Part shown: in pieces, positions 1 to 64,000 of the stretch | Layout of the letters: each line of letters starts with the position of its first letter | How positions within the stretch are numbered: the first letter of the stretch is position 1 | Origin: a virus | Taxonomy: Duplodnaviria; Caudoviricetes | Length of the DNA stretch: 64,000 nt | Direction: 5' to 3' (one strand) | Virus record (IMG/VR): IMGVR_UViG_3300042542_006078 | Made by a program: the position numbers and the translations under genes | The notes under the pieces: model-generated | The model's database searches: none | Told to the model about the DNA's origin: nothing | What the model saw: only the letters and a program-made list of their open reading frames with translations

Positions 1-69
1 CGTGTTAGATACAAGGGCCAATGGACAAAACCCATGATCTCAACCCGCACTCTGTCATCTAGCTTTTAA
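1..69 (+). CDS. 3' end of a gene entering from upstream (RVRYKGQWTKPMISTRTLSSSF*)
   Basis: Open frame from base 1 to TAA at 67-69; too short to assign. Confidence 0.3.
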   Translation, partial: RVRYKGQWTKPMISTRTLSSSF

Positions 70-100
70 GAAGCTACTATGATTTGCTATTGGAATAAAG

Positions 101-129
101 AAAAACCCCTTCATTTCTGAAGGGGTTTA
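101..129. terminator. Bidirectional intrinsic terminator
   Basis: AAACCCCTTCA-TTTC-TGAAGGGGTTT hairpin with A/T flanks, between the convergent upstream gene and the tRNA. Confidence 0.7.
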
Positions 130-430
130 TGGGATCGGTGGGGATTGCACCCACGACCTAAGCGTTATCATACCACTTCGGCTTTCGCCGCCATCTTGCG
201 ATGTTCGTGGTCTGGACTATGTCACAACCATGCCTTGCGGTTTAGGTCCACCCCCCATAGTCTCTACACACGCCAGACGATTTCTCGTCCGCTTGGCTCG
301 GCGTTGCCACGGGATTGATCCCAGAGGTTTCACCGAATTCGGGGCGATCCGATAGGCAGTTTCCCAACCTATCGCTCATAAGGTCTGAAGACCATTCAAG
401 CACTCCGCTCTCCTACTGAGCTACGATCCC
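130..430 (-). tRNA. tRNA-Ile(UAU) split by a group I intron; exons 430-398 and 168-130
   Basis: Cloverleaf: acceptor GGGATCG/CGATCCC, D stem GCTC/GAGC, anticodon stem GAGTG/CGCTT, T stem GTGGG/CCCAC, discriminator A, no encoded CCA; spliced loop CT-TAT-AA; T loop is atypical (TGCAATC). Confidence 0.88.
169..397 (-). ncRNA. Group I self-splicing intron (229 nt, IC3-like, no homing endonuclease ORF)
   Basis: 5' exon ends in U paired with G of the internal guide GAGCG (P1); guide TTAT pairs with 3' exon ATAA (P10); P7 strands GACTA/TAGTC in GAGACTA...ATAGTCC context; terminal G at 169. Confidence 0.88.
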
Positions 431-516
431 AATAGTCAATCCAGAGCAGATTGAATTGACTACAACCCTATTATTGTTAATTCAAAACAAAAGTCAAGCG
501 AGATTATATATAAATC

Positions 517-1242
517 ATGATGAATTTCAGGGCATATTTTGAAAAAGTCGAATTGACTCTCAAATACCACGATGATTTGAATCCATCTTTTTGGAAGAAT
601 GGAATTCTTGACTCAGATGTTAGGGATCATTTGCTCGACATAGCTGAATTCTTTCGTGATTATGCTAATATTCCCAAAGATGCGGTCAAGGACATAATCT
701 TCACTGGAGGCAACGCAAACTACAATTACACCGAGTTTTCCGATGTTGATGTTCATCTGATAATTGACAAGAAAAAGCTCAAGGTTTGCGATCCTGAAAT
801 CATGGATGATTATCTTAGTGATAAAAAAGCCTTAATAGCTCTTACTCACAATATCAAGATAAAAGGATTTCCTGTTGAGTTGTATGCACAAGATGAGAAA
901 CAAGCCACATCATCTGACCAAGGAGTATTCAGTTTGAAAGACAATAAATGGATTAAAAAACCAGCCAAGAAACAAATTAATCTAAGAGATCCCTATCTTG
1001 TTAAAAAGATAAAAGATATTGAAAATCAAATTAAAAGATTCATTGACGGTAAATCAAAAGATGTTAAAGAGATGGATGACTATAAAGAAAAATTGAGAAA
1101 AATGCGAGGATCAGCAGTTCAGCATGGAGGAGAATTCAGTTTGGAAAATTTGGCATTCAAAGAATTGAGAAATAGAGGACTTCTTGAGAAGTTTTCTGAC
1201 TATATTAAGGATGTCGAAGACAACAGGCTCACTCTTAAATAA
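517..1242 (+). CDS. Pol-beta-superfamily nucleotidyltransferase
   Basis: hG[GS]-x(9-10)-DhD motif (FTGGNANYNYTEFSDVDVHL) and downstream acidic strand (PVELYAQD). Confidence 0.7.
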   Translation: MMNFRAYFEKVELTLKYHDDLNPSFWKNGILDSDVRDHLLDIAEFFRDYANIPKDAVKDIIFTGGNANYNYTEFSDVDVHLIIDKKKLKVCDPEIMDDYLSDKKALIALTHNIKIKGFPVELYAQDEKQATSSDQGVFSLKDNKWIKKPAKKQINLRDPYLVKKIKDIENQIKRFIDGKSKDVKEMDDYKEKLRKMRGSAVQHGGEFSLENLAFKELRNRGLLEKFSDYIKDVEDNRLTLK

Positions 1243-1267
1243 TTTATTTTAATCACATAGAGGTAAA

Positions 1268-1945
1268 ATGTTAACTAATTATCGAGATTGGAGAAGAAAA
1301 TTTAGGGAAGATTTTGCATCTTCTTTCCCCAATTCAAAAAGAAAATGGGTTTCCATAGAAAAGTCCCATATAATCGAAGATCCTGATTTGGCTCAACAAA
1401 TTTTTGATCTTATTGATGATGCCTACAAAGGAATAGGCGGAAATGCCAATATTAGGTCGAAACATGATTTAACTAGCGAGTTTTTGAAGGGCGATCTTTC
1501 AGTAGTGAAGGCTATTGATTTGGATGACGATTCTGATCCAGATGCTGTGATTGGCTATAAGCGCACAGACAAAGGCAATAAGGCTGTTCTTTCGGCAGCT
1601 AAAGGATCGAGCGAAGAAGCTAAAAAATTATTGATTGACAAAAAGAAAGAGGAATTCAATAAAGGTGACGCTTATGGCGAAGTGTCTGGACCTCTTGCTA
1701 AGAAATTAATTGATGCTACAGTTCCTGTGATAGAGGACGAGGAAACTGTTAGGAGCATGTTGCCCGGCAAAAATATCATATGGCACGGTGAACATCCAGA
1801 GCTTGCAACTTTGCCACCTAAAATAGCAGCAACATTTGGCAAGCATAAAGGTTGGTACACTAGGTTGATTGGTGGACACCCTCATACAAAATTGATGATA
1901 GGCTTGAGAAATAAGCCCGGCCAAGTAACTGAAATTGGCGACTGA
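1268..1945 (+). CDS. Hypothetical phage protein
   Basis: 225 aa ORF with SD-like GAGG; leader NYRDWRRKFRE. Confidence 0.7.
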   Translation: MLTNYRDWRRKFREDFASSFPNSKRKWVSIEKSHIIEDPDLAQQIFDLIDDAYKGIGGNANIRSKHDLTSEFLKGDLSVVKAIDLDDDSDPDAVIGYKRTDKGNKAVLSAAKGSSEEAKKLLIDKKKEEFNKGDAYGEVSGPLAKKLIDATVPVIEDEETVRSMLPGKNIIWHGEHPELATLPPKIAATFGKHKGWYTRLIGGHPHTKLMIGLRNKPGQVTEIGD

Positions 1946-1965
1946 TTACCAATTTTCTAAAATTA

Positions 1966-2817
1966 TCATCGTAAGTCTCCGTAATGTGTGGTCGGAACTG
2001 TAAATTTTGGATCAATGAAATTGTTAGATCTCATGTGTTTTGCGATTTTGTTTTGAACAGCTAAAAGTTGATTGTAAATACTTTGCCTGCTGAATGGCTT
2101 ATTTGTTTTCGTATTTATAAATTGCCTTTGGTATTCTTCGTACCAAAGGCAATCTATTCTTCTGTTTACGAAACAGCGCAACATGCATTCTTCTTTAGGA
2201 CTTAGTTTGCATTTATAAATCAGATTGTTAAGTTCGCTATCAAAGTTATTACCGCATTCAGTTTCGATATGCTTTGAGAAATTATTGAAGTTGAATGTTT
2301 CTGAATCAAAACTTGATTCATAATAAAGATTAAAGTTTTTTCTTCTTTCTTTCTTTAGTTTATTCTTATTGAGTTGCCCTTTGATTCTCATAAAGATTGC
2401 TTTATGGACGAATGTAGTAAATGATGCTTTGATCTTATAAGTGCGATATTGCCATGTGGCAGAACGAATTGCTAGAAATCCATCTGTAACAAATTCATCA
2501 AACTTTTCAAAATCAATTCGCATTTTATGCATGATATTAAAAATCATGGCATGATACTGTTCAGCAAGCAAGTTTTCAATTTGCTGTGCGTAAAACATGT
2601 TTTGAATATCTTTTTTGTACTCGGTTAAGTATCTCGGTTTGATTTTTTCTATTATGGATTCTGGATTCTTGTATATGCTCAGGATGAATTTCATGTAATC
2701 ACGACGAGATATTTTCATTCTTTTGCTCCATTTGAAGCAAAGATCGTTGCTTTTTTTAAGTTTTTCAAAGTCAACTAGTTCTTTGATGTTTTTCCGCATC
2801 CTGCTTACATATTCCAT
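1966..2817 (-). CDS. Sigma70-family-like protein (region 2 plus divergent region 4)
   Basis: FDEFVTDGFLAIRSATWQY...ASFTTFVHKAIFMRIKGQL resembles region 2; LSPKEECML...FSRQSIYNQL resembles the region 4 HTH. Confidence 0.65.
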   Translation of the reverse strand: MEYVSRMRKNIKELVDFEKLKKSNDLCFKWSKRMKISRRDYMKFILSIYKNPESIIEKIKPRYLTEYKKDIQNMFYAQQIENLLAEQYHAMIFNIMHKMRIDFEKFDEFVTDGFLAIRSATWQYRTYKIKASFTTFVHKAIFMRIKGQLNKNKLKKERRKNFNLYYESSFDSETFNFNNFSKHIETECGNNFDSELNNLIYKCKLSPKEECMLRCFVNRRIDCLWYEEYQRQFINTKTNKPFSRQSIYNQLLAVQNKIAKHMRSNNFIDPKFTVPTTHYGDLR

Positions 2818-2859
2818 GATATTCCTCGCTCTCTCTCATAGAGTGCAGATTTTGAGTTA

Positions 2860-3309
2860 TCACGCTTCGGATTGGATTAGTTCTTCCAAACCAAAGTGAA
2901 ATGGCCAGTTAGCCCTTGATGATTCTATCTCGTCGATAATTTTTTTCAAGTAATTTCTTTTGGTGGTGTAGTAATCCATACCTCTTTGTATTTGCAATTC
3001 CTTAGGATCTTTGGCTAATCCATAAATCAATGCCCCATGTAATTCAATCATGGTATTTGATGATGAATTAATTCTATGTTCAACATCACCAACTACATGG
3101 TTTTTAATCTGTTCATCCGTCAATTCAGACTGTTGCTTAAATCTTTCGTAGTTCATGCAACGAACAATACTCAAAACTTGAGTTAAATTCAATTCAAGTA
3201 AAATCTTTGTGTCATCGGTTTCTCTTTCAATGAATATTGACTTTTCATCAAAACACTCTTGATAAATATGGTTCTTGCCGTCCCAGAAAATACTCAGTTT
3301 AGTAGACAT
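2860..3309 (-). CDS. Hypothetical protein
   Basis: 149 aa ORF with SD GAGG, co-oriented with neighbours. Confidence 0.65.
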   Translation of the reverse strand: MSTKLSIFWDGKNHIYQECFDEKSIFIERETDDTKILLELNLTQVLSIVRCMNYERFKQQSELTDEQIKNHVVGDVEHRINSSSNTMIELHGALIYGLAKDPKELQIQRGMDYYTTKRNYLKKIIDEIESSRANWPFHFGLEELIQSEA

Positions 3310-3358
3310 AAATCACCTCAACAATCAGTCCGCCACAATGAGACGGATTTGTTTTTAA

Positions 3359-3793
3359 TTATACATCACTTTTCATGTTCTCTTTAATGCTTTTCACCTT
3401 GGAAAGCAAAGAAATAATTTTATCAATTTTCTCCTCGTTGAGAATGATGTCTCCAAAACCGTCATTTGAGTTGTGATGATTAAAAACATACTTGATTGCA
3501 TGCCAAATCCTCATCCAGATAGATTGATCTGGATTGAAGTTGATATGGAAAGATACATCGACATCAACGATTTTATCGTTTTTTTTCCACTCAAACAATT
3601 CAATGATTGCTATGTGACCGGGGCTTCCACATTCACATGTCAGGAATTCTTGGGTCGAATCACTCATGCTCATTTTTTTGATCCTTCTAATAGAGTTGAC
3701 GGGTTTCCAAGGCATTGTAAATTCATACTTCGCAATGGAATTTGGGTAAAACCTTTTATTTTTGAGGAAAAACTGGGTATTCTGGAAAGACAA
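3359..3793 (-). CDS. Hypothetical protein (true start probably the internal MSDSTQEFLTCECGS)
   Basis: ORF with CxC...H motif; listed start is TTG. Confidence 0.55.
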   Translation of the reverse strand: MSFQNTQFFLKNKRFYPNSIAKYEFTMPWKPVNSIRRIKKMSMSDSTQEFLTCECGSPGHIAIIELFEWKKNDKIVDVDVSFHINFNPDQSIWMRIWHAIKYVFNHHNSNDGFGDIILNEEKIDKIISLLSKVKSIKENMKSDV

Positions 3794-3836
3794 GATGAGT
3801 CATGGTGGCTCTTATAGATGGCTATAAAATTATAGC

Positions 3837-4172
3837 GTGGAGATTGAAATGAATAATGCTGTTAATGATGATAAGGAACACATGGAATTGTTTATCAGTA
3901 GAGTCAAAAGGATAGTCAAGATGGTGAAGCTTAATGCGCCACGCATTTTAATTTCCGGCGATATTCAGCAGGTTTACTCGATGATTCCATCGATTTTGAA
4001 AGAAATAAGCGAAGAAAATCATGTTGATAAAAATAAAATAGCATTCAATGTCGCTTGTCAGAAAAACAAACTAAGGATTTGCGCCAAAGAAGAATGCGTC
4101 AATGAAATTGCACATCTGGAAAAAAATAAAATTGGCATCCAGTTGTGTTATATTTGTCAAAGCAAAAAATAA
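3837..4172 (+). CDS. Hypothetical protein with C-terminal Cys cluster
   Basis: CAKEEC...CYIC, possible Zn ligand set. Confidence 0.55.
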   Translation: MEIEMNNAVNDDKEHMELFISRVKRIVKMVKLNAPRILISGDIQQVYSMIPSILKEISEENHVDKNKIAFNVACQKNKLRICAKEECVNEIAHLEKNKIGIQLCYICQSKK

Positions 4173-4247
4173 GCAAAAAATCTATCTTTGCTTGTGAATA
4201 ATTCTCTCCACATTCCTAAATAATTAGAAATGTGGAGAGATTTTTTT

Positions 4248-5300
4248 ATGAATAAGTTCAAAAGCTGGTTGTTAGATCGTGACACTAATCTTCTGGAAAC
4301 CATGTCCAGAGAAAAAATGATGGAAGATGATCTTGATGCCTTGAATTATGCAAAAAAGCAAAAAAGACAAGAAAAAGAACTTGATGAAAAAATTCGTATA
4401 ATTAAGTATCTTGCTAAAATTAAGAAAAAAATAGAACAATTCGTTGACGCACACGACAAAGGCGCTCAAGCTCTTAAGCTGATAGCAGCATCTTTGTTGA
4501 CTCACGAAAAGGGCAGAGAAGGCATTAAAACCCATGTTCGTCATGTTTATAGCAAGGATTTGAAAAGCCTCAAAGACTTGCAGAAGATTTTCACTCATGA
4601 AAACTTGATCAAGCTTTTCCACGATGTTGATGCTCTCCACTCTTTGAGCATGATATTGGATTCCGATTTTGAAAGTCATGTCGGCAATTTGGAAAAAGAT
4701 TCTCAACACGGTCATATTGATCATTCACATGGCGAGTTGGGCAAAAAATTTGCAAGTTTTGTTGTGAGCCATATCAAGCATGCTGCTGACGATGTTTTAG
4801 CATCATTCCTTCAAGATCATAATAAAGATGAAGGTCAAGACGACGATGTTCCTCAAGATCAGGAATCTGGCGATGAAGCCGTTCCAGATATGTCTGCTGA
4901 TGAAATGAATCCTGATATGGAAGTAGGCGGTTCAGCACAAGATGCAGGTCAAATGGGTCAGGATGCAGGTCAAATGGGCCAAGATGCAGGTCAAATGGGT
5001 CAGGATGCAGGTCAAATGGGTCAAGATGCAGGTCAAATGGGCCAAGATGCAGGCCAAATGGGTCAGGATGCAGGCCAAATGGGCCAAGATGCAGGCCAAA
5101 TGGGCCAAGATGCAGGCCAAATGGATCAGGATGCAGGCCAAATGGATCAGGATGGATCTTCAGAAGACAATGCTTTGATGCCACCTGTTGGTATGGCCGC
5201 TCCTCAAAGACCTGCTGGCGCAGAAGGTGCAGAAGGTGCAGAAGGTGCAGAAGGTGCAGAAGAAGATGAAACGCAAACAGCAGCAGCACCATCTGTGTAA
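4248..5300 (+). CDS. Hypothetical protein with capsid-targeting-like leader and acidic low-complexity repeat tail
   Basis: MNKFKSWLL...LLE leader; SD GGAG; CTAAATA upstream; QDAGQMG x10 and GAE x5. Confidence 0.75.
   Translation: MNKFKSWLLDRDTNLLETMSREKMMEDDLDALNYAKKQKRQEKELDEKIRIIKYLAKIKKKIEQFVDAHDKGAQALKLIAASLLTHEKGREGIKTHVRHVYSKDLKSLKDLQKIFTHENLIKLFHDVDALHSLSMILDSDFESHVGNLEKDSQHGHIDHSHGELGKKFASFVVSHIKHAADDVLASFLQDHNKDEGQDDDVPQDQESGDEAVPDMSADEMNPDMEVGGSAQDAGQMGQDAGQMGQDAGQMGQDAGQMGQDAGQMGQDAGQMGQDAGQMGQDAGQMGQDAGQMDQDAGQMDQDGSSEDNALMPPVGMAAPQRPAGAEGAEGAEGAEGAEEDETQTAAAPSV
4938..5147 (+). repeat. 10 tandem 21-bp coding repeats (QDAGQMG/D)
   Basis: CA[AG]GATGCAGG[TC]CAAATGG.. period 21, variation mostly synonymous. 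Confidence 0.95.
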
Positions 5301-5321
5301 TTTGTGACATAAAGGAGAAAA

Positions 5322-5582
5322 ATGAAGGAACTACTCTATCTTTCTGGCGTTATCAATGAAAGCCAGTTTCATGAATCTAAGGGAAAAGATGGAATCAAGC
5401 ATTACATGTTTTTTTCCAATCTTAAAACAATCAAAGATATGGTTGATGAAATCTTAAAAATGGATCAAAAGATGATCGACAAATCTTTGGATGATGGACA
5501 TGATTGGGCTAGCGATCACATTACAAGCAGCAGGGACGACATTGAAGAAGTTCATAATTGGGTTAAAAGCAGAATAAAGTAG
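5322..5582 (+). CDS. Hypothetical phage protein
   Basis: 86 aa; SD AAGGAG; leader LLYLSGVINES. Confidence 0.7.
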   Translation: MKELLYLSGVINESQFHESKGKDGIKHYMFFSNLKTIKDMVDEILKMDQKMIDKSLDDGHDWASDHITSSRDDIEEVHNWVKSRIK

Positions 5583-5612
5583 TTGTGAAAAATGTCTCAT
5601 AACTATAACAAT

Positions 5613-5719
5613 TTGTTGGTTGTTCCGATAATGGTAGTCGTTTTAGCACTTTCCTGACTCGGTATCGGTTTATGTGAGAGGCGAAGATTAAGTGCGCCAG
5701 CCACACAACAGCCAACTAA
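5613..5719 (+). ncRNA. Candidate structured RNA (multi-stem junction with kissing loops)
   Basis: Closing stem TTGTTGGTTGTT/AACAGCCAACTAA; hairpins CCGATA/TATCGG and TGTG-GGCG/CGCC-CACA; loops carry complementary CACTT and AAGTG. Confidence 0.4.
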
Positions 5720-5750
5720 AACATCGCTCTAAAAAGAGCGATGTTTTTTT
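5718..5750 (+). terminator. Intrinsic terminator
   Basis: AAAACATCGCTC-TAAAAA-GAGCGATGTTTT followed by a T run. Confidence 0.75.
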
Positions 5751-5774
5751 ATGTCTTTTTTACTTTATTATGCC

Positions 5775-6707
5775 ATGAAAAAGAAAATTTTAATCACAGG
5801 TGTCACAGGAACAGTAGCCAAGTCATTCATAAAAGAATTTTATGATCATTATGAGTTTCACGGCATTTCAAGAAATGATTCATCACAACAGATATTATCA
5901 TATGATTTTCCAAAAGTGACTTGTTACTTGGGTGGAATTGATGATCAAAAATTCCTTTACGGTGTCTTTGAAAAAGTAAGACCAGACATTGTTGTTCATG
6001 CTGCCGCAATAAAACATGTTGACTTGGCAGAAGAAAATCCGATTCAAACTTGTGTGGTTAATTTGGATGGAAGCATTAATGTAATTGCCTCATCAATAAA
6101 ATATAATGTTCCTATTACAGTAGGAATTAGTACAGATAAGGCTTGCTCTCCAACAAATGTCTATGGAATGTCAAAATATTTGATGGAGAAGTGCTTTTTG
6201 TCGTCAAATGGTTATGAATCCAAGTTTTGTTGTACTCGTTTTGCGAATGTGGCAGGAAGCACAGGATCAGTCATACCGAAATGGGATGATATGAGAAAGA
6301 AGGGAATCCCTCTTACAGTTACAGATATGGACATGAGTAGACTCATGTTTTCTCCAAAAGAAGCTGCCGAATTGATACAAAAATCAATTAATTTGATGGA
6401 AAATGGACAATCAGCATTTATCCTCACAAAGAAAATGAAAACCGTGAAAATCTATGATTTAGCAAAATTTTTGTCAGATCAAGTTGTCGTCACAGGGATT
6501 AGACAAGGCGAAAAATTATACGAAAATTTGATTTCTGAAAAAGAAGTTTCTTACACAGAATTGATTGACAATGATTATGTAATTATCAGAAAAAATCAAA
6601 CCCCTGAAGGTAAAAGGGTTGATGGAGTTCTTAATTCAATGACTGCGGAATTGATGAATGAAGAACAAATCAAGGAATTACTAAATAATTGTGGTGTCAT
6701 CTTATGA
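5775..6707 (+). CDS. UDP-GlcNAc 4,6-dehydratase, PseB/FlaA1/CapD-like extended SDR
   Basis: ILITGVTGTVA, HAAAIKHV, ISTDKA, YGMSK (YxxxK), TRFANVAGSTGSVIP, GIRQGEKLYE. Confidence 0.88.
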   Translation: MKKKILITGVTGTVAKSFIKEFYDHYEFHGISRNDSSQQILSYDFPKVTCYLGGIDDQKFLYGVFEKVRPDIVVHAAAIKHVDLAEENPIQTCVVNLDGSINVIASSIKYNVPITVGISTDKACSPTNVYGMSKYLMEKCFLSSNGYESKFCCTRFANVAGSTGSVIPKWDDMRKKGIPLTVTDMDMSRLMFSPKEAAELIQKSINLMENGQSAFILTKKMKTVKIYDLAKFLSDQVVVTGIRQGEKLYENLISEKEVSYTELIDNDYVIIRKNQTPEGKRVDGVLNSMTAELMNEEQIKELLNNCGVIL

Positions 6708-6716
6708 GGCAAAAAA

Positions 6717-7529
6717 ATGCAATTAGATAAATCGAAATTCCCAGAAGAAACCCATCAATTAATTGATTTGCTGGAAAGCTCCGAATGGCCAGAAGCAGTC
6801 CCAGATTTCCTTATTTGCAGCGAAACCGAGGAAGACAAGATTGAGAGGGCGATGGGTGTTGTCGAGTATATGAAATTTGATTTTGCAGGTAAAAAAATTC
6901 TTGATTACGGTTGTGGCGAGGGTCACCTTGCTATGGAAGTTGCAAATACAGCATCCACTGCTTCATGTGAAAAAAGTGTCGGATTTGACATAGTTCAGTC
7001 TGGTATTCATCAATGGGAAAAAGAAGATAGGTTCTTGTTGACAACTAGCTTTGATAAAGTCAAAGAAAATGGTCCTTATGATTTTGTTGTTTTATATGAT
7101 GTTTTAGATCATTGTGTTCAGCCTGTTGATGTGATGAGTAATATTATAAAAGTTTGCCACAAAGACACAAAGATTTTTGTCCGTTGTCATTCTTGGATGA
7201 GTAGGCATGGAGGTCATATTTATCGGCAACTCAACAAAGCATGGGCTCACCTCGTTTTCACTAAAGACGAGCTTTCTCTTATGGGAATTGATTTGCCATT
7301 CGTTTATAAGGTTTACACTCCTGTTCGCACACAATCATTGTGGTTTCAAGTTTTCAATTTACATGTAGAAAAACAAGATATAGTTAAAACCATTGTTGAA
7401 GATTTTTTCAAAAAACCAGAGATATCTGCTAGATTACCTTTGGCGAGATTTAACAACAAATTCCCAGAACACCAAATGGCGCAATCATTCAACGATTACT
7501 TTTTGAACACTCAATTTGCTATCCAATAG
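6717..7529 (+). CDS. Class I SAM-dependent methyltransferase
   Basis: KKILDYGCGEG motif I; YDFVVLYDVLDHC. Confidence 0.8.
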   Translation: MQLDKSKFPEETHQLIDLLESSEWPEAVPDFLICSETEEDKIERAMGVVEYMKFDFAGKKILDYGCGEGHLAMEVANTASTASCEKSVGFDIVQSGIHQWEKEDRFLLTTSFDKVKENGPYDFVVLYDVLDHCVQPVDVMSNIIKVCHKDTKIFVRCHSWMSRHGGHIYRQLNKAWAHLVFTKDELSLMGIDLPFVYKVYTPVRTQSLWFQVFNLHVEKQDIVKTIVEDFFKKPEISARLPLARFNNKFPEHQMAQSFNDYFLNTQFAIQ

Positions 7530-7532
7530 TAC

Positions 7533-8306
7533 TTACATGGTGATCAGCTTTTTGTCAAAAAACTCTTCAATAATCCAATCGCAGTCCATAATGTGAAATT
7601 CATGGCTTCTTTCCTTTTTTGTTTTAATTATTTCATCTGACCAAGATTCTAAGTCCAGATGAGCAAATGTACGAATCACGCCGTGAGAAGATTCGAGGTA
7701 TTGAATCAGTTTACTTTTTTCCAAAGAAGAAATTAATTTCCAGTCTAGAATCGGTATGTGAAAATGTTTACAGATCATTATGAGCAATTCTTGATAAAGG
7801 CAAAAACAAAAGACAACCTTCTCATCCATTTTGGTTGGAAGCTTAGAAAATAGTTCTAACTTTTTAACAATCTTCTTGGGCAAAGAGTCTTTGTTCAAAA
7901 TAAGTGATTCGTATATTGAGAGATACCAAGATGTGACAGAAGTTCTTCTTTTAGCTGGCAGAGAATCACGAACATCTCTTGTTAAAGCAAAACAATTAAA
8001 TTCCTTCACAAAAAATGGTATCTTCATGCATGAATAGTTTTCTTTCGTAAAATTATATTCTTCTTTTTCCCATGTAAGCTTGAATATTTTTTCGCATATA
8101 TCTTGATTCATATCTGCTATTTTTTGATAACATGTAATATATTCGCATCCAAATCCTTTTGCTAATATTTCGCAGTATTTGTGGTTATTGGCTGGGTTGA
8201 AAAATTCTCGTGAATAGTTGATTCCTTTCTGCGAATCACATAAGGTAGTGGCGAGCCAATCTGATCCGCAGTTTGGGCTCGATATTAAAAGCATGGGTTT
8301 TTTCAT
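7533..8306 (-). CDS. Sulfotransferase-like protein
   Basis: N-terminal LLISSPNCGSDWL resembles the 5'-PSB loop; EFFNP; LTRDVRD resembles the 3'-PB motif. Confidence 0.55.
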   Translation of the reverse strand: MKKPMLLISSPNCGSDWLATTLCDSQKGINYSREFFNPANNHKYCEILAKGFGCEYITCYQKIADMNQDICEKIFKLTWEKEEYNFTKENYSCMKIPFFVKEFNCFALTRDVRDSLPAKRRTSVTSWYLSIYESLILNKDSLPKKIVKKLELFSKLPTKMDEKVVFCFCLYQELLIMICKHFHIPILDWKLISSLEKSKLIQYLESSHGVIRTFAHLDLESWSDEIIKTKKERSHEFHIMDCDWIIEEFFDKKLITM

Positions 8307-8355
8307 GGTTTTTGTCCTTTCGTCATATGGAATCCCATCAAATTATGGTGAAGGG

Positions 8356-8390
8356 AAACTGCTTCGGATTTCCGAGAAGCAAAGCCGATA
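8356..8390 (+). promoter_or_regulatory. 35-bp motif copy 1 (AAACTGCTTCGGA-N6-AGAAGCAAAGCCGATA)
   Basis: Full match, 68 nt upstream of the sigma-like ATG at 8459. Confidence 0.75.
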
Positions 8391-8458
8391 ATATGTTTGG
8401 TCGTCAGTCGCCGCCATCAGAAGCGTTGACTGACTTTAAGCTTAATGGAGTAAGGCTC

Positions 8459-9454
8459 ATGAACTTCAAGTCTTATAAGTATCGCAAGCTTAATGGTTTT
8501 GAAGAGAAGTTTGTTTGCAGCGTATTAAGTGATATCAATTCAATCATCAAAAAGTGGCATGGCATTTTCCCTAACATCAAGTTCGTCAAGGTAAAACAGC
8601 ATCTTTTCGATTCTCCTTCTGAATTACCTGTTGCCAATGATGCACACAGGGCTGAATTGGCGGCTGATGTTGAAATAATTGCTAATCTCCGACAGCCTCA
8701 CCAGCAGTTGGGAAATAGGACTGTTGATAATGCTGTTCTTGAAGGATACTGTGGTATAGTATATCACTTTGCCAGTAGTTGGTTCAAATCTGATATCAAT
8801 GGTATCACCAAGAATGACATCATGCAAGAGCTATACCTGAAGATCTGGGAAATCATGTACAGGTGGAATTCTGATCGTGGATCTTTGTCAACATTTATTT
8901 GGAAGAGTGTGCAGAATCGAATCTATACGGTTCTCAACACTCAAGGTCGCCCATTGGGTCATCTTCGCACAACCGGATTGTTGTTAATGGCCAAGTTTGA
9001 CAAATTAAGGAAGGCAATGCCTAATTCTGACACATCTGAGATTATTGATTCTATGGACCTGACTGCCAAAAAGAAGCAGCATCTTTTGGACATTCTTGCA
9101 TCAGTTAAACTCAATTCGCAAATGCAGAATTCTGGTCAGAATTCTGATTCTTATGGCGATGACTATTCAGTTCTTGGCAATATTCCCAAGAAAACCGAGA
9201 ACGATGAATTGACACAAAAAATTTATGTCAAAGACATACTTGACAAAAGTAATTTGACACTCAATGAAAGGAAACTTATTGATGCTTCCATGGAACCTTA
9301 TCATGGTTGGCAAACTGATATGGCCAGTAAAATCGTTTCCGAAAAAACAGGCAAGAAATACACTAAAATGAGAATCACGCAAATTCTGCAAAAAGCCAGA
9401 GAGAAGGTTGCTAATACAATTGAGCAGCAAAGAGCAGTTGAGAATGGAGTTTGA
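8459..9454 (+). CDS. Sigma70-family (FliA/SigB-like) sigma factor; the ORF-track extension to 8273 runs through the promoter motif
   Basis: SD GGAG before ATG 8459; region 2 KNDIMQELYLKIWE...RGSLSTFIWKSVQNRI; region 4 LTLNERKLI...YTKMRITQILQKAREKV. Confidence 0.7.
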   Translation: MNFKSYKYRKLNGFEEKFVCSVLSDINSIIKKWHGIFPNIKFVKVKQHLFDSPSELPVANDAHRAELAADVEIIANLRQPHQQLGNRTVDNAVLEGYCGIVYHFASSWFKSDINGITKNDIMQELYLKIWEIMYRWNSDRGSLSTFIWKSVQNRIYTVLNTQGRPLGHLRTTGLLLMAKFDKLRKAMPNSDTSEIIDSMDLTAKKKQHLLDILASVKLNSQMQNSGQNSDSYGDDYSVLGNIPKKTENDELTQKIYVKDILDKSNLTLNERKLIDASMEPYHGWQTDMASKIVSEKTGKKYTKMRITQILQKAREKVANTIEQQRAVENGV

Positions 9455-9558
9455 CAAATAATCGTCTTATCTTGTTAGGGCAGAAGATTTTACGATGGTT
9501 AACCAAAGAAGTATTTTGGTAAAGTTGATTTTGGTCATTCACCGAAAACTGTTACAAG

Positions 9559-10518
9559 ATGACAAGAAAGGCTTTCATGTCTTATAGCATCAGTAGTGTA
9601 GCTTCTTTCATGAAGTCGCAAAAAGAGCGGGAATTAGCCAAGGACAGTGATGATGCAGACTTAGGCCCTCATATCATTGTGGAGAAGGATGGCAACCCTG
9701 CTGCAATCTTTATTGCTCCCAAAACAACAGACAAAATTCAGGCTTGCAAAGCAGCCATGATGTGCAAGATAGGTTTTGACCCCGACAGCATTACTCTTGG
9801 TTTCGATGCTATCATTAGTAGTTTTGGAGATCAAAAAGTTGAAAAAGAATGTATAGTTTTGCAAAAGATCGACAAGGAAAATAAGATTGAAATGGCAACA
9901 ATGCCTTATGAAGTATATGGAGATAAACTTGTTTGGGACGAAGATTTACAACAGGAGTTGGATAATCCAATTGGTATTTTTGGAGATATAGCTGATAAGC
10001 TCATGGCAATTATGAATATCTCGACTGATCATGTTTCTGTTGAAGAAGTTCTTAATGGAGTTTTGTCAAAAGAAGAAATCAGCGAATTTAGTCGTGATAA
10101 GTTCGTGTTTTATACGAGTCGTGCCGCCATGGGATATCTAATGGGAATGGGCTTCAAAATTATTGATCTCATTTCCTATAAGCATCCCGAATGGACTGAC
10201 GCAAAAGAAAATGGAGAGAAAATACTGGACAAAATGGTTGAAGCAGAAATCATTTCTGAAGAACAAAAGAAAAAGCTTTTTGATATTGTGAAGAATCATG
10301 TCGGCACTATTGTTTTCAAGGAAAGATTTGAACATGAGCTTACCGTGGCTAAGTGCAAGTTGCCAAAGAAGATGAAAATCTTTACTTTTGTAAGCATTTT
10401 TGAGCAGATGTGTATCCAGCCAAAGGCAAATGAGTCTTTTATTGATTCTTTGAAAGTTAAAAGCGACAGTGATGATGACTATGATGATGACTATGATGAT
10501 GACTATGATGATGAGTGA
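9559..10518 (+). CDS. Hypothetical protein with acidic DDDY-repeat tail
   Basis: 319 aa ORF; 12-bp GATGATGACTAT x3 at the 3' end. Confidence 0.7.
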   Translation: MTRKAFMSYSISSVASFMKSQKERELAKDSDDADLGPHIIVEKDGNPAAIFIAPKTTDKIQACKAAMMCKIGFDPDSITLGFDAIISSFGDQKVEKECIVLQKIDKENKIEMATMPYEVYGDKLVWDEDLQQELDNPIGIFGDIADKLMAIMNISTDHVSVEEVLNGVLSKEEISEFSRDKFVFYTSRAAMGYLMGMGFKIIDLISYKHPEWTDAKENGEKILDKMVEAEIISEEQKKKLFDIVKNHVGTIVFKERFEHELTVAKCKLPKKMKIFTFVSIFEQMCIQPKANESFIDSLKVKSDSDDDYDDDYDDDYDDE

Positions 10519-10551
10519 CGAGTATTTGATTTCACTAAATGGAGACAAGAC

Positions 10552-10785
10552 ATGGACGAACTGAGCAAGGAAGTCTCAGATGTCATGTGCCGAAGACTTC
10601 AGATTGATAATATCGAGGATGAAAAGGATTGGGAACGAGAATTCCAATCCTTAGATAGTCTTGATTTGATTGATTTGATATTTGTCCTTGAGGATAATTT
10701 TCATGTAAAGTTTCCAGATAAAATTAAAAACGCATCTTTCAAAAATCTAGTTGAATTCATTGGCCTCAATCGTGTTGGTCGTTGA
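10552..10785 (+). CDS. Acyl carrier protein
   Basis: 77 aa, acidic, LDSLDLIDLIFVLEDNFHVKFPD phosphopantetheine attachment motif; SD GGAG. Confidence 0.8.
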   Translation: MDELSKEVSDVMCRRLQIDNIEDEKDWEREFQSLDSLDLIDLIFVLEDNFHVKFPDKIKNASFKNLVEFIGLNRVGR

Positions 10786-10878
10786 TTTTTGACCTTTATT
10801 TTTTTGAGTAGTTGGTGTACTTTTTGTTTGTGCCATAAATGTCAAGGTTGACCTCTGGCACTTTTTTTGGAGTCTGAA

Positions 10879-11163
10879 ATGAAGAATTTTTTCGCATTAG
10901 CCTCTCTTGCTCTGGTTGGATCATCCTTGGCTTTTGCTGGTGATGAGAAGGCTCAGGCATCCAAGGATCAGACTGCTGTTGTAGTAGTCGCCAAGCCATC
11001 CCGTTTTCGTGTTGTGGCAACTCCCGTCCAAGTCGTGAAGACTGAGTTGGTTGCAAAGACAAGTACGATTCCAGCAACTATGGTTGTTGAAGAGAGGAAG
11101 GGTCTTTTCGGAAAATGGAAGACCGTGAATAGCGCCATCGTCATTAAGGAAGGCGCAAAGTAA
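10879..11163 (+). CDS. Small exported protein with signal peptide
   Basis: MKNFFALASLALVGSSLAFA-G signal peptide; SD GGAG. Confidence 0.7.
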   Translation: MKNFFALASLALVGSSLAFAGDEKAQASKDQTAVVVVAKPSRFRVVATPVQVVKTELVAKTSTIPATMVVEERKGLFGKWKTVNSAIVIKEGAK

Positions 11164-11183
11164 AATTAATTTTTGTTCGACCT

Positions 11184-11222
11184 AAAAACGCAGACAGGAT
11201 AAAACCTGTCTGTGTTTTTTTA
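11184..11222 (+). terminator. Intrinsic terminator
   Basis: AAAAACGCAGACAGG/CCTGTCTGTGTTTTT hairpin plus T run. Confidence 0.8.
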
Positions 11223-11321
11223 TAAAATTATTTTTCATGTTAAAAACTGATATCATAAAAAATCATTTGTATCCAAATCAATACAAGGTATGCGTGGAAT
11301 TCAAGATGACGGTGTGGATCA

Positions 11322-11356
11322 AAACTGCTTCGGAATCCCGAGAAGCAAAGCCGAAT
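11322..11356 (+). promoter_or_regulatory. 35-bp motif copy 2
   Basis: AAACTGCTTCGGAATCCCGAGAAGCAAAGCCGAAT. Confidence 0.7.
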
Positions 11357-11408
11357 AGTAGTCATGAAGGTTGTCATCTTGATCAATGACGGATAATGAT
11401 GACAATCA

Positions 11409-11443
11409 AAACTGCTTCGGAATCCGAAGAAGCAAAGCCGATA
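11409..11443 (+). promoter_or_regulatory. 35-bp motif copy 3
   Basis: AAACTGCTTCGGAATCCGAAGAAGCAAAGCCGATA, upstream of the SNF2 gene. Confidence 0.75.
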
Positions 11444-11502
11444 ACTAGTTGTGAGTGAAACTATCCGTCACAAGATGACGGAAATTCGTCCCAAGGAGAC
11501 AA

Positions 11503-13704
11503 GTGATGAGCAAGCTTTTCCCTAACCGTTTCAATGTTCGTTGCAACAAGTGCAAGACCTCTCTCGCTATTGGCGCTGGCCTGACTGAGAGGCAAGAGAA
11601 TTCTGTTTCCAATTTGCCGACCAAGTCCGTATTCATCAACTGGTGCAAAGAATGCTGTCCTCACCGCATTTCGGCACCTTTATCTCAACCACAGGTTCGA
11701 GTTCTAACAAGTGATCTTAAGATCATGATGCCTTACGAGAAGGAAAACCTTCCTCTTGTGAAGAGCCTTCCCGGCGCAAGATGGAATCCTGCTGATAAGA
11801 CTTGGTCTGTCAGCAATAAGCCTGAAGATCGTCGTCGTATTTTGGAAGTTGCAGATAAGATTGGATTGGAGGTTGCTCCTTCTCTCCGTCAAGTCGAATT
11901 GTCGCAGGAAGCTCAATTCGCCAAGTCCTGTGGCCTTTATGACTTTCAGGTAGAAGGAGTTGATTGGCTTGCCAAGAAAGATCGAGCCCTTCTTGGCGAC
12001 GAGATGGGACTTGGGAAGACCGCTCAAGCCCTTTTCAGCATTCCTCGCAATGGTTCTGGTCTTGTTATCTGCCGTGCTAGCTTGATCTATAACTGGAAAA
12101 ATGAGTGTGCCAGATGGCGCAAGGATTTGACCCCTGTTGTGATTCGGGGTCGTGGAAACTTCCGTTTCCCCAAGGCTGGTGAGCTTGTAATCATCAATCC
12201 AGAAATCCTTCCTAATGACTTTGCAACCCGTCCTAACAAGAACGGCAACGAACAATTGGAGCAATACTTTGCTCGCCTTAACGATTGGCGCAATGAAATA
12301 AGGTCCAAGTATCCTGATGCTTGCAACACTAATCTTGTGATTGATGAAGCTCACGACTTCAAAAATCGTAAGGCAGCGAGAACCCGCAAGGTTCGTGAAA
12401 TCGGTATGGTGGCCGAGAGGGTGACTGGCCTCACAGGAAGTCCTCTGACAAATCGACCAGATGATCTTTACGGTGTTCTGGACACACTTGGATTGTCCAA
12501 AGAGGTCTTTGGCAGTTTTGGAAGATTCCAAGAACTGTTCAATGCCTTCCACAATGGTTTTGGCTATCAGTATGGCAAGCCAAATGCCATTGTTCCAGAA
12601 CTTCTAAGAAGGTCGATGATTCGTCGTCTTCGCAAGGATGTTCTCCAACAACTTCCAAGCAAGTTCTACACGAACATGGTTGTTGGCAACGACAACACCA
12701 AGCTTAAGGCCCGTCTTGATGAGATGTGGTCTAAGTGGGAAGGTAGTCTTGTTGATGTTGGCGATCTTCCTCCTTTCGAGGAATTTGCAAGTATTCGTGC
12801 TGAACTTGCAGCTTCCCGAATAGATGCCATGGTTGAGTATGTAGAAAACTGTGAGGAGCAGGAATGCCCCTTGCTTGTTTTCTCCGCTCACCTTGCCCCT
12901 CTCGACGCTTTACTTTGCCGTGATGGTTGGGCAGTCATCTCTGGAGAAACCAAGCCTGAACGCCGTCAACAAATTGTTGACGATTTCCAAGCTGGTCGCC
13001 TCAAGGGTGTCGGCTTGACAATCCGTGCAGGTGGTGTTGGTCTTACTCTGACCCATGCCGCCAAAGCACTCTTTGTCGATTTGGATTGGACTCCCGCTGC
13101 AAACTGGCAGGCAGAGGACCGAATCTGCCGAATCGGCCAAACAAAGTCCAGCGTGGAAATCATTCGCATGGTTTCCGACCATGAGCTTGATCTGCATATC
13201 CAAAATATGCTGATCGACAAGATCGACACAATTGTCAAGGCAATTGACAATACGGTGTCTGGTCAGGTCAACCCCGGTCGCTCTATCCACGATGAGCCTA
13301 AAGGCGAAACCGAGGAAGAGTATCAGGCTCGCATGCAGCGTCTTGCCAACTTTGAGCAAGAGCAAGATGCCAAGCTCAAAGAAGAAGCAAAGCAAAGGGC
13401 TAAGTCAAAGGTTGATGGTATTCATCGTCGTGAATCAGCGAAGGTGAAGTCTCAGCCTCTGCCACTCACTCCAGAGCGTTCCGAACAGGTACGCCGAGCA
13501 TTCAAGTACATGCTCGGTGTATGTGATGGCGCTCAGGAAAGAGATGGTCAGGGATTCAATAAGCCCGATGCTTCAGTTGCTCATTGTCTTTTGACTGCTG
13601 GTCTAGAAAACCAGCAGGAACTTGAGGCGGCTCAAATGATGCTTTGCCGATACCATAGGCAGCTTTCGGCAAGTTATCCTTTGATTTTCCGAAACGCAGC
13701 CTGA
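11503..13704 (+). CDS. SNF2-family helicase with N-terminal Zn ribbon and HARP-like domain (SMARCAL1-like)
   Basis: LGDEMGLGKT (Walker A), VIDEAH (Walker B), LTGSP, GVGLTL, QAEDRICRIGQ; KSLPGARWNPADKTWSV HARP-like segment. Confidence 0.88.
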   Translation: MMSKLFPNRFNVRCNKCKTSLAIGAGLTERQENSVSNLPTKSVFINWCKECCPHRISAPLSQPQVRVLTSDLKIMMPYEKENLPLVKSLPGARWNPADKTWSVSNKPEDRRRILEVADKIGLEVAPSLRQVELSQEAQFAKSCGLYDFQVEGVDWLAKKDRALLGDEMGLGKTAQALFSIPRNGSGLVICRASLIYNWKNECARWRKDLTPVVIRGRGNFRFPKAGELVIINPEILPNDFATRPNKNGNEQLEQYFARLNDWRNEIRSKYPDACNTNLVIDEAHDFKNRKAARTRKVREIGMVAERVTGLTGSPLTNRPDDLYGVLDTLGLSKEVFGSFGRFQELFNAFHNGFGYQYGKPNAIVPELLRRSMIRRLRKDVLQQLPSKFYTNMVVGNDNTKLKARLDEMWSKWEGSLVDVGDLPPFEEFASIRAELAASRIDAMVEYVENCEEQECPLLVFSAHLAPLDALLCRDGWAVISGETKPERRQQIVDDFQAGRLKGVGLTIRAGGVGLTLTHAAKALFVDLDWTPAANWQAEDRICRIGQTKSSVEIIRMVSDHELDLHIQNMLIDKIDTIVKAIDNTVSGQVNPGRSIHDEPKGETEEEYQARMQRLANFEQEQDAKLKEEAKQRAKSKVDGIHRRESAKVKSQPLPLTPERSEQVRRAFKYMLGVCDGAQERDGQGFNKPDASVAHCLLTAGLENQQELEAAQMMLCRYHRQLSASYPLIFRNAA

Positions 13705-13710
13705 TTTTCC

Positions 13711-13760
13711 AAAAAGATGGGGGTCGTCACTTAAATGTGACGGCCCCCATCTTTTTTTTT
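13711..13760. terminator. Strong bidirectional intrinsic terminator
   Basis: AAAAAGATGGGGGTCGTCAC-TTAAAT-GTGACGGCCCCCATCTTTTT. Confidence 0.85.
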
Positions 13761-13834
13761 GGTTTTTTTCCCCAATCTTGAGACAATGTTTACATTCATG
13801 CTTTTTCAAGATAATTTGAACTCACAAGGAGAAT

Positions 13835-14050
13835 TTGATTGTGATCAAGGCTAAGAATTTTGTATGCCCCCGTTGTGGAGGGTCTGTTCCAAATGACCAA
13901 AATAAGGGCGATTATCCCGGTGCTTTGTCAAGAGTCACAAACCATGAAATATGCTCCCAATGTGGAATGGAAGAGGCAATCAGAGATTTCAACAAACTCG
14001 CTCCAATCGGACTTGGAGACTGGTACATTAACAAAAACAGGAATAAATAA
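13835..14050 (+). CDS. Small Zn-ribbon protein
   Basis: CPRCGG...YPGALSR...ICSQCG; SD AAGGAG. Confidence 0.7.
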   Translation: MIVIKAKNFVCPRCGGSVPNDQNKGDYPGALSRVTNHEICSQCGMEEAIRDFNKLAPIGLGDWYINKNRNK

Positions 14051-14052
14051 TT

Positions 14053-14850
14053 ATGTTGATTAATGATGATTATCCCCCAAATAAAAACCACAACATCTCT
14101 TCCCTAGATCTTTCCTACCAACTCTCTATTCAAGAAATGGCTCTAAGCTTTCTGTCAAAACACTTTCTAAATCTTATTTTTGAAAATATGGAACATTACC
14201 TCCAAAATAAGGGTTTTGTTCCATATTTTTTGAACATGCATTTTTCTTCATCAAAAGAACATAGTAAAAATTGGGCTAGTCAGGCCATTCCTGAATTTGG
14301 CGAAAGGATGCATGACAGCTTTTCTTCCTCAGTATGCAAGTATTTGAAGAGAGACGCAAAGTTAGAAATTGACAGCTTGATTACATTTTCAAGTTGGATG
14401 ATTGATGCTGAAAAGAGAAAAATTGTCACAGGAAAATATGACAAATTAGAAGCCGAAGCTAATATGCGCCGAAGCCTTGCTGATTGCATCTCTTGGCTGA
14501 TGATTTCAATTTTGCCTTCTTATTGGAAGATTTATTTTGCTGATTCAGCAAGATATGCCACAATGGATGATCTCGACATCCCTATGACCATGATGGAAGA
14601 ATTTACTCTGGAAAATAAAATCAACATTAAAACAAATATGCAAGAATCTTTTCTAAATTTCAGCAGCCCTAAAGAAGCTTTGAGGATTAGAAATGTGATT
14701 AACACTCAATATGAATTTTTGCAAATGAAACCTCCAAATACAGAAGTTCATTGCTTTCGTAAATCAGACGACAAACTAATTACTTGGGCTAATTTCCCAA
14801 ATGAATTTACACATAAGATTTTAGACCCTAAAAATCTAATTCAAAGTTAA
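14053..14850 (+). CDS. Hypothetical protein
   Basis: 265 aa ORF in a tight plus-strand run. Confidence 0.65.
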   Translation: MLINDDYPPNKNHNISSLDLSYQLSIQEMALSFLSKHFLNLIFENMEHYLQNKGFVPYFLNMHFSSSKEHSKNWASQAIPEFGERMHDSFSSSVCKYLKRDAKLEIDSLITFSSWMIDAEKRKIVTGKYDKLEAEANMRRSLADCISWLMISILPSYWKIYFADSARYATMDDLDIPMTMMEEFTLENKINIKTNMQESFLNFSSPKEALRIRNVINTQYEFLQMKPPNTEVHCFRKSDDKLITWANFPNEFTHKILDPKNLIQS

Positions 14851-14855
14851 CCATC

Positions 14856-15359
14856 ATGAAAAATGACAATCAAAATCACGAAATTGCCAAGTCTTTGCTT
14901 TCAAAGCATGGACATGCTATTCTGAGGCAAAACATTCATAAGTGGACTGATTTGAGAGAAGTGCAAAGATGTTCGGTCATTATTCCAAAAGTAGTCAAGA
15001 ATAAAATTGCAAAACTAAATCCCGAAATAAGTTGGAAAGTAAGTGATGAATTGAAGAAATTAATTTTTGAAAAATTCCCAGAAAAATGGCGGATTTTCTT
15101 TATAACAGGAAAAAGATATGCTCTTGAAAGTGATCTAATTCTTGAATCTCCTCCTTGGGATGATTATGAAAACATCTACGAGGGAATTCATGCTTATCAA
15201 ATGATTTCTTATGCCAAGGAATTTTTCAAGAGTACCGAATCTCTTGGCATTAACATTGATGTTGAAATTCAGGGAATTGATCCTGATGGAAATGTCAATC
15301 CTTACTTGAAGCTTTACAAGTCTCAAATTAAATCAATTCGCATGGGGTTTTCTATATGA
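14856..15359 (+). CDS. Hypothetical protein
   Basis: 167 aa; ATGA overlap with the next gene. Confidence 0.65.
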   Translation: MKNDNQNHEIAKSLLSKHGHAILRQNIHKWTDLREVQRCSVIIPKVVKNKIAKLNPEISWKVSDELKKLIFEKFPEKWRIFFITGKRYALESDLILESPPWDDYENIYEGIHAYQMISYAKEFFKSTESLGINIDVEIQGIDPDGNVNPYLKLYKSQIKSIRMGFSI

Positions 15360-15778
15360 AGAATGAATTTGATATGATTGGTGTTACTGCTATCAAGTGT
15401 TGTCTAAAAAAAAATAGATGGGGATTTGATTATGAAGGCAAGTTTTATGACATGGCACCAGCTAATTTTACCGATTATATGCTGAATCCACTTGTAATCG
15501 GAGTTGACAGGCTTATAAATGTGGGTTGCAGCAAAAAGGGAATTGAAAACCCGGAAAAAGGAATAAACATTCTTTTTTCCCAAAATTATTTTCCTAATGC
15601 TGATGTTAAGTTCACTTATGATGAAATGAAGTTTGATGGTTGGATTTACAAGGTTGAAGAATTAAACCTGAAGGGTCTATTGCCGGGACAATGTGCTTGG
15701 ATTTGCCCCTACATGGGCTTTTATTTTAAGAATCCTCCTGATATTATGTATATCAAGATGGAATCTGTTAATCCTTAA
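15356..15778 (+). CDS. Hypothetical protein (DUF6717-like)
   Basis: C-terminal WICPYMGFYFKNPPDIMY resembles that family, from recall only. Confidence 0.5.
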   Translation: MKNEFDMIGVTAIKCCLKKNRWGFDYEGKFYDMAPANFTDYMLNPLVIGVDRLINVGCSKKGIENPEKGINILFSQNYFPNADVKFTYDEMKFDGWIYKVEELNLKGLLPGQCAWICPYMGFYFKNPPDIMYIKMESVNP

Positions 15779-15796
15779 CCCTCACGGGTCGATGAC

Positions 15797-16066
15797 ATGA
15801 AAATAATTTATGAAGATTCCACCAAGATGCACCAATGCATCTTCTGTAGGAATTGGGATAATTCATGTGTTAGATTCAAGATATTTATTTCAGAAAATTC
15901 AGATCATTTTGTGGATCATGTAAAAAAGAATATTCACCCATCTTATAGAACACTTGAGACATTCAAGTGTTCTATTTGTGATCATTGTCGCAAAAAGGGA
16001 GAAGATTCAGTTATCAGAGAAATTCATGCCTACATGGATGAATACATTGGCAACGAGCATAAATAA
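15797..16066 (+). CDS. Small protein with two CxxC motifs
   Basis: CIFC and CSIC/CDHC. Confidence 0.55.
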   Translation: MKIIYEDSTKMHQCIFCRNWDNSCVRFKIFISENSDHFVDHVKKNIHPSYRTLETFKCSICDHCRKKGEDSVIREIHAYMDEYIGNEHK

Positions 16067-16088
16067 CTTTAACCACGATGGGGGAAAC

Positions 16089-16511
16089 ATGAAGTGCTTT
16101 GTACATCTAGGTTTCGATCCTCTTCCAAAACAAGTTGATTCACCAGCTAAAGCAATTAATCTTGCAGAAGCTGTTCTTAAAGCAGAAAGCGAAGAAGAGC
16201 CTGACAGTAAAATGTTCATTCAATGGAGAAGGGACGAATTTTATCCGAATAATTTTCATGAATACAATATTGAAATATTACAAAAAGAATTGTCTTCAAA
16301 GGGATCAGTCGTTTTGCAGCTTGTTGACATCAACAATGAATTGCCATCATTAGGAAGATCAATCACAATTTTCACAGAAGAAGTTGAAAAAAAGTATGCA
16401 GAAGAAGCTGAAAACGCACTAGAAGAAGCCGAAGATGGCATGGAAATAAAAGCTTTAGATTTGCACGGTGAATCATTCTTGAGGCGTAGAACCCACTACA
16501 AAAAAAAATAA
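16089..16511 (+). CDS. Hypothetical protein (internal start 16089)
   Basis: SD GGGGG before ATG 16089; the ORF-track extension overlaps the previous gene. Confidence 0.6.
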   Translation: MKCFVHLGFDPLPKQVDSPAKAINLAEAVLKAESEEEPDSKMFIQWRRDEFYPNNFHEYNIEILQKELSSKGSVVLQLVDINNELPSLGRSITIFTEEVEKKYAEEAENALEEAEDGMEIKALDLHGESFLRRRTHYKKK

Positions 16512-16646
16512 ATTTTTCAAATTAGACCTTGCAATCGAACAATAAAATTATAGATTATCTTCATAGACGGCACTGGGCCGTTTTTGGCCACCCGTACTTG
16601 ACAGATGGAATCTAGACGGGTAAAGATCGCAAGAGAGGGAATTCGC

Positions 16647-17282
16647 ATGAATCGTTTCTCTTCAGTATTTGGAAATTGGGTAGGCATAGCATCAGCTTTT
16701 GCCGTGACATGTAGCATCGGCTACAACATTTTCCAAACAAATCAAATTACCAGATTGAAAGAAATCAACGAAATCTTCAAAGCGAAGGATTCGTTGATGA
16801 ATGACAGTCTTAACGAAATTCTGATGGCCAGAATCAGCGAAATTCGTGACAACATGTCCGAAATTAATCGCAATCAGGGTAAAGTAGAAGGCATGGTCGC
16901 AGCCTCAATGAATATTGCTCCCGAACAAAATCAGACAAGCGCAATTTGGCACGAAGGTTACTATCGTGGCTTGAAGCAGGTTGGCGAAGTGGAAGAATCT
17001 GCTTACATTGCTGGTTACCATCGTGCTACTGACGACATGGGTTGCCCAGCAAGCGTTCGTGATAAAATGAACGCAGAAGCCCCTCGTAAATATCAACTCG
17101 ACAAGCAAATTGATGCTGAGAGCGAACAATTTAATATGGCCTTGGAAGAAGCCGAAAAGCGCCGTAAGAACATTGAGAATATGAAAAAGAACAGTCAGGC
17201 TAATCCTAACCCTCAGGAAAAAGAATCAAAGCCTGAGTCGAAGCCTGAAACTAAACCAAGCAGCGAAACCCAAACCAAGTAG
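16647..17282 (+). CDS. Membrane-anchored coiled-coil protein
   Basis: SD GAGGG; N-terminal hydrophobic helix WVGIASAFAVTCSIGY then helical repeats GYYRGL/GYHRA. Confidence 0.6.
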   Translation: MNRFSSVFGNWVGIASAFAVTCSIGYNIFQTNQITRLKEINEIFKAKDSLMNDSLNEILMARISEIRDNMSEINRNQGKVEGMVAASMNIAPEQNQTSAIWHEGYYRGLKQVGEVEESAYIAGYHRATDDMGCPASVRDKMNAEAPRKYQLDKQIDAESEQFNMALEEAEKRRKNIENMKKNSQANPNPQEKESKPESKPETKPSSETQTK

Positions 17283-17292
17283 AGGAATCGAC

Positions 17293-17553
17293 ATGGCCAA
17301 GGTCACTATTACTTTTGAAGACAAGAACGAAGGTGTCAGTGTTGAGGTTCAATCTGACCCTCCATTTCCCGAGAAGATGGAAGAAAACGCCATGGAATTG
17401 ACAGATGCCCAGCAAATGGCTTTGTCTTTGACTATGATGTTCGATCAACAAATGCAAGAAGAAAACCAGAACCAGCAAGATTCGGAAGAAACAGTCAAAA
17501 ATCAGTGCTGCGGTGGTGGAAAGTGTCAAAGACCAAAGCAGACTGAAACTTGA
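17293..17553 (+). CDS. Hypothetical protein
   Basis: 86 aa; SD GAGG; CCGGGKC tail. Confidence 0.7.
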   Translation: MAKVTITFEDKNEGVSVEVQSDPPFPEKMEENAMELTDAQQMALSLTMMFDQQMQEENQNQQDSEETVKNQCCGGGKCQRPKQTET

Positions 17554-17572
17554 AATCCACACCAAAATGGTT

Positions 17573-17613
17573 AAGGGGGAAGATCCGATGATCTTCCCCC
17601 TCTTATTTTTTTT
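17573..17613 (+). terminator. Intrinsic terminator
   Basis: GGGGGAAGATC-CGAT-GATCTTCCCCC plus T-rich tail. Confidence 0.75.
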
Positions 17614-17669
17614 AATTATTTAACTTTAATGATGAAGGCATTATCTATTATTTTTAAGAGAAAATTATC

Positions 17670-18050
17670 ATGATAACTAATTTCATGTATCCAGATAAAA
17701 AGAAAGTCAAATACACAATTGAAATTCCTCCAGAACCTCAACTTTTTGATAATTTTGAATTATTTAGACTTTTCACATGTTTAGGATGCTTCACAAGCCT
17801 CATAATTTTTGAAAATTATTTACTTGCTTTTTTTATCTTAGCAGTATGTGGTTTTTTGGCTACATGCATTTGGATAAGCACAATCAGAATAATGAGAATT
17901 AAGAAAAGAATATCATACCTCAAAATCATGAAAAAAATTTACGACACTCCTGTTCTCACCCAAGATGAAAATATTGCCACTTACAAATTTCTAGCACCAT
18001 CAGAAAAGCTGGTAAAGGAAATTCTCTATCTCAATAAAATATTGGACTAA
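17670..18050 (+). CDS. Hypothetical membrane protein
   Basis: Two hydrophobic segments. Confidence 0.55.
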   Translation: MITNFMYPDKKKVKYTIEIPPEPQLFDNFELFRLFTCLGCFTSLIIFENYLLAFFILAVCGFLATCIWISTIRIMRIKKRISYLKIMKKIYDTPVLTQDENIATYKFLAPSEKLVKEILYLNKILD

Positions 18051-18403
18051 TTTTGGCTGTCTTTGCTTTTAATCAACAACTCACCAAGAACTTCAAGCTT
18101 TCCGACAAGCTCTTGAAACTTAGTCTGATTCATTTCTTCAATATTTTCCATGTGGCCATGCAATTCAGTGCATGTCTTGACATATTCTTTTTTCATGTTG
18201 TCGAAATCAAAAACACCATTCGCTACTTTTGAATAAACTGGTAATTTAACCTTGAAATGATGATAAGTCAGCATTGCTGCTCCACCCTTTTCCTTTGCAC
18301 CATTAACAATCTTTTCAGCACCAGATCCACGCTTCTCGGCAAAATCTTGCATTTGCTCAGATGCGCTTTCATTCAAACCACTCAATTTTAACCATGCGTA
18401 CAT
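18047..18403 (-). CDS. Hypothetical phage protein
   Basis: Leader WLKLSGLNES; TAAATA abuts the start. Confidence 0.7.
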   Translation of the reverse strand: MYAWLKLSGLNESASEQMQDFAEKRGSGAEKIVNGAKEKGGAAMLTYHHFKVKLPVYSKVANGVFDFDNMKKEYVKTCTELHGHMENIEEMNQTKFQELVGKLEVLGELLIKSKDSQN

Positions 18404-18645
18404 TATTTACCTCTTCTTTTTTTGATTGCTGAAAAGCAAAATAAAATAGGAATTAAACCAAGAAAATTAACAGGAAATGTCGGAACAACCGAAATCCACC
18501 ATATTCCAACTAAAATAACAGGAACAGATAAAAACCAAACAATCCAATTAGGCACAATTGAAACAAAACTTAGGCAATATAAAAATGGGCCAGAAAAAAT
18601 TACAATTAGAAAAATCAAGGCAACCAATAATGCCAAACTTGCCAT
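18403..18645 (-). CDS. Small membrane protein
   Basis: Three hydrophobic helices, basic C-terminus, SD GGAG. Confidence 0.65.
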   Translation of the reverse strand: MASLALLVALIFLIVIFSGPFLYCLSFVSIVPNWIVWFLSVPVILVGIWWISVVPTFPVNFLGLIPILFCFSAIKKRRGK

Positions 18646-18715
18646 AAATACTCCAAAAAATTAATTTCTTGCCACTCTATTTATGTGGCAAAAAATATTT
18701 TAGTTTGGGTAAAAC

Positions 18716-19294
18716 ATGACACCAAAATTCACATCAGATTGGTTTTCTCATCATATTTCAGATTGGGAAATGTGGCTTCGTGATTTCAAGAATTTACCTC
18801 ATTTAGATTTTTTAGAAATTGGCAGTTACGAAGGAAGGTCGGCAGTTTGGCTACTGGACAATATAATTCAAAATGAAACATGTAAAATAACATGCATTGA
18901 TCAATTCGTTGATGACGATTATGAAAAAATTAACAATAAACCACTTAGAAAACAGTTTATGGAAAATTTAGGGCCATATATTGAAAAAGGTAAGATTACA
19001 ATTTTTCAAAATCAAAGTTTTGATGCTCTCTCGGAACTCATAAGATCAGGAAAGCAATATGATTTCATCTACATTGATGGATGTCATATGGCCAAATCTG
19101 TAATGGAAGATGCCATCTTATCTTTCAAACTTCTTAAAAAAAATGGAATTATGATCTTTGATGATAATAATTGGAATGTAAAACAAAATATACATGAATG
19201 TCCAAGATTAGCAATAAACTCTTTCATGAGTGTTTATTCTTGGTACACTAAAATAATTTACTGTGGCGATCAATTAGTAGTAAGAAAAATATGA
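18716..19294 (+). CDS. SAM-dependent methyltransferase (Methyltransf_24-like)
   Basis: FLEIGSYEGRS, YDFIYIDGCH, GIMIFDD. Confidence 0.82.
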   Translation: MTPKFTSDWFSHHISDWEMWLRDFKNLPHLDFLEIGSYEGRSAVWLLDNIIQNETCKITCIDQFVDDDYEKINNKPLRKQFMENLGPYIEKGKITIFQNQSFDALSELIRSGKQYDFIYIDGCHMAKSVMEDAILSFKLLKKNGIMIFDDNNWNVKQNIHECPRLAINSFMSVYSWYTKIIYCGDQLVVRKI

Positions 19295-20001
19295 TTAGTT
19301 TAATTGTACCTGTAATGAATAGAACAGATAGGATTGTTCCCTGTCTTTCAACTTGGATTGAACAAGAAGAAATAGACGAAGTATTAATCGTTGACTGGTC
19401 GTCAACACATCCAATCAACCAAGATCAATCTGTAAAAGAAATTACAGATCACCCTAAGACCAAGATTGTTCGTGTCGATGATGAAGAATATTTTATCTCA
19501 ATGAGCTTTTCTCTCAATGTTGGGTTAGAAAATGCCACTCATGACCATGTCTTAAAATGCGATATTGACTATAAATTGACAAACCCAGAAATTCTTAAAA
19601 TATTCAAAAGAGAACAAAATAAAAACCAATTTTATTGCGGAACCGTTCCAAAAAAGTGGGACTTTCATGGTTTTTCTTTTTTCAATAAACAACACGCTTT
19701 GAATATTGAAGGATATAATGAAAAAATCCGTGGATGGGGATGGGACGATGAAGACTTCTATAGAAGAATGGAAAAACAAGGACTAGAAAGAATAGTCATC
19801 ATGAATATTGAAGAATTTCTTTACCATATTCCACATGATGATTCGCTTAGAACAGCCAATTATCCCCAAGATCAACAAAATAAAAATCAAACAAATAGGC
19901 AAAATTCACTTATATCCCAAGAATTTAGTTGTGGCTGTCTATCAACATACCAAATACTTATTGACACACCAAAATACAAGGAAATTATCAGAAAAAAATG
20001 A
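19291..20001 (+). CDS. GT-A glycosyltransferase (GT2 with GT7-like C-terminus)
   Basis: ISLIVPVMNR, IVDWSS, KCDID (DxD), GYNE...GWGWDDEDFYRR. Confidence 0.82.
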   Translation: MISLIVPVMNRTDRIVPCLSTWIEQEEIDEVLIVDWSSTHPINQDQSVKEITDHPKTKIVRVDDEEYFISMSFSLNVGLENATHDHVLKCDIDYKLTNPEILKIFKREQNKNQFYCGTVPKKWDFHGFSFFNKQHALNIEGYNEKIRGWGWDDEDFYRRMEKQGLERIVIMNIEEFLYHIPHDDSLRTANYPQDQQNKNQTNRQNSLISQEFSCGCLSTYQILIDTPKYKEIIRKK

Positions 20002-20852
20002 AACCCCTTCTCGTTACAGTAACTGGACACAGAACCAATACTCTCAAACATCAACTCATGCACTACAAGAATGAAATCAAAGATGCATTCATTGTCGCAT
20101 ATGAACATGAAAATTCTGACAAATCAACAAAAGAAGAAGTAGAAGAAATAGCAAAAGAACAAGGATTCAAAATCCACACAGTCAGAACTCATAGACCATT
20201 CGACTGGGAACAAGTTACAAATATATACAATGAAATAAAAGATAAGTATCCAGATGATTGGTGGATAATATCTGATGATGATGAGCTTCAAATTTATTGG
20301 GAGCCTATAGAAGATCTTATCCAAGACTGTGAAAAACATGGATGGGAATATGTATCAGGAGGATTCGTTGATAGAATCGGCCTAGAAGGCACTTTTCCTG
20401 AAATCAATCCTGAATCAAACCTTTGGGAAACATTCCCAGTAGCAGCCTTTTTTCGCTATCCATTAAGCAAAGCATGTCCCAACAAGACCTGCTTGGCAAA
20501 AGGCAGAATAAAAGTGTCTAACGGCCAACATTACATCAAGGAAGGCCAAAATGTAGTATGGGGAGCTAAAGGATGGCTTCACCCGAAAAGATACCCTGTC
20601 AATCGAAATTTCGTCCAAGTTCACCACTTCAAGTGGGACGACACAGTATTTCAAAGACTTCTCGATGTTGCCAATGTCAAACAAAAATATGCATACTCAG
20701 AAGAATATCAACTGATGTATGATTCTATCAAGAACAACAACTTTAGGATCGATATAAATAATTCTAATTTCTTTGCTATGAACATTCCTGAGAAAAATTA
20801 TCAAGCATACACGCATTGGGGAAGGCTGAAAAACCTCATTTTACATATTTGA
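19998..20852 (+). CDS. GT-A glycosyltransferase-like protein
   Basis: WWIISDDDE motif; VHHFKW; ATGA-coupled to the upstream GT. Confidence 0.65.
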   Translation: MKPLLVTVTGHRTNTLKHQLMHYKNEIKDAFIVAYEHENSDKSTKEEVEEIAKEQGFKIHTVRTHRPFDWEQVTNIYNEIKDKYPDDWWIISDDDELQIYWEPIEDLIQDCEKHGWEYVSGGFVDRIGLEGTFPEINPESNLWETFPVAAFFRYPLSKACPNKTCLAKGRIKVSNGQHYIKEGQNVVWGAKGWLHPKRYPVNRNFVQVHHFKWDDTVFQRLLDVANVKQKYAYSEEYQLMYDSIKNNNFRIDINNSNFFAMNIPEKNYQAYTHWGRLKNLILHI

Positions 20853-20906
20853 CAAACAGAAGTATGTCGTGAAAGAGTCAATTCAACAAACCAAGAGTAA
20901 TTAAAA

Positions 20907-21275
20907 ATGGTTTACCCATCAATCGGAATCGACATCGACGGCTGCATCACCGATTTCCCAATCTTCTTCCAAGTTTTGTCAAGTTCTTGGCCGGGCAAGG
21001 TATTTATCATTACGATGAGATTCAGAAAAGATGATACAGAATTATTCCTCAAAAATAAAAATATACGATTCGACCAAATACACATGGTCAATTCATTTGC
21101 TGAAAAAGGCAATATTATCAGAAACTATGGAATATCAGCTTTCTTTGATGATCAGCCAGAAATCCTAAAGTCAATTACTCCAAACTGTGCATGCTTCCTC
21201 GTCAGAAACGAAGGGAACTTTGACTTTGAAAGAAATAAATTCACCATGTCTAGCAACACAGCAGATGTGATCTAA
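20907..21275 (+). CDS. HAD-superfamily phosphatase-like protein
   Basis: IGIDIDGCIT motif I, IIT motif II, K, FFDD motif IV. Confidence 0.65.
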   Translation: MVYPSIGIDIDGCITDFPIFFQVLSSSWPGKVFIITMRFRKDDTELFLKNKNIRFDQIHMVNSFAEKGNIIRNYGISAFFDDQPEILKSITPNCACFLVRNEGNFDFERNKFTMSSNTADVI

Positions 21276-21345
21276 ATTATTTTCCAGCAAATCAAATTTT
21301 ACAAACCCGTCCTTGTTTGAAGGACGGAAGGAGAGAAAGCACACC

Positions 21346-22398
21346 ATGAAGAGTATTTTTGTCAAATGGCTTGAAATTTATAGTCGAGACGAAAAAAAGT
21401 TTAACTTATTGGCCAAAAAAATTATTGGTCAAGATGCACCGCCAATTCAAGCATATGGTTGGGTTTACACAGACCCAGAAAAAGACTCAAAAACACATAT
21501 AATTGGTTACATGAACAAAAGGTCAAGCAACAAAGCTATGACCGGAAATATAAGTTTTATGGCAGCATGCCGAGCCCTTTTGGAAATATCTGGCAATCGT
21601 GATGCACAAGCCGAAATCAGGAATATCGTATACCTTCATGAATTACGCAAATTTGGCTTTCATGAATTGAATCTAAGCATCGATCAGGCTGTTGGTCTTA
21701 TCAATACAGATGTCAATCTAGATGTAGATGAATTCACATCCATGTTTCCTCTCATGGTTGTCAATTTCCCAGATGAACTTAGGCAAGTTTATTTGGAAAA
21801 AAATCAATTTTTTCCAAGCATCGCATTTGTTCGACATGAACCACAACAGGGAATGCTCCTCATAGAATTTATCCACCATTTTCAAGATTGGGACAATGTA
21901 TCAAACGGTTGCCTTACCTTTTTCAGCAAGAAAAACAATAACATTTTTGATACAATTCAGGAAAAACTGAATTGGGATGAGACAAAATCCGTCATGAGGC
22001 CAGAAAGTATAGATGCTGCAAAACTTGCCATCAACAGCATTCTTCTCGCCCAAAGAACCAATAACATGGTCAGAATCGATAAAAATCAAAACGATCCAAT
22101 ACAACAACAATTCAAACGCACCATGAGGGGAACTGGAAACCTTGGTAAAATTACAGAAGCAACATTTTGGTCATTCCAGCCAAACCTAAAGACTTTCAAC
22201 TCCCAGCAAGAATCTAGGTCTGGAGAAGAAAAGGGCAAAATTGTTCGTCCACACTGGAGGAGAGGACATTGGAGAAGAGTTGCACATGGAGAGAAAAGAA
22301 TCGAAAGAAAATGGATGCACTTTCCAGCAGTTTTTGTAAACGCAGAAAGATTCGATGGGAAAATGAATCAGACTTTCACATCACATAATCTAAATTGA
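21346..22398 (+). CDS. Hypothetical protein with C-terminal PHWRRGHWR motif
   Basis: SD GGAG before ATG 21346; Arg/His/Trp motif typical of a phage/plasmid domain. Confidence 0.7.
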   Translation: MKSIFVKWLEIYSRDEKKFNLLAKKIIGQDAPPIQAYGWVYTDPEKDSKTHIIGYMNKRSSNKAMTGNISFMAACRALLEISGNRDAQAEIRNIVYLHELRKFGFHELNLSIDQAVGLINTDVNLDVDEFTSMFPLMVVNFPDELRQVYLEKNQFFPSIAFVRHEPQQGMLLIEFIHHFQDWDNVSNGCLTFFSKKNNNIFDTIQEKLNWDETKSVMRPESIDAAKLAINSILLAQRTNNMVRIDKNQNDPIQQQFKRTMRGTGNLGKITEATFWSFQPNLKTFNSQQESRSGEEKGKIVRPHWRRGHWRRVAHGEKRIERKWMHFPAVFVNAERFDGKMNQTFTSHNLN

Positions 22399-22401
22399 CA
22401 A

Positions 22402-23196
22402 TCAAACGCTCTTCCATCTTGGAAGTCCAATCTTTGCACGATTTTTTTGAATCTGAGCCAGAGCGGACAAAGGATCAAATCCCTTTGGCTCATTAGGTCC
22501 AAGGTCTGGTATTACAACCCGTCCTTTGTACATTCCTATATTTGTCGGACCTGCATCATCATGCTTGAAACCAGTAGCCCCGTACAACATTGACAAAGTA
22601 TCCATCATGACAAGCATGTGTGGAAGCAAATCATCATTTCCACCATTATCACGCAAAGTTTTCAAACACAAATCTTCCCTCTCTTTTTCCGATGAAGGAA
22701 ATCCGTCCATTTCAGGATTTTCATCTATAAGAACAGTCATGAAATCTGCTGCTTTACGCATTTCTTGTGGAACACCAATTGTATCAACCCAATGCTGTAA
22801 AATAGCGTAAATGTTGTCTCCAAGATATTTGACAGCAACAATTGGCGCTGGGACATCATCCCTTCCAGCAACCATTGTCGCCACATTCGCCTCAACCCTA
22901 TTGGCAGACATCTTGACAACATGGTCAATTAGAAAATAACAACGACCTGCACCACCATCAGCATATGAAGGAGGAATTTCATCCGGCAATTCAACATTTA
23001 GACTTTTAAGCCAAGGAATTAAAGGGGAATTAGGATCAGTCCAATACTTCAAAGTCTCATCATGAGCTTTTCCCTCAGTTTTCATCTTGGACTTGCTAAA
23101 CTTTGGAATGACAAATAAATTGCTCATCAACTTGGACAATTTTCCAACCTTGTCCTTCATCTCGCTTTTTGCAACGAATTCTCTGAATGTAGTCAT
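22402..23196 (-). CDS. Protein-kinase-like (APH/choline kinase fold) protein with T4-type capsid-targeting leader
   Basis: MTTFREFVAKSE leader; DGGAGRCY Gly loop, VVKM, HDDAGPTNIG catalytic loop, DLG. Confidence 0.6.
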   Translation of the reverse strand: MTTFREFVAKSEMKDKVGKLSKLMSNLFVIPKFSKSKMKTEGKAHDETLKYWTDPNSPLIPWLKSLNVELPDEIPPSYADGGAGRCYFLIDHVVKMSANRVEANVATMVAGRDDVPAPIVAVKYLGDNIYAILQHWVDTIGVPQEMRKAADFMTVLIDENPEMDGFPSSEKEREDLCLKTLRDNGGNDDLLPHMLVMMDTLSMLYGATGFKHDDAGPTNIGMYKGRVVIPDLGPNEPKGFDPLSALAQIQKNRAKIGLPRWKSV

Positions 23197-23274
23197 AATT
23201 TTATTTACTAAATAATAACCAATTTCTTCACATAAAACCTTATATAATACAATCATATTCATCAAGGATTATTC

Positions 23275-23907
23275 ATGTCGCAAGAAAGTCTTCATTATAT
23301 TCAGTATCTTTCAGGAATTATTTCTGAAGAAAAATTCTACGAAATTGAAGAACAATTTAATGAAGGATTGGCCAGAAATCTTTTGGGGGCAGGCGCTCTT
23401 GCAATGGGAAGTCTTTTCGGAGGCGAAGCTTCAGCCCAAAGCGGAAGAGATCAAATTGATGCCATAAAGAACAAAATCTCTGATCATGAAGCGACTGAAA
23501 ATGCAATAGAACTATTAAAGGATGGAAAATTAGATTTTCTTTTAATTAAAACTAATTTGACAGATAAAGAAAATAATTTTATCAATAAGATTGAGTATAT
23601 CGTAAAAAAAAATCCACATGTTGCATTAGACATATTAAAAGAAAAACAGAAACAATTTTATTTGCAGTCTACACAAAAGGAAATAGATCAAGGTGGACTT
23701 GATCTAAATGATCCTGTTGTCAAATTGATATTTAAGCTATTTCCACAGTTCAAAAAAGCTATGGAAAAAGGTGGAAAAAATTGGGTTGAACTTGAAGGTC
23801 CAAGCACTTTATATGATCTTCAAAAGGAAAAAGACATAAAATGGAAGCAAGAAGATTTAGGTAAACTTTTAAGAAAATCAATAGAAGGCAATTTGCCTAA
23901 TCGTTAA
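23275..23907 (+). CDS. Hypothetical protein, shared-leader paralog A
   Basis: First about 50 aa nearly identical to 23979 gene; unrelated body. Confidence 0.75.
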   Translation: MSQESLHYIQYLSGIISEEKFYEIEEQFNEGLARNLLGAGALAMGSLFGGEASAQSGRDQIDAIKNKISDHEATENAIELLKDGKLDFLLIKTNLTDKENNFINKIEYIVKKNPHVALDILKEKQKQFYLQSTQKEIDQGGLDLNDPVVKLIFKLFPQFKKAMEKGGKNWVELEGPSTLYDLQKEKDIKWKQEDLGKLLRKSIEGNLPNR

Positions 23908-23978
23908 AATTTTAATTTAGCACAATTAAAATTAAAAAAAAACCCTAAATATAACAAACCTATTTACGAGGGTAAAAA

Positions 23979-24587
23979 ATGTCACAAGAAAGCATGCATT
24001 ATATTCAGTATCTTTCAGGAATTATTTCTGAAGAAAGATTCTATGAAATTGAAGAACAATTTAATGAAGGATTGGCCAGAAATCTTATGGGAGCAGGCGC
24101 TCTTGCAATGGGAAGTCTTTTCGGAGGACCATCTGCTTCAGCCCAAACACCACCTCCAGCAGCAATAACGAAGAGTGTCGATGAATTCGGTGTTGATGAT
24201 GATGAAACCGTTCATCATGATGCAAAACAATACACAAAAGAACTAGTTGCCAAATTAAGGATTCACAGAAATGGTTTTGAAGACAAATATGGCAGAGAAG
24301 GAGCGGATTTAGGAAGAATGACAATCAATAAAATTATCAAAGCTGAATCTTCACCAAATGGAAAAAAAGTTATTGTGACTATTTCTGGAATGGCAAGAGG
24401 TACTAAAGGATCATTACCCGGAAAATCAGAAGAAGCGATTAAGTCTTTAATGGGTCAAGCAGGATCTGTGAGAGTTTTTGGAGTAGAAAATAGCGGCAAA
24501 TGGATGGGAGAAGTTCCTGAAGACATCGTCTCTCCCGGTTCTAAATTATACCCATTTACTGCCCAAGTTGTAATCACGGGCAAATGA
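23979..24587 (+). CDS. Hypothetical protein, shared-leader paralog B
   Basis: MSQES[LM]HYIQYLSGIISEE.FYEIEEQFNEGLARNL.GAGALAMGSLFGG leader; SD GAGG. Confidence 0.75.
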   Translation: MSQESMHYIQYLSGIISEERFYEIEEQFNEGLARNLMGAGALAMGSLFGGPSASAQTPPPAAITKSVDEFGVDDDETVHHDAKQYTKELVAKLRIHRNGFEDKYGREGADLGRMTINKIIKAESSPNGKKVIVTISGMARGTKGSLPGKSEEAIKSLMGQAGSVRVFGVENSGKWMGEVPEDIVSPGSKLYPFTAQVVITGK

Positions 24588-24613
24588 AAAAATTAATTTA
24601 TATTTGAAATTCA

Positions 24614-24641
24614 AAAGCCAGTTGTTATGACAACTGGCTTT
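24614..24641. terminator. Intrinsic terminator-like hairpin
   Basis: AAAGCCAGTTGT-TATG-ACAACTGGCTTT. Confidence 0.65.
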
Positions 24642-24709
24642 AATCATTTAATGGCTGGTGAAAAATATAGACGAAAATTATAATATAATCAATAATAGAT
24701 ATTTTAATT

Positions 24710-25831
24710 ATGCAAAATATACCTCTATTCAAAGTTTTTATAGAAGAAAATTGCCATAAAGAAATATCTAAAACAATACAATCTGGATTCATTGGTCAAG
24801 GACAAAAGGTAGAAGATTTTGAAGTCGAATTGCAGAATCTCCTTAAATCTCCTTTCATAAATACAACGAATTCAGCAACATCCGCAATTCATTTAGCTCT
24901 CCATCTAATAAAAGAATTTTCAACTAAAACAAGAAATCAAGTCATCACAACACCATTGACATGCACAGCCACAAACATACCAATTCTTCACTACGAAATG
25001 AATCCAGTTTGGGCAGACATTAACCCAATGAACTGCAATATAGACATTGATGATGTTCATAAGAAAATAGACAAAAACACATTAGCAGTCATGGTTGTTC
25101 ATTGGGCAGGTTATCCAGTCGATATGGATAAAATTAACGACATACTTGATCATCACCAAAGCAAAAACAAATTCAGACCATTCCTAATAGAAGACTGCTC
25201 CCACGCCATCGCAACAAGATCACATTATCCAACTGATAATAACTTCGCTGTATACAGTTTTGGACCAATCAAACACCTCACAACAGGAGATGGAGGATGC
25301 CTAGTTTCTCCAAACGAATACTTCCACAAAAAAGCCAAATTACTTAGATGGTACGGACTTGACAGAACATCTAAAAAAGACTTCAGATGCGAACAAAATA
25401 TCGAGGAACCCGGATACAAATTCCACATGAATGACATCAATGCAACAATAGGACTTCAAAACATTAAAAAAATTCACGATATCGTCAACAAACATAGAAA
25501 AAATGCTGATTATCTCAGGAACAAAATAACCCAAGTGACACACCTTGAACACGAAAAACAATCATCAGACTGGATTCTCACAGTCCATGTGAAAAATAGA
25601 GATCAATTCGTTAATCACATGTCTGAAAATGGAATCCAAACAAGCAGAGTCCATGATAGAAATGATAAACATACAATTTTCAACAAATATAAAACAGAAT
25701 TACCTAAAACAACACAAACTTGTGATACAATGATTTGCATACCTTGCGGATGGTGGCTCAATCAAGAAAACCTCGAACACATTGTCAACAAGGCAAATGA
25801 AGGAGATTGGAAATGTTCTCTTACGAATTGA
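24710..25831 (+). CDS. DegT/DnrJ/EryC1/StrS PLP-dependent sugar aminotransferase
   Basis: NSATSAIHLAL, VHWAGYP, IEDCSHA, SFGPIKHLTTGDGG (PLP Lys), GYKFHMND. Confidence 0.9.
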   Translation: MQNIPLFKVFIEENCHKEISKTIQSGFIGQGQKVEDFEVELQNLLKSPFINTTNSATSAIHLALHLIKEFSTKTRNQVITTPLTCTATNIPILHYEMNPVWADINPMNCNIDIDDVHKKIDKNTLAVMVVHWAGYPVDMDKINDILDHHQSKNKFRPFLIEDCSHAIATRSHYPTDNNFAVYSFGPIKHLTTGDGGCLVSPNEYFHKKAKLLRWYGLDRTSKKDFRCEQNIEEPGYKFHMNDINATIGLQNIKKIHDIVNKHRKNADYLRNKITQVTHLEHEKQSSDWILTVHVKNRDQFVNHMSENGIQTSRVHDRNDKHTIFNKYKTELPKTTQTCDTMICIPCGWWLNQENLEHIVNKANEGDWKCSLTN

Positions 25832-26316
25832 ATCTAAGGAAATTAGATCAAAAAGATTTGAATTTTTTACTCAAACTCAAAATGTCATCTCAAGAATATC
25901 ATCACAGAACAGCAATAATAAACGAGACAGATCAAAATTTATGGTTCAATTCAATTCATCTTGATTCACATCATCCAAAAAGTGTTTACCTTGTGGGTTA
26001 TTCAGAAGATGAAATGGATGTTGGTGTATTCGGACTCGCAAACATCAATTACATAAACGGCACAGCAGAAATACTATGTGACATAATTCCAGAACTAAGA
26101 AATCAAGGATATGGAGGAAAACTACTCAGATCTGGAATCAAATTTTCAAAATCAATACTTAATCTTAGAAAACTTGGATGCGAAGTACTCGAAAATAACA
26201 ACCCTTGTATGAAAATGCTTACCAAAAATGGTTTCTCCCAAGAGGGAATCAAAGTTAAACAAGTTTTCAAAAATGGAGATTATCTAGACAGCGTTATATT
26301 TGGACTAATGCTGTAA
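25807..26316 (+). CDS. GNAT N-acetyltransferase (PseH/RimJ-like)
   Basis: RNQGYG acetyl-CoA motif, CEVLENN, GFSQEG; overlaps the aminotransferase. Confidence 0.82.
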   Translation: MEMFSYELNLRKLDQKDLNFLLKLKMSSQEYHHRTAIINETDQNLWFNSIHLDSHHPKSVYLVGYSEDEMDVGVFGLANINYINGTAEILCDIIPELRNQGYGGKLLRSGIKFSKSILNLRKLGCEVLENNNPCMKMLTKNGFSQEGIKVKQVFKNGDYLDSVIFGLML

Positions 26317-26328
26317 ATTTTTTCAAAT

Positions 26329-28638
26329 TTAATTTCTAGCCCATCTATCCGACTTTCCACTATAATAATCTATTTTGCCCTTTCTTCTTGAACCAAAATT
26401 AAACTTCCCAGCAATATCCTCAACATCTCTTCCCTTTTCAACCCTTATCTTTAGATTGACTATATCTTTTTTAAGATCGCTAATCATGTTCGACAATATT
26501 GGCAATTTTTCCAAGAAATTTTCTTTCTCTTTTTCGCTAAGATTTTTTTCTTTACTTAGAACATTATAAACATTTTTTAATTTGATCAATTCATTTACAA
26601 TATTTTTCACCTTATCAGATAAAACATTGACTCCCAACTCTCCTGATCTGTTGAAATTATCACGCATCTTTTCAATCAACTTTTCAAGCAAATCAAAATT
26701 TTTAATCTCTGACCTAGCAAAAGAAGTATGTGTTATGACATCAGACAAAATCATATTATAATCAGCACCAGCATCGAGAAGCTTTTCAATATATTTAATT
26801 TTTAAGGAATGACTTAAACCATTAGTGCTTAAAATACTTTCTCCCATTTCGCTCAAATGAATGCCACTCATAAGAGAATGACGAGAATCAGTATCATTCT
26901 TATCAGATTCAATTTGTTTTATCTCATGATCTAAAATATGATCGGCAATTTCCTCTTTACCCATATGCAAAGATTTTACCAATAAATTTATATTATTGGT
27001 ACGAGCATTTTGCCAATTTTCATTATTTGAATAATCTTTGTCGTAATAATCTTCTCCAGAAAAATCAAATTCCCTGTCTTTCATTCCTTTAGGACGACCA
27101 TACTTGCCTCCAGAATCGAAATGCTTCTTGAAGCTATCATCATCGCCTTTATCCAAACTTATGACCATTTTGGCGTGAGGATGTAATTTTTCTATATCTG
27201 AATTTTCCAAAGATGATAATTCATTTCCGGCAATATCAATACCAGCATGACTGTTTTGAATTATAACTGACTTATAAAGATTAAAATCTTTTTCTCTCAA
27301 AATTTCTCTTTCATCTACACACAAAGGAACAATATAACCTTTGCGACCAAGAGTAGCATTGATTTTTTTAGACATTCTTTTCCATAATTCATCAACCAAT
27401 TCTTTATCCCCATTGTCAAGCAAAGTCCTCATTAAAAAGCCTTCTCCAATTTTTCCATAAACTCCCATTTGAGTAATATTATCGGCAAATTTAGAAATAA
27501 CTTTTTTTCTCTCATCCCTCATGTTCTTGCTAATGAATTCAAATTCTTCTTCATTTATCGGGTAGGCATGAACATTGGCATCCACAGAAATTAAACGAAA
27601 ATGCATATACTTTTTGCCCAAATCCTTGTCAGACAAAATATAATTTAACTGAGAACCAGTCATATTCAAGCCAGTAGAAACATATTGTTCCAACAAATCC
27701 CTTAACTTGTGCTTAACCAAGAAATCAAACTGCTCATCACTTAACTTGTGGCCACGACCTATGTAAGAACTCTTTTGAGCAGGATTTAATCTTATAAACC
27801 AATCATAAGAAAGATTCTCATTTCCCAAAAGTTCATTTTCTTGCTTCTCTAAATCATTGTGAGGATTGTTCTTGAATATCGAAGTGTCAATTCCTTTGCT
27901 TCTCAGATAAATAAAGTATTTTGTGTGATCCACATCTCTTAAATCGGAATTTTCAGGATTTTGACAACTTCCTGTCCTGTTAATCCTATCAGTCAATAAA
28001 ATCTTGCCATAACTACCAACATCAACTACCACAATATCCAAATTATCATTCCTATTGGAATCAAAAACGAAATAAAATGTCGCAGCATGAGAATCACGAT
28101 ATGACTTAAACATTTTGTTTCCCGGCTGAGAAATACAAAATGTCGTTCCACGACCCAATATTATCGCATCAGCAACATTTTCAGCCTTGAAAACTTTAAT
28201 ACTATTATCACTATTCGCAAAAACAGGACGCAAACGGGAAATATCCTCGTCACTAGGACGATAACGGGAAGCAGATCTGCTCCTCTCCTCTTCCTCCATT
28301 CCATGCATCGCTGCTGTCCATTCCAAATAATTGGAATATTGCCTAAACTGAGTATTCAAATTTCCACTATCATCAAATGTAAACAACTTCATCTTGTTCC
28401 TGCCAACAAGACGATGATAAACATCAATGTCATTGCCCAATGTTCTTAAATCAGGCTGACTTTTACTAAAATAAGCAGCAACCAACAAATACTTGTTCTT
28501 CTCTTCAGGTTTGATCCCATCTGGCAATATCTCACCTAACTTAATCAAAAAATTAGTATCACCACCAACCAAATTCAACGCAATCTCAGAAGGCTTCTTA
28601 GCCTCATTAAAATAAAACCATTCACTAAAGTTTAACAT
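26329..28638 (-). CDS. Large protein with capsid-targeting-like leader; paralog of 28741 gene
   Basis: MLNFSEWFYFNE; shared domain IKVFKAE...FCISQPGN...FYFVFD...YIGRGH; degenerate helical C-terminus. Confidence 0.75.
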   Translation of the reverse strand: MLNFSEWFYFNEAKKPSEIALNLVGGDTNFLIKLGEILPDGIKPEEKNKYLLVAAYFSKSQPDLRTLGNDIDVYHRLVGRNKMKLFTFDDSGNLNTQFRQYSNYLEWTAAMHGMEEEERSRSASRYRPSDEDISRLRPVFANSDNSIKVFKAENVADAIILGRGTTFCISQPGNKMFKSYRDSHAATFYFVFDSNRNDNLDIVVVDVGSYGKILLTDRINRTGSCQNPENSDLRDVDHTKYFIYLRSKGIDTSIFKNNPHNDLEKQENELLGNENLSYDWFIRLNPAQKSSYIGRGHKLSDEQFDFLVKHKLRDLLEQYVSTGLNMTGSQLNYILSDKDLGKKYMHFRLISVDANVHAYPINEEEFEFISKNMRDERKKVISKFADNITQMGVYGKIGEGFLMRTLLDNGDKELVDELWKRMSKKINATLGRKGYIVPLCVDEREILREKDFNLYKSVIIQNSHAGIDIAGNELSSLENSDIEKLHPHAKMVISLDKGDDDSFKKHFDSGGKYGRPKGMKDREFDFSGEDYYDKDYSNNENWQNARTNNINLLVKSLHMGKEEIADHILDHEIKQIESDKNDTDSRHSLMSGIHLSEMGESILSTNGLSHSLKIKYIEKLLDAGADYNMILSDVITHTSFARSEIKNFDLLEKLIEKMRDNFNRSGELGVNVLSDKVKNIVNELIKLKNVYNVLSKEKNLSEKEKENFLEKLPILSNMISDLKKDIVNLKIRVEKGRDVEDIAGKFNFGSRRKGKIDYYSGKSDRWARN

Positions 28639-28740
28639 GAATTATTTAGAGAATATCAACGAAATTTATTCTCTTTCCTTGACTATTTCAAATAGTCAAC
28701 AACATCATCACCAATTTGTGCTTATTCATAAAATACATCT

Positions 28741-30408
28741 CTAACTATAAGAATATTCACTACTTCTTCTCGCTTGCAAATAATCAACTATATCCTTATG
28801 ACCATTTTGTTCTGCACCAGCAATTGCATAATTATAATTACTTATTTCTGCGCCTTTGAATAAAAGATATTTAACAAGATTCAAATTACCAGCCGATGCT
28901 GCATTAGCAACTGCGTTTTTACCTATTTCTATTGGAAATTTATTTATTTCTTCGGCTTTATCAATAAGATCTTTAACAAAATCTAAATCACCAGTTGCCG
29001 ATGCAGAAGAAATTAATTTTTCGCTAATTGGGACACCTTTTTTTACAAGATATCTAACAAGATCAAAATTTTTATCTCTTGTTGCTACAAGGACTGCGTC
29101 ATGGCTAACTGGGGCACCTTTTTCTACAAGATATCTAACAATATCAAAATTTTTATCTTTTCCCGACCTCACTGTTTGCCATATTGCTACAAGGACTGCG
29201 TTTTCGCTAATTTTAGCACCACTTTCTACAAAATGCTTAACAGTATCAAAATCATTAAATTCAATTGCCATGTTTATTTTGTTATAATCTTCACTATCAT
29301 TTATTTTCTCATAATAGCTTTCTTTCTGTTTAGAACTCAATAAATAATATTCTTTAGCAGTTAAATTTCTACTATTCTGATCAGAAATTAATCTATTATG
29401 AATATAATTGTCCTTCAAATCACGAATTTTTGCTATTTTATCAATTTGATAATCATCTAATGGCAACCCAGTTTTAACATATTGAGTCAGCAGAGAATTA
29501 AACTTGTTATCCAATAAAAAATCAAATTGCTGATTAGTCAATGGATGCCCTCTTCCAATATATTTTGACTTATAATCAGGAGACAAAGAAATAAACCAAT
29601 TCAAATCACCTTTAGCTTCTCCTAATTTTTCATCTTCTTCTTTTTCTTCTGGCGACTTGGGAATATTTACAATTTTTGATAAATCAATACCCTTCTCCTT
29701 AAGATATTTCATATAAGACTTAGGATCAGTAGTCAATTCTCCAGTATATGGATCTAATGTTTTGCCAGTCGTATTGACCTTGTCTGTGAGAACAGTTTTA
29801 TATTGTGTTTGATCAACAACCACAATACCCAATCTGTCATCCCTCGTATCATCATACACAAAATAAAAGGTGCTAGTCTGATTGTCACGATAACTTTGCC
29901 ACATTCTGTTTCCGGGTTGACTTATGCAAAAACTCTGACCTTTTCCAAGTATAATACATTGTTCTGTATTGTTAGCTTTATAAACCCTTATCTTGCCACC
30001 TGAGCCAGTCAAAATTGGCTTCTCATTCTGGAAATCAATATCGCTAGGCTTAAAATTAGATTTTTCCTTATTTGATTCTTCTCCTTTATTTCCATGAATA
30101 ATCTGAGTCCAATAAAGATAATTATCCCAAGGACTAGGTGGTTTTTTAGAAACTAAATCCACAGATATCATTTTCATCTTGTCTCTGTTCAAATAACCAA
30201 TATAATCCTTTATATCGATTTTAATTTGATTCAAATCTTTAGTTTTACTGTAATAATATGCTGCTAGCAATAATAACTTATCTGCATTTTTATTGTTTTG
30301 TGGAATAACTGTGGATAAAGCATTCAAAACAGCACCAGCCAACTCTGATGCCAAAGCCTTCTCTTCTTTGGTTTCATTTATCAATAACCATTCACGAAAG
30401 TTTAACAT
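28741..30408 (-). CDS. Ankyrin-repeat protein with capsid-targeting-like leader
   Basis: MLNFREWLLINE; repeats FDTVKHFVESGA, FDIVRYLVEKGA, AASAGNLNLVKYLLFKGA, AEQNGHKDIVDYL. Confidence 0.82.
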   Translation of the reverse strand: MLNFREWLLINETKEEKALASELAGAVLNALSTVIPQNNKNADKLLLLAAYYYSKTKDLNQIKIDIKDYIGYLNRDKMKMISVDLVSKKPPSPWDNYLYWTQIIHGNKGEESNKEKSNFKPSDIDFQNEKPILTGSGGKIRVYKANNTEQCIILGKGQSFCISQPGNRMWQSYRDNQTSTFYFVYDDTRDDRLGIVVVDQTQYKTVLTDKVNTTGKTLDPYTGELTTDPKSYMKYLKEKGIDLSKIVNIPKSPEEKEEDEKLGEAKGDLNWFISLSPDYKSKYIGRGHPLTNQQFDFLLDNKFNSLLTQYVKTGLPLDDYQIDKIAKIRDLKDNYIHNRLISDQNSRNLTAKEYYLLSSKQKESYYEKINDSEDYNKINMAIEFNDFDTVKHFVESGAKISENAVLVAIWQTVRSGKDKNFDIVRYLVEKGAPVSHDAVLVATRDKNFDLVRYLVKKGVPISEKLISSASATGDLDFVKDLIDKAEEINKFPIEIGKNAVANAASAGNLNLVKYLLFKGAEISNYNYAIAGAEQNGHKDIVDYLQARRSSEYSYS

Positions 30409-30497
30409 GAATTATTTAGAGAATATCAACGAAAATTTATTGTCTTTTTTTAACTGATTTCAAATAATCAAAAATATCATTACATAATTTTTATCAA

Positions 30498-31292
30498 TCA
30501 AGACTCAATCCAATCCTGTCCATTATGAACTAAAATTTTAGTCACAGGTAAAGAACTTTCTCCTGTGTACTTCAAAGCCATAGGATTCTTTCCATAATTA
30601 TTCTGGAAAAACCAAGATTCTAACTTTTTATGCAATTCTGGATTACGATCCTGATGAGCATAATAAAAAGGAGCTATATTAGATGCTGCTCCTGCACTGT
30701 AATAAGGGTTATCATTCAACAAAGGATCACGAACACTTCCGATTCTACCGGGAAATTTACCATACAAATTTCTGTATTCAGGATTCTTCTTGATAGTCGA
30801 AAATGGAACTGGCTCGGCATCAATACCAGTCAACTTTTCTCCAACTTCATCCTTTGACAAATATTTTTTTGTCTTGTCTGTTAAATTAACATCTCCCAAC
30901 TTGTTCAGCTTTCCAACTCTTTTAGAAGCATAAGTAAGAATGTCTTTCGCATGATTCTCAATGTCCAAATCCCATTCACCAAAATCAATATTTGGAACAT
31001 CTATTACAACAACTATAGGATTACCCTCTAAAGAACCCTTCAAACCATACAATTCTCTTTTCATACGAGCCAAAGCATGAGTTTTTGCGCTTTCATCCGA
31101 TGTCCAAAGAAACAAACCACCTCCCTGACCATGACCATATCCCGAAGACCTAGCACCATCCCTCTTAAATGAATTCAATACCTCATCGTCCTTTCCAGAA
31201 CTAGTTCCATGATAAAACCTGAAAGGACCACTAATAACAAAATCATCAGAATAAACCTCATCATGTCGAAGCCAATCTTTGAAATATATCAT
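30498..31292 (-). CDS. ADP-ribosyltransferase-like protein (H-Y-E clade type N-terminal motifs)
   Basis: FYHGTS, then GQGGGLFLWTSDESAKTHA; leader MIYFKDWLRHDE. Confidence 0.5.
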   Translation of the reverse strand: MIYFKDWLRHDEVYSDDFVISGPFRFYHGTSSGKDDEVLNSFKRDGARSSGYGHGQGGGLFLWTSDESAKTHALARMKRELYGLKGSLEGNPIVVVIDVPNIDFGEWDLDIENHAKDILTYASKRVGKLNKLGDVNLTDKTKKYLSKDEVGEKLTGIDAEPVPFSTIKKNPEYRNLYGKFPGRIGSVRDPLLNDNPYYSAGAASNIAPFYYAHQDRNPELHKKLESWFFQNNYGKNPMALKYTGESSLPVTKILVHNGQDWIES

Positions 31293-31308
31293 AAATTATT
31301 AATCCCAT

Positions 31309-32052
31309 TTATCTATAAATCCACTCACTCTGACGCATATATCCCGGCATTCCTAATCCACGCATCCCAGCTTCCCAATCTCCACGACTACTAACCTTCA
31401 CTCCACCCAATCCTAACTTCTCCATAGCAGCCTTCTTCTCAACTGGATTCATCAAATGTAACCTCTGACGCAATTCCAATTTCTCACGATCAGAATCACT
31501 CATAGCCACACCAACATTTCCACCCATTACCTTACTTATATGTACCGTTCCCAACAAAGGCGTACTTACAAAAACATCCTTACCTACAAAATATTCTTCC
31601 ATAGACCTCAAACAATCTACCAAATTGCGTGAATATACAGATTTCTCATCATTCCAAAAACTCACTAACAAAAACTTAACCTTCATATTATCATCTTTTT
31701 TCCTACTATCAAGAAATATAGACCAATTTCCCATCCTTCCCATTAAATCATGCTTAATTCCCTTTACCCTGTAATCATAACTACTATCATATCCCAAACT
31801 GTCCCGCCTATCCTGCAACTCATCCCTCATATCAATCAAATCTACATGATTCCTAAAATTAATATTGTCAACATCACTAGTATACAACTTACCACCAGAT
31901 ACCACTTCCTTACCCAAATATATAAATAGACGCTTAATCTGATTAGAACCTAAACCAAATATGTCATCAGGTATGTCATCAGGACTCATATAAGGCCCCT
32001 CTAAATCAACATCAAATGACTCCACATAACTCAACCATTCCCTAAAACTCAT
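31309..32052 (-). CDS. Hypothetical protein with capsid-targeting-like leader
   Basis: MSFREWLSYVES after SD GGAG. Confidence 0.7.
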   Translation of the reverse strand: MSFREWLSYVESFDVDLEGPYMSPDDIPDDIFGLGSNQIKRLFIYLGKEVVSGGKLYTSDVDNINFRNHVDLIDMRDELQDRRDSLGYDSSYDYRVKGIKHDLMGRMGNWSIFLDSRKKDDNMKVKFLLVSFWNDEKSVYSRNLVDCLRSMEEYFVGKDVFVSTPLLGTVHISKVMGGNVGVAMSDSDREKLELRQRLHLMNPVEKKAAMEKLGLGGVKVSSRGDWEAGMRGLGMPGYMRQSEWIYR

Positions 32053-32064
32053 AAATAACTCCAC

Positions 32065-32133
32065 TCACTCTGATGCCAAATCCTTCTCTTGTTTGCTTTC
32101 ATTAAAATAAAACCATTCACGAAAGTTTAACAT
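32065..32133 (-). pseudogene. 22-codon remnant of the 26329/28741 gene family (MLNFREWFYFNESKQEKDLASE*)
   Basis: Same upstream GATATTCTCTAAATAATTC-ATG as both paralogs; translation matches their N-termini and then stops. Confidence 0.7.
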
Positions 32134-32203
32134 GAATTATTTAGAGAATATCTTAAAGATATTGCATTCGATAAATAGATTAAAATAAATAAAAAGGAAA
32201 ATT

Positions 32204-32368
32204 ATGAGCAAATTTTGGCTAGTATGGTGCAGAACTATGGGATGCAAAATAAGCGATGATAAAATAGAATCAGATACTGCCTGCCTAATTCGCACATTTT
32301 GGTGGATCATGCACATAATCACTTGCGGATTCATCATCGCAAACTGCATCAGACATTGGAATAATTGA
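32204..32368 (+). CDS. Small membrane protein typical of T4-like large myoviruses (not in ORF track)
   Basis: MSKFWLVWCRTMG...DTACLIRTFWWIMHIITCGFIIANCIRHWNN*; SD AAGGA. Confidence 0.65.
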   Translation: MSKFWLVWCRTMGCKISDDKIESDTACLIRTFWWIMHIITCGFIIANCIRHWNN

Positions 32369-32390
32369 AAACAATAAACATAATTAAATT

Positions 32391-33134
32391 ATGGAAAAAC
32401 CTAAATGGACGATAGGAACTGTGAATTGGAAATCAATTGAATTCATTGAATATCAATTGAAATATTTTCATGAATACAATCAAGACTTTGAATTTATAGT
32501 TTGTGATAATGAAAGCAATGTTGAAACTCCTAAATTCAAAGATCTCAAAGAGAAATATCCAAAATTAAAATTGGTGAATTCGCAATCGAGGAATTGTGCA
32601 TGGAGCGCACACGGAATTGGTCTCAATCAATGCATGAAAATCGCAGAAGGAAAATACATCTTGTTAATGGACCCAGACTTTTTCTGGATGAAGAAAGATA
32701 TTCTTTCATTTTTTGAAAATTATTTCAAAATGGGATATCACGCTATTGGAACAGAATATGCCGGAACTGACTTTCCAATGCCTTGGGGAGCAGCTTATAT
32801 TACTGATGAAATTAATGATTTAGATTTAATCGTAAAAACATCTATTTGTGAAAAATGTAACATTTTGGTTTATGATAAAATGTATGACACCGGATGGCAA
32901 CTCAGAATACGATTAAGCAATAAACCACATCATGCATTCAAACAAGTTTTGAATCAAATTCCAAATCTAGGAAGATACAACACTAATTGGTCGCAAACAT
33001 ATATTCATGATAACAAAGCTATAGCTCACCATTTCAAAAGCGGGAGTCAAATAGAAAAAACATATAATGAACAACAAGTTAAAGAAATAAGAGAAAAATA
33101 TACAGATTGGATGTGGAATCAATTATATGATTAA
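32391..33134 (+). CDS. GT2-like glycosyltransferase, tandem paralog 1
   Basis: IVCDNES, HGIGLNQC, GKYILLMDPDFFW (DxD). Confidence 0.8.
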   Translation: MEKPKWTIGTVNWKSIEFIEYQLKYFHEYNQDFEFIVCDNESNVETPKFKDLKEKYPKLKLVNSQSRNCAWSAHGIGLNQCMKIAEGKYILLMDPDFFWMKKDILSFFENYFKMGYHAIGTEYAGTDFPMPWGAAYITDEINDLDLIVKTSICEKCNILVYDKMYDTGWQLRIRLSNKPHHAFKQVLNQIPNLGRYNTNWSQTYIHDNKAIAHHFKSGSQIEKTYNEQQVKEIREKYTDWMWNQLYD

Positions 33135-33163
33135 TTTTAATTTATATTTTACTAAATTAGTTC

Positions 33164-33910
33164 ATGTCGAACAAATGGACGATAGGAACTGTGAATTGGA
33201 AATCAATTGAATTCATTGAATATCAATTGAAATATTTTCATGAATTTTCTGATGACTTTGAATTCATAGTTTGCGATAATGAAAGTAGTGTTGAAACTCC
33301 TAAATTCAAAGATCTTAAAGAGAAACATCCAAAATTAAAATTGATAAATCAACATTGGAAAAGTGATTCATGGGCCGCACACGGAATTGGTCTCAATCAA
33401 TGCATGAAAATCGCAGAAGGAAAATACATCTTGTTAATGGACCCAGACTTTTTCTGGATAAAGAAAGATATACTTTCATTTTTTGAACACTATTTCGATC
33501 AAGGCTACCATGCAATTGGAGCAAATTACATGCATATGAGAACAAGTTTTCCAATGATTTGGGCAGGAGCTTATATCACTGATGAAATTAGAGATTTAGA
33601 TTTGATGACAAGAAATCCTCGATGCGAATCTTGCAAAAATTGTATTTATGATAGAGATTACGATACTGGTTGGCAAATCAAGATAAGACTTGGTAATAAA
33701 CCTCACTATTCATTTGAACAAATTCAAAACCAAGTTCCAAATTTCGGCAAATATAATAATAGAGACTCAGAAACATATGTTTATGATACAAAAGTTATAG
33801 CTCACCACTTAAAAAGTGGAAGTCAAATAGAGGAAGATTATACCCAAGAAAAAATCAAAGAAATAAGAGAAAGATACACAGAATGGATGTGGAGTCAATT
33901 ATACGATTGA
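33164..33910 (+). CDS. GT2-like glycosyltransferase, tandem paralog 2
   Basis: Close paralog of copy 1; DPD. Confidence 0.8.
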   Translation: MSNKWTIGTVNWKSIEFIEYQLKYFHEFSDDFEFIVCDNESSVETPKFKDLKEKHPKLKLINQHWKSDSWAAHGIGLNQCMKIAEGKYILLMDPDFFWIKKDILSFFEHYFDQGYHAIGANYMHMRTSFPMIWAGAYITDEIRDLDLMTRNPRCESCKNCIYDRDYDTGWQIKIRLGNKPHYSFEQIQNQVPNFGKYNNRDSETYVYDTKVIAHHLKSGSQIEEDYTQEKIKEIRERYTEWMWSQLYD

Positions 33911-33956
33911 TTTTAATTTTCACTGCAATAAATGTCGAAAACAAGATTGAGGATTT

Positions 33957-34703
33957 ATGGATAAATTAAAATGGACGGTAGGAATAGTAAACTCAGATTC
34001 TTTAGAATTTATTGAACATCAATTGAAATATTTTCACGAATTTTGTAGTGATTTTGAGTTTATTGTTTATGATAAAGATAACATTAAAAAAAATACTTTT
34101 TTAGATGATCTTAGCAAAAAATATAAAAACACAAGAATAATTCAGACTCCTAGTTTATCACATGGAATGCATTCTTATGGACTTGGATTGAACGCTTGTG
34201 TTCAAATGGCTAAAGGAAAATATATCTTGTTAATGAACCCAGACTTTTTCTGGATGAAGAAAGATATACTTTCATTTTTTGAACATTATTTCGATCAAGG
34301 ATATCATGCAATAGGAACAGAATATTGGAGTCATTCTTTTCCAATGCCTTGGGGAGCCTCTTACATCACAGATGAGATTAGAGATTTAGATCTAAGAGCA
34401 AAAGCCCATCCTTGCGATAAATGTCACACTTGGGCCTCTGATCGTGATCACGATACTGGTTTTCAAATAAAAATAAGACTAAAAAATAAACCATTCTTTT
34501 TCTTCAGATCTTCTAAAAATAATCAAATTCCTGATTTGGGAAAATCAAACACCATATACGCACAAACATTCGTCTATGACGAAAAAAACATTGCACATAA
34601 TTTGAATGGTGGTTGCCAACAAAAAGAAGGACAAAATAAAGATGAACTGATTGCGATTAAAAAGAAGTACGCAGAATGGATGTGGAGTCAATTATATGAT
34701 TAA
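33957..34703 (+). CDS. GT2-like glycosyltransferase, tandem paralog 3
   Basis: GKYILLMNPDFFW (NxD variant). Confidence 0.78.
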   Translation: MDKLKWTVGIVNSDSLEFIEHQLKYFHEFCSDFEFIVYDKDNIKKNTFLDDLSKKYKNTRIIQTPSLSHGMHSYGLGLNACVQMAKGKYILLMNPDFFWMKKDILSFFEHYFDQGYHAIGTEYWSHSFPMPWGASYITDEIRDLDLRAKAHPCDKCHTWASDRDHDTGFQIKIRLKNKPFFFFRSSKNNQIPDLGKSNTIYAQTFVYDEKNIAHNLNGGCQQKEGQNKDELIAIKKKYAEWMWSQLYD

Positions 34704-34732
34704 TTTTAATTTATATTTTACTAAATTAATTT

Positions 34733-35485
34733 ATGTCGAAAAAATGGACAATAGCTTTAGTTAACTGGAATTCTTTTGAATTCATTGAATATCATGCTAA
34801 ATTTTTCCATTCATTTTGTGATGATTTTGAGTTTTTAGTTTGTGATAATACAAGTCCTTATCAGTCAGAAGAATTAGATGCTATTGCTGAAAAGTATGAA
34901 AAAGTAAAAATTATTTATCCTGATGGTAAAAACTTATCTCACGGAGGTGGAATCAATAATTGTTTAGGTGAGGCATCAGGTAAATATATTTTGATTATGG
35001 ACCCAGATTTTTTCTGGATGAAGAAGTCTATCTTAAAAATTTTTGAACATTATTTTGATCAGGGTTATCATGCGATTGGAACGGAATTTTGGGATCATCC
35101 ATTTCCGATGCCTTGGGGAGCAGCATACTACACTGATGAAATTCGTGATTTAGATTGTACTGCCAGAGTTGAAAAATATTGTGATAAATGTAATAACAAG
35201 ATTTTGGACAAGTGGTCTGATACTGGCTGGGAGATAAGAGTTAGGTTGCATAATCAGCCTCATTTTGGTTTTAGAAGAGTTATGTCTACATGTGTTCCTT
35301 ATATGGGAAATCATTTTTATGCATTTAGGCCGATCAGCTTTGTATATGATGGTAATTTTATTGCTCATCATTTGATGAGGGGAGAATACAAGGACACAGA
35401 TTGGCATAAGGATTTTGTTAATGATGAGATGATTTCTGCGAGAAAAAATTACATTGAATATTTCTGGAACAATTTACAAGATTGA
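34733..35485 (+). CDS. GT2-like glycosyltransferase, tandem paralog 4
   Basis: VCDNTS, HGGGINNC, GKYILIMDPDFFW. Confidence 0.8.
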   Translation: MSKKWTIALVNWNSFEFIEYHAKFFHSFCDDFEFLVCDNTSPYQSEELDAIAEKYEKVKIIYPDGKNLSHGGGINNCLGEASGKYILIMDPDFFWMKKSILKIFEHYFDQGYHAIGTEFWDHPFPMPWGAAYYTDEIRDLDCTARVEKYCDKCNNKILDKWSDTGWEIRVRLHNQPHFGFRRVMSTCVPYMGNHFYAFRPISFVYDGNFIAHHLMRGEYKDTDWHKDFVNDEMISARKNYIEYFWNNLQD

Positions 35486-35491
35486 GGATTT

Positions 35492-36238
35492 ATGGCTAGG
35501 TTAAAATGGACGATAGGCACGACAAATTGGGATTCTTTGGAATTCATACAATATCATGCAAAATTTTTCCATGAATTTTGTAGTGATTTTGAATTTATTG
35601 TTTATGACAACGAGAACATTCAAGGAACTGCTTCTTTCGATGATATTCGCAAAAAATATAATAACACAAAAATATTTCAGACTCCTAGTGTATCGCCGGG
35701 ATGTCATGGACATGGTTTGGGATTGAATGCATGTGTTCAAATGGCTAAAGGCAAATACATCTTGCTAATGAACCCAGACTTTTTTTGGATGAAGAAAGAT
35801 ATATTGTCATTTTTTGAAAGTTATTTCAAGATGGGATATCATGCTATTGGCACAGAGTATTGGGGGAATACTTTCCCGATGCCTTGGGGTGCAGCTTATA
35901 TTACTGATGAAATTAAAGATTTAGATTTGAGGGCTAAATCACATCCTTGCGATAAATGTAACAATTGGGTTTATGATCGTGATTATGACACTGGTTTTCA
36001 ATTAAGAATAAGACTGAAGAATAAGCCATTCTTTTTCTTTAGAGAGTCTCAAAAAAGTTCAATTCCTGATTTGGGAAAATTAAATGACATGTATTCGCAA
36101 ACATTTGTGTATGATGGGCGTAACATTGCACATCATTTGAAGGGAGGTAGTCAACCAAAAGAAGGCCAGAATAGAGATGAACTGATTGCGATTAAAAAGA
36201 AGTACGCAGAATGGATGTGGAGTCAATTATATGATTGA
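35492..36238 (+). CDS. GT2-like glycosyltransferase, tandem paralog 5
   Basis: Close paralog of copy 3; NPD. Confidence 0.78.
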   Translation: MARLKWTIGTTNWDSLEFIQYHAKFFHEFCSDFEFIVYDNENIQGTASFDDIRKKYNNTKIFQTPSVSPGCHGHGLGLNACVQMAKGKYILLMNPDFFWMKKDILSFFESYFKMGYHAIGTEYWGNTFPMPWGAAYITDEIKDLDLRAKSHPCDKCNNWVYDRDYDTGFQLRIRLKNKPFFFFRESQKSSIPDLGKLNDMYSQTFVYDGRNIAHHLKGGSQPKEGQNRDELIAIKKKYAEWMWSQLYD

Positions 36239-36293
36239 AAAAATAAACAAAATCTTGAAATCAAATCCATTCTAATTGAAGCTCATCAATTAT

Positions 36294-37370
36294 TTATACC
36301 GAAATTTCAGGATCATTTTGGACAATGTTTGGCTGATTAATTTGATTCCTACTATTCTTTGTTCTAAGCCAATCATTAGGAAGTCCAAGACTTATTCCAT
36401 ATTCCTCTTCACCTTCGTATTTTCTAGCTGCCAACGGATGTCCAGAATAGGCATGTTTTCTTGTGCTCAACCATCTATTTAATAATGTTCTATTTGGAGG
36501 ATAATTACCATTAACTTTGTAATAGTTGGCAAGTTCCTCAATTTTTTGATTATTTTTTTCTTGTAATTTTTCAGTAGTAATTTGTAGTTTGAGCCAATCA
36601 TTCGGAAGACCAAGACTTATTCCATATTGCTCTTCTCCTTCATACTTGTTTAATTTTCCTCTTCCTGCATATGTTTGTCTTTTTGCTTTAATCCAATTAT
36701 GCAATTTTTCTTCTTCTTTTAATTTGGCAAAAGGGTATCTTTTCCATTTTGTATAAAATTCCGCAAGTTCTTCTACTTTTTTGAAATTTTGATTTTTTCT
36801 TAATTTGTCAAGTTCTACTGACAAATCTGGATTTATTGGTATCGATTCATCATTAAAAACTTTTTCTCTTTGGTCTCTAACTTTTTCTGGAACTAAAGGA
36901 TTTGCGTAATTTTCTTGGAATCCCTCTGACTTAATGAATTCTTTTATGATATTTTCCATATTGTTAATTTCCCAATAAGGAATCACAAGAAGAGGAATAT
37001 TGTTTTCCTTGCAAAAATCATATTTTATTTTGTCTCTTAAAACACTTCCTTTGAAATGTGTAATTTCTCTGTGCCAATGTTTGGTAAATTTATAATGTTG
37101 CGCTCCATGAAATTCAACAACATATCTTCTGTTGTTTTCCTCAACTAAAAATGAAGCATCAAATCTCAAACATTTTTTATTGACACATTTATCAAACTGA
37201 TATTGAACATCATGAGATCCAAATAATCTTTTAAGTATTTCGCCAAGTAAAACTTCACCCTTCGATATTGACGGAACTATTGATTTATTTTGTCTTATGA
37301 TTGGAGAAATAGTTGCAGTGCCATCTACAAATTCTGATTCTTCTCGATATAACCAAAGTTTGAAATTCAT
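36294..37370 (-). CDS. DUF559/Vsr-like endonuclease fused to two helicase-associated (HA)-like repeats
   Basis: SKGE, LRFDASF, VEFHGAQH, RDKIKYDFCKENNIPLLVIPYW; repeats LHNWIKAKRQ and LNRWLSTRKH. Confidence 0.7.
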   Translation of the reverse strand: MNFKLWLYREESEFVDGTATISPIIRQNKSIVPSISKGEVLLGEILKRLFGSHDVQYQFDKCVNKKCLRFDASFLVEENNRRYVVEFHGAQHYKFTKHWHREITHFKGSVLRDKIKYDFCKENNIPLLVIPYWEINNMENIIKEFIKSEGFQENYANPLVPEKVRDQREKVFNDESIPINPDLSVELDKLRKNQNFKKVEELAEFYTKWKRYPFAKLKEEEKLHNWIKAKRQTYAGRGKLNKYEGEEQYGISLGLPNDWLKLQITTEKLQEKNNQKIEELANYYKVNGNYPPNRTLLNRWLSTRKHAYSGHPLAARKYEGEEEYGISLGLPNDWLRTKNSRNQINQPNIVQNDPEISV

Positions 37371-37530
37371 CAATTATTTATGAAGAAATAATCGGATTTA
37401 TGACAATAAAGAATAAATTATTTGCGGTTCTTCTTCATAAATCTTCCAACATTTGGAAGAATCAGGAAAACTTACCGGATATCCCATCATCTTGAAATCA
37501 AATCCATTTTAATTGAAGCTCATCAATTAT

Positions 37531-38631
37531 TTATGAAGAAATTTCAGGATCATTTTGGACAATGTTTGGCTGATTAATTTGATTCATACTATTCTTTGTT
37601 CTAATCCACTTTGTTCTAAGCCAATCATTAGGAAGTCCAAGACTTATTCCATATTCCTTTTCACCTTCGTATTTTGCAACAGCACCTCTTCCCTGATATG
37701 CTTGTCTTTTGCTACTAAGCCAATTTTTTAATTGTTTTTCTGATTCTATTTTGCTTCTTTCGCTGGGATATTTTCCATTATCCCTGTAAAATGCAGCAAG
37801 TTTTCTTATTCTATCGTAATGTTCTTCTTTTGTAGTAATAATTTGTGGTTTAAGCCAATCATTCGGAAGCCCAAGACTTATTCCATATTCCTCTTCACCT
37901 TCGTATTTTGCATATTTCCCTCTTCCCAGATATATTTGCCTTTTGTCAGCAAGCCATCTTCCTAATTGATTTTCTGATTCTATCTTGCTCCCAATACTGG
38001 GATATTTTCCACTATCTCTGTAAAATGAAGCAATTTCTTGTATTTTTTGATTATTTTTTTCTTGTAATTTTAATTTTTCATTAGTAATTTGTAGTTCGAG
38101 CCAATCATTAGGAAGTCCAAGACTTATTCCATATTCTTTTTCTCCTTCATATTTTCCAACAGCACTTCTTCCCTGATATGCTTGCCTTTTGCCATTAAGC
38201 CAAATTCCTAATTGTTTTTCTGATTCTATTTTGCTAAATTGTCTGGGATATTTTCCATTATCCTTGTAAAATACAGCAAGTTGTCTTATTTTTTGATTAT
38301 TTTTTTCTTGTAATTTTTCTTCACTAAATTGTGGTTTAACCCAATCATTAGGAAGTCCAAGACTTATCCCATATTGCTCTTCACCTTCGTATTTTGCAGC
38401 ACCAGACCCTCTTCCCAGATATGCTTGTCTTCTTTTATTAAGCCATCTTCCTAATTGTTTTTCTGATTCTATTTTGCTTACAGTGCTGGGATATTTTCCA
38501 TTATCCTTGTAAAATACAGCAAGTTGTCTTATTTTTTGATTATTTTTTTCTTTATTTATGGTTGGATAAATAGTTGCAGTGCCATCTGCAAATTCTGATT
38601 CTTCTCGATATAACCAAAGTTTGAAATTCAT
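37531..38631 (-). CDS. Protein made of four about 80 aa HA-like repeats, no nuclease domain
   Basis: FYKDNGKYP...EKQLGRWL..KRQAY...GISLGLPNDW x4. Confidence 0.75.
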   Translation of the reverse strand: MNFKLWLYREESEFADGTATIYPTINKEKNNQKIRQLAVFYKDNGKYPSTVSKIESEKQLGRWLNKRRQAYLGRGSGAAKYEGEEQYGISLGLPNDWVKPQFSEEKLQEKNNQKIRQLAVFYKDNGKYPRQFSKIESEKQLGIWLNGKRQAYQGRSAVGKYEGEKEYGISLGLPNDWLELQITNEKLKLQEKNNQKIQEIASFYRDSGKYPSIGSKIESENQLGRWLADKRQIYLGRGKYAKYEGEEEYGISLGLPNDWLKPQIITTKEEHYDRIRKLAAFYRDNGKYPSERSKIESEKQLKNWLSSKRQAYQGRGAVAKYEGEKEYGISLGLPNDWLRTKWIRTKNSMNQINQPNIVQNDPEISS

Positions 38632-38658
38632 CAATTATTTATGAAGAAATAATCGGAT

Positions 38659-38865
38659 TTATGACAATAAAAAATAAATTATTTGCGGTTCTTCTTCATA
38701 AATCTTCCAACATTTGGAAGAATCAGGAAAACTTACCGGATATCCCATCTTCCATTCTAAACTAATTCCAAGCTCATTTTTGCCAAAAGCACAATGTGTC
38801 ATATTCTTGTTCCAACATTTTTCTTTGCTGGTGTGATAAATGTTTCTTGTCATGTTAAATATCAA
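38659..38865 (-). CDS. Small hypothetical protein (probable TTG start, MIFNMTRN...)
   Basis: Overlaps the stop of 38855 gene; its last 29 codons are duplicated inside the 36252-37488 unit. Confidence 0.4.
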   Translation of the reverse strand: MIFNMTRNIYHTSKEKCWNKNMTHCAFGKNELGISLEWKMGYPVSFPDSSKCWKIYEEEPQIIYFLLS

Positions 38866-39064
38866 TTTTTTTCCAATTAAAAGAAAATGCGTGACTCTTA
38901 GACCAGTTGAACGAACAAGGTCTAAATACAAACCAAGAACAGTACCAAGACATTCTCCATGAATTGGATTTACTGGCTATTCTTGAACTAGATTCCGACC
39001 TGCCAGAAGACCAACAGTAATTTTCTGATATGCTTTTAATGAACATGTTCATTTTACTTCCCAT
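38855..39064 (-). CDS. Small Ser/Trp-rich protein
   Basis: YCWSSGRSESSSR...SWRMSWYCSW...NWSKS. Confidence 0.5.
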   Translation of the reverse strand: MGSKMNMFIKSISENYCWSSGRSESSSRIASKSNSWRMSWYCSWFVFRPCSFNWSKSHAFSFNWKKIDI

Positions 39065-39248
39065 CTAAAAAACTAATTTTAGAAATGTTGCTCCAGTTAA
39101 CAGATCTTTTTGCATTGAATACATTTGATTCATAAAAATGCAAAATACCATGATCAGATCGACACAATGTGTCAAAACTAAATCTAGCAAAAGATATAAA
39201 TCCCGTGAAACAAAAACATGAAGACAAATTATTTTTCTTGAAAATCAT
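39054..39248 (-). CDS. Small Ser/Phe-rich protein (MIFKKN...)
   Basis: ATGA-coupled to the upstream gene. Confidence 0.5.
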   Translation of the reverse strand: MIFKKNNLSSCFCFTGFISFARFSFDTLCRSDHGILHFYESNVFNAKRSVNWSNISKISFLDGK

Positions 39249-39475
39249 GATTCAACCACTCTTCCAGAATCTTGAAAAGGGATTTTAATCATCCATTCAC
39301 AACCATTTGCTTCAAGATTTACCACATGAGCAACAATTTCCAATCCAGTTTGATAATGATTACTATCAGAATATCTTAAAGTTTCTTCAGCTTTTGCAAG
39401 AGCCTCATGTCTATTATTCGCAACCACATCAATCGTGTGTGTTTGCGTTGATGTAATCTTTACAGTGTAATTCAT
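39245..39475 (-). CDS. Small DpnD/PcfM-like protein
   Basis: YTVKITSTQTHTIDVVANNRHEALAKA; SD GGAGG before ATG 39475. Confidence 0.6.
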   Translation of the reverse strand: MNYTVKITSTQTHTIDVVANNRHEALAKAEETLRYSDSNHYQTGLEIVAHVVNLEANGCEWMIKIPFQDSGRVVES

Positions 39476-39642
39476 ATGCTTTTCCTCCAAGACTTAGACC
39501 AAGCCCAAGCCCTAGACCTAGACCACGACCACGACCACGACATGGATTTAGACCAAGACTTAGACTTAAAACCAGAACCAGAACCAGAGTAAAACAAAGA
39601 CCAACATTCAATCTGCGAAAAACTATTTGTTCTAAGAATCAT
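39472..39642 (-). CDS. 56 aa Trp/Ser-repeat protein (MILRTN...SWSWSWSRSRAWAWSKSW; not in ORF track)
   Basis: Hand translation; ATGA overlaps at both ends; SD GGAG. Confidence 0.55.
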   Translation of the reverse strand: MILRTNSFSQIECWSLFYSGSGSGFKSKSWSKSMSWSWSWSRSRAWAWSKSWRKSI

Positions 39643-39761
39643 ATATTTTTACTCCAAGACTTAGAAAAAGCCCAAGCCCTAGACCACGACCAATACTTAG
39701 TCCAACGCTGAAGAACAGACCAGCATTTAGATGACCTGTTGCGATTGTGTTTGAATATCAC
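39639..39761 (-). CDS. 40 aa Trp/Ser-rich protein (VIFKHN...WSWSRAWAFSKSW; not in ORF track)
   Basis: Hand translation; GTGA and ATGA overlaps; C-terminus paralogous to 39472-39642. Confidence 0.5.
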   Translation of the reverse strand: MIFKHNRNRSSKCWSVLQRWTKYWSWSRAWAFSKSWSKNI

Positions 39762-39922
39762 AAATCACCATTAAACAAAGTCATGCAATCTTCTGAAGAA
39801 TTAACTATATTCTGCGACCAACAAAAAGATTCCCCAAAAGACCAAGAATTATTCCACCAAGACCAAGACCCCCATCTGTTGTCGGCAAAAGTCCTGCAAC
39901 AACATTCTCCTGTCCTGAACAT
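39758..39922 (-). CDS. 54 aa Trp/Ser/Cys-rich protein (MFRTGECCC...WGSWSWWNNSWS; not in ORF track)
   Basis: Hand translation; starts 3 nt after the stop of 39926 gene. Confidence 0.5.
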   Translation of the reverse strand: MFRTGECCCRTFADNRWGSWSWWNNSWSFGESFCWSQNIVNSSEDCMTLFNGDL

Positions 39923-39925
39923 AAA

Positions 39926-40312
39926 TCACCACCAACTACTATAAAAAACATAAAGTCCATCACCTATTGCTCTTCTAGCCTGATAAATGAAATCAATATC
40001 ATTCCTGATCGATTCATCATCAGGATGATTGTCTCCAAAGAAAAATCCTTCCGTATGAGGAAGATTTCCCAATCTAACATCTTTTTCCAAATCTTCTAAA
40101 TCTTCTAATTTAAGAGAAACATAATCACAATTGAAATCTCCTGTACCACCTTTTCTAAAGAATAGATTTCTCATCCACCCATGAAGATCATGATGCTTAC
40201 GCCAGTAAAATAATTGATTCTTATCGAGCCCTTCCACAAAAATCGGATTAATGTCTTTCATTTCAATAAAATCTTCTTTTTTAATTGAATAAACAAACAT
40301 ATCAAGTCCCAT
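39926..40312 (-). CDS. Conserved phage hypothetical protein
   Basis: MGLDM...YWRKHHDLHGWM...YSSWW pattern common in phages. Confidence 0.75.
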   Translation of the reverse strand: MGLDMFVYSIKKEDFIEMKDINPIFVEGLDKNQLFYWRKHHDLHGWMRNLFFRKGGTGDFNCDYVSLKLEDLEDLEKDVRLGNLPHTEGFFFGDNHPDDESIRNDIDFIYQARRAIGDGLYVFYSSWW

Positions 40313-40965
40313 TATCCACTACCTTTCAAAATCAACTTGGCTTCAGACATATCTAAAAAACAATCATAACCCTCTACCAAAGCACAATACTTACCCTGCC
40401 TAGAATTGTACTCCCTACGATAATCAATACCTCTCTCTAAATCCATAACAAAAAATTTACCACAACGAATTGCAAAACCCAACACAATAGCCTTAGCATC
40501 TAACAATTTACCCAACTTATCATGACGAAAATGTATCCTCCCCAAATCAACCCAATATGTCCCCCAATCTACCATCAACTCAACAGGCCTATCTCCATAC
40601 CTGAAATCAGTCAAATTACTAATCTTGCCTGAAGGCAAAAATTCCCGATCACTATCAGAACCAGATAAATCCAAACCAAATAAATCACCAACAACATCCT
40701 CAATCAACCAACCAAGAACAAGATCAGAACCATACTCCAATACCGACCTCTTATCACGATGACTTATATCCAACATCCGATTAACATATGATAACTCAAT
40801 CTCGTTCAAACTATTAGTCAAAATACCCTTAAATAACTTAAACTTGTCAAGATTAGTACCAGAAAAAACAAGACCACGATATCTGACCAGATAATCCAAA
40901 AGATCTAATCCCTCTGAAACACAAAAATCACGAAGCAAATTCAACTTCTCGCCTATCATGATCAA
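40312..40965 (-). CDS. Hypothetical protein, possible PD-(D/E)xK nuclease fold
   Basis: GWLIED...TDF...VEL spacing; weak. Confidence 0.5.
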   Translation of the reverse strand: MIMIGEKLNLLRDFCVSEGLDLLDYLVRYRGLVFSGTNLDKFKLFKGILTNSLNEIELSYVNRMLDISHRDKRSVLEYGSDLVLGWLIEDVVGDLFGLDLSGSDSDREFLPSGKISNLTDFRYGDRPVELMVDWGTYWVDLGRIHFRHDKLGKLLDAKAIVLGFAIRCGKFFVMDLERGIDYRREYNSRQGKYCALVEGYDCFLDMSEAKLILKGSG

Positions 40966-40971
40966 ACTCCA

Positions 40972-41163
40972 TTAAAATTCGCCTGACCAAAACATAGACC
41001 AACTCCAAGGCGTAGACCTATATAATTGCTTTCCACGAATCCACCATGTCGAACGAACACGCCTGTATCCCTCGATAGTGCGCCAATTGGACATCATTGT
41101 CGATCTAGACCATTCTCTGGATTTATTATGCGTATTTGCCCTAAGAATCATTAGAATATCCAT
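40972..41163 (-). CDS. Small Trp/Ser/Arg-rich protein (..MILRAN...WSWSMFWS)
   Basis: Same N-terminal pattern as 39472-39642. Confidence 0.5.
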   Translation of the reverse strand: MDILMILRANTHNKSREWSRSTMMSNWRTIEGYRRVRSTWWIRGKQLYRSTPWSWSMFWSGEF

Positions 41164-41668
41164 GAATTTCTAAAAAACTACTTATATCTGCAAGAAGATC
41201 AATGTTTTGCTCTACTTTTTCTTTTGGCCAATTCCACCATTCTATTTTCATTAACTGATCTATTATATTTTTTTCAAATCTATATCTAATTATTTTCGCA
41301 GGATTACCCGCAACTATGGCAAAAGGAGGCACATCTTTAGTAACAACTGATCTAGCACCAATTATAGAACCATCACCAATAGTAACACCACCAAATATCA
41401 TCGATTCTGTTCCTATCCAACAATCAGAACCAATTAAAATTGGACCCTTGTCTCTTCCCTTCGGATAACTGGAATTAGGATAATATGACCTAAATCGAAA
41501 ATTGCTCACAGTAGGATTATCCATAGATGCATGATCTATTGGACCACCACACAAAAATGTGACCCTTCTTGCTATCCCTGAATAATTACCAACAGTAATT
41601 TGGTAATTAGGGAAATGCATGATGCAATCTTGAGCAATACTGGAAAGTGTGCCAAGAGTTATTCCCAT
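41141..41668 (-). CDS. Hexapeptide-repeat O-acetyltransferase (CatB/Vat-like)
   Basis: IGSDCWIG...GVTIGDGSIIGARSVVTKDVPPFAIVAGNPAKIIRYRF...IEWWNW. Confidence 0.88.
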   Translation of the reverse strand: MGITLGTLSSIAQDCIMHFPNYQITVGNYSGIARRVTFLCGGPIDHASMDNPTVSNFRFRSYYPNSSYPKGRDKGPILIGSDCWIGTESMIFGGVTIGDGSIIGARSVVTKDVPPFAIVAGNPAKIIRYRFEKNIIDQLMKIEWWNWPKEKVEQNIDLLADISSFLEIHGYSNDS

Positions 41669-41736
41669 GTCGTCACCTCAGCCCCAATCATACCAAAAAA
41701 AAGACGAAAATCAACTCTTTTCTAATATGATTGAGA

Positions 41737-41898
41737 TTATTCGCTGTAAGACCAACACGCACAACAAATGTGACCATTCTGAACAGAAAAAATAGCAAAT
41801 CCAGAGTAAGAACAATGATTGTTCCATGATCTGGAAACCGATATTTCTCCAGACCAACACCAATTGGTGTGATTGTAAGAATTTATTCTAGTAATCAT
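41737..41898 (-). CDS. 53 aa Trp/Ser/Cys-rich protein (MITRINS...; not in ORF track)
   Basis: Hand translation; starts 2 nt after the stop of 41901 gene. Confidence 0.5.
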   Translation of the reverse strand: MITRINSYNHTNWCWSGEISVSRSWNNHCSYSGFAIFSVQNGHICCACWSYSE

Positions 41899-41900
41899 GG

Positions 41901-42353
41901 TTAGATTCCATGCTTGATAGGTTTAATTAGATAAACGACACCAGAATCATAATCTATAAAATCGACGACATCCATTTTATACTTATTCTTTAACCAAATA
42001 TCAAAAGAATTATAAAAGTCTACAATCGAATCATCATAATTTTTCAGCTTCTGAATGTGATCAAGAGGAATTTCAAGTTTAACTTTATGCAATTCCTCTG
42101 GTTCTGTGATATTCCACCTATCAACCAGATCAGTTTCATTTTGCCAAAATTCTTTTGCTTCTCTATCACTCAGAGGAATCCAATTTTTAGCATCATTAAC
42201 CAATGATGAGAAAAACTCATTGTCTGTTTTTTTATTCTCATTCAACCATTCCGCAAAAGAAAATTTATTTTCTTTAACACAATTTGGAACTGTTCTTCCA
42301 CCTTTCTTTTTCATGCCTACTTGCTTATAACCTCTCCAACAAGCCTCATTCAT
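41901..42353 (-). CDS. Phage protein with CWxGYxxxGxKxKGGRxVPNC motif
   Basis: EACWRGYKQVGMKKKGGRTVPNCVKE, a motif common in large T4-like phages; SD GAGG. Confidence 0.75.
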   Translation of the reverse strand: MNEACWRGYKQVGMKKKGGRTVPNCVKENKFSFAEWLNENKKTDNEFFSSLVNDAKNWIPLSDREAKEFWQNETDLVDRWNITEPEELHKVKLEIPLDHIQKLKNYDDSIVDFYNSFDIWLKNKYKMDVVDFIDYDSGVVYLIKPIKHGI

Positions 42354-42404
42354 GATTTTTCCTCACTGACATAAAATACTGGAATTTGTTCCTCTTATCA
42401 AAAA

Positions 42405-43604
42405 TCACGGTGCCCATTTATCATACTTCTCGTCTTTTTGTTGAACCCAATTACGATCATGACCATGCTGATTGATCCTATATGGCAATTCAAAACCAAA
42501 TATTATTTCCATAGGAGAAGAACTAGAATTGTAAATACTACCAGTGTTGTGTATATTAGAAAATAATTTCTTCTGTTCTTCAGGTAAATTTTTAGCCCAA
42601 TTATAATAATCTTCCTGAAAATCCAAATACTTCAACTTATATTTCTGAATATCATTAGCATCATCTACAATCTTATGAATATTATTTCTTATAAGTTCTA
42701 TCTTTTCTAAAACATTTTTATACTCTTCTTTCATGCTCTTAAGACGATTAAAAAATTTATCATTTTCCACAGATTTCTTCCACTCATCAAAATCCATAGT
42801 TGCTACTACATCACTTATTATAACAGAATCATATGACCTATAACCCCTTTCATCTGAACTCAAATATTCACCACCAGTATCGTGAACAGTCTTTTTAATC
42901 TGCTCAATAACTATATCGTCAATGGCTTCATATCCAGAAAAAGGATTATATAAATTAGGAATCTTCTTCACAAAACTTGTTCTGTATTTTATAGGATATA
43001 TCTCAAATTCATAAGAAATATACTTAGAAGGATTCTCTGGAGCCTTTTTGCCCGGAGGAACCATCACCTCGCCCGGATACTTAGGAATCTCAATTTCACC
43101 AGACCTAAGTTTGGCAATAGTATCTTCAAAAGATACAGAACTTTTCATGTTATTTACAGCATCTTTAACCAAAACATTAATTGATATCATACGACCTTTT
43201 TCTACCTTCTGCTCCTTACCTTTATAACGCAAAAATACAGCATTCTTTTCTACCCTATACTCAAAATCATGAGGAATCAAATTGTGCAAATCCACGCAAC
43301 CAGCGCAAACACCGGGATCAACTATTATAGCACCACTATTCTTATCGCTAGGCTTAGTGTCAAACTTGAAAATACATTCCTGAAAATGAAAAAAACAACA
43401 TCGACCTTCCTTACCTCTCTCAGGAAATGCTATTTTATGAACACCTTCAATTTCACCAATTATACCTCTTCTACCTTCACTCCAACTAACCTTTACCTTC
43501 TGCCCCCTCTGCAAATCATGCTCCAATAACTCCTCATATACTGACTCATTCAAAACACCAGCTAACTTCAAGATTTCATATTTTTCTTTCATGATATACT
43601 CCAT
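42405..43604 (-). CDS. Hypothetical protein with LAGVLNES-type leader
   Basis: 399 aa ORF. Confidence 0.7.
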   Translation of the reverse strand: MEYIMKEKYEILKLAGVLNESVYEELLEHDLQRGQKVKVSWSEGRRGIIGEIEGVHKIAFPERGKEGRCCFFHFQECIFKFDTKPSDKNSGAIIVDPGVCAGCVDLHNLIPHDFEYRVEKNAVFLRYKGKEQKVEKGRMISINVLVKDAVNNMKSSVSFEDTIAKLRSGEIEIPKYPGEVMVPPGKKAPENPSKYISYEFEIYPIKYRTSFVKKIPNLYNPFSGYEAIDDIVIEQIKKTVHDTGGEYLSSDERGYRSYDSVIISDVVATMDFDEWKKSVENDKFFNRLKSMKEEYKNVLEKIELIRNNIHKIVDDANDIQKYKLKYLDFQEDYYNWAKNLPEEQKKLFSNIHNTGSIYNSSSSPMEIIFGFELPYRINQHGHDRNWVQQKDEKYDKWAP

Positions 43605-43704
43605 AAAACTATAATCTTATATATCACTTATTCAAACTTTGTAACATGTCCACAACCAAGCTTTTCGTATAAATTCCGACCAGAGATTATATCATGATCT
43701 GTCA

Positions 43705-43935
43705 TCACACAACCCTCACAAATATCTCATTAGACCATTGATGATTATCAGAAAAACATTGCGATCTCGTTACCCAAGATCTACTGAAAAATCTACTCAA
43801 ATCTTGATAAGATGTGAAAGCACAACTACTTGTATGACTGTTAACACGAACAAGAGATTCTTCCTTCCAGATAGAATGCTTCGGTGTATTTGCACTAAAA
43901 TTAATCATAATCCCACAATACCTCAACCAATCCAA
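43705..43935 (-). CDS. Small Ser-rich hypothetical protein
   Basis: FSRSW...QWS; resembles the small ORF family. Confidence 0.4.
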   Translation of the reverse strand: MDWLRYCGIMINFSANTPKHSIWKEESLVRVNSHTSSCAFTSYQDLSRFFSRSWVTRSQCFSDNHQWSNEIFVRVV

Positions 43936-43986
43936 ACCGTAAAACCATAAAAAACATTTTTATACACAAAAATAACTAAATAATTC

Positions 43987-44793
43987 ATGAATAATTTCAA
44001 GTATTGGCTAAACATACAAGAAGGACTAGCTCTAAAAGGAGGATTCAAAGGAAGCTGGTTCCAAAGACTAGTAGCAGCAATGTATGTACTAGCACCAGAA
44101 TCAGAACAAGAAGCAGTCCAACTCTACATAGCACCAAATGGACTAACAAACGCAATCAATCACCAATTCAACCAACTACAAACCAAATACACCCACCACC
44201 TAAGCAAATCCGACCCATTCAAAAGCAGCAAAGAACTCGCCAAACATATAGATGACCAAAAAAAAGCAGGAATCAAAAAACCATCTGTACCTTCATATGA
44301 CGCAGAACTAGGTCCAAATATCACACAAGACCAAAAAGGGCACCCAGTCTGGAATAAAGACCAAGACCAAAAATTCGGATGGGTACACGACCTCTTAACT
44401 CACTATGCCGGTAAATTACCATTCGATGCCCGTGGAGAAGCAAAAGCTTACCTCAAACACCTAAAAACACTACCACCTCATTTAGCACCAATACTATTCA
44501 CAGAAATTATCGCCCAAACATCATACTACTACATCTATGGAGACTTCCCTAAACAAAAAGTAACTATACTCAAAGACTTCGATCACATCAATGTCGGAAA
44601 ACTTAACCCACAATCAAAACTAAATCAATTCTTTGAATTCAAAAACAAAGAACTTATACCCAAAAAAAATATAAAATTAGAAGAACTAAAATCAGTAAAC
44701 CCACTACTACCAACTATACTCAAAAACCAAGAATCAAGATGGCATAACAACGACAAACCTAAACACAAACTCGATACACTAAACCAAAATTAA
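43987..44793 (+). CDS. Hypothetical protein with capsid-targeting-like leader; possible metal-binding VHD..H...GE...H..E domain
   Basis: MNNFKYWLNIQEG after CTAAATAATTC; WVHDLLTHY...RGEAKAYLKH...TEIIAQ. Confidence 0.7.
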   Translation: MNNFKYWLNIQEGLALKGGFKGSWFQRLVAAMYVLAPESEQEAVQLYIAPNGLTNAINHQFNQLQTKYTHHLSKSDPFKSSKELAKHIDDQKKAGIKKPSVPSYDAELGPNITQDQKGHPVWNKDQDQKFGWVHDLLTHYAGKLPFDARGEAKAYLKHLKTLPPHLAPILFTEIIAQTSYYYIYGDFPKQKVTILKDFDHINVGKLNPQSKLNQFFEFKNKELIPKKNIKLEELKSVNPLLPTILKNQESRWHNNDKPKHKLDTLNQN

Positions 44794-45222
44794 TTACTTC
44801 CCAAATGAAGAAAATTTAATCAATATCAAACCACTAAACATCATCAATATACCAACCAATCCAAACCTATCAAACTTAATCCCAAATACCAATATAGGCA
44901 AAAAATAATATACCAATACCAATGTAAAATCATAAATCATGCTAAAACAATATATCTCACTCTCATCAAAAGAAGATGAAGAAGATATAATCCTAACACC
45001 AATAAACCAAAGATAACTACATATACCACCCAATAATACACCTAAAGGAATATACCACCATAAAATATGAAAATCCTTCCTGTAACTAATAAAACATGAT
45101 AAACAATTAAAAAGAAAAGCAAAAAAAAGAATCAAATATTGCATAAAATAATACCCAAAAATAAATCCGCCCACAATAAATGTGAACGGATTTATTAACA
45201 CAACTAAACTAAAATCAATCAT
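44794..45222 (-). CDS. Four-helix membrane protein (SMR/DMT-like)
   Basis: Four hydrophobic segments ending GLVGILMMFSGLILIK. Confidence 0.6.
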   Translation of the reverse strand: MIDFSLVVLINPFTFIVGGFIFGYYFMQYLILFFAFLFNCLSCFISYRKDFHILWWYIPLGVLLGGICSYLWFIGVRIISSSSSFDESEIYCFSMIYDFTLVLVYYFLPILVFGIKFDRFGLVGILMMFSGLILIKFSSFGK

Positions 45223-45541
45223 CCAAAGAAAAGTAAGCCCACTGAGGCTGATATATTAACTCAACTGCATTCAAAGATATCACCACAGATGAACCAATAA
45301 CATCCTCACTATTAGGACGCTCACTATTCGACGCACCACTACTCTCAACTGCCCTAGCCTGCGCCAAAATTAAACAATCATCTGTAACCTTAGACAATAT
45401 ACCACGATAATTAAACCTAGCACACAATACAGCTAAAGGCTGACCCAAATAATCCTTCAAAATACTAGCCATATTCTCACCAGTAGATAACTCAGGAGAA
45501 ATACGACTAAATGACCTCTTAACAGACATTTCAAACTCCAT
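45215..45541 (-). CDS. Small beta-barrel (Sm/SH3-like) protein
   Basis: YRGILSKVTDDCLIL...VISLNAVELI. Confidence 0.6.
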   Translation of the reverse strand: MEFEMSVKRSFSRISPELSTGENMASILKDYLGQPLAVLCARFNYRGILSKVTDDCLILAQARAVESSGASNSERPNSEDVIGSSVVISLNAVELIYQPQWAYFSLDD

Positions 45542-45552
45542 TCTATAAAAAA

Positions 45553-45879
45553 TTAATCAACCACAATCCTCGACTCAGATTCCAAATAATTATATTCCCT
45601 CTGACGAGATACACATATCCACTCACCACAAGGCAATGTCACTACATTATGCTCGTCATGACCAACAGTAATCTCTCTATCATTACTCCTCACATATATG
45701 TCACCATTACTGTCAACATAAGATTCCATCTCCGAAATAGATGGACTCATAATACGATGACTATGACCAGTAACCTCACCATATGCAAGAATATTATCAG
45801 ACTTCCTCTTCATCCCCTCAACAAAAGGAACACTAACTACCCTAAAGAAAATATCACCCTGCCTAGCCTGAAATGCCAT
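45553..45879 (-). CDS. Conserved protein of the RQGD...LAxGExTGHxH family
   Basis: ARQGDIFF...LAYGEVTGHSH...HDEH...RQREY; usually paired with the next gene's family. Confidence 0.75.
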   Translation of the reverse strand: MAFQARQGDIFFRVVSVPFVEGMKRKSDNILAYGEVTGHSHRIMSPSISEMESYVDSNGDIYVRSNDREITVGHDEHNVVTLPCGEWICVSRQREYNYLESESRIVVD

Positions 45880-45890
45880 AAATAAACCCC

Positions 45891-46493
45891 CTATGTCTCC
45901 TGAACAGGATTATAATCATCAGAAGACATTCCAAATGTCCAAGAAACTGCCTCCTTACAACTACTCATCGTAGGAGGTACACACAAATAGTAATTCTTGA
46001 AACTACCATCTGACTCAGGTGTACTGTTAATCACCTTCAAAAATAAAACAGGACCAGAAAAAATCCCAGATACACTAAACAACTCCATACCACTCAAATT
46101 ACATCTATCCAACAAAACACTACCACTACTAGAAACTATCCTCTCATGGCCTATTATCTTCACGCCAACATAACGACACTCAGAATTAGGATGACCCAAT
46201 ACATCCCCAACACTCAATAAATCAGGATCACTCACTGCACGATGAAAATTCGCAGGTATCCTTATACCCTCATAGTAATAAAATATACTACCATGGATAT
46301 CAGCATCTATACCATGCTTCTTCCCATCCTTATACCAAATCACCCTAGTCTTACTTCTCCAAGCAGGACTATCATCAGAATGCAAATTACCCAAATCATT
46401 CACCAAACGAACAATACCACCAGATGTAAATGGAAACTCCTTGGACATATAGTCCAATCTAGCTCTCCATGCAGAATATCCAGTGTTTTTCAT
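45891..46493 (-). CDS. DUF6745-like protein (start 46493)
   Basis: C-terminal LKVINSTPESDGSFKNYYLCVPP...EAVSWTFG; the ORF-track extension overlaps the next gene. Confidence 0.65.
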   Translation of the reverse strand: MKNTGYSAWRARLDYMSKEFPFTSGGIVRLVNDLGNLHSDDSPAWRSKTRVIWYKDGKKHGIDADIHGSIFYYYEGIRIPANFHRAVSDPDLLSVGDVLGHPNSECRYVGVKIIGHERIVSSSGSVLLDRCNLSGMELFSVSGIFSGPVLFLKVINSTPESDGSFKNYYLCVPPTMSSCKEAVSWTFGMSSDDYNPVQET

Positions 46494-46560
46494 CACAATT
46501 ACCCCAACCCACAAACCATTAACCAAAAACAAAATACCACAACAAACCAAATAAGTAAAA

Positions 46561-47043
46561 TCAAACCTTCTGAGCCCCAACAGATTTTTTCTGCAAATAC
46601 TCAATAGCAATCTTATTCGCAAATCCCTTCAAGCTATCAGGTGTAACAGACTTAGGATTAGAAGATATCTGCTGTATCCTACCCTGAACCAATCCCATAA
46701 TCTCATTCTTCGCAACAGGACTCAATATCCCAGTCTTATCATCCCACAATGAATCATCTATATCAAAAATTTCCGAATTAGGAACACTACCACGAGAAGA
46801 ATCAGGAATAGACATAGCCTGCTTTATCAAATTACCAGCATCCTGACGACTCTTTATCAAACTAAAAATCTGACCAGCTAAACCAGCAGCCTGAATAATC
46901 GAATCTATTCCCATTAAACCACTAACAGCACCAACAGCAGTCTGACCAACAGCCCTCGCTACCTGACCAGCAGTTCCTATGTTAGATTGCTGCGCTATAT
47001 TAGCCTCCCTCATAAAAACATAATCGTAAAAAGAAAGATTCAT
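46561..47043 (-). CDS. Hypothetical protein with leader and Gly/Ala-rich hydrophobic segment
   Basis: LSFYDYVFMREA then GTAGQVARAVGQTAVGAVSGLMG. Confidence 0.65.
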   Translation of the reverse strand: MNLSFYDYVFMREANIAQQSNIGTAGQVARAVGQTAVGAVSGLMGIDSIIQAAGLAGQIFSLIKSRQDAGNLIKQAMSIPDSSRGSVPNSEIFDIDDSLWDDKTGILSPVAKNEIMGLVQGRIQQISSNPKSVTPDSLKGFANKIAIEYLQKKSVGAQKV

Positions 47044-47049
47044 AAAATA

Positions 47050-48560
47050 CCCCCATAACCAAAATTAAAAACAACAAAATATCTATAAAACCAATATTAA
47101 CAATAATCCAAAATAACAAGATATTACCATATCATCAAAACCACAACAAACCAAATCCATATCATCAAAACACAAAACACAACAAATTTCACCAGTAGAG
47201 TACTCTACAACCATTCACATTCACAATTTATCACATTAACATTCACAATTTATTCACAATTTCATAAACCACAATTTCATAAATCACAATTCATCCACAA
47301 TTCCATATCTCACAATTCATCCACAATTAATCATATACATAAAATAAATTCTTTACAAAAAGACACATAGAAGACAATTATTCGCAAAAACGACCCAAAC
47401 ACCAAATAAAAATAATTGTGAGCTAAAAAGGCCAAAATAAGGCCTCTAAAACCCAAATCAATAAACAAACATTAATCCCAATCATAAAAACAAAACAAAT
47501 AATCAAATCTGTTCACAATAAGATCAAATCAATAAACACAAAACTTCTATCACAAAAAAAACTAATTAAGAACCAAAATTTCACACAAATACAAAAAATC
47601 AATCACAACAAAAAACACAAAAACTAAAAATCAATAAGAAATAAAAATCAAATTAAATAATAAACCAATAATCGTAAATTGTGATCAAATATAAAAGAAC
47701 ACAAAAAACATAAAGATATTCATCAATATCACATAAATCAATCACAATTTACATCAATTTACATCAAAGAATAATCAACAATTAAACAACCTTATAAAAA
47801 CAATAATCAACAAATATAAAATTCACAATTTACATGATAATAGGACTTTCACAAAAAAACCTTAAATCATAGATTGTATGCAGCAATTCATTTTTTTATA
47901 ATCCAATTTTATTCTTTTGGTGAGAAAGTAAGAGAAAAAATTGTAATTTTGTGAAGGTTATAAGTTGTTTCTGTGAAAGGCGTGAATTGTATTTTGATGG
48001 GTTTGATTGGAAAATAGGTCAAAAATGGGCCTAGCCGCCGCCCCATTTTTTTACCATTTTACATAGTTTTTTTATGATTAAGGATATTATTTGATGATTA
48101 ATTTGATGTAAAATCCACTTAAAAAGTAGATTTTTGATTTATTTTATGATTTTCTTTTTGTTTTTTTGGATAAATGATCAAATATTGAGTTAATTCTTAA
48201 AAAAATGTAAAATAAATCATAAAGAAATGAAAAAAGGCGATGATTATTGTATTTTTTGTTTATTTTTGGTCAAATTGTTGATAAAACTGTGATTTTCTTG
48301 GTGATTTTGTTGATTATGTGATTATAATTGCAAAAAATATGTGTTTAGAAGGAGATTGGAGTTGTGTTTTGTAATTTGTTGGTTATTTCTTTGTGATTTC
48401 TTTGTGATTTTGAGGTTAAAACACAAAAAAACCTTTATTTTATGATTAATTTGTTTAAGATTAATTTGTTTTATTTTAAGATTAGATTAATCTTAAAGAA
48501 ATGGTTGATTTTGTGATGTAATCTGGTTTACGCACTTGTACTTTGCTTGAATACTTGTAC
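47050..48560. other. Candidate replication origin / non-coding control region
   Basis: About 1.5 kb without ORFs, very AT-rich; A/C-rich left of about 47870 and G/T-rich right of it; clustered CACAAT(T) on the left and TTGTGA on the right. Confidence 0.55.
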
Positions 48561-48645
48561 TTTTTGTTCAATTGATTTTTTACGCACTTGTACTCTGGGT
48601 TGTTTTTCTTGTTTTCCATGTATATGAGGTTGGGAAATGTCAAAG

Positions 48646-48680
48646 AAACTGCTTCGGAGACGGAAGAAGCAAAGCCGATA
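48646..48680 (+). promoter_or_regulatory. 35-bp motif copy 4
   Basis: AAACTGCTTCGGAGACGGAAGAAGCAAAGCCGATA, 40 nt before ATG 48721. Confidence 0.75.
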
Positions 48681-48720
48681 TATGGTTGTTGGCAAGGAGT
48701 GGTGAAAAGGAGTGTGAGAG

Positions 48721-49050
48721 ATGCGATTCCAGACAGAACTTTTCAGTTTTGATGGTATGAGTCTTTACTACGACAACAAGTTTGTCGCCAGATTCAAGTA
48801 TATGAAGAGTAATATGTCAGGATTTCGTAGTTTTCTGATGAAGAACTTCGATGTTGATGAGTATTTTGCCAGATTGGCAGATCATTGTGGTGGAAAAGGC
48901 AAAGAATCGCCTTTGGAAATTCTTGAGAGCAAGGGTTTTGTTCTCAATCACATCAAGAAATGGTTGAAGAGGGATGGTTACCAGCCTAATTCAGAAGGAT
49001 ATCGTCTCTGGAGAGAATATCAGAGGCAAAAAATTGCACAAAGTCGATAA
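48721..49050 (+). CDS. Hypothetical protein
   Basis: 109 aa; SD AAGGAG. Confidence 0.75.
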   Translation: MRFQTELFSFDGMSLYYDNKFVARFKYMKSNMSGFRSFLMKNFDVDEYFARLADHCGGKGKESPLEILESKGFVLNHIKKWLKRDGYQPNSEGYRLWREYQRQKIAQSR

Positions 49051-49058
49051 ATGGAAAG

Positions 49059-49093
49059 AAACTGCTTCGGATTCGGAAGAAGCAAAGCCGATA
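49059..49093 (+). promoter_or_regulatory. 35-bp motif copy 5
   Basis: AAACTGCTTCGGATTCGGAAGAAGCAAAGCCGATA. Confidence 0.75.
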
Positions 49094-49133
49094 TATGGGT
49101 GTTCGATATTTTAACAATGATCTGAAGTAGAAA

Positions 49134-49168
49134 AAACTGCTTCGGATTCGGAAGAAGCAAAGCCGATA
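49134..49168 (+). promoter_or_regulatory. 35-bp motif copy 6
   Basis: Identical to copy 5, 75 bp downstream. Confidence 0.75.
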
Positions 49169-49235
49169 TATGGGTGTGAAGACGATCACAACTTCGTGGT
49201 TGTCTTTTTTTTGGTTTTTCATGGAGGGTTTCGCA

Positions 49236-49547
49236 ATGGCTAATGTTGCTAAGAAGGTTTCTAAGAAGGTTGCCAAGGTTGGTCGTCCTAAGAAGTTTAC
49301 TTCTGAACAGGTTCGTCTTTTCAAGTCTGTTGTTCGTGAGTTTGGTCTTACTGGAGCTATTCCGGTACTTCTAGAGAAGGGTCTGAGCGTTTCAGCACCG
49401 ACTCTGAGCAAGTACATCTCGACTGGAGCAGGAGGTCGTCCTCCTGTTCGATTGAAGAGGGGTCGTCCTCGTAAGGTCGAGACTAATCAGGTTGTTTCTT
49501 CTGTCGAAGAAGTAAAAGTTGAAGCAACTGTTGAAGCAGTTGCCTAA
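49236..49547 (+). CDS. Small basic DNA-binding protein with AT-hook-like motifs
   Basis: KVGRPKK, GGRPP, KRGRPRK; SD GGAGG. Confidence 0.7.
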   Translation: MANVAKKVSKKVAKVGRPKKFTSEQVRLFKSVVREFGLTGAIPVLLEKGLSVSAPTLSKYISTGAGGRPPVRLKRGRPRKVETNQVVSSVEEVKVEATVEAVA

Positions 49548-49576
49548 TTTTTAACGATAACCCAAAGGAGTATGAC

Positions 49577-49783
49577 ATGCCTAAGAAGAAACTGGTTCGT
49601 CGGGAGTTTTACATTCAGGAAACTGGTCAGGGTTACGATGTGATGGTAGTGGTTCTTGGTGTTGATGGTTATGAGTATTGTCATGGGCAATTCTTCTGCA
49701 AGAAATATGCAGAAGATATCTTGAGTGATCTCAATGAGGCCGAGACTCGTAAGCAGGAAGCTGCTTACGAACTTAACGGTTGA
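49577..49783 (+). CDS. Hypothetical protein
   Basis: 68 aa; SD AAGGAG. Confidence 0.7.
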   Translation: MPKKKLVRREFYIQETGQGYDVMVVVLGVDGYEYCHGQFFCKKYAEDILSDLNEAETRKQEAAYELNG

Positions 49784-49797
49784 TTATTTAGGATTCA

Positions 49798-49866
49798 AGG
49801 GTGGCATAGTTAACTCTATGCCACCCTTTTTCATGCGATTTTTTACCAAAAGGAGTGTGTGATATG
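49798..49866 (+). repeat. Hairpin+RBS cassette repeat copy 1
   Basis: AGGGTGGCATAG-TTAACT-CTATGCCACCCT TTTTCATGCGATTTTTTACCAAAAGGAGTGTGTGATATG. Confidence 0.9.
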
Positions 49867-50118
49867 AGTCGTAACGAAATGTTTTGCAGGCTTGACGAAG
49901 CGGTTATCACCGATGACGGGGATTTCATCCCTAAAAGAACGCCAGTACGGGTTTTGTATTGGAGTACAGAAGCAGAAGGATTGATTCGGGTCGAACCTAC
50001 AGCCCATATGTATTCTGACTCTTGTGATGATGAATTTCATTCATTTATTGGAACTGGACTGTTAATCGATGTCAAGCCTAGTGCCTTAACTTTTAGTTCT
50101 TGTGACAAAGGAGAATGA
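49864..50118 (+). CDS. Hypothetical protein, paralog of 50494 gene
   Basis: NEMFCRL...TPVRVLYWS...FIGTG.LIDVKP.ALTFSS shared. Confidence 0.78.
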   Translation: MSRNEMFCRLDEAVITDDGDFIPKRTPVRVLYWSTEAEGLIRVEPTAHMYSDSCDDEFHSFIGTGLLIDVKPSALTFSSCDKGE

Positions 50119-50119
50119 T

Positions 50120-50401
50120 ATGGCAAAGTATGAAGTGATCTTTGAAGAGATTCTGCATCATAAGGTAGAGGTGGAAGGAAATAGCCTAAAAGAGGCGAAG
50201 GAGAAAGCGTGCGAAATTGTAATGTACGGTCCTGAGACCGATTATGATACAGAAAGCTTAGGGACACAATTAATTTCGGCTGAAGGCGAAGACGGTGAAG
50301 ACGGTGAAGACGGTGAAGACGGTGAAGACGGTGAAGACGGCCAAGGTGAAGACGGCCAAGGTGAAGGCGAAGACGGTGCCGATGAAGACGGTGCCGATTA
50401 A
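50120..50401 (+). CDS. DpnD/PcfM-like small protein with acidic EDG-repeat tail
   Basis: YEVIFEEILHHKVEVEGNSLKEAKEKA; 9-bp GAAGACGGT repeats. Confidence 0.7.
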   Translation: MAKYEVIFEEILHHKVEVEGNSLKEAKEKACEIVMYGPETDYDTESLGTQLISAEGEDGEDGEDGEDGEDGEDGQGEDGQGEGEDGADEDGAD

Positions 50402-50428
50402 TTCAGTATTAGTAAACTAACAATTTTA

Positions 50429-50496
50429 AGGGTGGCATAGAGTTAACTCTATGCCACCCTTTTTCATGCGATTAACCCAAAGGAGTGTGTGATATG
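50429..50496 (+). repeat. Hairpin+RBS cassette repeat copy 2 (contains a 34-bp perfect palindrome, 50428-50461)
   Basis: AAGGGTGGCATAGAGTT-AACTCTATGCCACCCTT. Confidence 0.9.
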
Positions 50497-50757
50497 GCAA
50501 AGGATAACGAAATGTTTTGCAGGCTTAAATGGACACATGTGACCGAAGATGGCGATTACATCCCTCAGGGCACACCAGTACGGGTTTTGTATTGGAGTCC
50601 AGACACGGACTCAGGATTGCTGCGGGTCGAAGCTACAGCCTATATGTATTGTGAATGTGATGATAATGATGATTTTCGATCATTTATTGGAACTGGAATG
50701 CTGATTGATGTTAAGCCTAATGCCTTAACTTTTAGTTCTTTTCACAAAGGAGAATGA
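50494..50757 (+). CDS. Hypothetical protein, paralog of 49864 gene
   Basis: As above. Confidence 0.78.
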   Translation: MAKDNEMFCRLKWTHVTEDGDYIPQGTPVRVLYWSPDTDSGLLRVEATAYMYCECDDNDDFRSFIGTGMLIDVKPNALTFSSFHKGE

Positions 50758-50758
50758 T

Positions 50759-51106
50759 ATGATCGAGATTAAGAACATTAATCATAATCATGAACTATTG
50801 AATGTTGCCGAGGAAATTATTGACAACAATTTCACATCTTGTAACTGTGGCGATGAGTGCAATGGCACTTGTACGCATAGCAAGTTGATGCTGGCCATAG
50901 CTAATGCCAAGAGGGACAAGAAACAAAATAAAGCTTCCTTAGAGGAAAGGGTTGAAGCGTTAGAGAAATTATACTTCTTGGTATCAGAGCCTACAGAGGC
51001 AAGGGTTGAAGCGATAGAGAAATATATCGTCGAAAAAACTGAGTCTATTTGTAAATTTGGTATGTTAGAACACTCTAAAATTAGCCGGTTGTTCGGTAGT
51101 AAATGA
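50759..51106 (+). CDS. Hypothetical protein with CNCGDEC...C.H motif
   Basis: SD AAGGAG; Cys cluster. Confidence 0.7.
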   Translation: MIEIKNINHNHELLNVAEEIIDNNFTSCNCGDECNGTCTHSKLMLAIANAKRDKKQNKASLEERVEALEKLYFLVSEPTEARVEAIEKYIVEKTESICKFGMLEHSKISRLFGSK

Positions 51107-51155
51107 AAAATAACCAAAAGTATTGTGTGAATGTGTAACAATTCCGAATTAGAAA

Positions 51156-51190
51156 AAACTTCTTCGGAATCCAGAGAAGCAAAGCCGATA
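51156..51190 (+). promoter_or_regulatory. 35-bp motif copy 7
   Basis: AAACTTCTTCGGAATCCAGAGAAGCAAAGCCGATA. Confidence 0.7.
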
Positions 51191-51258
51191 GTATGGTGTG
51201 GAGACAATCACAACTTCGTGGTTGTCTTGTGTTGCAGAAGGGTAGAAGGAGTAATGAT

Positions 51259-51528
51259 ATGGCACACACAGAAGAAGATCATTTGTTTGCTCTTTCCGGC
51301 GAATTCGCCGTTTCAAGCCACTTGAAACCAATTTTTGCGGGACGAAAAAACACCATTATTGGTTTTGAACTGCCAGATGGTCGTAAAGTTAAACTCATAG
51401 TTGGTTTAGAACTGGAAAATGAAGTCAATGGTGATTATGATCACATTACTTCAGCGAAAGGAATGCAGGACTTGGGTTTTGGTTTGATTGATTACCATAT
51501 GAGTTCTTTTGAGCCAAAAGGAGTATGA
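51259..51528 (+). CDS. Hypothetical protein
   Basis: SD AAGGAG before ATG 51259. Confidence 0.7.
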   Translation: MAHTEEDHLFALSGEFAVSSHLKPIFAGRKNTIIGFELPDGRKVKLIVGLELENEVNGDYDHITSAKGMQDLGFGLIDYHMSSFEPKGV

Positions 51529-51558
51529 TTAAATCTTATAATGTTGATTAATATTTCA

Positions 51559-51627
51559 AGGGTGGCATAGTTAACTCTATGCCACCCTTTTTCATGCGAT
51601 TTTTTACCCAAAGGAGTTTGTGCTATG
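51559..51627 (+). repeat. Hairpin+RBS cassette repeat copy 3
   Basis: Same unit, ends at ATG 51625. Confidence 0.9.
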
Positions 51628-51882
51628 ATTGATACTTCTTGTTGTGTAAGATACCATCTTAATAAATTAGAGTATCTATCTTACAAAGGACGCTCTTATA
51701 TTAAATTAGAAAGGGGTAAAATGGTATTCTGGGGTAGTAGTGTCCCGTACTTTGTCATTGAATGGCAACCGGAAAATGGTCCCGGTGCGTACTGGCTCGT
51801 TAATGGTGCTGGCGAATCTGCTGTCGCAGCACCAAGTGAATTAACAGAGTACCCAATCAACCAGAAGATTGATGTTGAATGA
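51625..51882 (+). CDS. Hypothetical protein
   Basis: 85 aa, starts at the cassette ATG. Confidence 0.7.
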   Translation: MIDTSCCVRYHLNKLEYLSYKGRSYIKLERGKMVFWGSSVPYFVIEWQPENGPGAYWLVNGAGESAVAAPSELTEYPINQKIDVE

Positions 51883-51890
51883 TTGAGGAC

Positions 51891-51959
51891 AGGGTGGCAT
51901 AGTTAACTCTATGCCACCCTTTTTCATGCGATTTTTTACCCAAAGGAGTGTGTGATATG
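51891..51959 (+). repeat. Hairpin+RBS cassette repeat copy 4
   Basis: Same unit, ends at ATG 51957. Confidence 0.9.
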
Positions 51960-52745
51960 TCTACTCGTGGAACTTATCAATTCGATTCTGGTCATAATCA
52001 TGAAGGAATTACAACTGTGTACATTCATCATGACAATTATCCGAAAGGAGCGGCACGGTATTTTTACGAAACTCTTATCAATCCTTCTAAGGGTAATCTA
52101 GCAACCCAATTTATTCGAGCAAACCCCAATTCAGAAATCACAGATAGTCATGAACCTTATGCAAAGCCTTATATTCATGGCGATACCAAATATCAATACT
52201 ACATTGATGGAAATGATGCAGGGGCAATTGTGAGTGTTTATGAGGTCGATTTGAAATTGATGGGTCAAGAAGGCATTCCTAAAAAGGAATTGTGTCTTCT
52301 AGATTCATTACCTCTTTACGAGTTTATCAACAAGTATATTGATGATTCAGAAATTGAAATAATCGTTCCTGTTTCCTTTAATGAAATTCCTCATGAATGT
52401 ACGATTTATTTGAACAAAGAATTGGCTAGGAAAGAATTAGCTAGGAAAGGTTTGCCAGATGAAGTGAAAAAAGTTATTCGCAATTACATTGGAGATATTG
52501 GTAAGAGTAAATTTTTTGAAACTGTTTGCATTGTTCCAAACATGATTGTTCTTGTTGCTCCTACAGGTGAGTCAATTGACATCAGGATTCGTGATGAAAA
52601 ATTGCTCATCATGGTGAATACCGATTCACCAGAAAATCCTTCTTCCTACACCGAGGAATGGGAAAGAAATAAATATCAAACAAATCCAAAAGATAAAATT
52701 TACTATCAAAGAATATCACTTCCTTGTTCTAAGAGAGAGAGTTAA
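51957..52745 (+). CDS. Conserved phage hypothetical protein (MSTR...Y.H.DxYP family)
   Basis: MSTRGTY...VYIHHDNYPKG. Confidence 0.7.
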   Translation: MSTRGTYQFDSGHNHEGITTVYIHHDNYPKGAARYFYETLINPSKGNLATQFIRANPNSEITDSHEPYAKPYIHGDTKYQYYIDGNDAGAIVSVYEVDLKLMGQEGIPKKELCLLDSLPLYEFINKYIDDSEIEIIVPVSFNEIPHECTIYLNKELARKELARKGLPDEVKKVIRNYIGDIGKSKFFETVCIVPNMIVLVAPTGESIDIRIRDEKLLIMVNTDSPENPSSYTEEWERNKYQTNPKDKIYYQRISLPCSKRES

Positions 52746-52763
52746 AAATATATCATGAGGTAT

Positions 52764-52792
52764 ATCCTTGTGGAGTATTCCACAAGGATTTT
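52764..52792. terminator. Hairpin (terminator or operator)
   Basis: ATCCTTGTGGA-GTAT-TCCACAAGGAT plus T run. Confidence 0.55.
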
Positions 52793-52843
52793 GATTTTAT
52801 TGATTTGATAAAACGAGGTATTTGGTTTTAAGGAAGGTGATTA

Positions 52844-54052
52844 ATGGAACAGCCTCATTTTATATTTTTTGGGGAAGGCGATTCTCTGAGAAGAAAAGCG
52901 CCAACTGAGGAAGAGAAGTTGGTTCTTGTAGACAGGAAAGCCAAAGAGAGTCCTTTTCACAAGTTTGTTGGAAACGACAAGGCAGTGAAGAAGTTGCAGG
53001 TTGCGGCCTATCATGCTTTGGGTCACCCTAATCACATGATGAGGGATTTGAGCTTTAGCATATTTGGGCCAGCAAGTGCAGGAAAGACGACTTTGGCAAG
53101 GATCTATGGTGAAGCAGTAAGGCTCCCATTCATCGAAATAAGTCCAAAGGGTGTTAAGGCCCTTGATGATGTATTCGACTTTATAGACGGTGTTTTAAGC
53201 CGTGCAGGTATTGGATTGGTTGATTTAGATGAAGGCAAGCATGTTTTGCCTCCCTGTGTTTTGTTCTTTGACGAGGTCCATGCTTTATCTGATGGAATCA
53301 TTCAAGGTTTGCTCAAGGCTACCGAGTTTGGCGATGCCATCATGCAGACAGAGAGCGGAAGGATTCTGGACACATATGCGGCAACATGGATGGTTGCCAC
53401 TACAGATGAGGGAAAGTTATTTGATGCATTTAGGACTAGGTTTAATCCAATTCATCTTCAATATCTTGGCAAGAAGGATGTTGCGAAGATTGTAGGAAAT
53501 AATCATCCTGATTTGTCTGAGGAAGTCTGCAACCTTGTTTCTCATTATAATCCAAGGGTTCCTAGGCAGGCATTACAATTTGCTAGGTACATGGAAATGT
53601 ATAGGAAAATGCATAATGACATGTCGTGGAAAGAAATAGCCAAGTCGGTGGCTAATGACGAAGGAATCAATGAATATGGATTCAATGAGAATCAGATGAA
53701 GGTTTTGAAGAACCTCGAGGGTGGCGCTCTCAGTAAAAAGAACTTGGCTACGATGATTGGAAGGAAGGAAGAGGAGCTTGAGAATTACATTATTCCAACA
53801 TTGATTGCAGAAACAGAAGATCAGAGTTCTCTGATTAAGAGCAGTACCAGAGGTTATATTCTTACTGATGAAGGAAGTCGTCTCTTAGTTGACATGAGGT
53901 TGTTTGACCAGTTAGCTCATGATCCGAATGGTCCTTCTGTCAACATTGATCCCAAGTATGTAATTGTGGAAGTACTTAAAAGACTTGGTAGTGAAGAACA
54001 AAAGAAATCATTCATGAAAAGTCTGATCAAAGAAATCGAATCTATGATTTGA
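52844..54052 (+). CDS. ruvB: RuvB-like AAA+ ATPase (Holliday junction branch migration family)
   Basis: GPASAGKTTLA, LFFDEVH, ATT, RTRF Arg finger, PRQA, C-terminal winged helix ending RGYILT. Confidence 0.7.
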   Translation: MEQPHFIFFGEGDSLRRKAPTEEEKLVLVDRKAKESPFHKFVGNDKAVKKLQVAAYHALGHPNHMMRDLSFSIFGPASAGKTTLARIYGEAVRLPFIEISPKGVKALDDVFDFIDGVLSRAGIGLVDLDEGKHVLPPCVLFFDEVHALSDGIIQGLLKATEFGDAIMQTESGRILDTYAATWMVATTDEGKLFDAFRTRFNPIHLQYLGKKDVAKIVGNNHPDLSEEVCNLVSHYNPRVPRQALQFARYMEMYRKMHNDMSWKEIAKSVANDEGINEYGFNENQMKVLKNLEGGALSKKNLATMIGRKEEELENYIIPTLIAETEDQSSLIKSSTRGYILTDEGSRLLVDMRLFDQLAHDPNGPSVNIDPKYVIVEVLKRLGSEEQKKSFMKSLIKEIESMI

Positions 54053-54123
54053 TTTCTTTGAATCAAGGTTAACAATAAGAGAATCCATATGGATTCTCTT
54101 ATTTTATTTTCAGTTGGTTGCAG

Positions 54124-54160
54124 AGTACAAGTGCGTAAGTTGATTTTACGCACTTGTACT
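54124..54160. promoter_or_regulatory. 15-bp inverted repeat, candidate operator
   Basis: AGTACAAGTGCGTAA-N7-TTACGCACTTGTACT; same half-site at 48528 and 48580. Confidence 0.6.
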
Positions 54161-54182
54161 TTGTCTTCATCGTGATTTTTTG

Positions 54183-54217
54183 AAACTGCTTCGGATTGGC
54201 AAGAAGCAAAGCCGATA
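54183..54217 (+). promoter_or_regulatory. 35-bp motif copy 8
   Basis: AAACTGCTTCGGATTGGCAAGAAGCAAAGCCGATA. Confidence 0.75.
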
Positions 54218-54254
54218 TATGGGTGCAACCAATCATGTTGATCACTAATTCTTG

Positions 54255-54289
54255 AAACTGCTTCGGATTGGGAAGAAGCAAAGCCGATA
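54255..54289 (+). promoter_or_regulatory. 35-bp motif copy 9
   Basis: AAACTGCTTCGGATTGGGAAGAAGCAAAGCCGATA, then SD and ATG 54309. Confidence 0.75.
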
Positions 54290-54308
54290 TATGGTTGAGG
54301 AGAATTCA

Positions 54309-54644
54309 ATGCCAGAAGACAACAAGGTCAAGACTTCTGAATGTATTGCTGGTGATATAGTTTACACAAATTTTGCGGGGTTGAGTCAGAATTACGAACC
54401 TCGTGATTGTGCATTTTTCCATTTGTTCAAGTGGAAGGTTATTCTTCCTGAGTATTCATTGTGTGCCAGAATCCAAGATAATGGTTCTTTTGATGAGAAG
54501 CCAGTAATCATGGAAGAGTGCTACAAGACTAAGAAAGAAGCACTCTTTGCTTGTGCCCAAAGGCTACAAAGTTTTGTTGACAATATATCAGGTACTATCA
54601 ATAAGGCACTTGAGCAGGCAATGCTCATCATTGATAAGGAGTAA
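54309..54644 (+). CDS. Hypothetical protein
   Basis: SD GAGGAG before ATG 54309. Confidence 0.7.
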   Translation: MPEDNKVKTSECIAGDIVYTNFAGLSQNYEPRDCAFFHLFKWKVILPEYSLCARIQDNGSFDEKPVIMEECYKTKKEALFACAQRLQSFVDNISGTINKALEQAMLIIDKE

Positions 54645-54647
54645 ATC

Positions 54648-55763
54648 ATGAGTAGTTTGGTTGATTCTTTGAAGAATTCTCATTTCATTTACGACTTTGG
54701 GAATGGTGTTTCCAAACCTGTTCATTATGTCAATCGTGATAGTTCGGGTAGGTGGAATTTGGCACTTCCTTATTGCAGGGAAGAAACTGGCAAGTACATT
54801 GCTGGCCAAAGGGAAGAAAGCGGTAATATCCGTTTTTATATCAGCAAGTCTGATATGAATTTCGCAACCATTGATGAAATGGCAGAATGGTGCGTTCAAA
54901 ATGATCGTAGTATTGTTTATCGACTTTCTTCTCAATCCAACGATTCTTTCAAGGTTGATTATGAAACGATAATTGGTTTGAGGTCTAAAAAACCAACAAC
55001 TGCCAACATCAATTCTTTTCTCAATGCAATTGGTTTGGGATTCGTCAATGTCACAAGAGCTAGGAAAAACAGAAGATTATCAGGTCGTGTTGATTATGAT
55101 CGTCTTGATTTAACTTATAGCATCAACAATTCAACACAAAACAGTTTAAGACAACGAAATTTTAATCTTGAATACTATGACGAAAAATCTTTTCACTTAT
55201 TCAGTTCTTTATTGAAGGTTTTGACTCTACATCATTCTGATTCAATAGTTCAAGACAACAATTACTTTCTTGGTTTAAGCAACTTTGGTCGTGATAGTTA
55301 TGATTTAGTTTTGGGTCATTTTTTAAGGTCTATAAAGACCCAGAATTGTACGAGTAATAATTTTGATCAGAATTCTTTTGATCCCGAAAGGTTAGGTGAA
55401 ATCAACAAGTTTCTTTTCCCTGCCCAGTCTATAATGCTTGCTCATATTTCATCTCAGGTTTTGAATAATCTTGACAAGTATCAATTAGATCCAATGAATC
55501 CTAGTCTTTATATTAAATCGACAGTTGTTGATTCTTGGGGATTGAAAATTAATTATACAAACCAAGGGGCAAATCCTATTCATTATGGATTTGACCATTT
55601 CTACTGTTCTGATTATGGATATTCTCCAAAAAGATTTATCTCAGGTTTTGTTAGAAATAGTCCTGTTGTGGAAAAGGTGAAAGAGCTTTTCCAGATGTCT
55701 GTTTCTAGAATGGATGAATGGAGGAGCAATCTTGCTTCAAGGTTGAAGAGGACTTCATCATGA
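54648..55763 (+). CDS. Hypothetical protein upstream of the ubiquitin-like module
   Basis: 371 aa; SD AAGGAG; ATGA-coupled to the next ORF. Confidence 0.75.
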   Translation: MSSLVDSLKNSHFIYDFGNGVSKPVHYVNRDSSGRWNLALPYCREETGKYIAGQREESGNIRFYISKSDMNFATIDEMAEWCVQNDRSIVYRLSSQSNDSFKVDYETIIGLRSKKPTTANINSFLNAIGLGFVNVTRARKNRRLSGRVDYDRLDLTYSINNSTQNSLRQRNFNLEYYDEKSFHLFSSLLKVLTLHHSDSIVQDNNYFLGLSNFGRDSYDLVLGHFLRSIKTQNCTSNNFDQNSFDPERLGEINKFLFPAQSIMLAHISSQVLNNLDKYQLDPMNPSLYIKSTVVDSWGLKINYTNQGANPIHYGFDHFYCSDYGYSPKRFISGFVRNSPVVEKVKELFQMSVSRMDEWRSNLASRLKRTSS

Positions 55764-63680: not shown

Positions 63681-64000
63681 ATGAGAAGCATGATGCTTTT
63701 GGTTGTTCTAGTAGCAGGTTGTTCTTGCTTAAACAAAAATAATGATTTACCACCAAACTGCACAATCATCTATCCCGGCCCAAGAAGGATAGTTGAAACA
63801 CTACCTCCTCCTGAATTATATCAGGATAGAGACTTACCACCAGCAGGTCCACCAATACCATTAAATACTGTTCCTGCTCCTGCAATGCCAACAGGAAGAG
63901 TCAAGGTCATCGAAGTAAGACCAATTCACATTTATCCACCATTGCCTCCTGATCTCCCAGAATGGCAAGAACCAAAGATCATAATCCCCAAAGATGGTAA
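63681..64000 (+). CDS. Proline-rich lipoprotein, runs off the window end (not in ORF track)
   Basis: SD AGGAG; MRSMMLLVVLVAG-C lipobox; open frame to base 64000. Confidence 0.7.
   Translation, partial: MRSMMLLVVLVAGCSCLNKNNDLPPNCTIIYPGPRRIVETLPPPELYQDRDLPPAGPPIPLNTVPAPAMPTGRVKVIEVRPIHIYPPLPPDLPEWQEPKIIIPKDG

Follow-up and report, generated by a model that had tools for sequence, protein, structure and literature searches.

We confirmed that a gene for tRNA-Ile(UAU) is interrupted by a group I intron in a 64,000-nt stretch of phage DNA (the whole of it hereafter called the window). The explanation that we favor, with a probability of about 0.85 for the whole of it, is that the locus is a one-gene transcription unit of a freshwater phage with a genome of roughly 440 kb, encoding a tRNA-Ile(UAU) precursor with an ORF-less, 229-nt group I ribozyme inserted after U34. 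The mature tRNA would most likely add AUA-decoding capacity for an AT-rich, ATA-heavy genome without lysidine formation by TilS. Rather than an adaptation, the intron is most likely a mobile element that came from another U34 tRNA gene and is tolerated here.

An initial annotation had proposed the coordinates, the intron length, and both junctions. All of these were correct when we reread the minus strand and ran ARAGORN on the in silico spliced product. The gene is laid out as follows.

497..470, minus strand: sigma-70-like promoter candidate from a consensus scan only, TTGACT-16-AATAAT, with about 40 nt between it and the tRNA 5' end downstream

430..398, minus strand: tRNA exon 1, 33 nt, with the acceptor 5' strand, the D arm, the anticodon stem 5' strand, and loop nt 32-34 (CUU)

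397..169, minus strand: group I intron of the bacterial tRNA type (classed IC3), 229 nt, GAAUGG...GGUAUG

168..130, minus strand: tRNA exon 2, 39 nt, with AUAA-CGCUU at its 5' end

128..103, minus strand: intrinsic terminator, an 11-bp hairpin plus U tract, 2 nt past the discriminator base

The 3' end of exon 1 is GAGUGCUU (GAGUG-CUU). Exon 2 runs AUAACGCUU...CGAUCCCA and supplies loop nt 35-38 (AUAA), the anticodon stem 3' strand, the variable loop, the T arm, and the acceptor 3' strand; the discriminator is A, and CCA is not encoded. ARAGORN, the tRNA finder that we used for the check suggested in the initial annotation, called the spliced product tRNA-Ile(tat), with a length of 72-74 nt and the loop CUUAUAA. 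The spliced tRNA folds into a cloverleaf with a 7-nt anticodon loop, U33, the anticodon UAU, and a purine at position 37. From the unspliced DNA, ARAGORN reported no tRNA at the locus, intron mode included, and the sole match of Rfam at gathering thresholds and ARAGORN on the window was a tRNA-Lys(UUU) at 61816-61889.

A 241-amino-acid ORF at window positions 517-1242 (plus strand) is divergent from the tRNA gene. It matched phrog_36119 (function unknown; E=1.4e-75) and had no Pfam match. By eye only, its N-terminal part (..FTGGNANYNYTEFSDVDVHLI..) looks like a nucleotidyltransferase motif, and the ORF adjoins a tRNA gene without an encoded CCA.

The splice sites are defined by three elements.

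373..377, minus strand: internal guide sequence GAGCG, intron nt 21-25, from the minimum free energy (MFE) fold of 403..372

378..381, minus strand: UUAU, intron nt 17-20, the P10 strand, complementary to the AUAA with which exon 2 begins, as read from the sequence

169, minus strand: omega-G, the last intron nucleotide (the intron ends GGUAUG) and the junction nucleotide in an RNA circle contig

In the MFE fold, exon nt 30-34 (UGCUU) pair with GAGCG to form a 5-bp P1 with a G21.U34 wobble at the 5' splice site, and the hairpin GGUC-UUCA-GACC lies inside the P1 loop. Together, P1, P10, and omega-G fix the junction at CUU^AUAA. The fold and the sequence therefore uphold the earlier reading, in which P1 with its U-G pair, P10, and the terminal G set the junctions and yield UAU. 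Only the cut CUU^...G^AUAA combines a U at -1, a terminal G, and a 7-nt loop.

The initial annotation had also raised a different junction, in which splicing joins CU to GAUAA and yields an ordinary tRNA-Ile(GAU). The letters CU...GAUAA exist, and a 7-nt loop CUGAUAA can be written from them. However, the intron would then have to end in U instead of G, the P1 wobble pair involves U34, and an intronless homologue carries UAU. We rejected the GAU junction because an RNA contig marks G169 as the reactive 3' terminal nucleotide of the intron, and we give this reading almost no chance of being right.

We then asked how well the intron conforms to the group I family. The Rfam model Intron_gpI (RF00028) aligned end to end to 398..189 with 22.7 bits (E=0.0017; 700 nt searched at relaxed thresholds). 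The group I model scan suggested in the initial annotation was therefore positive for a full-length alignment that includes all core blocks (AAUUCGGUGAAAC, CGCCGAGCCAAG, GUAGAGACUA, and CAUAGUCC), while its score of 22.7 bits is below the Rfam gathering score of 50. The conserved catalytic core P3-P8 is present, with its J3/4-P4, P6, J6/7-P7, and J8/7-P7' elements. According to Williams 2020 (bioRxiv 10.1101/2020.01.27.920355), the Rfam seed is without bacterial introns, and a cutoff of 18-20 bits was used there. Relatives of our intron in viral contigs scored 36-61 bits against the same model. The intron carries no ORF, its longest open stretch being at most 61 codons.

Relatives were fetched by two 18-nt blocks common to the intron and LR756511, a 595-kb uncultured phage. 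This pattern was found in 7 IMG/VR contigs, at least 120 metagenome contigs, and at least 120 GTDB genome contigs, the last of which were, among the matches listed, mostly from Alphaproteobacteria and Acidobacteriota. To guard against circularity, the family profile HMM was built from the P1-P8 part only of 178 unique relatives, with the window and the 3' fetch motif left out. It gave a single match in the 64-kb window, at 392..231 on the minus strand (48.2 bits; E=2.8e-14).

RNAalifold on 179 unique sequences, projected onto the window intron, recovered P2, P3, P4, P5, P6/P6a, P8, P9, P9a, and P9b. P3, P4, P5, P8, and P9a were paired in 155-179 of the 179 unique relatives with several pair types; for P3, the count was 178-179 of 179, and some of its pairs came in as many as 5 types. 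P3, P4, P8, and P9a covary across the 179 relatives. Some compensatory pairs are private to the window intron, e.g., C54-G147 versus G-C in most relatives. P7 is the helix that holds the guanosine-binding site, and its 5' strand was located as follows.

258..262, minus strand: P7 5' strand GACUA, intron nt 136-140, pairing with UAGUC at 219..215

All five P7 pairs are standard in 179/179 sequences; four are invariant, and the other is G-U in one sequence. P9 is paired in all relatives without variation. Being practically invariant, P7 and P9 neither support nor contradict the structure. Over the core, the window intron shares only about 75% identity with its nearest relatives. The claim that a 229-nt group I intron splits tRNA-Ile(UAU) between nt 34 and 35 is thus backed by the Rfam core alignment, the family HMM, and covariation. 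We consider the intron real, well formed, and active looking; it is probably active, and splicing would end in exon ligation.

The stretch is present in lake and other freshwater DNA runs of many studies dated 2017-2024 and in two metatranscriptomes. We compared contigs of two RNA runs and two DNA runs with window positions 1-1300. The gene was unchanged in the two lake DNA runs compared. In RNA run X19, the sole contig (287 nt) corresponded to 150-436, i.e., to the precursor with both junctions unspliced and without coverage of the neighboring genes; it extended no further upstream than 436, with the promoter candidate at 497..470. In RNA run X20, a 190-nt contig followed 343..169 and then continued with 15 letters that are discontinuous in the DNA. 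Fourteen of these 15 letters equal window positions 387..374 (intron nt 11-24), and the last one mismatches. Read in the RNA sense, the contig runs ...GGUAUG(229)-C11 AGACCUUAUGAGC, so that omega-G (169) is joined to nt 11 (387). This places one further feature on the intron.

387..388, minus strand: circularization site, the phosphodiester after U10 (..GGUCUU^C..), joined to omega-G in the RNA contig

The cut lies after ..UCUU. Like the CUU of the 5' exon, this second CUU is able to pair with the guide GAG. The junction is as expected for a 5'-truncated circular intron formed via omega-G attack. It is suggestive and not conclusive, as it comes from one contig with a depth of 3 and 15 nt past the junction, and RNA libraries may hold DNA. 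A junction created by template switching would still mark G169 as a free 3' end and so fix the 3' splice site. The terminal G of group I introns is known to make 5'-truncated circles; the Azoarcus tRNA-Ile intron self-splices and circularizes by omega-G attack after a U, at U2 and U4 (PMC13168695), compared with U10 here. Ligated exons were absent from the RNA contigs of X19 and X20, which is uninformative since a modified tRNA of 72 nt would not be expected to yield contigs anyway.

In DNA run X9, two more contigs matched within window positions 122-190. Both share the tRNA 3' exon, and one also has the last 22 intron nucleotides. Both diverge downstream, where they have other terminator-like hairpins, and one carries a U43-to-A change (window position 160). 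These contigs imply that related strains or phages carry the same gene in another context.

A natural, uninterrupted counterpart of the spliced tRNA exists. The 21-nt spliced junction GGAGTGCTTATAACGCTTAGG is found without interruption in a tRNA-Ile(UAU) of the viral IMG/VR contig L009, which ARAGORN called Ile(tat), which scored 70.3 bits against the Rfam tRNA model, and which has the T loop UUCGAUU. Compared with the spliced window tRNA, nt 8-48 are identical save for one D-loop indel, and the anticodon arm is identical. The differences in the acceptor and T stems are compensatory pairs. From this combination of identity and compensatory change, the two tRNAs are homologous and selected to keep the cloverleaf, and only one of them has the intron. 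A scan of IMG/VR for more copies of the tRNA 5' half returned only L009 and L005, the latter being the 80-kb contig of the window's phage.

To place the intron within its family, 226 relatives were spliced in silico and filtered on U33, R37, a U at -1, and exon position. Some calls were mixed, and the counts are approximate. Among the matches listed, the interrupted tRNAs and the insertion sites were as follows.

Leu(UAA), 34/35: about 190 of 226

Arg(CCU), 36/37: about 21 of 226

Thr(UGU), 34/35: about 9 of 226

Met(CAU), Leu 33/34, Thr(GGU), and Asn(GUU): a few each

Ile(UAU), 34/35: two rows, L005 and L089, both from the same 80-kb contig

Several relatives in viral contigs deserve separate mention. 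A 211-nt relative lies in a tRNA-Asn(GUU), between nt 35 and 36 (CUGU^UAA), at L003:3901-4111 on the minus strand of a 297,749-bp IMG/VR contig; it scored 36.4 bits against Rfam Intron_gpI and sits in a 25-tRNA array on this jumbo-phage-sized contig. At L007:2401-2595 (plus strand; 233,959-bp IMG/VR contig), a 195-nt relative splits tRNA-Leu(UAA) between nt 33 and 34 (CU^UAAAA), a site type that Williams 2020 names “Leu.2Ug” and that occurs here on viral DNA. Introns of 189 nt, among the shortest in the set, occupy the 34/35 site of tRNA-Leu(UAA) in two more viral contigs (L002:717-905 and L006:3215-3403). The relative in the 595-kb uncultured phage (L011; LR756511.1, 409150-411400, minus strand) is about 700 nt long, also in tRNA-Leu(UAA) at 34/35, and its ORF ends in an HNH-type motif (..HHIDGD..N..LLCPNCH..) and presumably encodes a homing endonuclease. 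In a 30,044-bp IMG/VR contig (L004:3648-3835, minus strand), the intron lineage splits a major capsid gene. There, the Rfam score is 61 bits, above the gathering threshold, and the Pfam domain Phage_capsid_2 is covered from positions 1-204 upstream of the intron and from 204-293 downstream. The host of the L008 intron is probably a tRNA-Arg; in L008 and L010, the contig end removes the 5' half, so the “Arg(UCU)” call comes from the 3' exon CUAA only.

The closest known system is the tRNA-Leu(UAA) intron of bacteria and plastids, of the Anabaena/Nostoc type (“Leu.3Ug” in Williams 2020), which has the same insertion point, after U34 (CUU^). Both introns are small and ORF-less and share a P2 with a GAAA loop, P3-P9, and a three-way P9 with a GAAA hairpin. 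From P7' to P9, the two are near identical, with two exact 18-nt blocks. They differ in that here the host is a class I tRNA-Ile in a phage genome, P10 forms with AUAA and not with the AAAA of tRNA-Leu, there is an extra P1 hairpin, and no Leu intron exceeds about 75% identity over the core. The Azoarcus tRNA-Ile intron resembles ours in its small size (205 versus 229 nt), in its family, and in its host, a minor AUA-reading tRNA-Ile. However, its insertion point follows nt 36 of a lysidine-requiring CAU anticodon, whereas ours follows nt 34 of UAU.

The initial annotation had limited the known intron-bearing bacterial tRNAs to Leu(UAA), fMet(CAU), Ile(CAU), and Arg(CCU) and had placed our insertion site outside that list. 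Neither point holds. Williams 2020 (bioRxiv 10.1101/2020.01.27.920355) gives 21 tRNA/site types of bacterial group I introns, so the list of four is outdated. The 34/35 site, after U34, is classical for tRNA-Leu(UAA), and the types Arg.3Ug, Lys.3Ug, Thr.3Ug, and Ser.3Ug of the same preprint also have introns after U34, in loops starting with CUU and with the same P1 register. Ile(UAU) is absent from the 22 types of its seed alignment. As for phages, a review from 2014 placed every phage intron known at that time in a protein-coding gene, even though phages have many tRNA genes (PMC3984707). Our search of the literature found no report of group I introns in phage, jumbo-phage, or huge-phage tRNA genes, and this absence is not proof. 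As far as could be found, what is new is the tRNA species for this intron family and the phage setting, while the intron family and the position were already known.

The phage is very large and uncultured. The first 4993 nt of the window are 100% identical to the end of the 80-kb IMG/VR contig, which is rated 18% complete; 80 kb at this completeness corresponds to a genome of roughly 440 kb. The G+C content is 32-41%. Most ORFs of the window are orphans; an SNF2-type helicase and a clamp-loader-like ATPase are among those with PHROG and Pfam matches. The first 20 kb had no megablast match among sequenced phages, and blastn of the locus against a phage database gave one partial match, between the 3' part of the intron and LR756511. 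Across 68 simple ORF calls in the window, ATA accounts for 27% of Ile codons (19.8 per 1000 codons). The demand for an AUA reader is therefore real.

A TilS-independent AUA decoder, as the initial annotation inferred, is plausible and is predicted from the sequence. Its statement that UAU anticodons are rare is borne out for bacteria and phages (PMC3575796, PMC8007984). The annotated tRNA-Ile gene of phage T4 (NC_000866, 71960-72033) has the anticodon CAT and is called Met by ARAGORN; T4 thus relies on lysidine formation, in contrast to the phage of the window. The nearest parallel in decoding is tRNA-Ile2(UAU) of Mycoplasma mobile, which has the same anticodon and decodes AUA without TilS, although its gene is uninterrupted (PMC3575796). 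The M. mobile system needs an adapted IleRS (Arg865) and an adapted ribosome. A UAU tRNA-Ile is a poor substrate for E. coli IleRS, and on E. coli ribosomes such a tRNA misreads AUG (PMC3575796).

By homology to the tRNA-Leu(UAA) and Azoarcus introns, we infer the following course of splicing. The guide GAGCG would pair with UGCUU (nt 30-34) to form P1 with its U34.G wobble, and free guanosine would attack after U34. P10, between UUAU and AUAA, would position exon 2. Omega-G229 would then dock in P7, and ligation of the exons would create the anticodon loop CUUAUAA. The freed intron would attack itself after U10, beside the second CUU, to give a 219-nt circle. The steps up to intron release and circularization have their basis in homology and in the RNA junction; the ligated tRNA would then be charged with isoleucine and would read AUA.

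Two other readings of the locus concern the worth of the intron and of the tRNA. An intron that serves the tRNA could keep the anticodon loop split until late, so that the precursor escapes host anticodon nucleases, or it could guide a modification of U34 that prevents misreading of AUG. The precursor was indeed detected as RNA, and in eukaryotes tRNA-Ile(UAU) is known to be encoded by genes with introns (PMC11912914, PMC6582322). However, nothing in the sequence points to such a role. The suggestion in the initial annotation that the intron shields the precursor from anticodon nucleases is accordingly unsupported, and we regard it as pure speculation. The close tRNA homologue in another phage (L009) is intronless, the lineage is found in many unrelated tRNAs and in a capsid gene as would be the case for a mobile element, and self-splicing is usually quick and cotranscriptional. 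We therefore think an adaptive intron unlikely. Slightly less likely again is that the intron matters to the tRNA in that the split loop, perhaps along with the G55 T loop, evades host tRNA-targeting defenses, or in that the precursor directs U34 modification against AUG misreading. If the modification idea were true, it would parallel, in a bacterial virus, the modification of eukaryotic tRNA-Ile(UAU) that depends on an intron.

The tRNA could instead be decaying or nonfunctional, with the locus persisting only as the home of a selfish ribozyme. The T loop, UGCAAUC, is noncanonical, as the initial annotation had noticed; we confirmed a G at position 55 and a departure from the usual U54 U55 C56 R57 A58. 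U at position 55 is nearly universal in tRNAs, and G55 might impair this one. The anticodon stem is weak, with two G.U pairs. The E. coli tRNA-Ile identity set comprises A73, U12-A23, A37, A38, C4-G69, and C29-G41. As read from the sequence, the spliced tRNA carries A73, U12-A23, A37, and A38, and it differs at pairs 4-69 (A-U) and 29-41 (G-C). Against decay, all four stems are intact, and the compensatory acceptor and T stem pairs relative to L009 point to selection on the cloverleaf. A promoter-like site and a strong terminator belong to the gene itself, its sequence does not vary in the lake DNA runs compared, the region appears as RNA, and the demand from ATA codons is high. We consider decay as improbable as an adaptive intron and favor a working tRNA-Ile(UAU) with a tolerated mobile intron.

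With this gene, tRNA-Ile(UAU) joins the list of tRNAs invaded by group I introns. Together with the relatives in viral contigs (in Leu, Asn, and probably Arg tRNA genes and in a capsid gene), it shows that phage tRNA genes do carry group I introns. Because standard tRNA finders missed the gene, phage tRNA repertoires, and the codon usage arguments drawn from them, are incomplete. The intron is a compact, natural, 229-nt ribozyme that looks active, with environmental RNA evidence suggestive of circularization. The tRNA would be a natural example of an AUA decoder supplied by a phage and bypassing the lysidine pathway of the host.

Follow-up and report, generated by a model that had tools for sequence, protein, structure and literature searches.

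A strand-asymmetric 1.6-kb spacer between divergent gene blocks of a Caudoviricetes virus as a candidate start zone for DNA copying

The longest gene-free region of the 64-kb window (the whole stretch of viral DNA analysed here, 64,000 nucleotides) coincides with an abrupt reversal of strand composition, which extends from the non-coding DNA into the silent sites of the neighbouring genes. We regard this spacer as a reasonable candidate for a place where DNA copying starts, with strong outward transcription explaining much of the evidence too. Overall, the origin interpretation is partly supported. Our tentative reading, to which we give somewhat less than an even chance, is that the spacer is a local replication-start zone, probably RNA-primed and with late lagging-strand synthesis. 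An earlier note on this DNA had proposed a bidirectional origin with inverted iteron arms. As stated, that proposal is unsupported: the CACAATT motif is not mirrored, its core is 7 bp long, the skewed region is an island of about 12 kb, and no initiator gene was found nearby.

The spacer spans 47044-48645, and the coding-free gap continues to 48720, between gene starts at 47043 (minus strand) and 48721 (plus strand). It is by far the longest gap in the window, as the earlier note had claimed; all other intergenic gaps measure 435 bp or less. No open reading frame of at least 60 codons lies inside the 1.6-kb spacer. Its layout is as follows.

47044-48645, no strand assigned: spacer, AT-rich non-coding DNA that separates the leftward block (first gene 46561-47043, minus strand) from the rightward block
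47044-47835, plus strand: left arm, A/C-rich, GC skew -0.56 to -0.86 in 200-bp windows
47836-47925, no strand assigned: switch zone of 90 bp, where the skew changes sign and G and C are intermixed (by eye)
47926-48645, plus strand: right arm, G/T-rich, GC skew +0.2 to +0.7 in 200-bp windows
48646 (promoter copy) and 48721-49050 (first gene), plus strand: start of the rightward block, bordering the spacer on the right

The plus strand had been described, by eye, as A/C-rich to about 47870 and G/T-rich beyond, and the computed composition agrees, placing the flip at 47836-47925. The plus strand of the left arm (47044-47870) consists of 53% A, 21% C, 22% T and 3.5% G, and that of the right arm of 45% T, 29% A, 18% G and 7.6% C. 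GC skew in 200-bp windows moves from -0.58 at 47700-47899 to +0.20 at 47800-47999, and cumulative GC skew within the window has a local minimum at 47.9-48.0 kb. The flip is polarised as at an origin, with the G/T-rich strands being those that have their 5' ends at the centre. GC content falls to 19-20% at 47600-47800 and again at 48100-48300, and when the 60-mers of the window are ranked by duplex stability, the spacer contributes three of the 12 weakest, including the second least stable (48436-48495). By GC content and duplex stability, an AT-rich element of the unwinding type is therefore present beside the repeats described below.

Two contigs from other metagenome samples (L012 and L013, 98.8-99% identical) run uninterrupted across the spacer, and an IMG/VR contig of the same phage starts within it, at window position 47547, and crosses the switch. 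The spacer is no assembly junction, an outcome that the earlier note had named as fatal to its proposal; it is contiguous in two other assemblies. Identity with L012 and L013 is the same across the spacer as in its flanks, with no extra constraint seen, and the three-strain comparison holds too few clean SNPs for a polarised SNP spectrum. A structured non-coding RNA was considered and rejected: Rfam families gave no match in the spacer at E values up to 1, and no RNA fold in it beats shuffled sequence (z = -0.78, -1.40 and +0.95). A search of the spacer for phased A-tracts found none. A hairpin-telomere or inverted-terminal-repeat junction was also rejected, as the arms are not inverted repeats of each other (best pair 46 nt at 72%).

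The influence of strand was separated from that of gene direction by counting bases at four-fold degenerate sites on the coding strand and comparing the counts with Fisher tests. The baseline is given by 17 plus-strand genes away from the spacer (G172:C376, A571:T950). Three groups of genes flank the spacer.

43987-44793, plus strand: lone plus gene, four-fold sites G1:C18 and A67:T15
44794-47043, minus strand: five leftward genes, four-fold sites G39:C5 and A48:T179
48721-51528, plus strand: rightward genes, with a weaker, opposite shift (four-fold GC skew about 0 to +0.4, four-fold AT skew down to -0.59), at baseline by about 51.6 kb

The five minus-strand genes differ strongly from the baseline (p = 5e-14), as does the lone plus gene in its ratio of A to T (p = 2e-15). 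When both sets are read on the plus strand, A greatly exceeds T and C greatly exceeds G. Since the five minus genes and the oppositely oriented plus gene agree in this, the pressure acts on the DNA strand. The silent-site bias thus tracks the DNA strand and not the gene direction, a comparison carried by one oppositely oriented gene, and with a skew of 0.8-1.0 in genes of both orientations it cannot be attributed to codon choice. Both observations of the earlier note on this gene therefore stand: it is A/C-rich (GC skew -0.34, AT skew +0.41), and its four-fold sites, set against those of its minus-strand neighbours, support a bias that follows the strand. It is a real gene, matching phrog_3170 with an E value of 1.9e-11. 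It carries a start cassette of a different kind, CTAAATAATTC-ATG. The N-terminus of its product resembles capsid-targeting tags.

The spacer arms show the same compositional extreme as the neighbouring silent sites, on either side of terminator-like hairpins, and this includes about 600 bp of the right arm upstream of the first known promoter copy. That promoter belongs to a multi-copy motif shared by the shifted genes at 49.2-51.5 kb and by the genes at 52-64 kb, yet the latter show baseline values. The effect thus varies with the distance to the spacer and not with promoter class.

The skew forms an island of about 12 kb (39.2-51.5 kb), strong over about 39.2-47.9 kb on the left and about 47.9-51.5 kb on the right. 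Its left profile is not monotonic; it weakens at 40.3-43.6 kb, where part of the sequence belongs to a cassette that varies among strains. In the roughly 84 kb examined, the skew has decayed to about 0 within 4-9 kb to the left and to the right. Four-fold sites of the genes at 1-17 kb carry no left-arm signature, and the remainder of the IMG/VR contig (63-84 kb) has no replichore signature, with a skew of about +0.05 and mixed gene orientation. On the scale of replichores there is accordingly no strand bias, 1-17 kb and 52-84 kb both being at baseline. We also rejected the idea that 17-26 kb shares the strand bias; the four-fold baseline itself has an excess of C over G on the coding strand. 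The earlier note's statement that gene orientation diverges from this point holds locally: minus-strand genes to the left occupy only 36.3-47 kb, about 11 kb, beyond which orientation is mixed, and the genes at 1-26 kb are mostly on the plus strand. Genes are thus not co-oriented with outgoing forks on both sides. Taken together, the skew domain is a local island, exceptional for the lineage, and not the centre of two replichores.

Elsewhere in the window intergenic skew follows the direction of the flanking genes. There, and in a 123-kb contig of a relative, ordinary transcription goes with a skew of only 0.1-0.25. In that relative (helicase 47% identical) skew is about 0.1-0.17 and follows the gene strand, and no gap exceeds 650 bp. 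A second, smaller island lies at 30498-32064, where genes likewise diverge but without an AT-rich spacer between them, with coding-strand four-fold GC skews of +0.5 and +0.83; no paralogy was found between the two islands. The DUF6745 gene beside the spacer has a 71%-identical homologue in the contig L014. There, three homologous genes retain a milder G-rich silent-site bias, and a tRNA, an acetyltransferase gene and a 200-bp divergent junction replace the spacer. In more distant relatives (L015, L016 and L001) both the spacer and the skew are absent. Scans of viral, metagenome and genome contigs and of GenBank phages gave pieces of the same phage no longer than 40 kb, or distant relatives, and no cultured relative was found in the GenBank phage set.

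The spacer carries several families of short repeats, concentrated in the left arm around the CACAATT motif.

47127-47171, plus strand: CCATATCATCAAAAC twice at a 30-bp interval, with the first leftward gene on one side and the palindrome on the other
47195-47208, no strand assigned: perfect 14-bp palindrome GTAGAGTACTCTAC, whose core matches an operator-like family, TAGARTAYTCTA, arrayed elsewhere in the genome
47215-47330, plus strand: dense array of eight exact CACAATT copies (47222-47328) and two CACATT variants, spaced 11 or 15 bp
47414-47830, no strand assigned: dispersed copies, inverted (AATTGTG) at 47414 and 47677 and direct (CACAATT) at 47743 and 47824
48096-48469, plus strand: GATTAATTTG three times, at 48096, 48444 and 48459
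48289-48410, plus strand: GTGATT five times, including a tandem TTTCTTTGTGATTT twice
48527-48597, plus strand: CTTGTACT three times, two of them as TTTACGCACTTGTACT, directly ahead of the first promoter of the right block

About nine CACAAT(T) units had been claimed at 47215-47330, and the eight CACAATT and two CACATT copies found there bear this out, as do further copies on the way to 47850 (a CACAATA variant at 47514 and the direct copies at 47743 and 47824). In the left arm as a whole, CACAATT occurs ten times in direct orientation against 0.57 expected, a count that none of 500 dinucleotide shuffles reaches, and twice in inverted orientation against 0.00 expected (again 0 of 500 dinucleotide shuffles). 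The two inverted copies take up 4 of the only 29 G residues of the left arm. Three of the dispersed copies have in common an 11-bp form, TCACAATTTAC, direct at 47742 and 47823 and inverted at 47674 (read on the plus strand as GTAAATTGTGA). The array itself is built of nested duplications of 11, 15, 22 and 26 bp around the 7-bp core. L013 has one additional 11-bp array unit, and L012 lacks one 10-bp unit at about 47750; these differences of single repeat units indicate that the repeats change by slippage.

The complement of the motif had been reported on the right arm, which is true in part. TGTGA occurs there seven times (2.5 expected; 4 of 500 shuffles reach 7) and GTGATT five times (0.9 expected; 0 of 500 shuffles), but ATTGTG is absent against 1.07 expected. 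TCACA occurs 15 times against 5.3 expected, and the arms mirror each other only at the level of the TCACA/TGTGA 5-mers. The same motif in opposite orientation on two arms, as inverted iteron arms would have it, is thus not present. Nor does the array consist of iterons in the sense of at least three direct repeats of about 17-22 bp at helical spacing; its 7-bp CACAATT core recurs at 11 or 15 bp.

DnaA boxes do not account for the repeats. A scan of the window with TTATNCACA, allowing no more than one mismatch, found no enrichment (100 matches against 90 expected), with 6 matches in the spacer against about 2.5 expected. We rejected a reading of TCATCCACA or TTATTCACA as a DnaA box because such boxes are not enriched and conservation within the repeat falls on CACAATT rather than TTAT. 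Nor do the data point to a family of CACAATT arrays in other viruses: more than 119 matches to the pattern occur in viral contigs, and those inspected, in giant-virus-like and other contigs, are unrelated tandem repeats. The dense array lies 170-290 bp upstream of the first leftward gene and beside the operator-like palindrome, and because of this position it may equally control the leftward operon.

Candidate signals of transcription also occur within and at the edge of the spacer.

47358-47330, minus strand: candidate sigma70-like promoter, which would put the CACAATT array in the leftward mRNA leader
47425-47447, minus strand: terminator-like hairpin, a GGCC stem followed by a U-run (z = -4.0 against shuffles)
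47874-47902, plus strand: candidate sigma70-type promoter, TTGTAT-17-TATAAT, with a perfect -10 box
48021-48052, no strand assigned: GC hairpin preceded by an A-run and followed by a T-run on either strand, resembling a bidirectional terminator
48646-48689, plus strand: first copy of the multi-copy promoter-like motif, core GCAAAGCCGATATA at 48669

The GC hairpin is the one that the earlier note had seen at about 48022-48053, here with its flanking A- and T-runs. From the sequence, the candidate promoter at 47874-47902 would start transcription near 47909 and would yield an RNA of about 140 nt that ends at this hairpin. Promoter-like matches in the spacer occur at chance frequency (18 against 13.5 in shuffles, sd 3.1), and a T4-type late promoter, TATAAATA, was rejected because its occurrence is also at chance frequency. 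Every copy of the multi-copy promoter-like motif in the window lies on the plus strand.

We searched 20 flanking proteins against Pfam and PHROG, and found few Pfam and some PHROG matches. Among these 20 proteins there is no initiator, primase or helicase and no Rep-, O- or RepA-like protein, so that a cognate initiator gene, as expected beside an iteron/Rep origin, was not found. The nearest AAA+ protein (52844-54052) is RuvB-like. The second gene to the right of the spacer (49236-49547) encodes a small protein with an AT-hook and a helix-turn-helix. The same searches of the flanking proteins found no terminase, ParA, ParB or ParM/ParR genes; the adjacent partner genes that a partition site of the parC/parS kind would have are thus missing among the proteins searched.

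How might such an island arise? On our preferred reading as a replication-start zone, repeated opening of the two DNA strands would proceed outwards from the spacer, a non-coding hub. A short central transcript would prime replication or open the duplex, for which the candidate promoter at 47874-47902 and the terminators at 48021-48052 and 47425-47447 could serve. Leading strands would then proceed outwards, reaching further to the left than to the right, and the displaced strands (minus on the left, plus on the right) would stay single-stranded until lagging-strand synthesis arrives. Cytosine and adenine would deaminate on this single-stranded DNA, and over many generations the displaced strands would turn G/T-rich and C-poor, regardless of gene direction and most strongly beside the start. 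The CACAATT copies may be binding sites of a DNA-binding protein. Three elements of this reading are inferred: that single-strand exposure causes the bias, that such exposure stems from replication and not from transcription, and that a protein binds the motif. We consider it unlikely that the island is, in particular, the mutational footprint of a strand-displacement replication start like the mitochondrial D-loop, in which lagging-strand synthesis would trail the leading strands by several kilobases and the exposed strands would have lost nearly all silent-site C.

The lagging-strand template and the non-template strand both turn G/T-rich through deamination of single-stranded DNA (PMC10030826), so that outward forks and outward transcripts leave the same polarity. 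The spacer could therefore be purely a hub of transcriptional control, with no origin function, in which strong outward promoters cause the non-template strands to gain C-to-T and A-to-G changes; such a mutation mechanism has reportedly been proposed for T7. Leftward read-through would then cross the embedded late-type gene at 43987-44793 in antisense, and the CACAATT array and the palindrome would be operator or activator sites, or an mRNA-leader motif, of the leftward operon. The skew would flip at any point of divergent transcription, in keeping with intergenic skew elsewhere in the window, which follows the flanking genes; the magnitude of the skew, however, is 3-5 times that usually linked to transcription in this phage and a relative. 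The island is roughly operon-sized, and the second island begins at another divergent junction, but baseline genes of the right block carry the same multi-copy promoter as the shifted ones. Although the terminator-like hairpins and sigma70-like candidates inside the spacer point to transcription units, the skew passes unchanged across those hairpins and upstream of the first known promoter, and the promoter-like matches are no more frequent than in shuffles. The homologous genes in L014 keep an elevated skew without the spacer, the candidate promoter on the minus strand (47358-47330) would place the array in a leader, and the CTAAATAATTC-ATG cassette suggests a different expression class for the embedded plus gene; replication genes were not found among the 20 flanking proteins. 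On balance, the mirror-image plus gene, the distance effect, the bias unbroken across hairpins and its magnitude count for replication over transcription. What favours transcription is that the island has about the size of an operon, that a second island exists, that L014 keeps a milder bias while lacking the spacer, and that no replication genes were found among the neighbours searched. Against an origin count the nearest relative, L014, which has no spacer, the second island at 30.5-32.1 kb, and the same polarity predicted by outward transcription. We judge a purely transcriptional hub to be somewhat unlikely.

Two further explanations, both of which we think very improbable, leave the bias itself without a cause. 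The spacer might mark genome ends, a pac start or a partition site, with a short-read assembly joining terminal repeats and the repeat arrays binding a terminase small subunit or proteins of the ParR/ParB type. One IMG/VR contig of the same phage does begin in the spacer, at 47547, whereas the L012 and L013 assemblies run straight across it. Long repeat-rich non-coding DNA with outward genes matches the layout of joined ends, as in phages whose early and late genes occupy opposite ends, and arrays of 11-bp direct repeats resemble the parC centromere of plasmid R1, but the flanking genes searched included no terminase and no ParA, ParB or ParM. Resection of double-strand ends would, moreover, expose the strands opposite to those that are G/T-rich, and ends, pac sites and partition sites leave the strand-following silent-site bias unexplained. 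Alternatively, the spacer might be decaying, functionless DNA that has lost its genes and drifted to a local neutral equilibrium (AT-rich, with extreme skew), its repeats arising by replication slippage. This would fit arms with the composition of neighbouring silent sites, an array made by nested tandem duplications with two repeat units varying in copy number between strains, the absence of the spacer from the 71% relative L014, and an identity between strains equal to that of the flanks with no sign of extra constraint. Dispersed and inverted CACAATT copies, however, cannot arise by tandem slippage; the terminator-like hairpins are well formed, the operator-like palindrome is common to other loci, and decay does not explain the cause of the local mutation bias.

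As a replication-start zone, the locus is a bounded origin candidate, with a 90-bp switch zone, a defined motif and two hairpins. To our knowledge, hardly any huge phage has been brought into culture, and for this reason the origins of replication in this group are essentially unmapped. If the island reflects replication, silent-site footprints would serve to locate origins in uncultured viruses, and if the D-loop-like reading were true, the start sites, direction and reach of replication could be read from silent-site composition in uncultured huge phages. If it reflects transcription, it would be among the strongest transcription-linked composition effects in a phage that we know of.

GC-skew minima have been used to place origins in bacterial and huge-phage genomes (PMC7111523). 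The local minimum at 47.9-48.0 kb matches that method, which requires a V shape across the genome. The spacer resembles iteron origins (lambda ori/O, P1 oriR/RepA and F ori2/RepE) in having a cluster of direct repeats, variable in number between strains, beside AT-rich DNA. It differs from them in that its 7-bp core recurs in units of 11, 15, 22 and 26 bp rather than as iterons of 17-22 bp, its repeats are confined to one arm, no gene for a Rep or initiator protein was found adjacent to it, and DnaA boxes are not enriched. Like divergent early control regions of phages, such as the PL/PR operators of lambda and the non-coding repeat region beside the pre-early genes of T5, it is non-coding DNA between divergent blocks, with repeats, a palindrome and terminators, and a small AT-hook/helix-turn-helix gene lies second on the right; no repressor-operator pair was identified here. 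We know of no extreme strand-following composition as a property of divergent early control regions.

The contrast between G/T-rich and A/C-rich strands, with silent-site skew of 0.8-1.0, is reminiscent of the control region of vertebrate mitochondria, where the heavy strand is G/T-rich, and of the strand-displacement pattern there, in that the bias does not depend on the direction of genes and peaks close to the start. In contrast to vertebrate mitochondria, the pattern here is two-sided, covers only about 12 kb and is known from composition. Comparable in layout to a local replication-start zone are transcription-activated phage origins, oriF and oriG of T4 and the primary origin of T7, which combine a promoter with an AT-rich unwinding region, the second fork being delayed in T4. 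The spacer likewise offers easily melted AT-rich non-coding DNA, in whose centre a candidate promoter would yield a short terminated transcript, though promoter-like matches there are at chance frequency; it is far longer (1.6 kb) and carries multi-copy motifs, and we know of no skew island of such size at the T4 and T7 origins. As in those phages, a local origin rather than a replichore centre would be involved, with no need for a dedicated iteron-binding initiator encoded next to it, and delayed lagging-strand synthesis would account for the strand exposure here.

Two metagenome contigs from other strains of the same phage (L012 and L013) are 99-100% identical to the window except at 42000-43500 and 50000-51000, where identity falls to 51-88%. 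These segments flank the gene-free AT-rich spacer (47044-48645) on either side and look like swapped gene cassettes. Two tandem paralogue pairs are present in the window:
26329-28638 and 28741-30408, 43% identity over 351 aa
49855-50118 and 50485-50757, 66% identity over 91 aa

The second gene rightward of the spacer (49170-49547, probable start at about 49236) encodes a small protein in which a pair of AT-hook cores, GRPKK and RGRPRK, is accompanied by a helix-turn-helix-like segment. This protein is a candidate binder of the spacer's AT-rich arms. The 10-mer GATCAAATAT, which contains GATC, occurs once in the left arm (47683-47692) and once in the right arm (48176-48185), in identical orientation. 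In a relative with 71% protein identity (L014), a palindrome, TAGTCACA-AG-TGTGACTA, lies at a convergent gene junction (L014 positions 1805-1830) and is built with TCACA/TGTGA, the 5-mers enriched on the two arms of the spacer.

A second, small island of strand-composition skew adjoins a divergent junction that has no AT-rich spacer:
30498-32064, two minus-strand genes, coding-strand 4-fold GC skew +0.5 and +0.83

Both of its genes have capsid-targeting-like N-termini, that of 31309-32064 being MSFREWLSYVE. This gene is immediately preceded by a minus-strand mini-ORF (MLNFREWFYFNESKQEKDLASE-stop, about 32065-32136) whose start is also capsid-targeting-like, and which looks like the leftover of a gene head that has since been replaced. 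Capsid-targeting-like N-termini with an F-x-x-[FWY]...E motif also open the genes at 46561-47043 and 43987-44793 (MNLSFYDYVFMRE and MNNFKYWLNIQE, respectively).

Several genes, some on the plus and some on the minus strand, have a near-identical cassette, GATATTCTCTAAATAATTC or CTAAATAATTC, immediately 5' of their ATG:
4215-4229
28639-28660
30409-30430
about 32133-32160
43970-43986

The cassette may be a late-type promoter, in which case the mRNAs would be nearly leaderless.

A 2.2-kb contig (L149, JAURHO010000259.1) carries a fragment that shares 55% identity with the SNF2 helicase of the phage. The contig has been assigned to a Crocinitomicaceae (Flavobacteriales) MAG, a weak hint as to which group of hosts the phage lineage infects.
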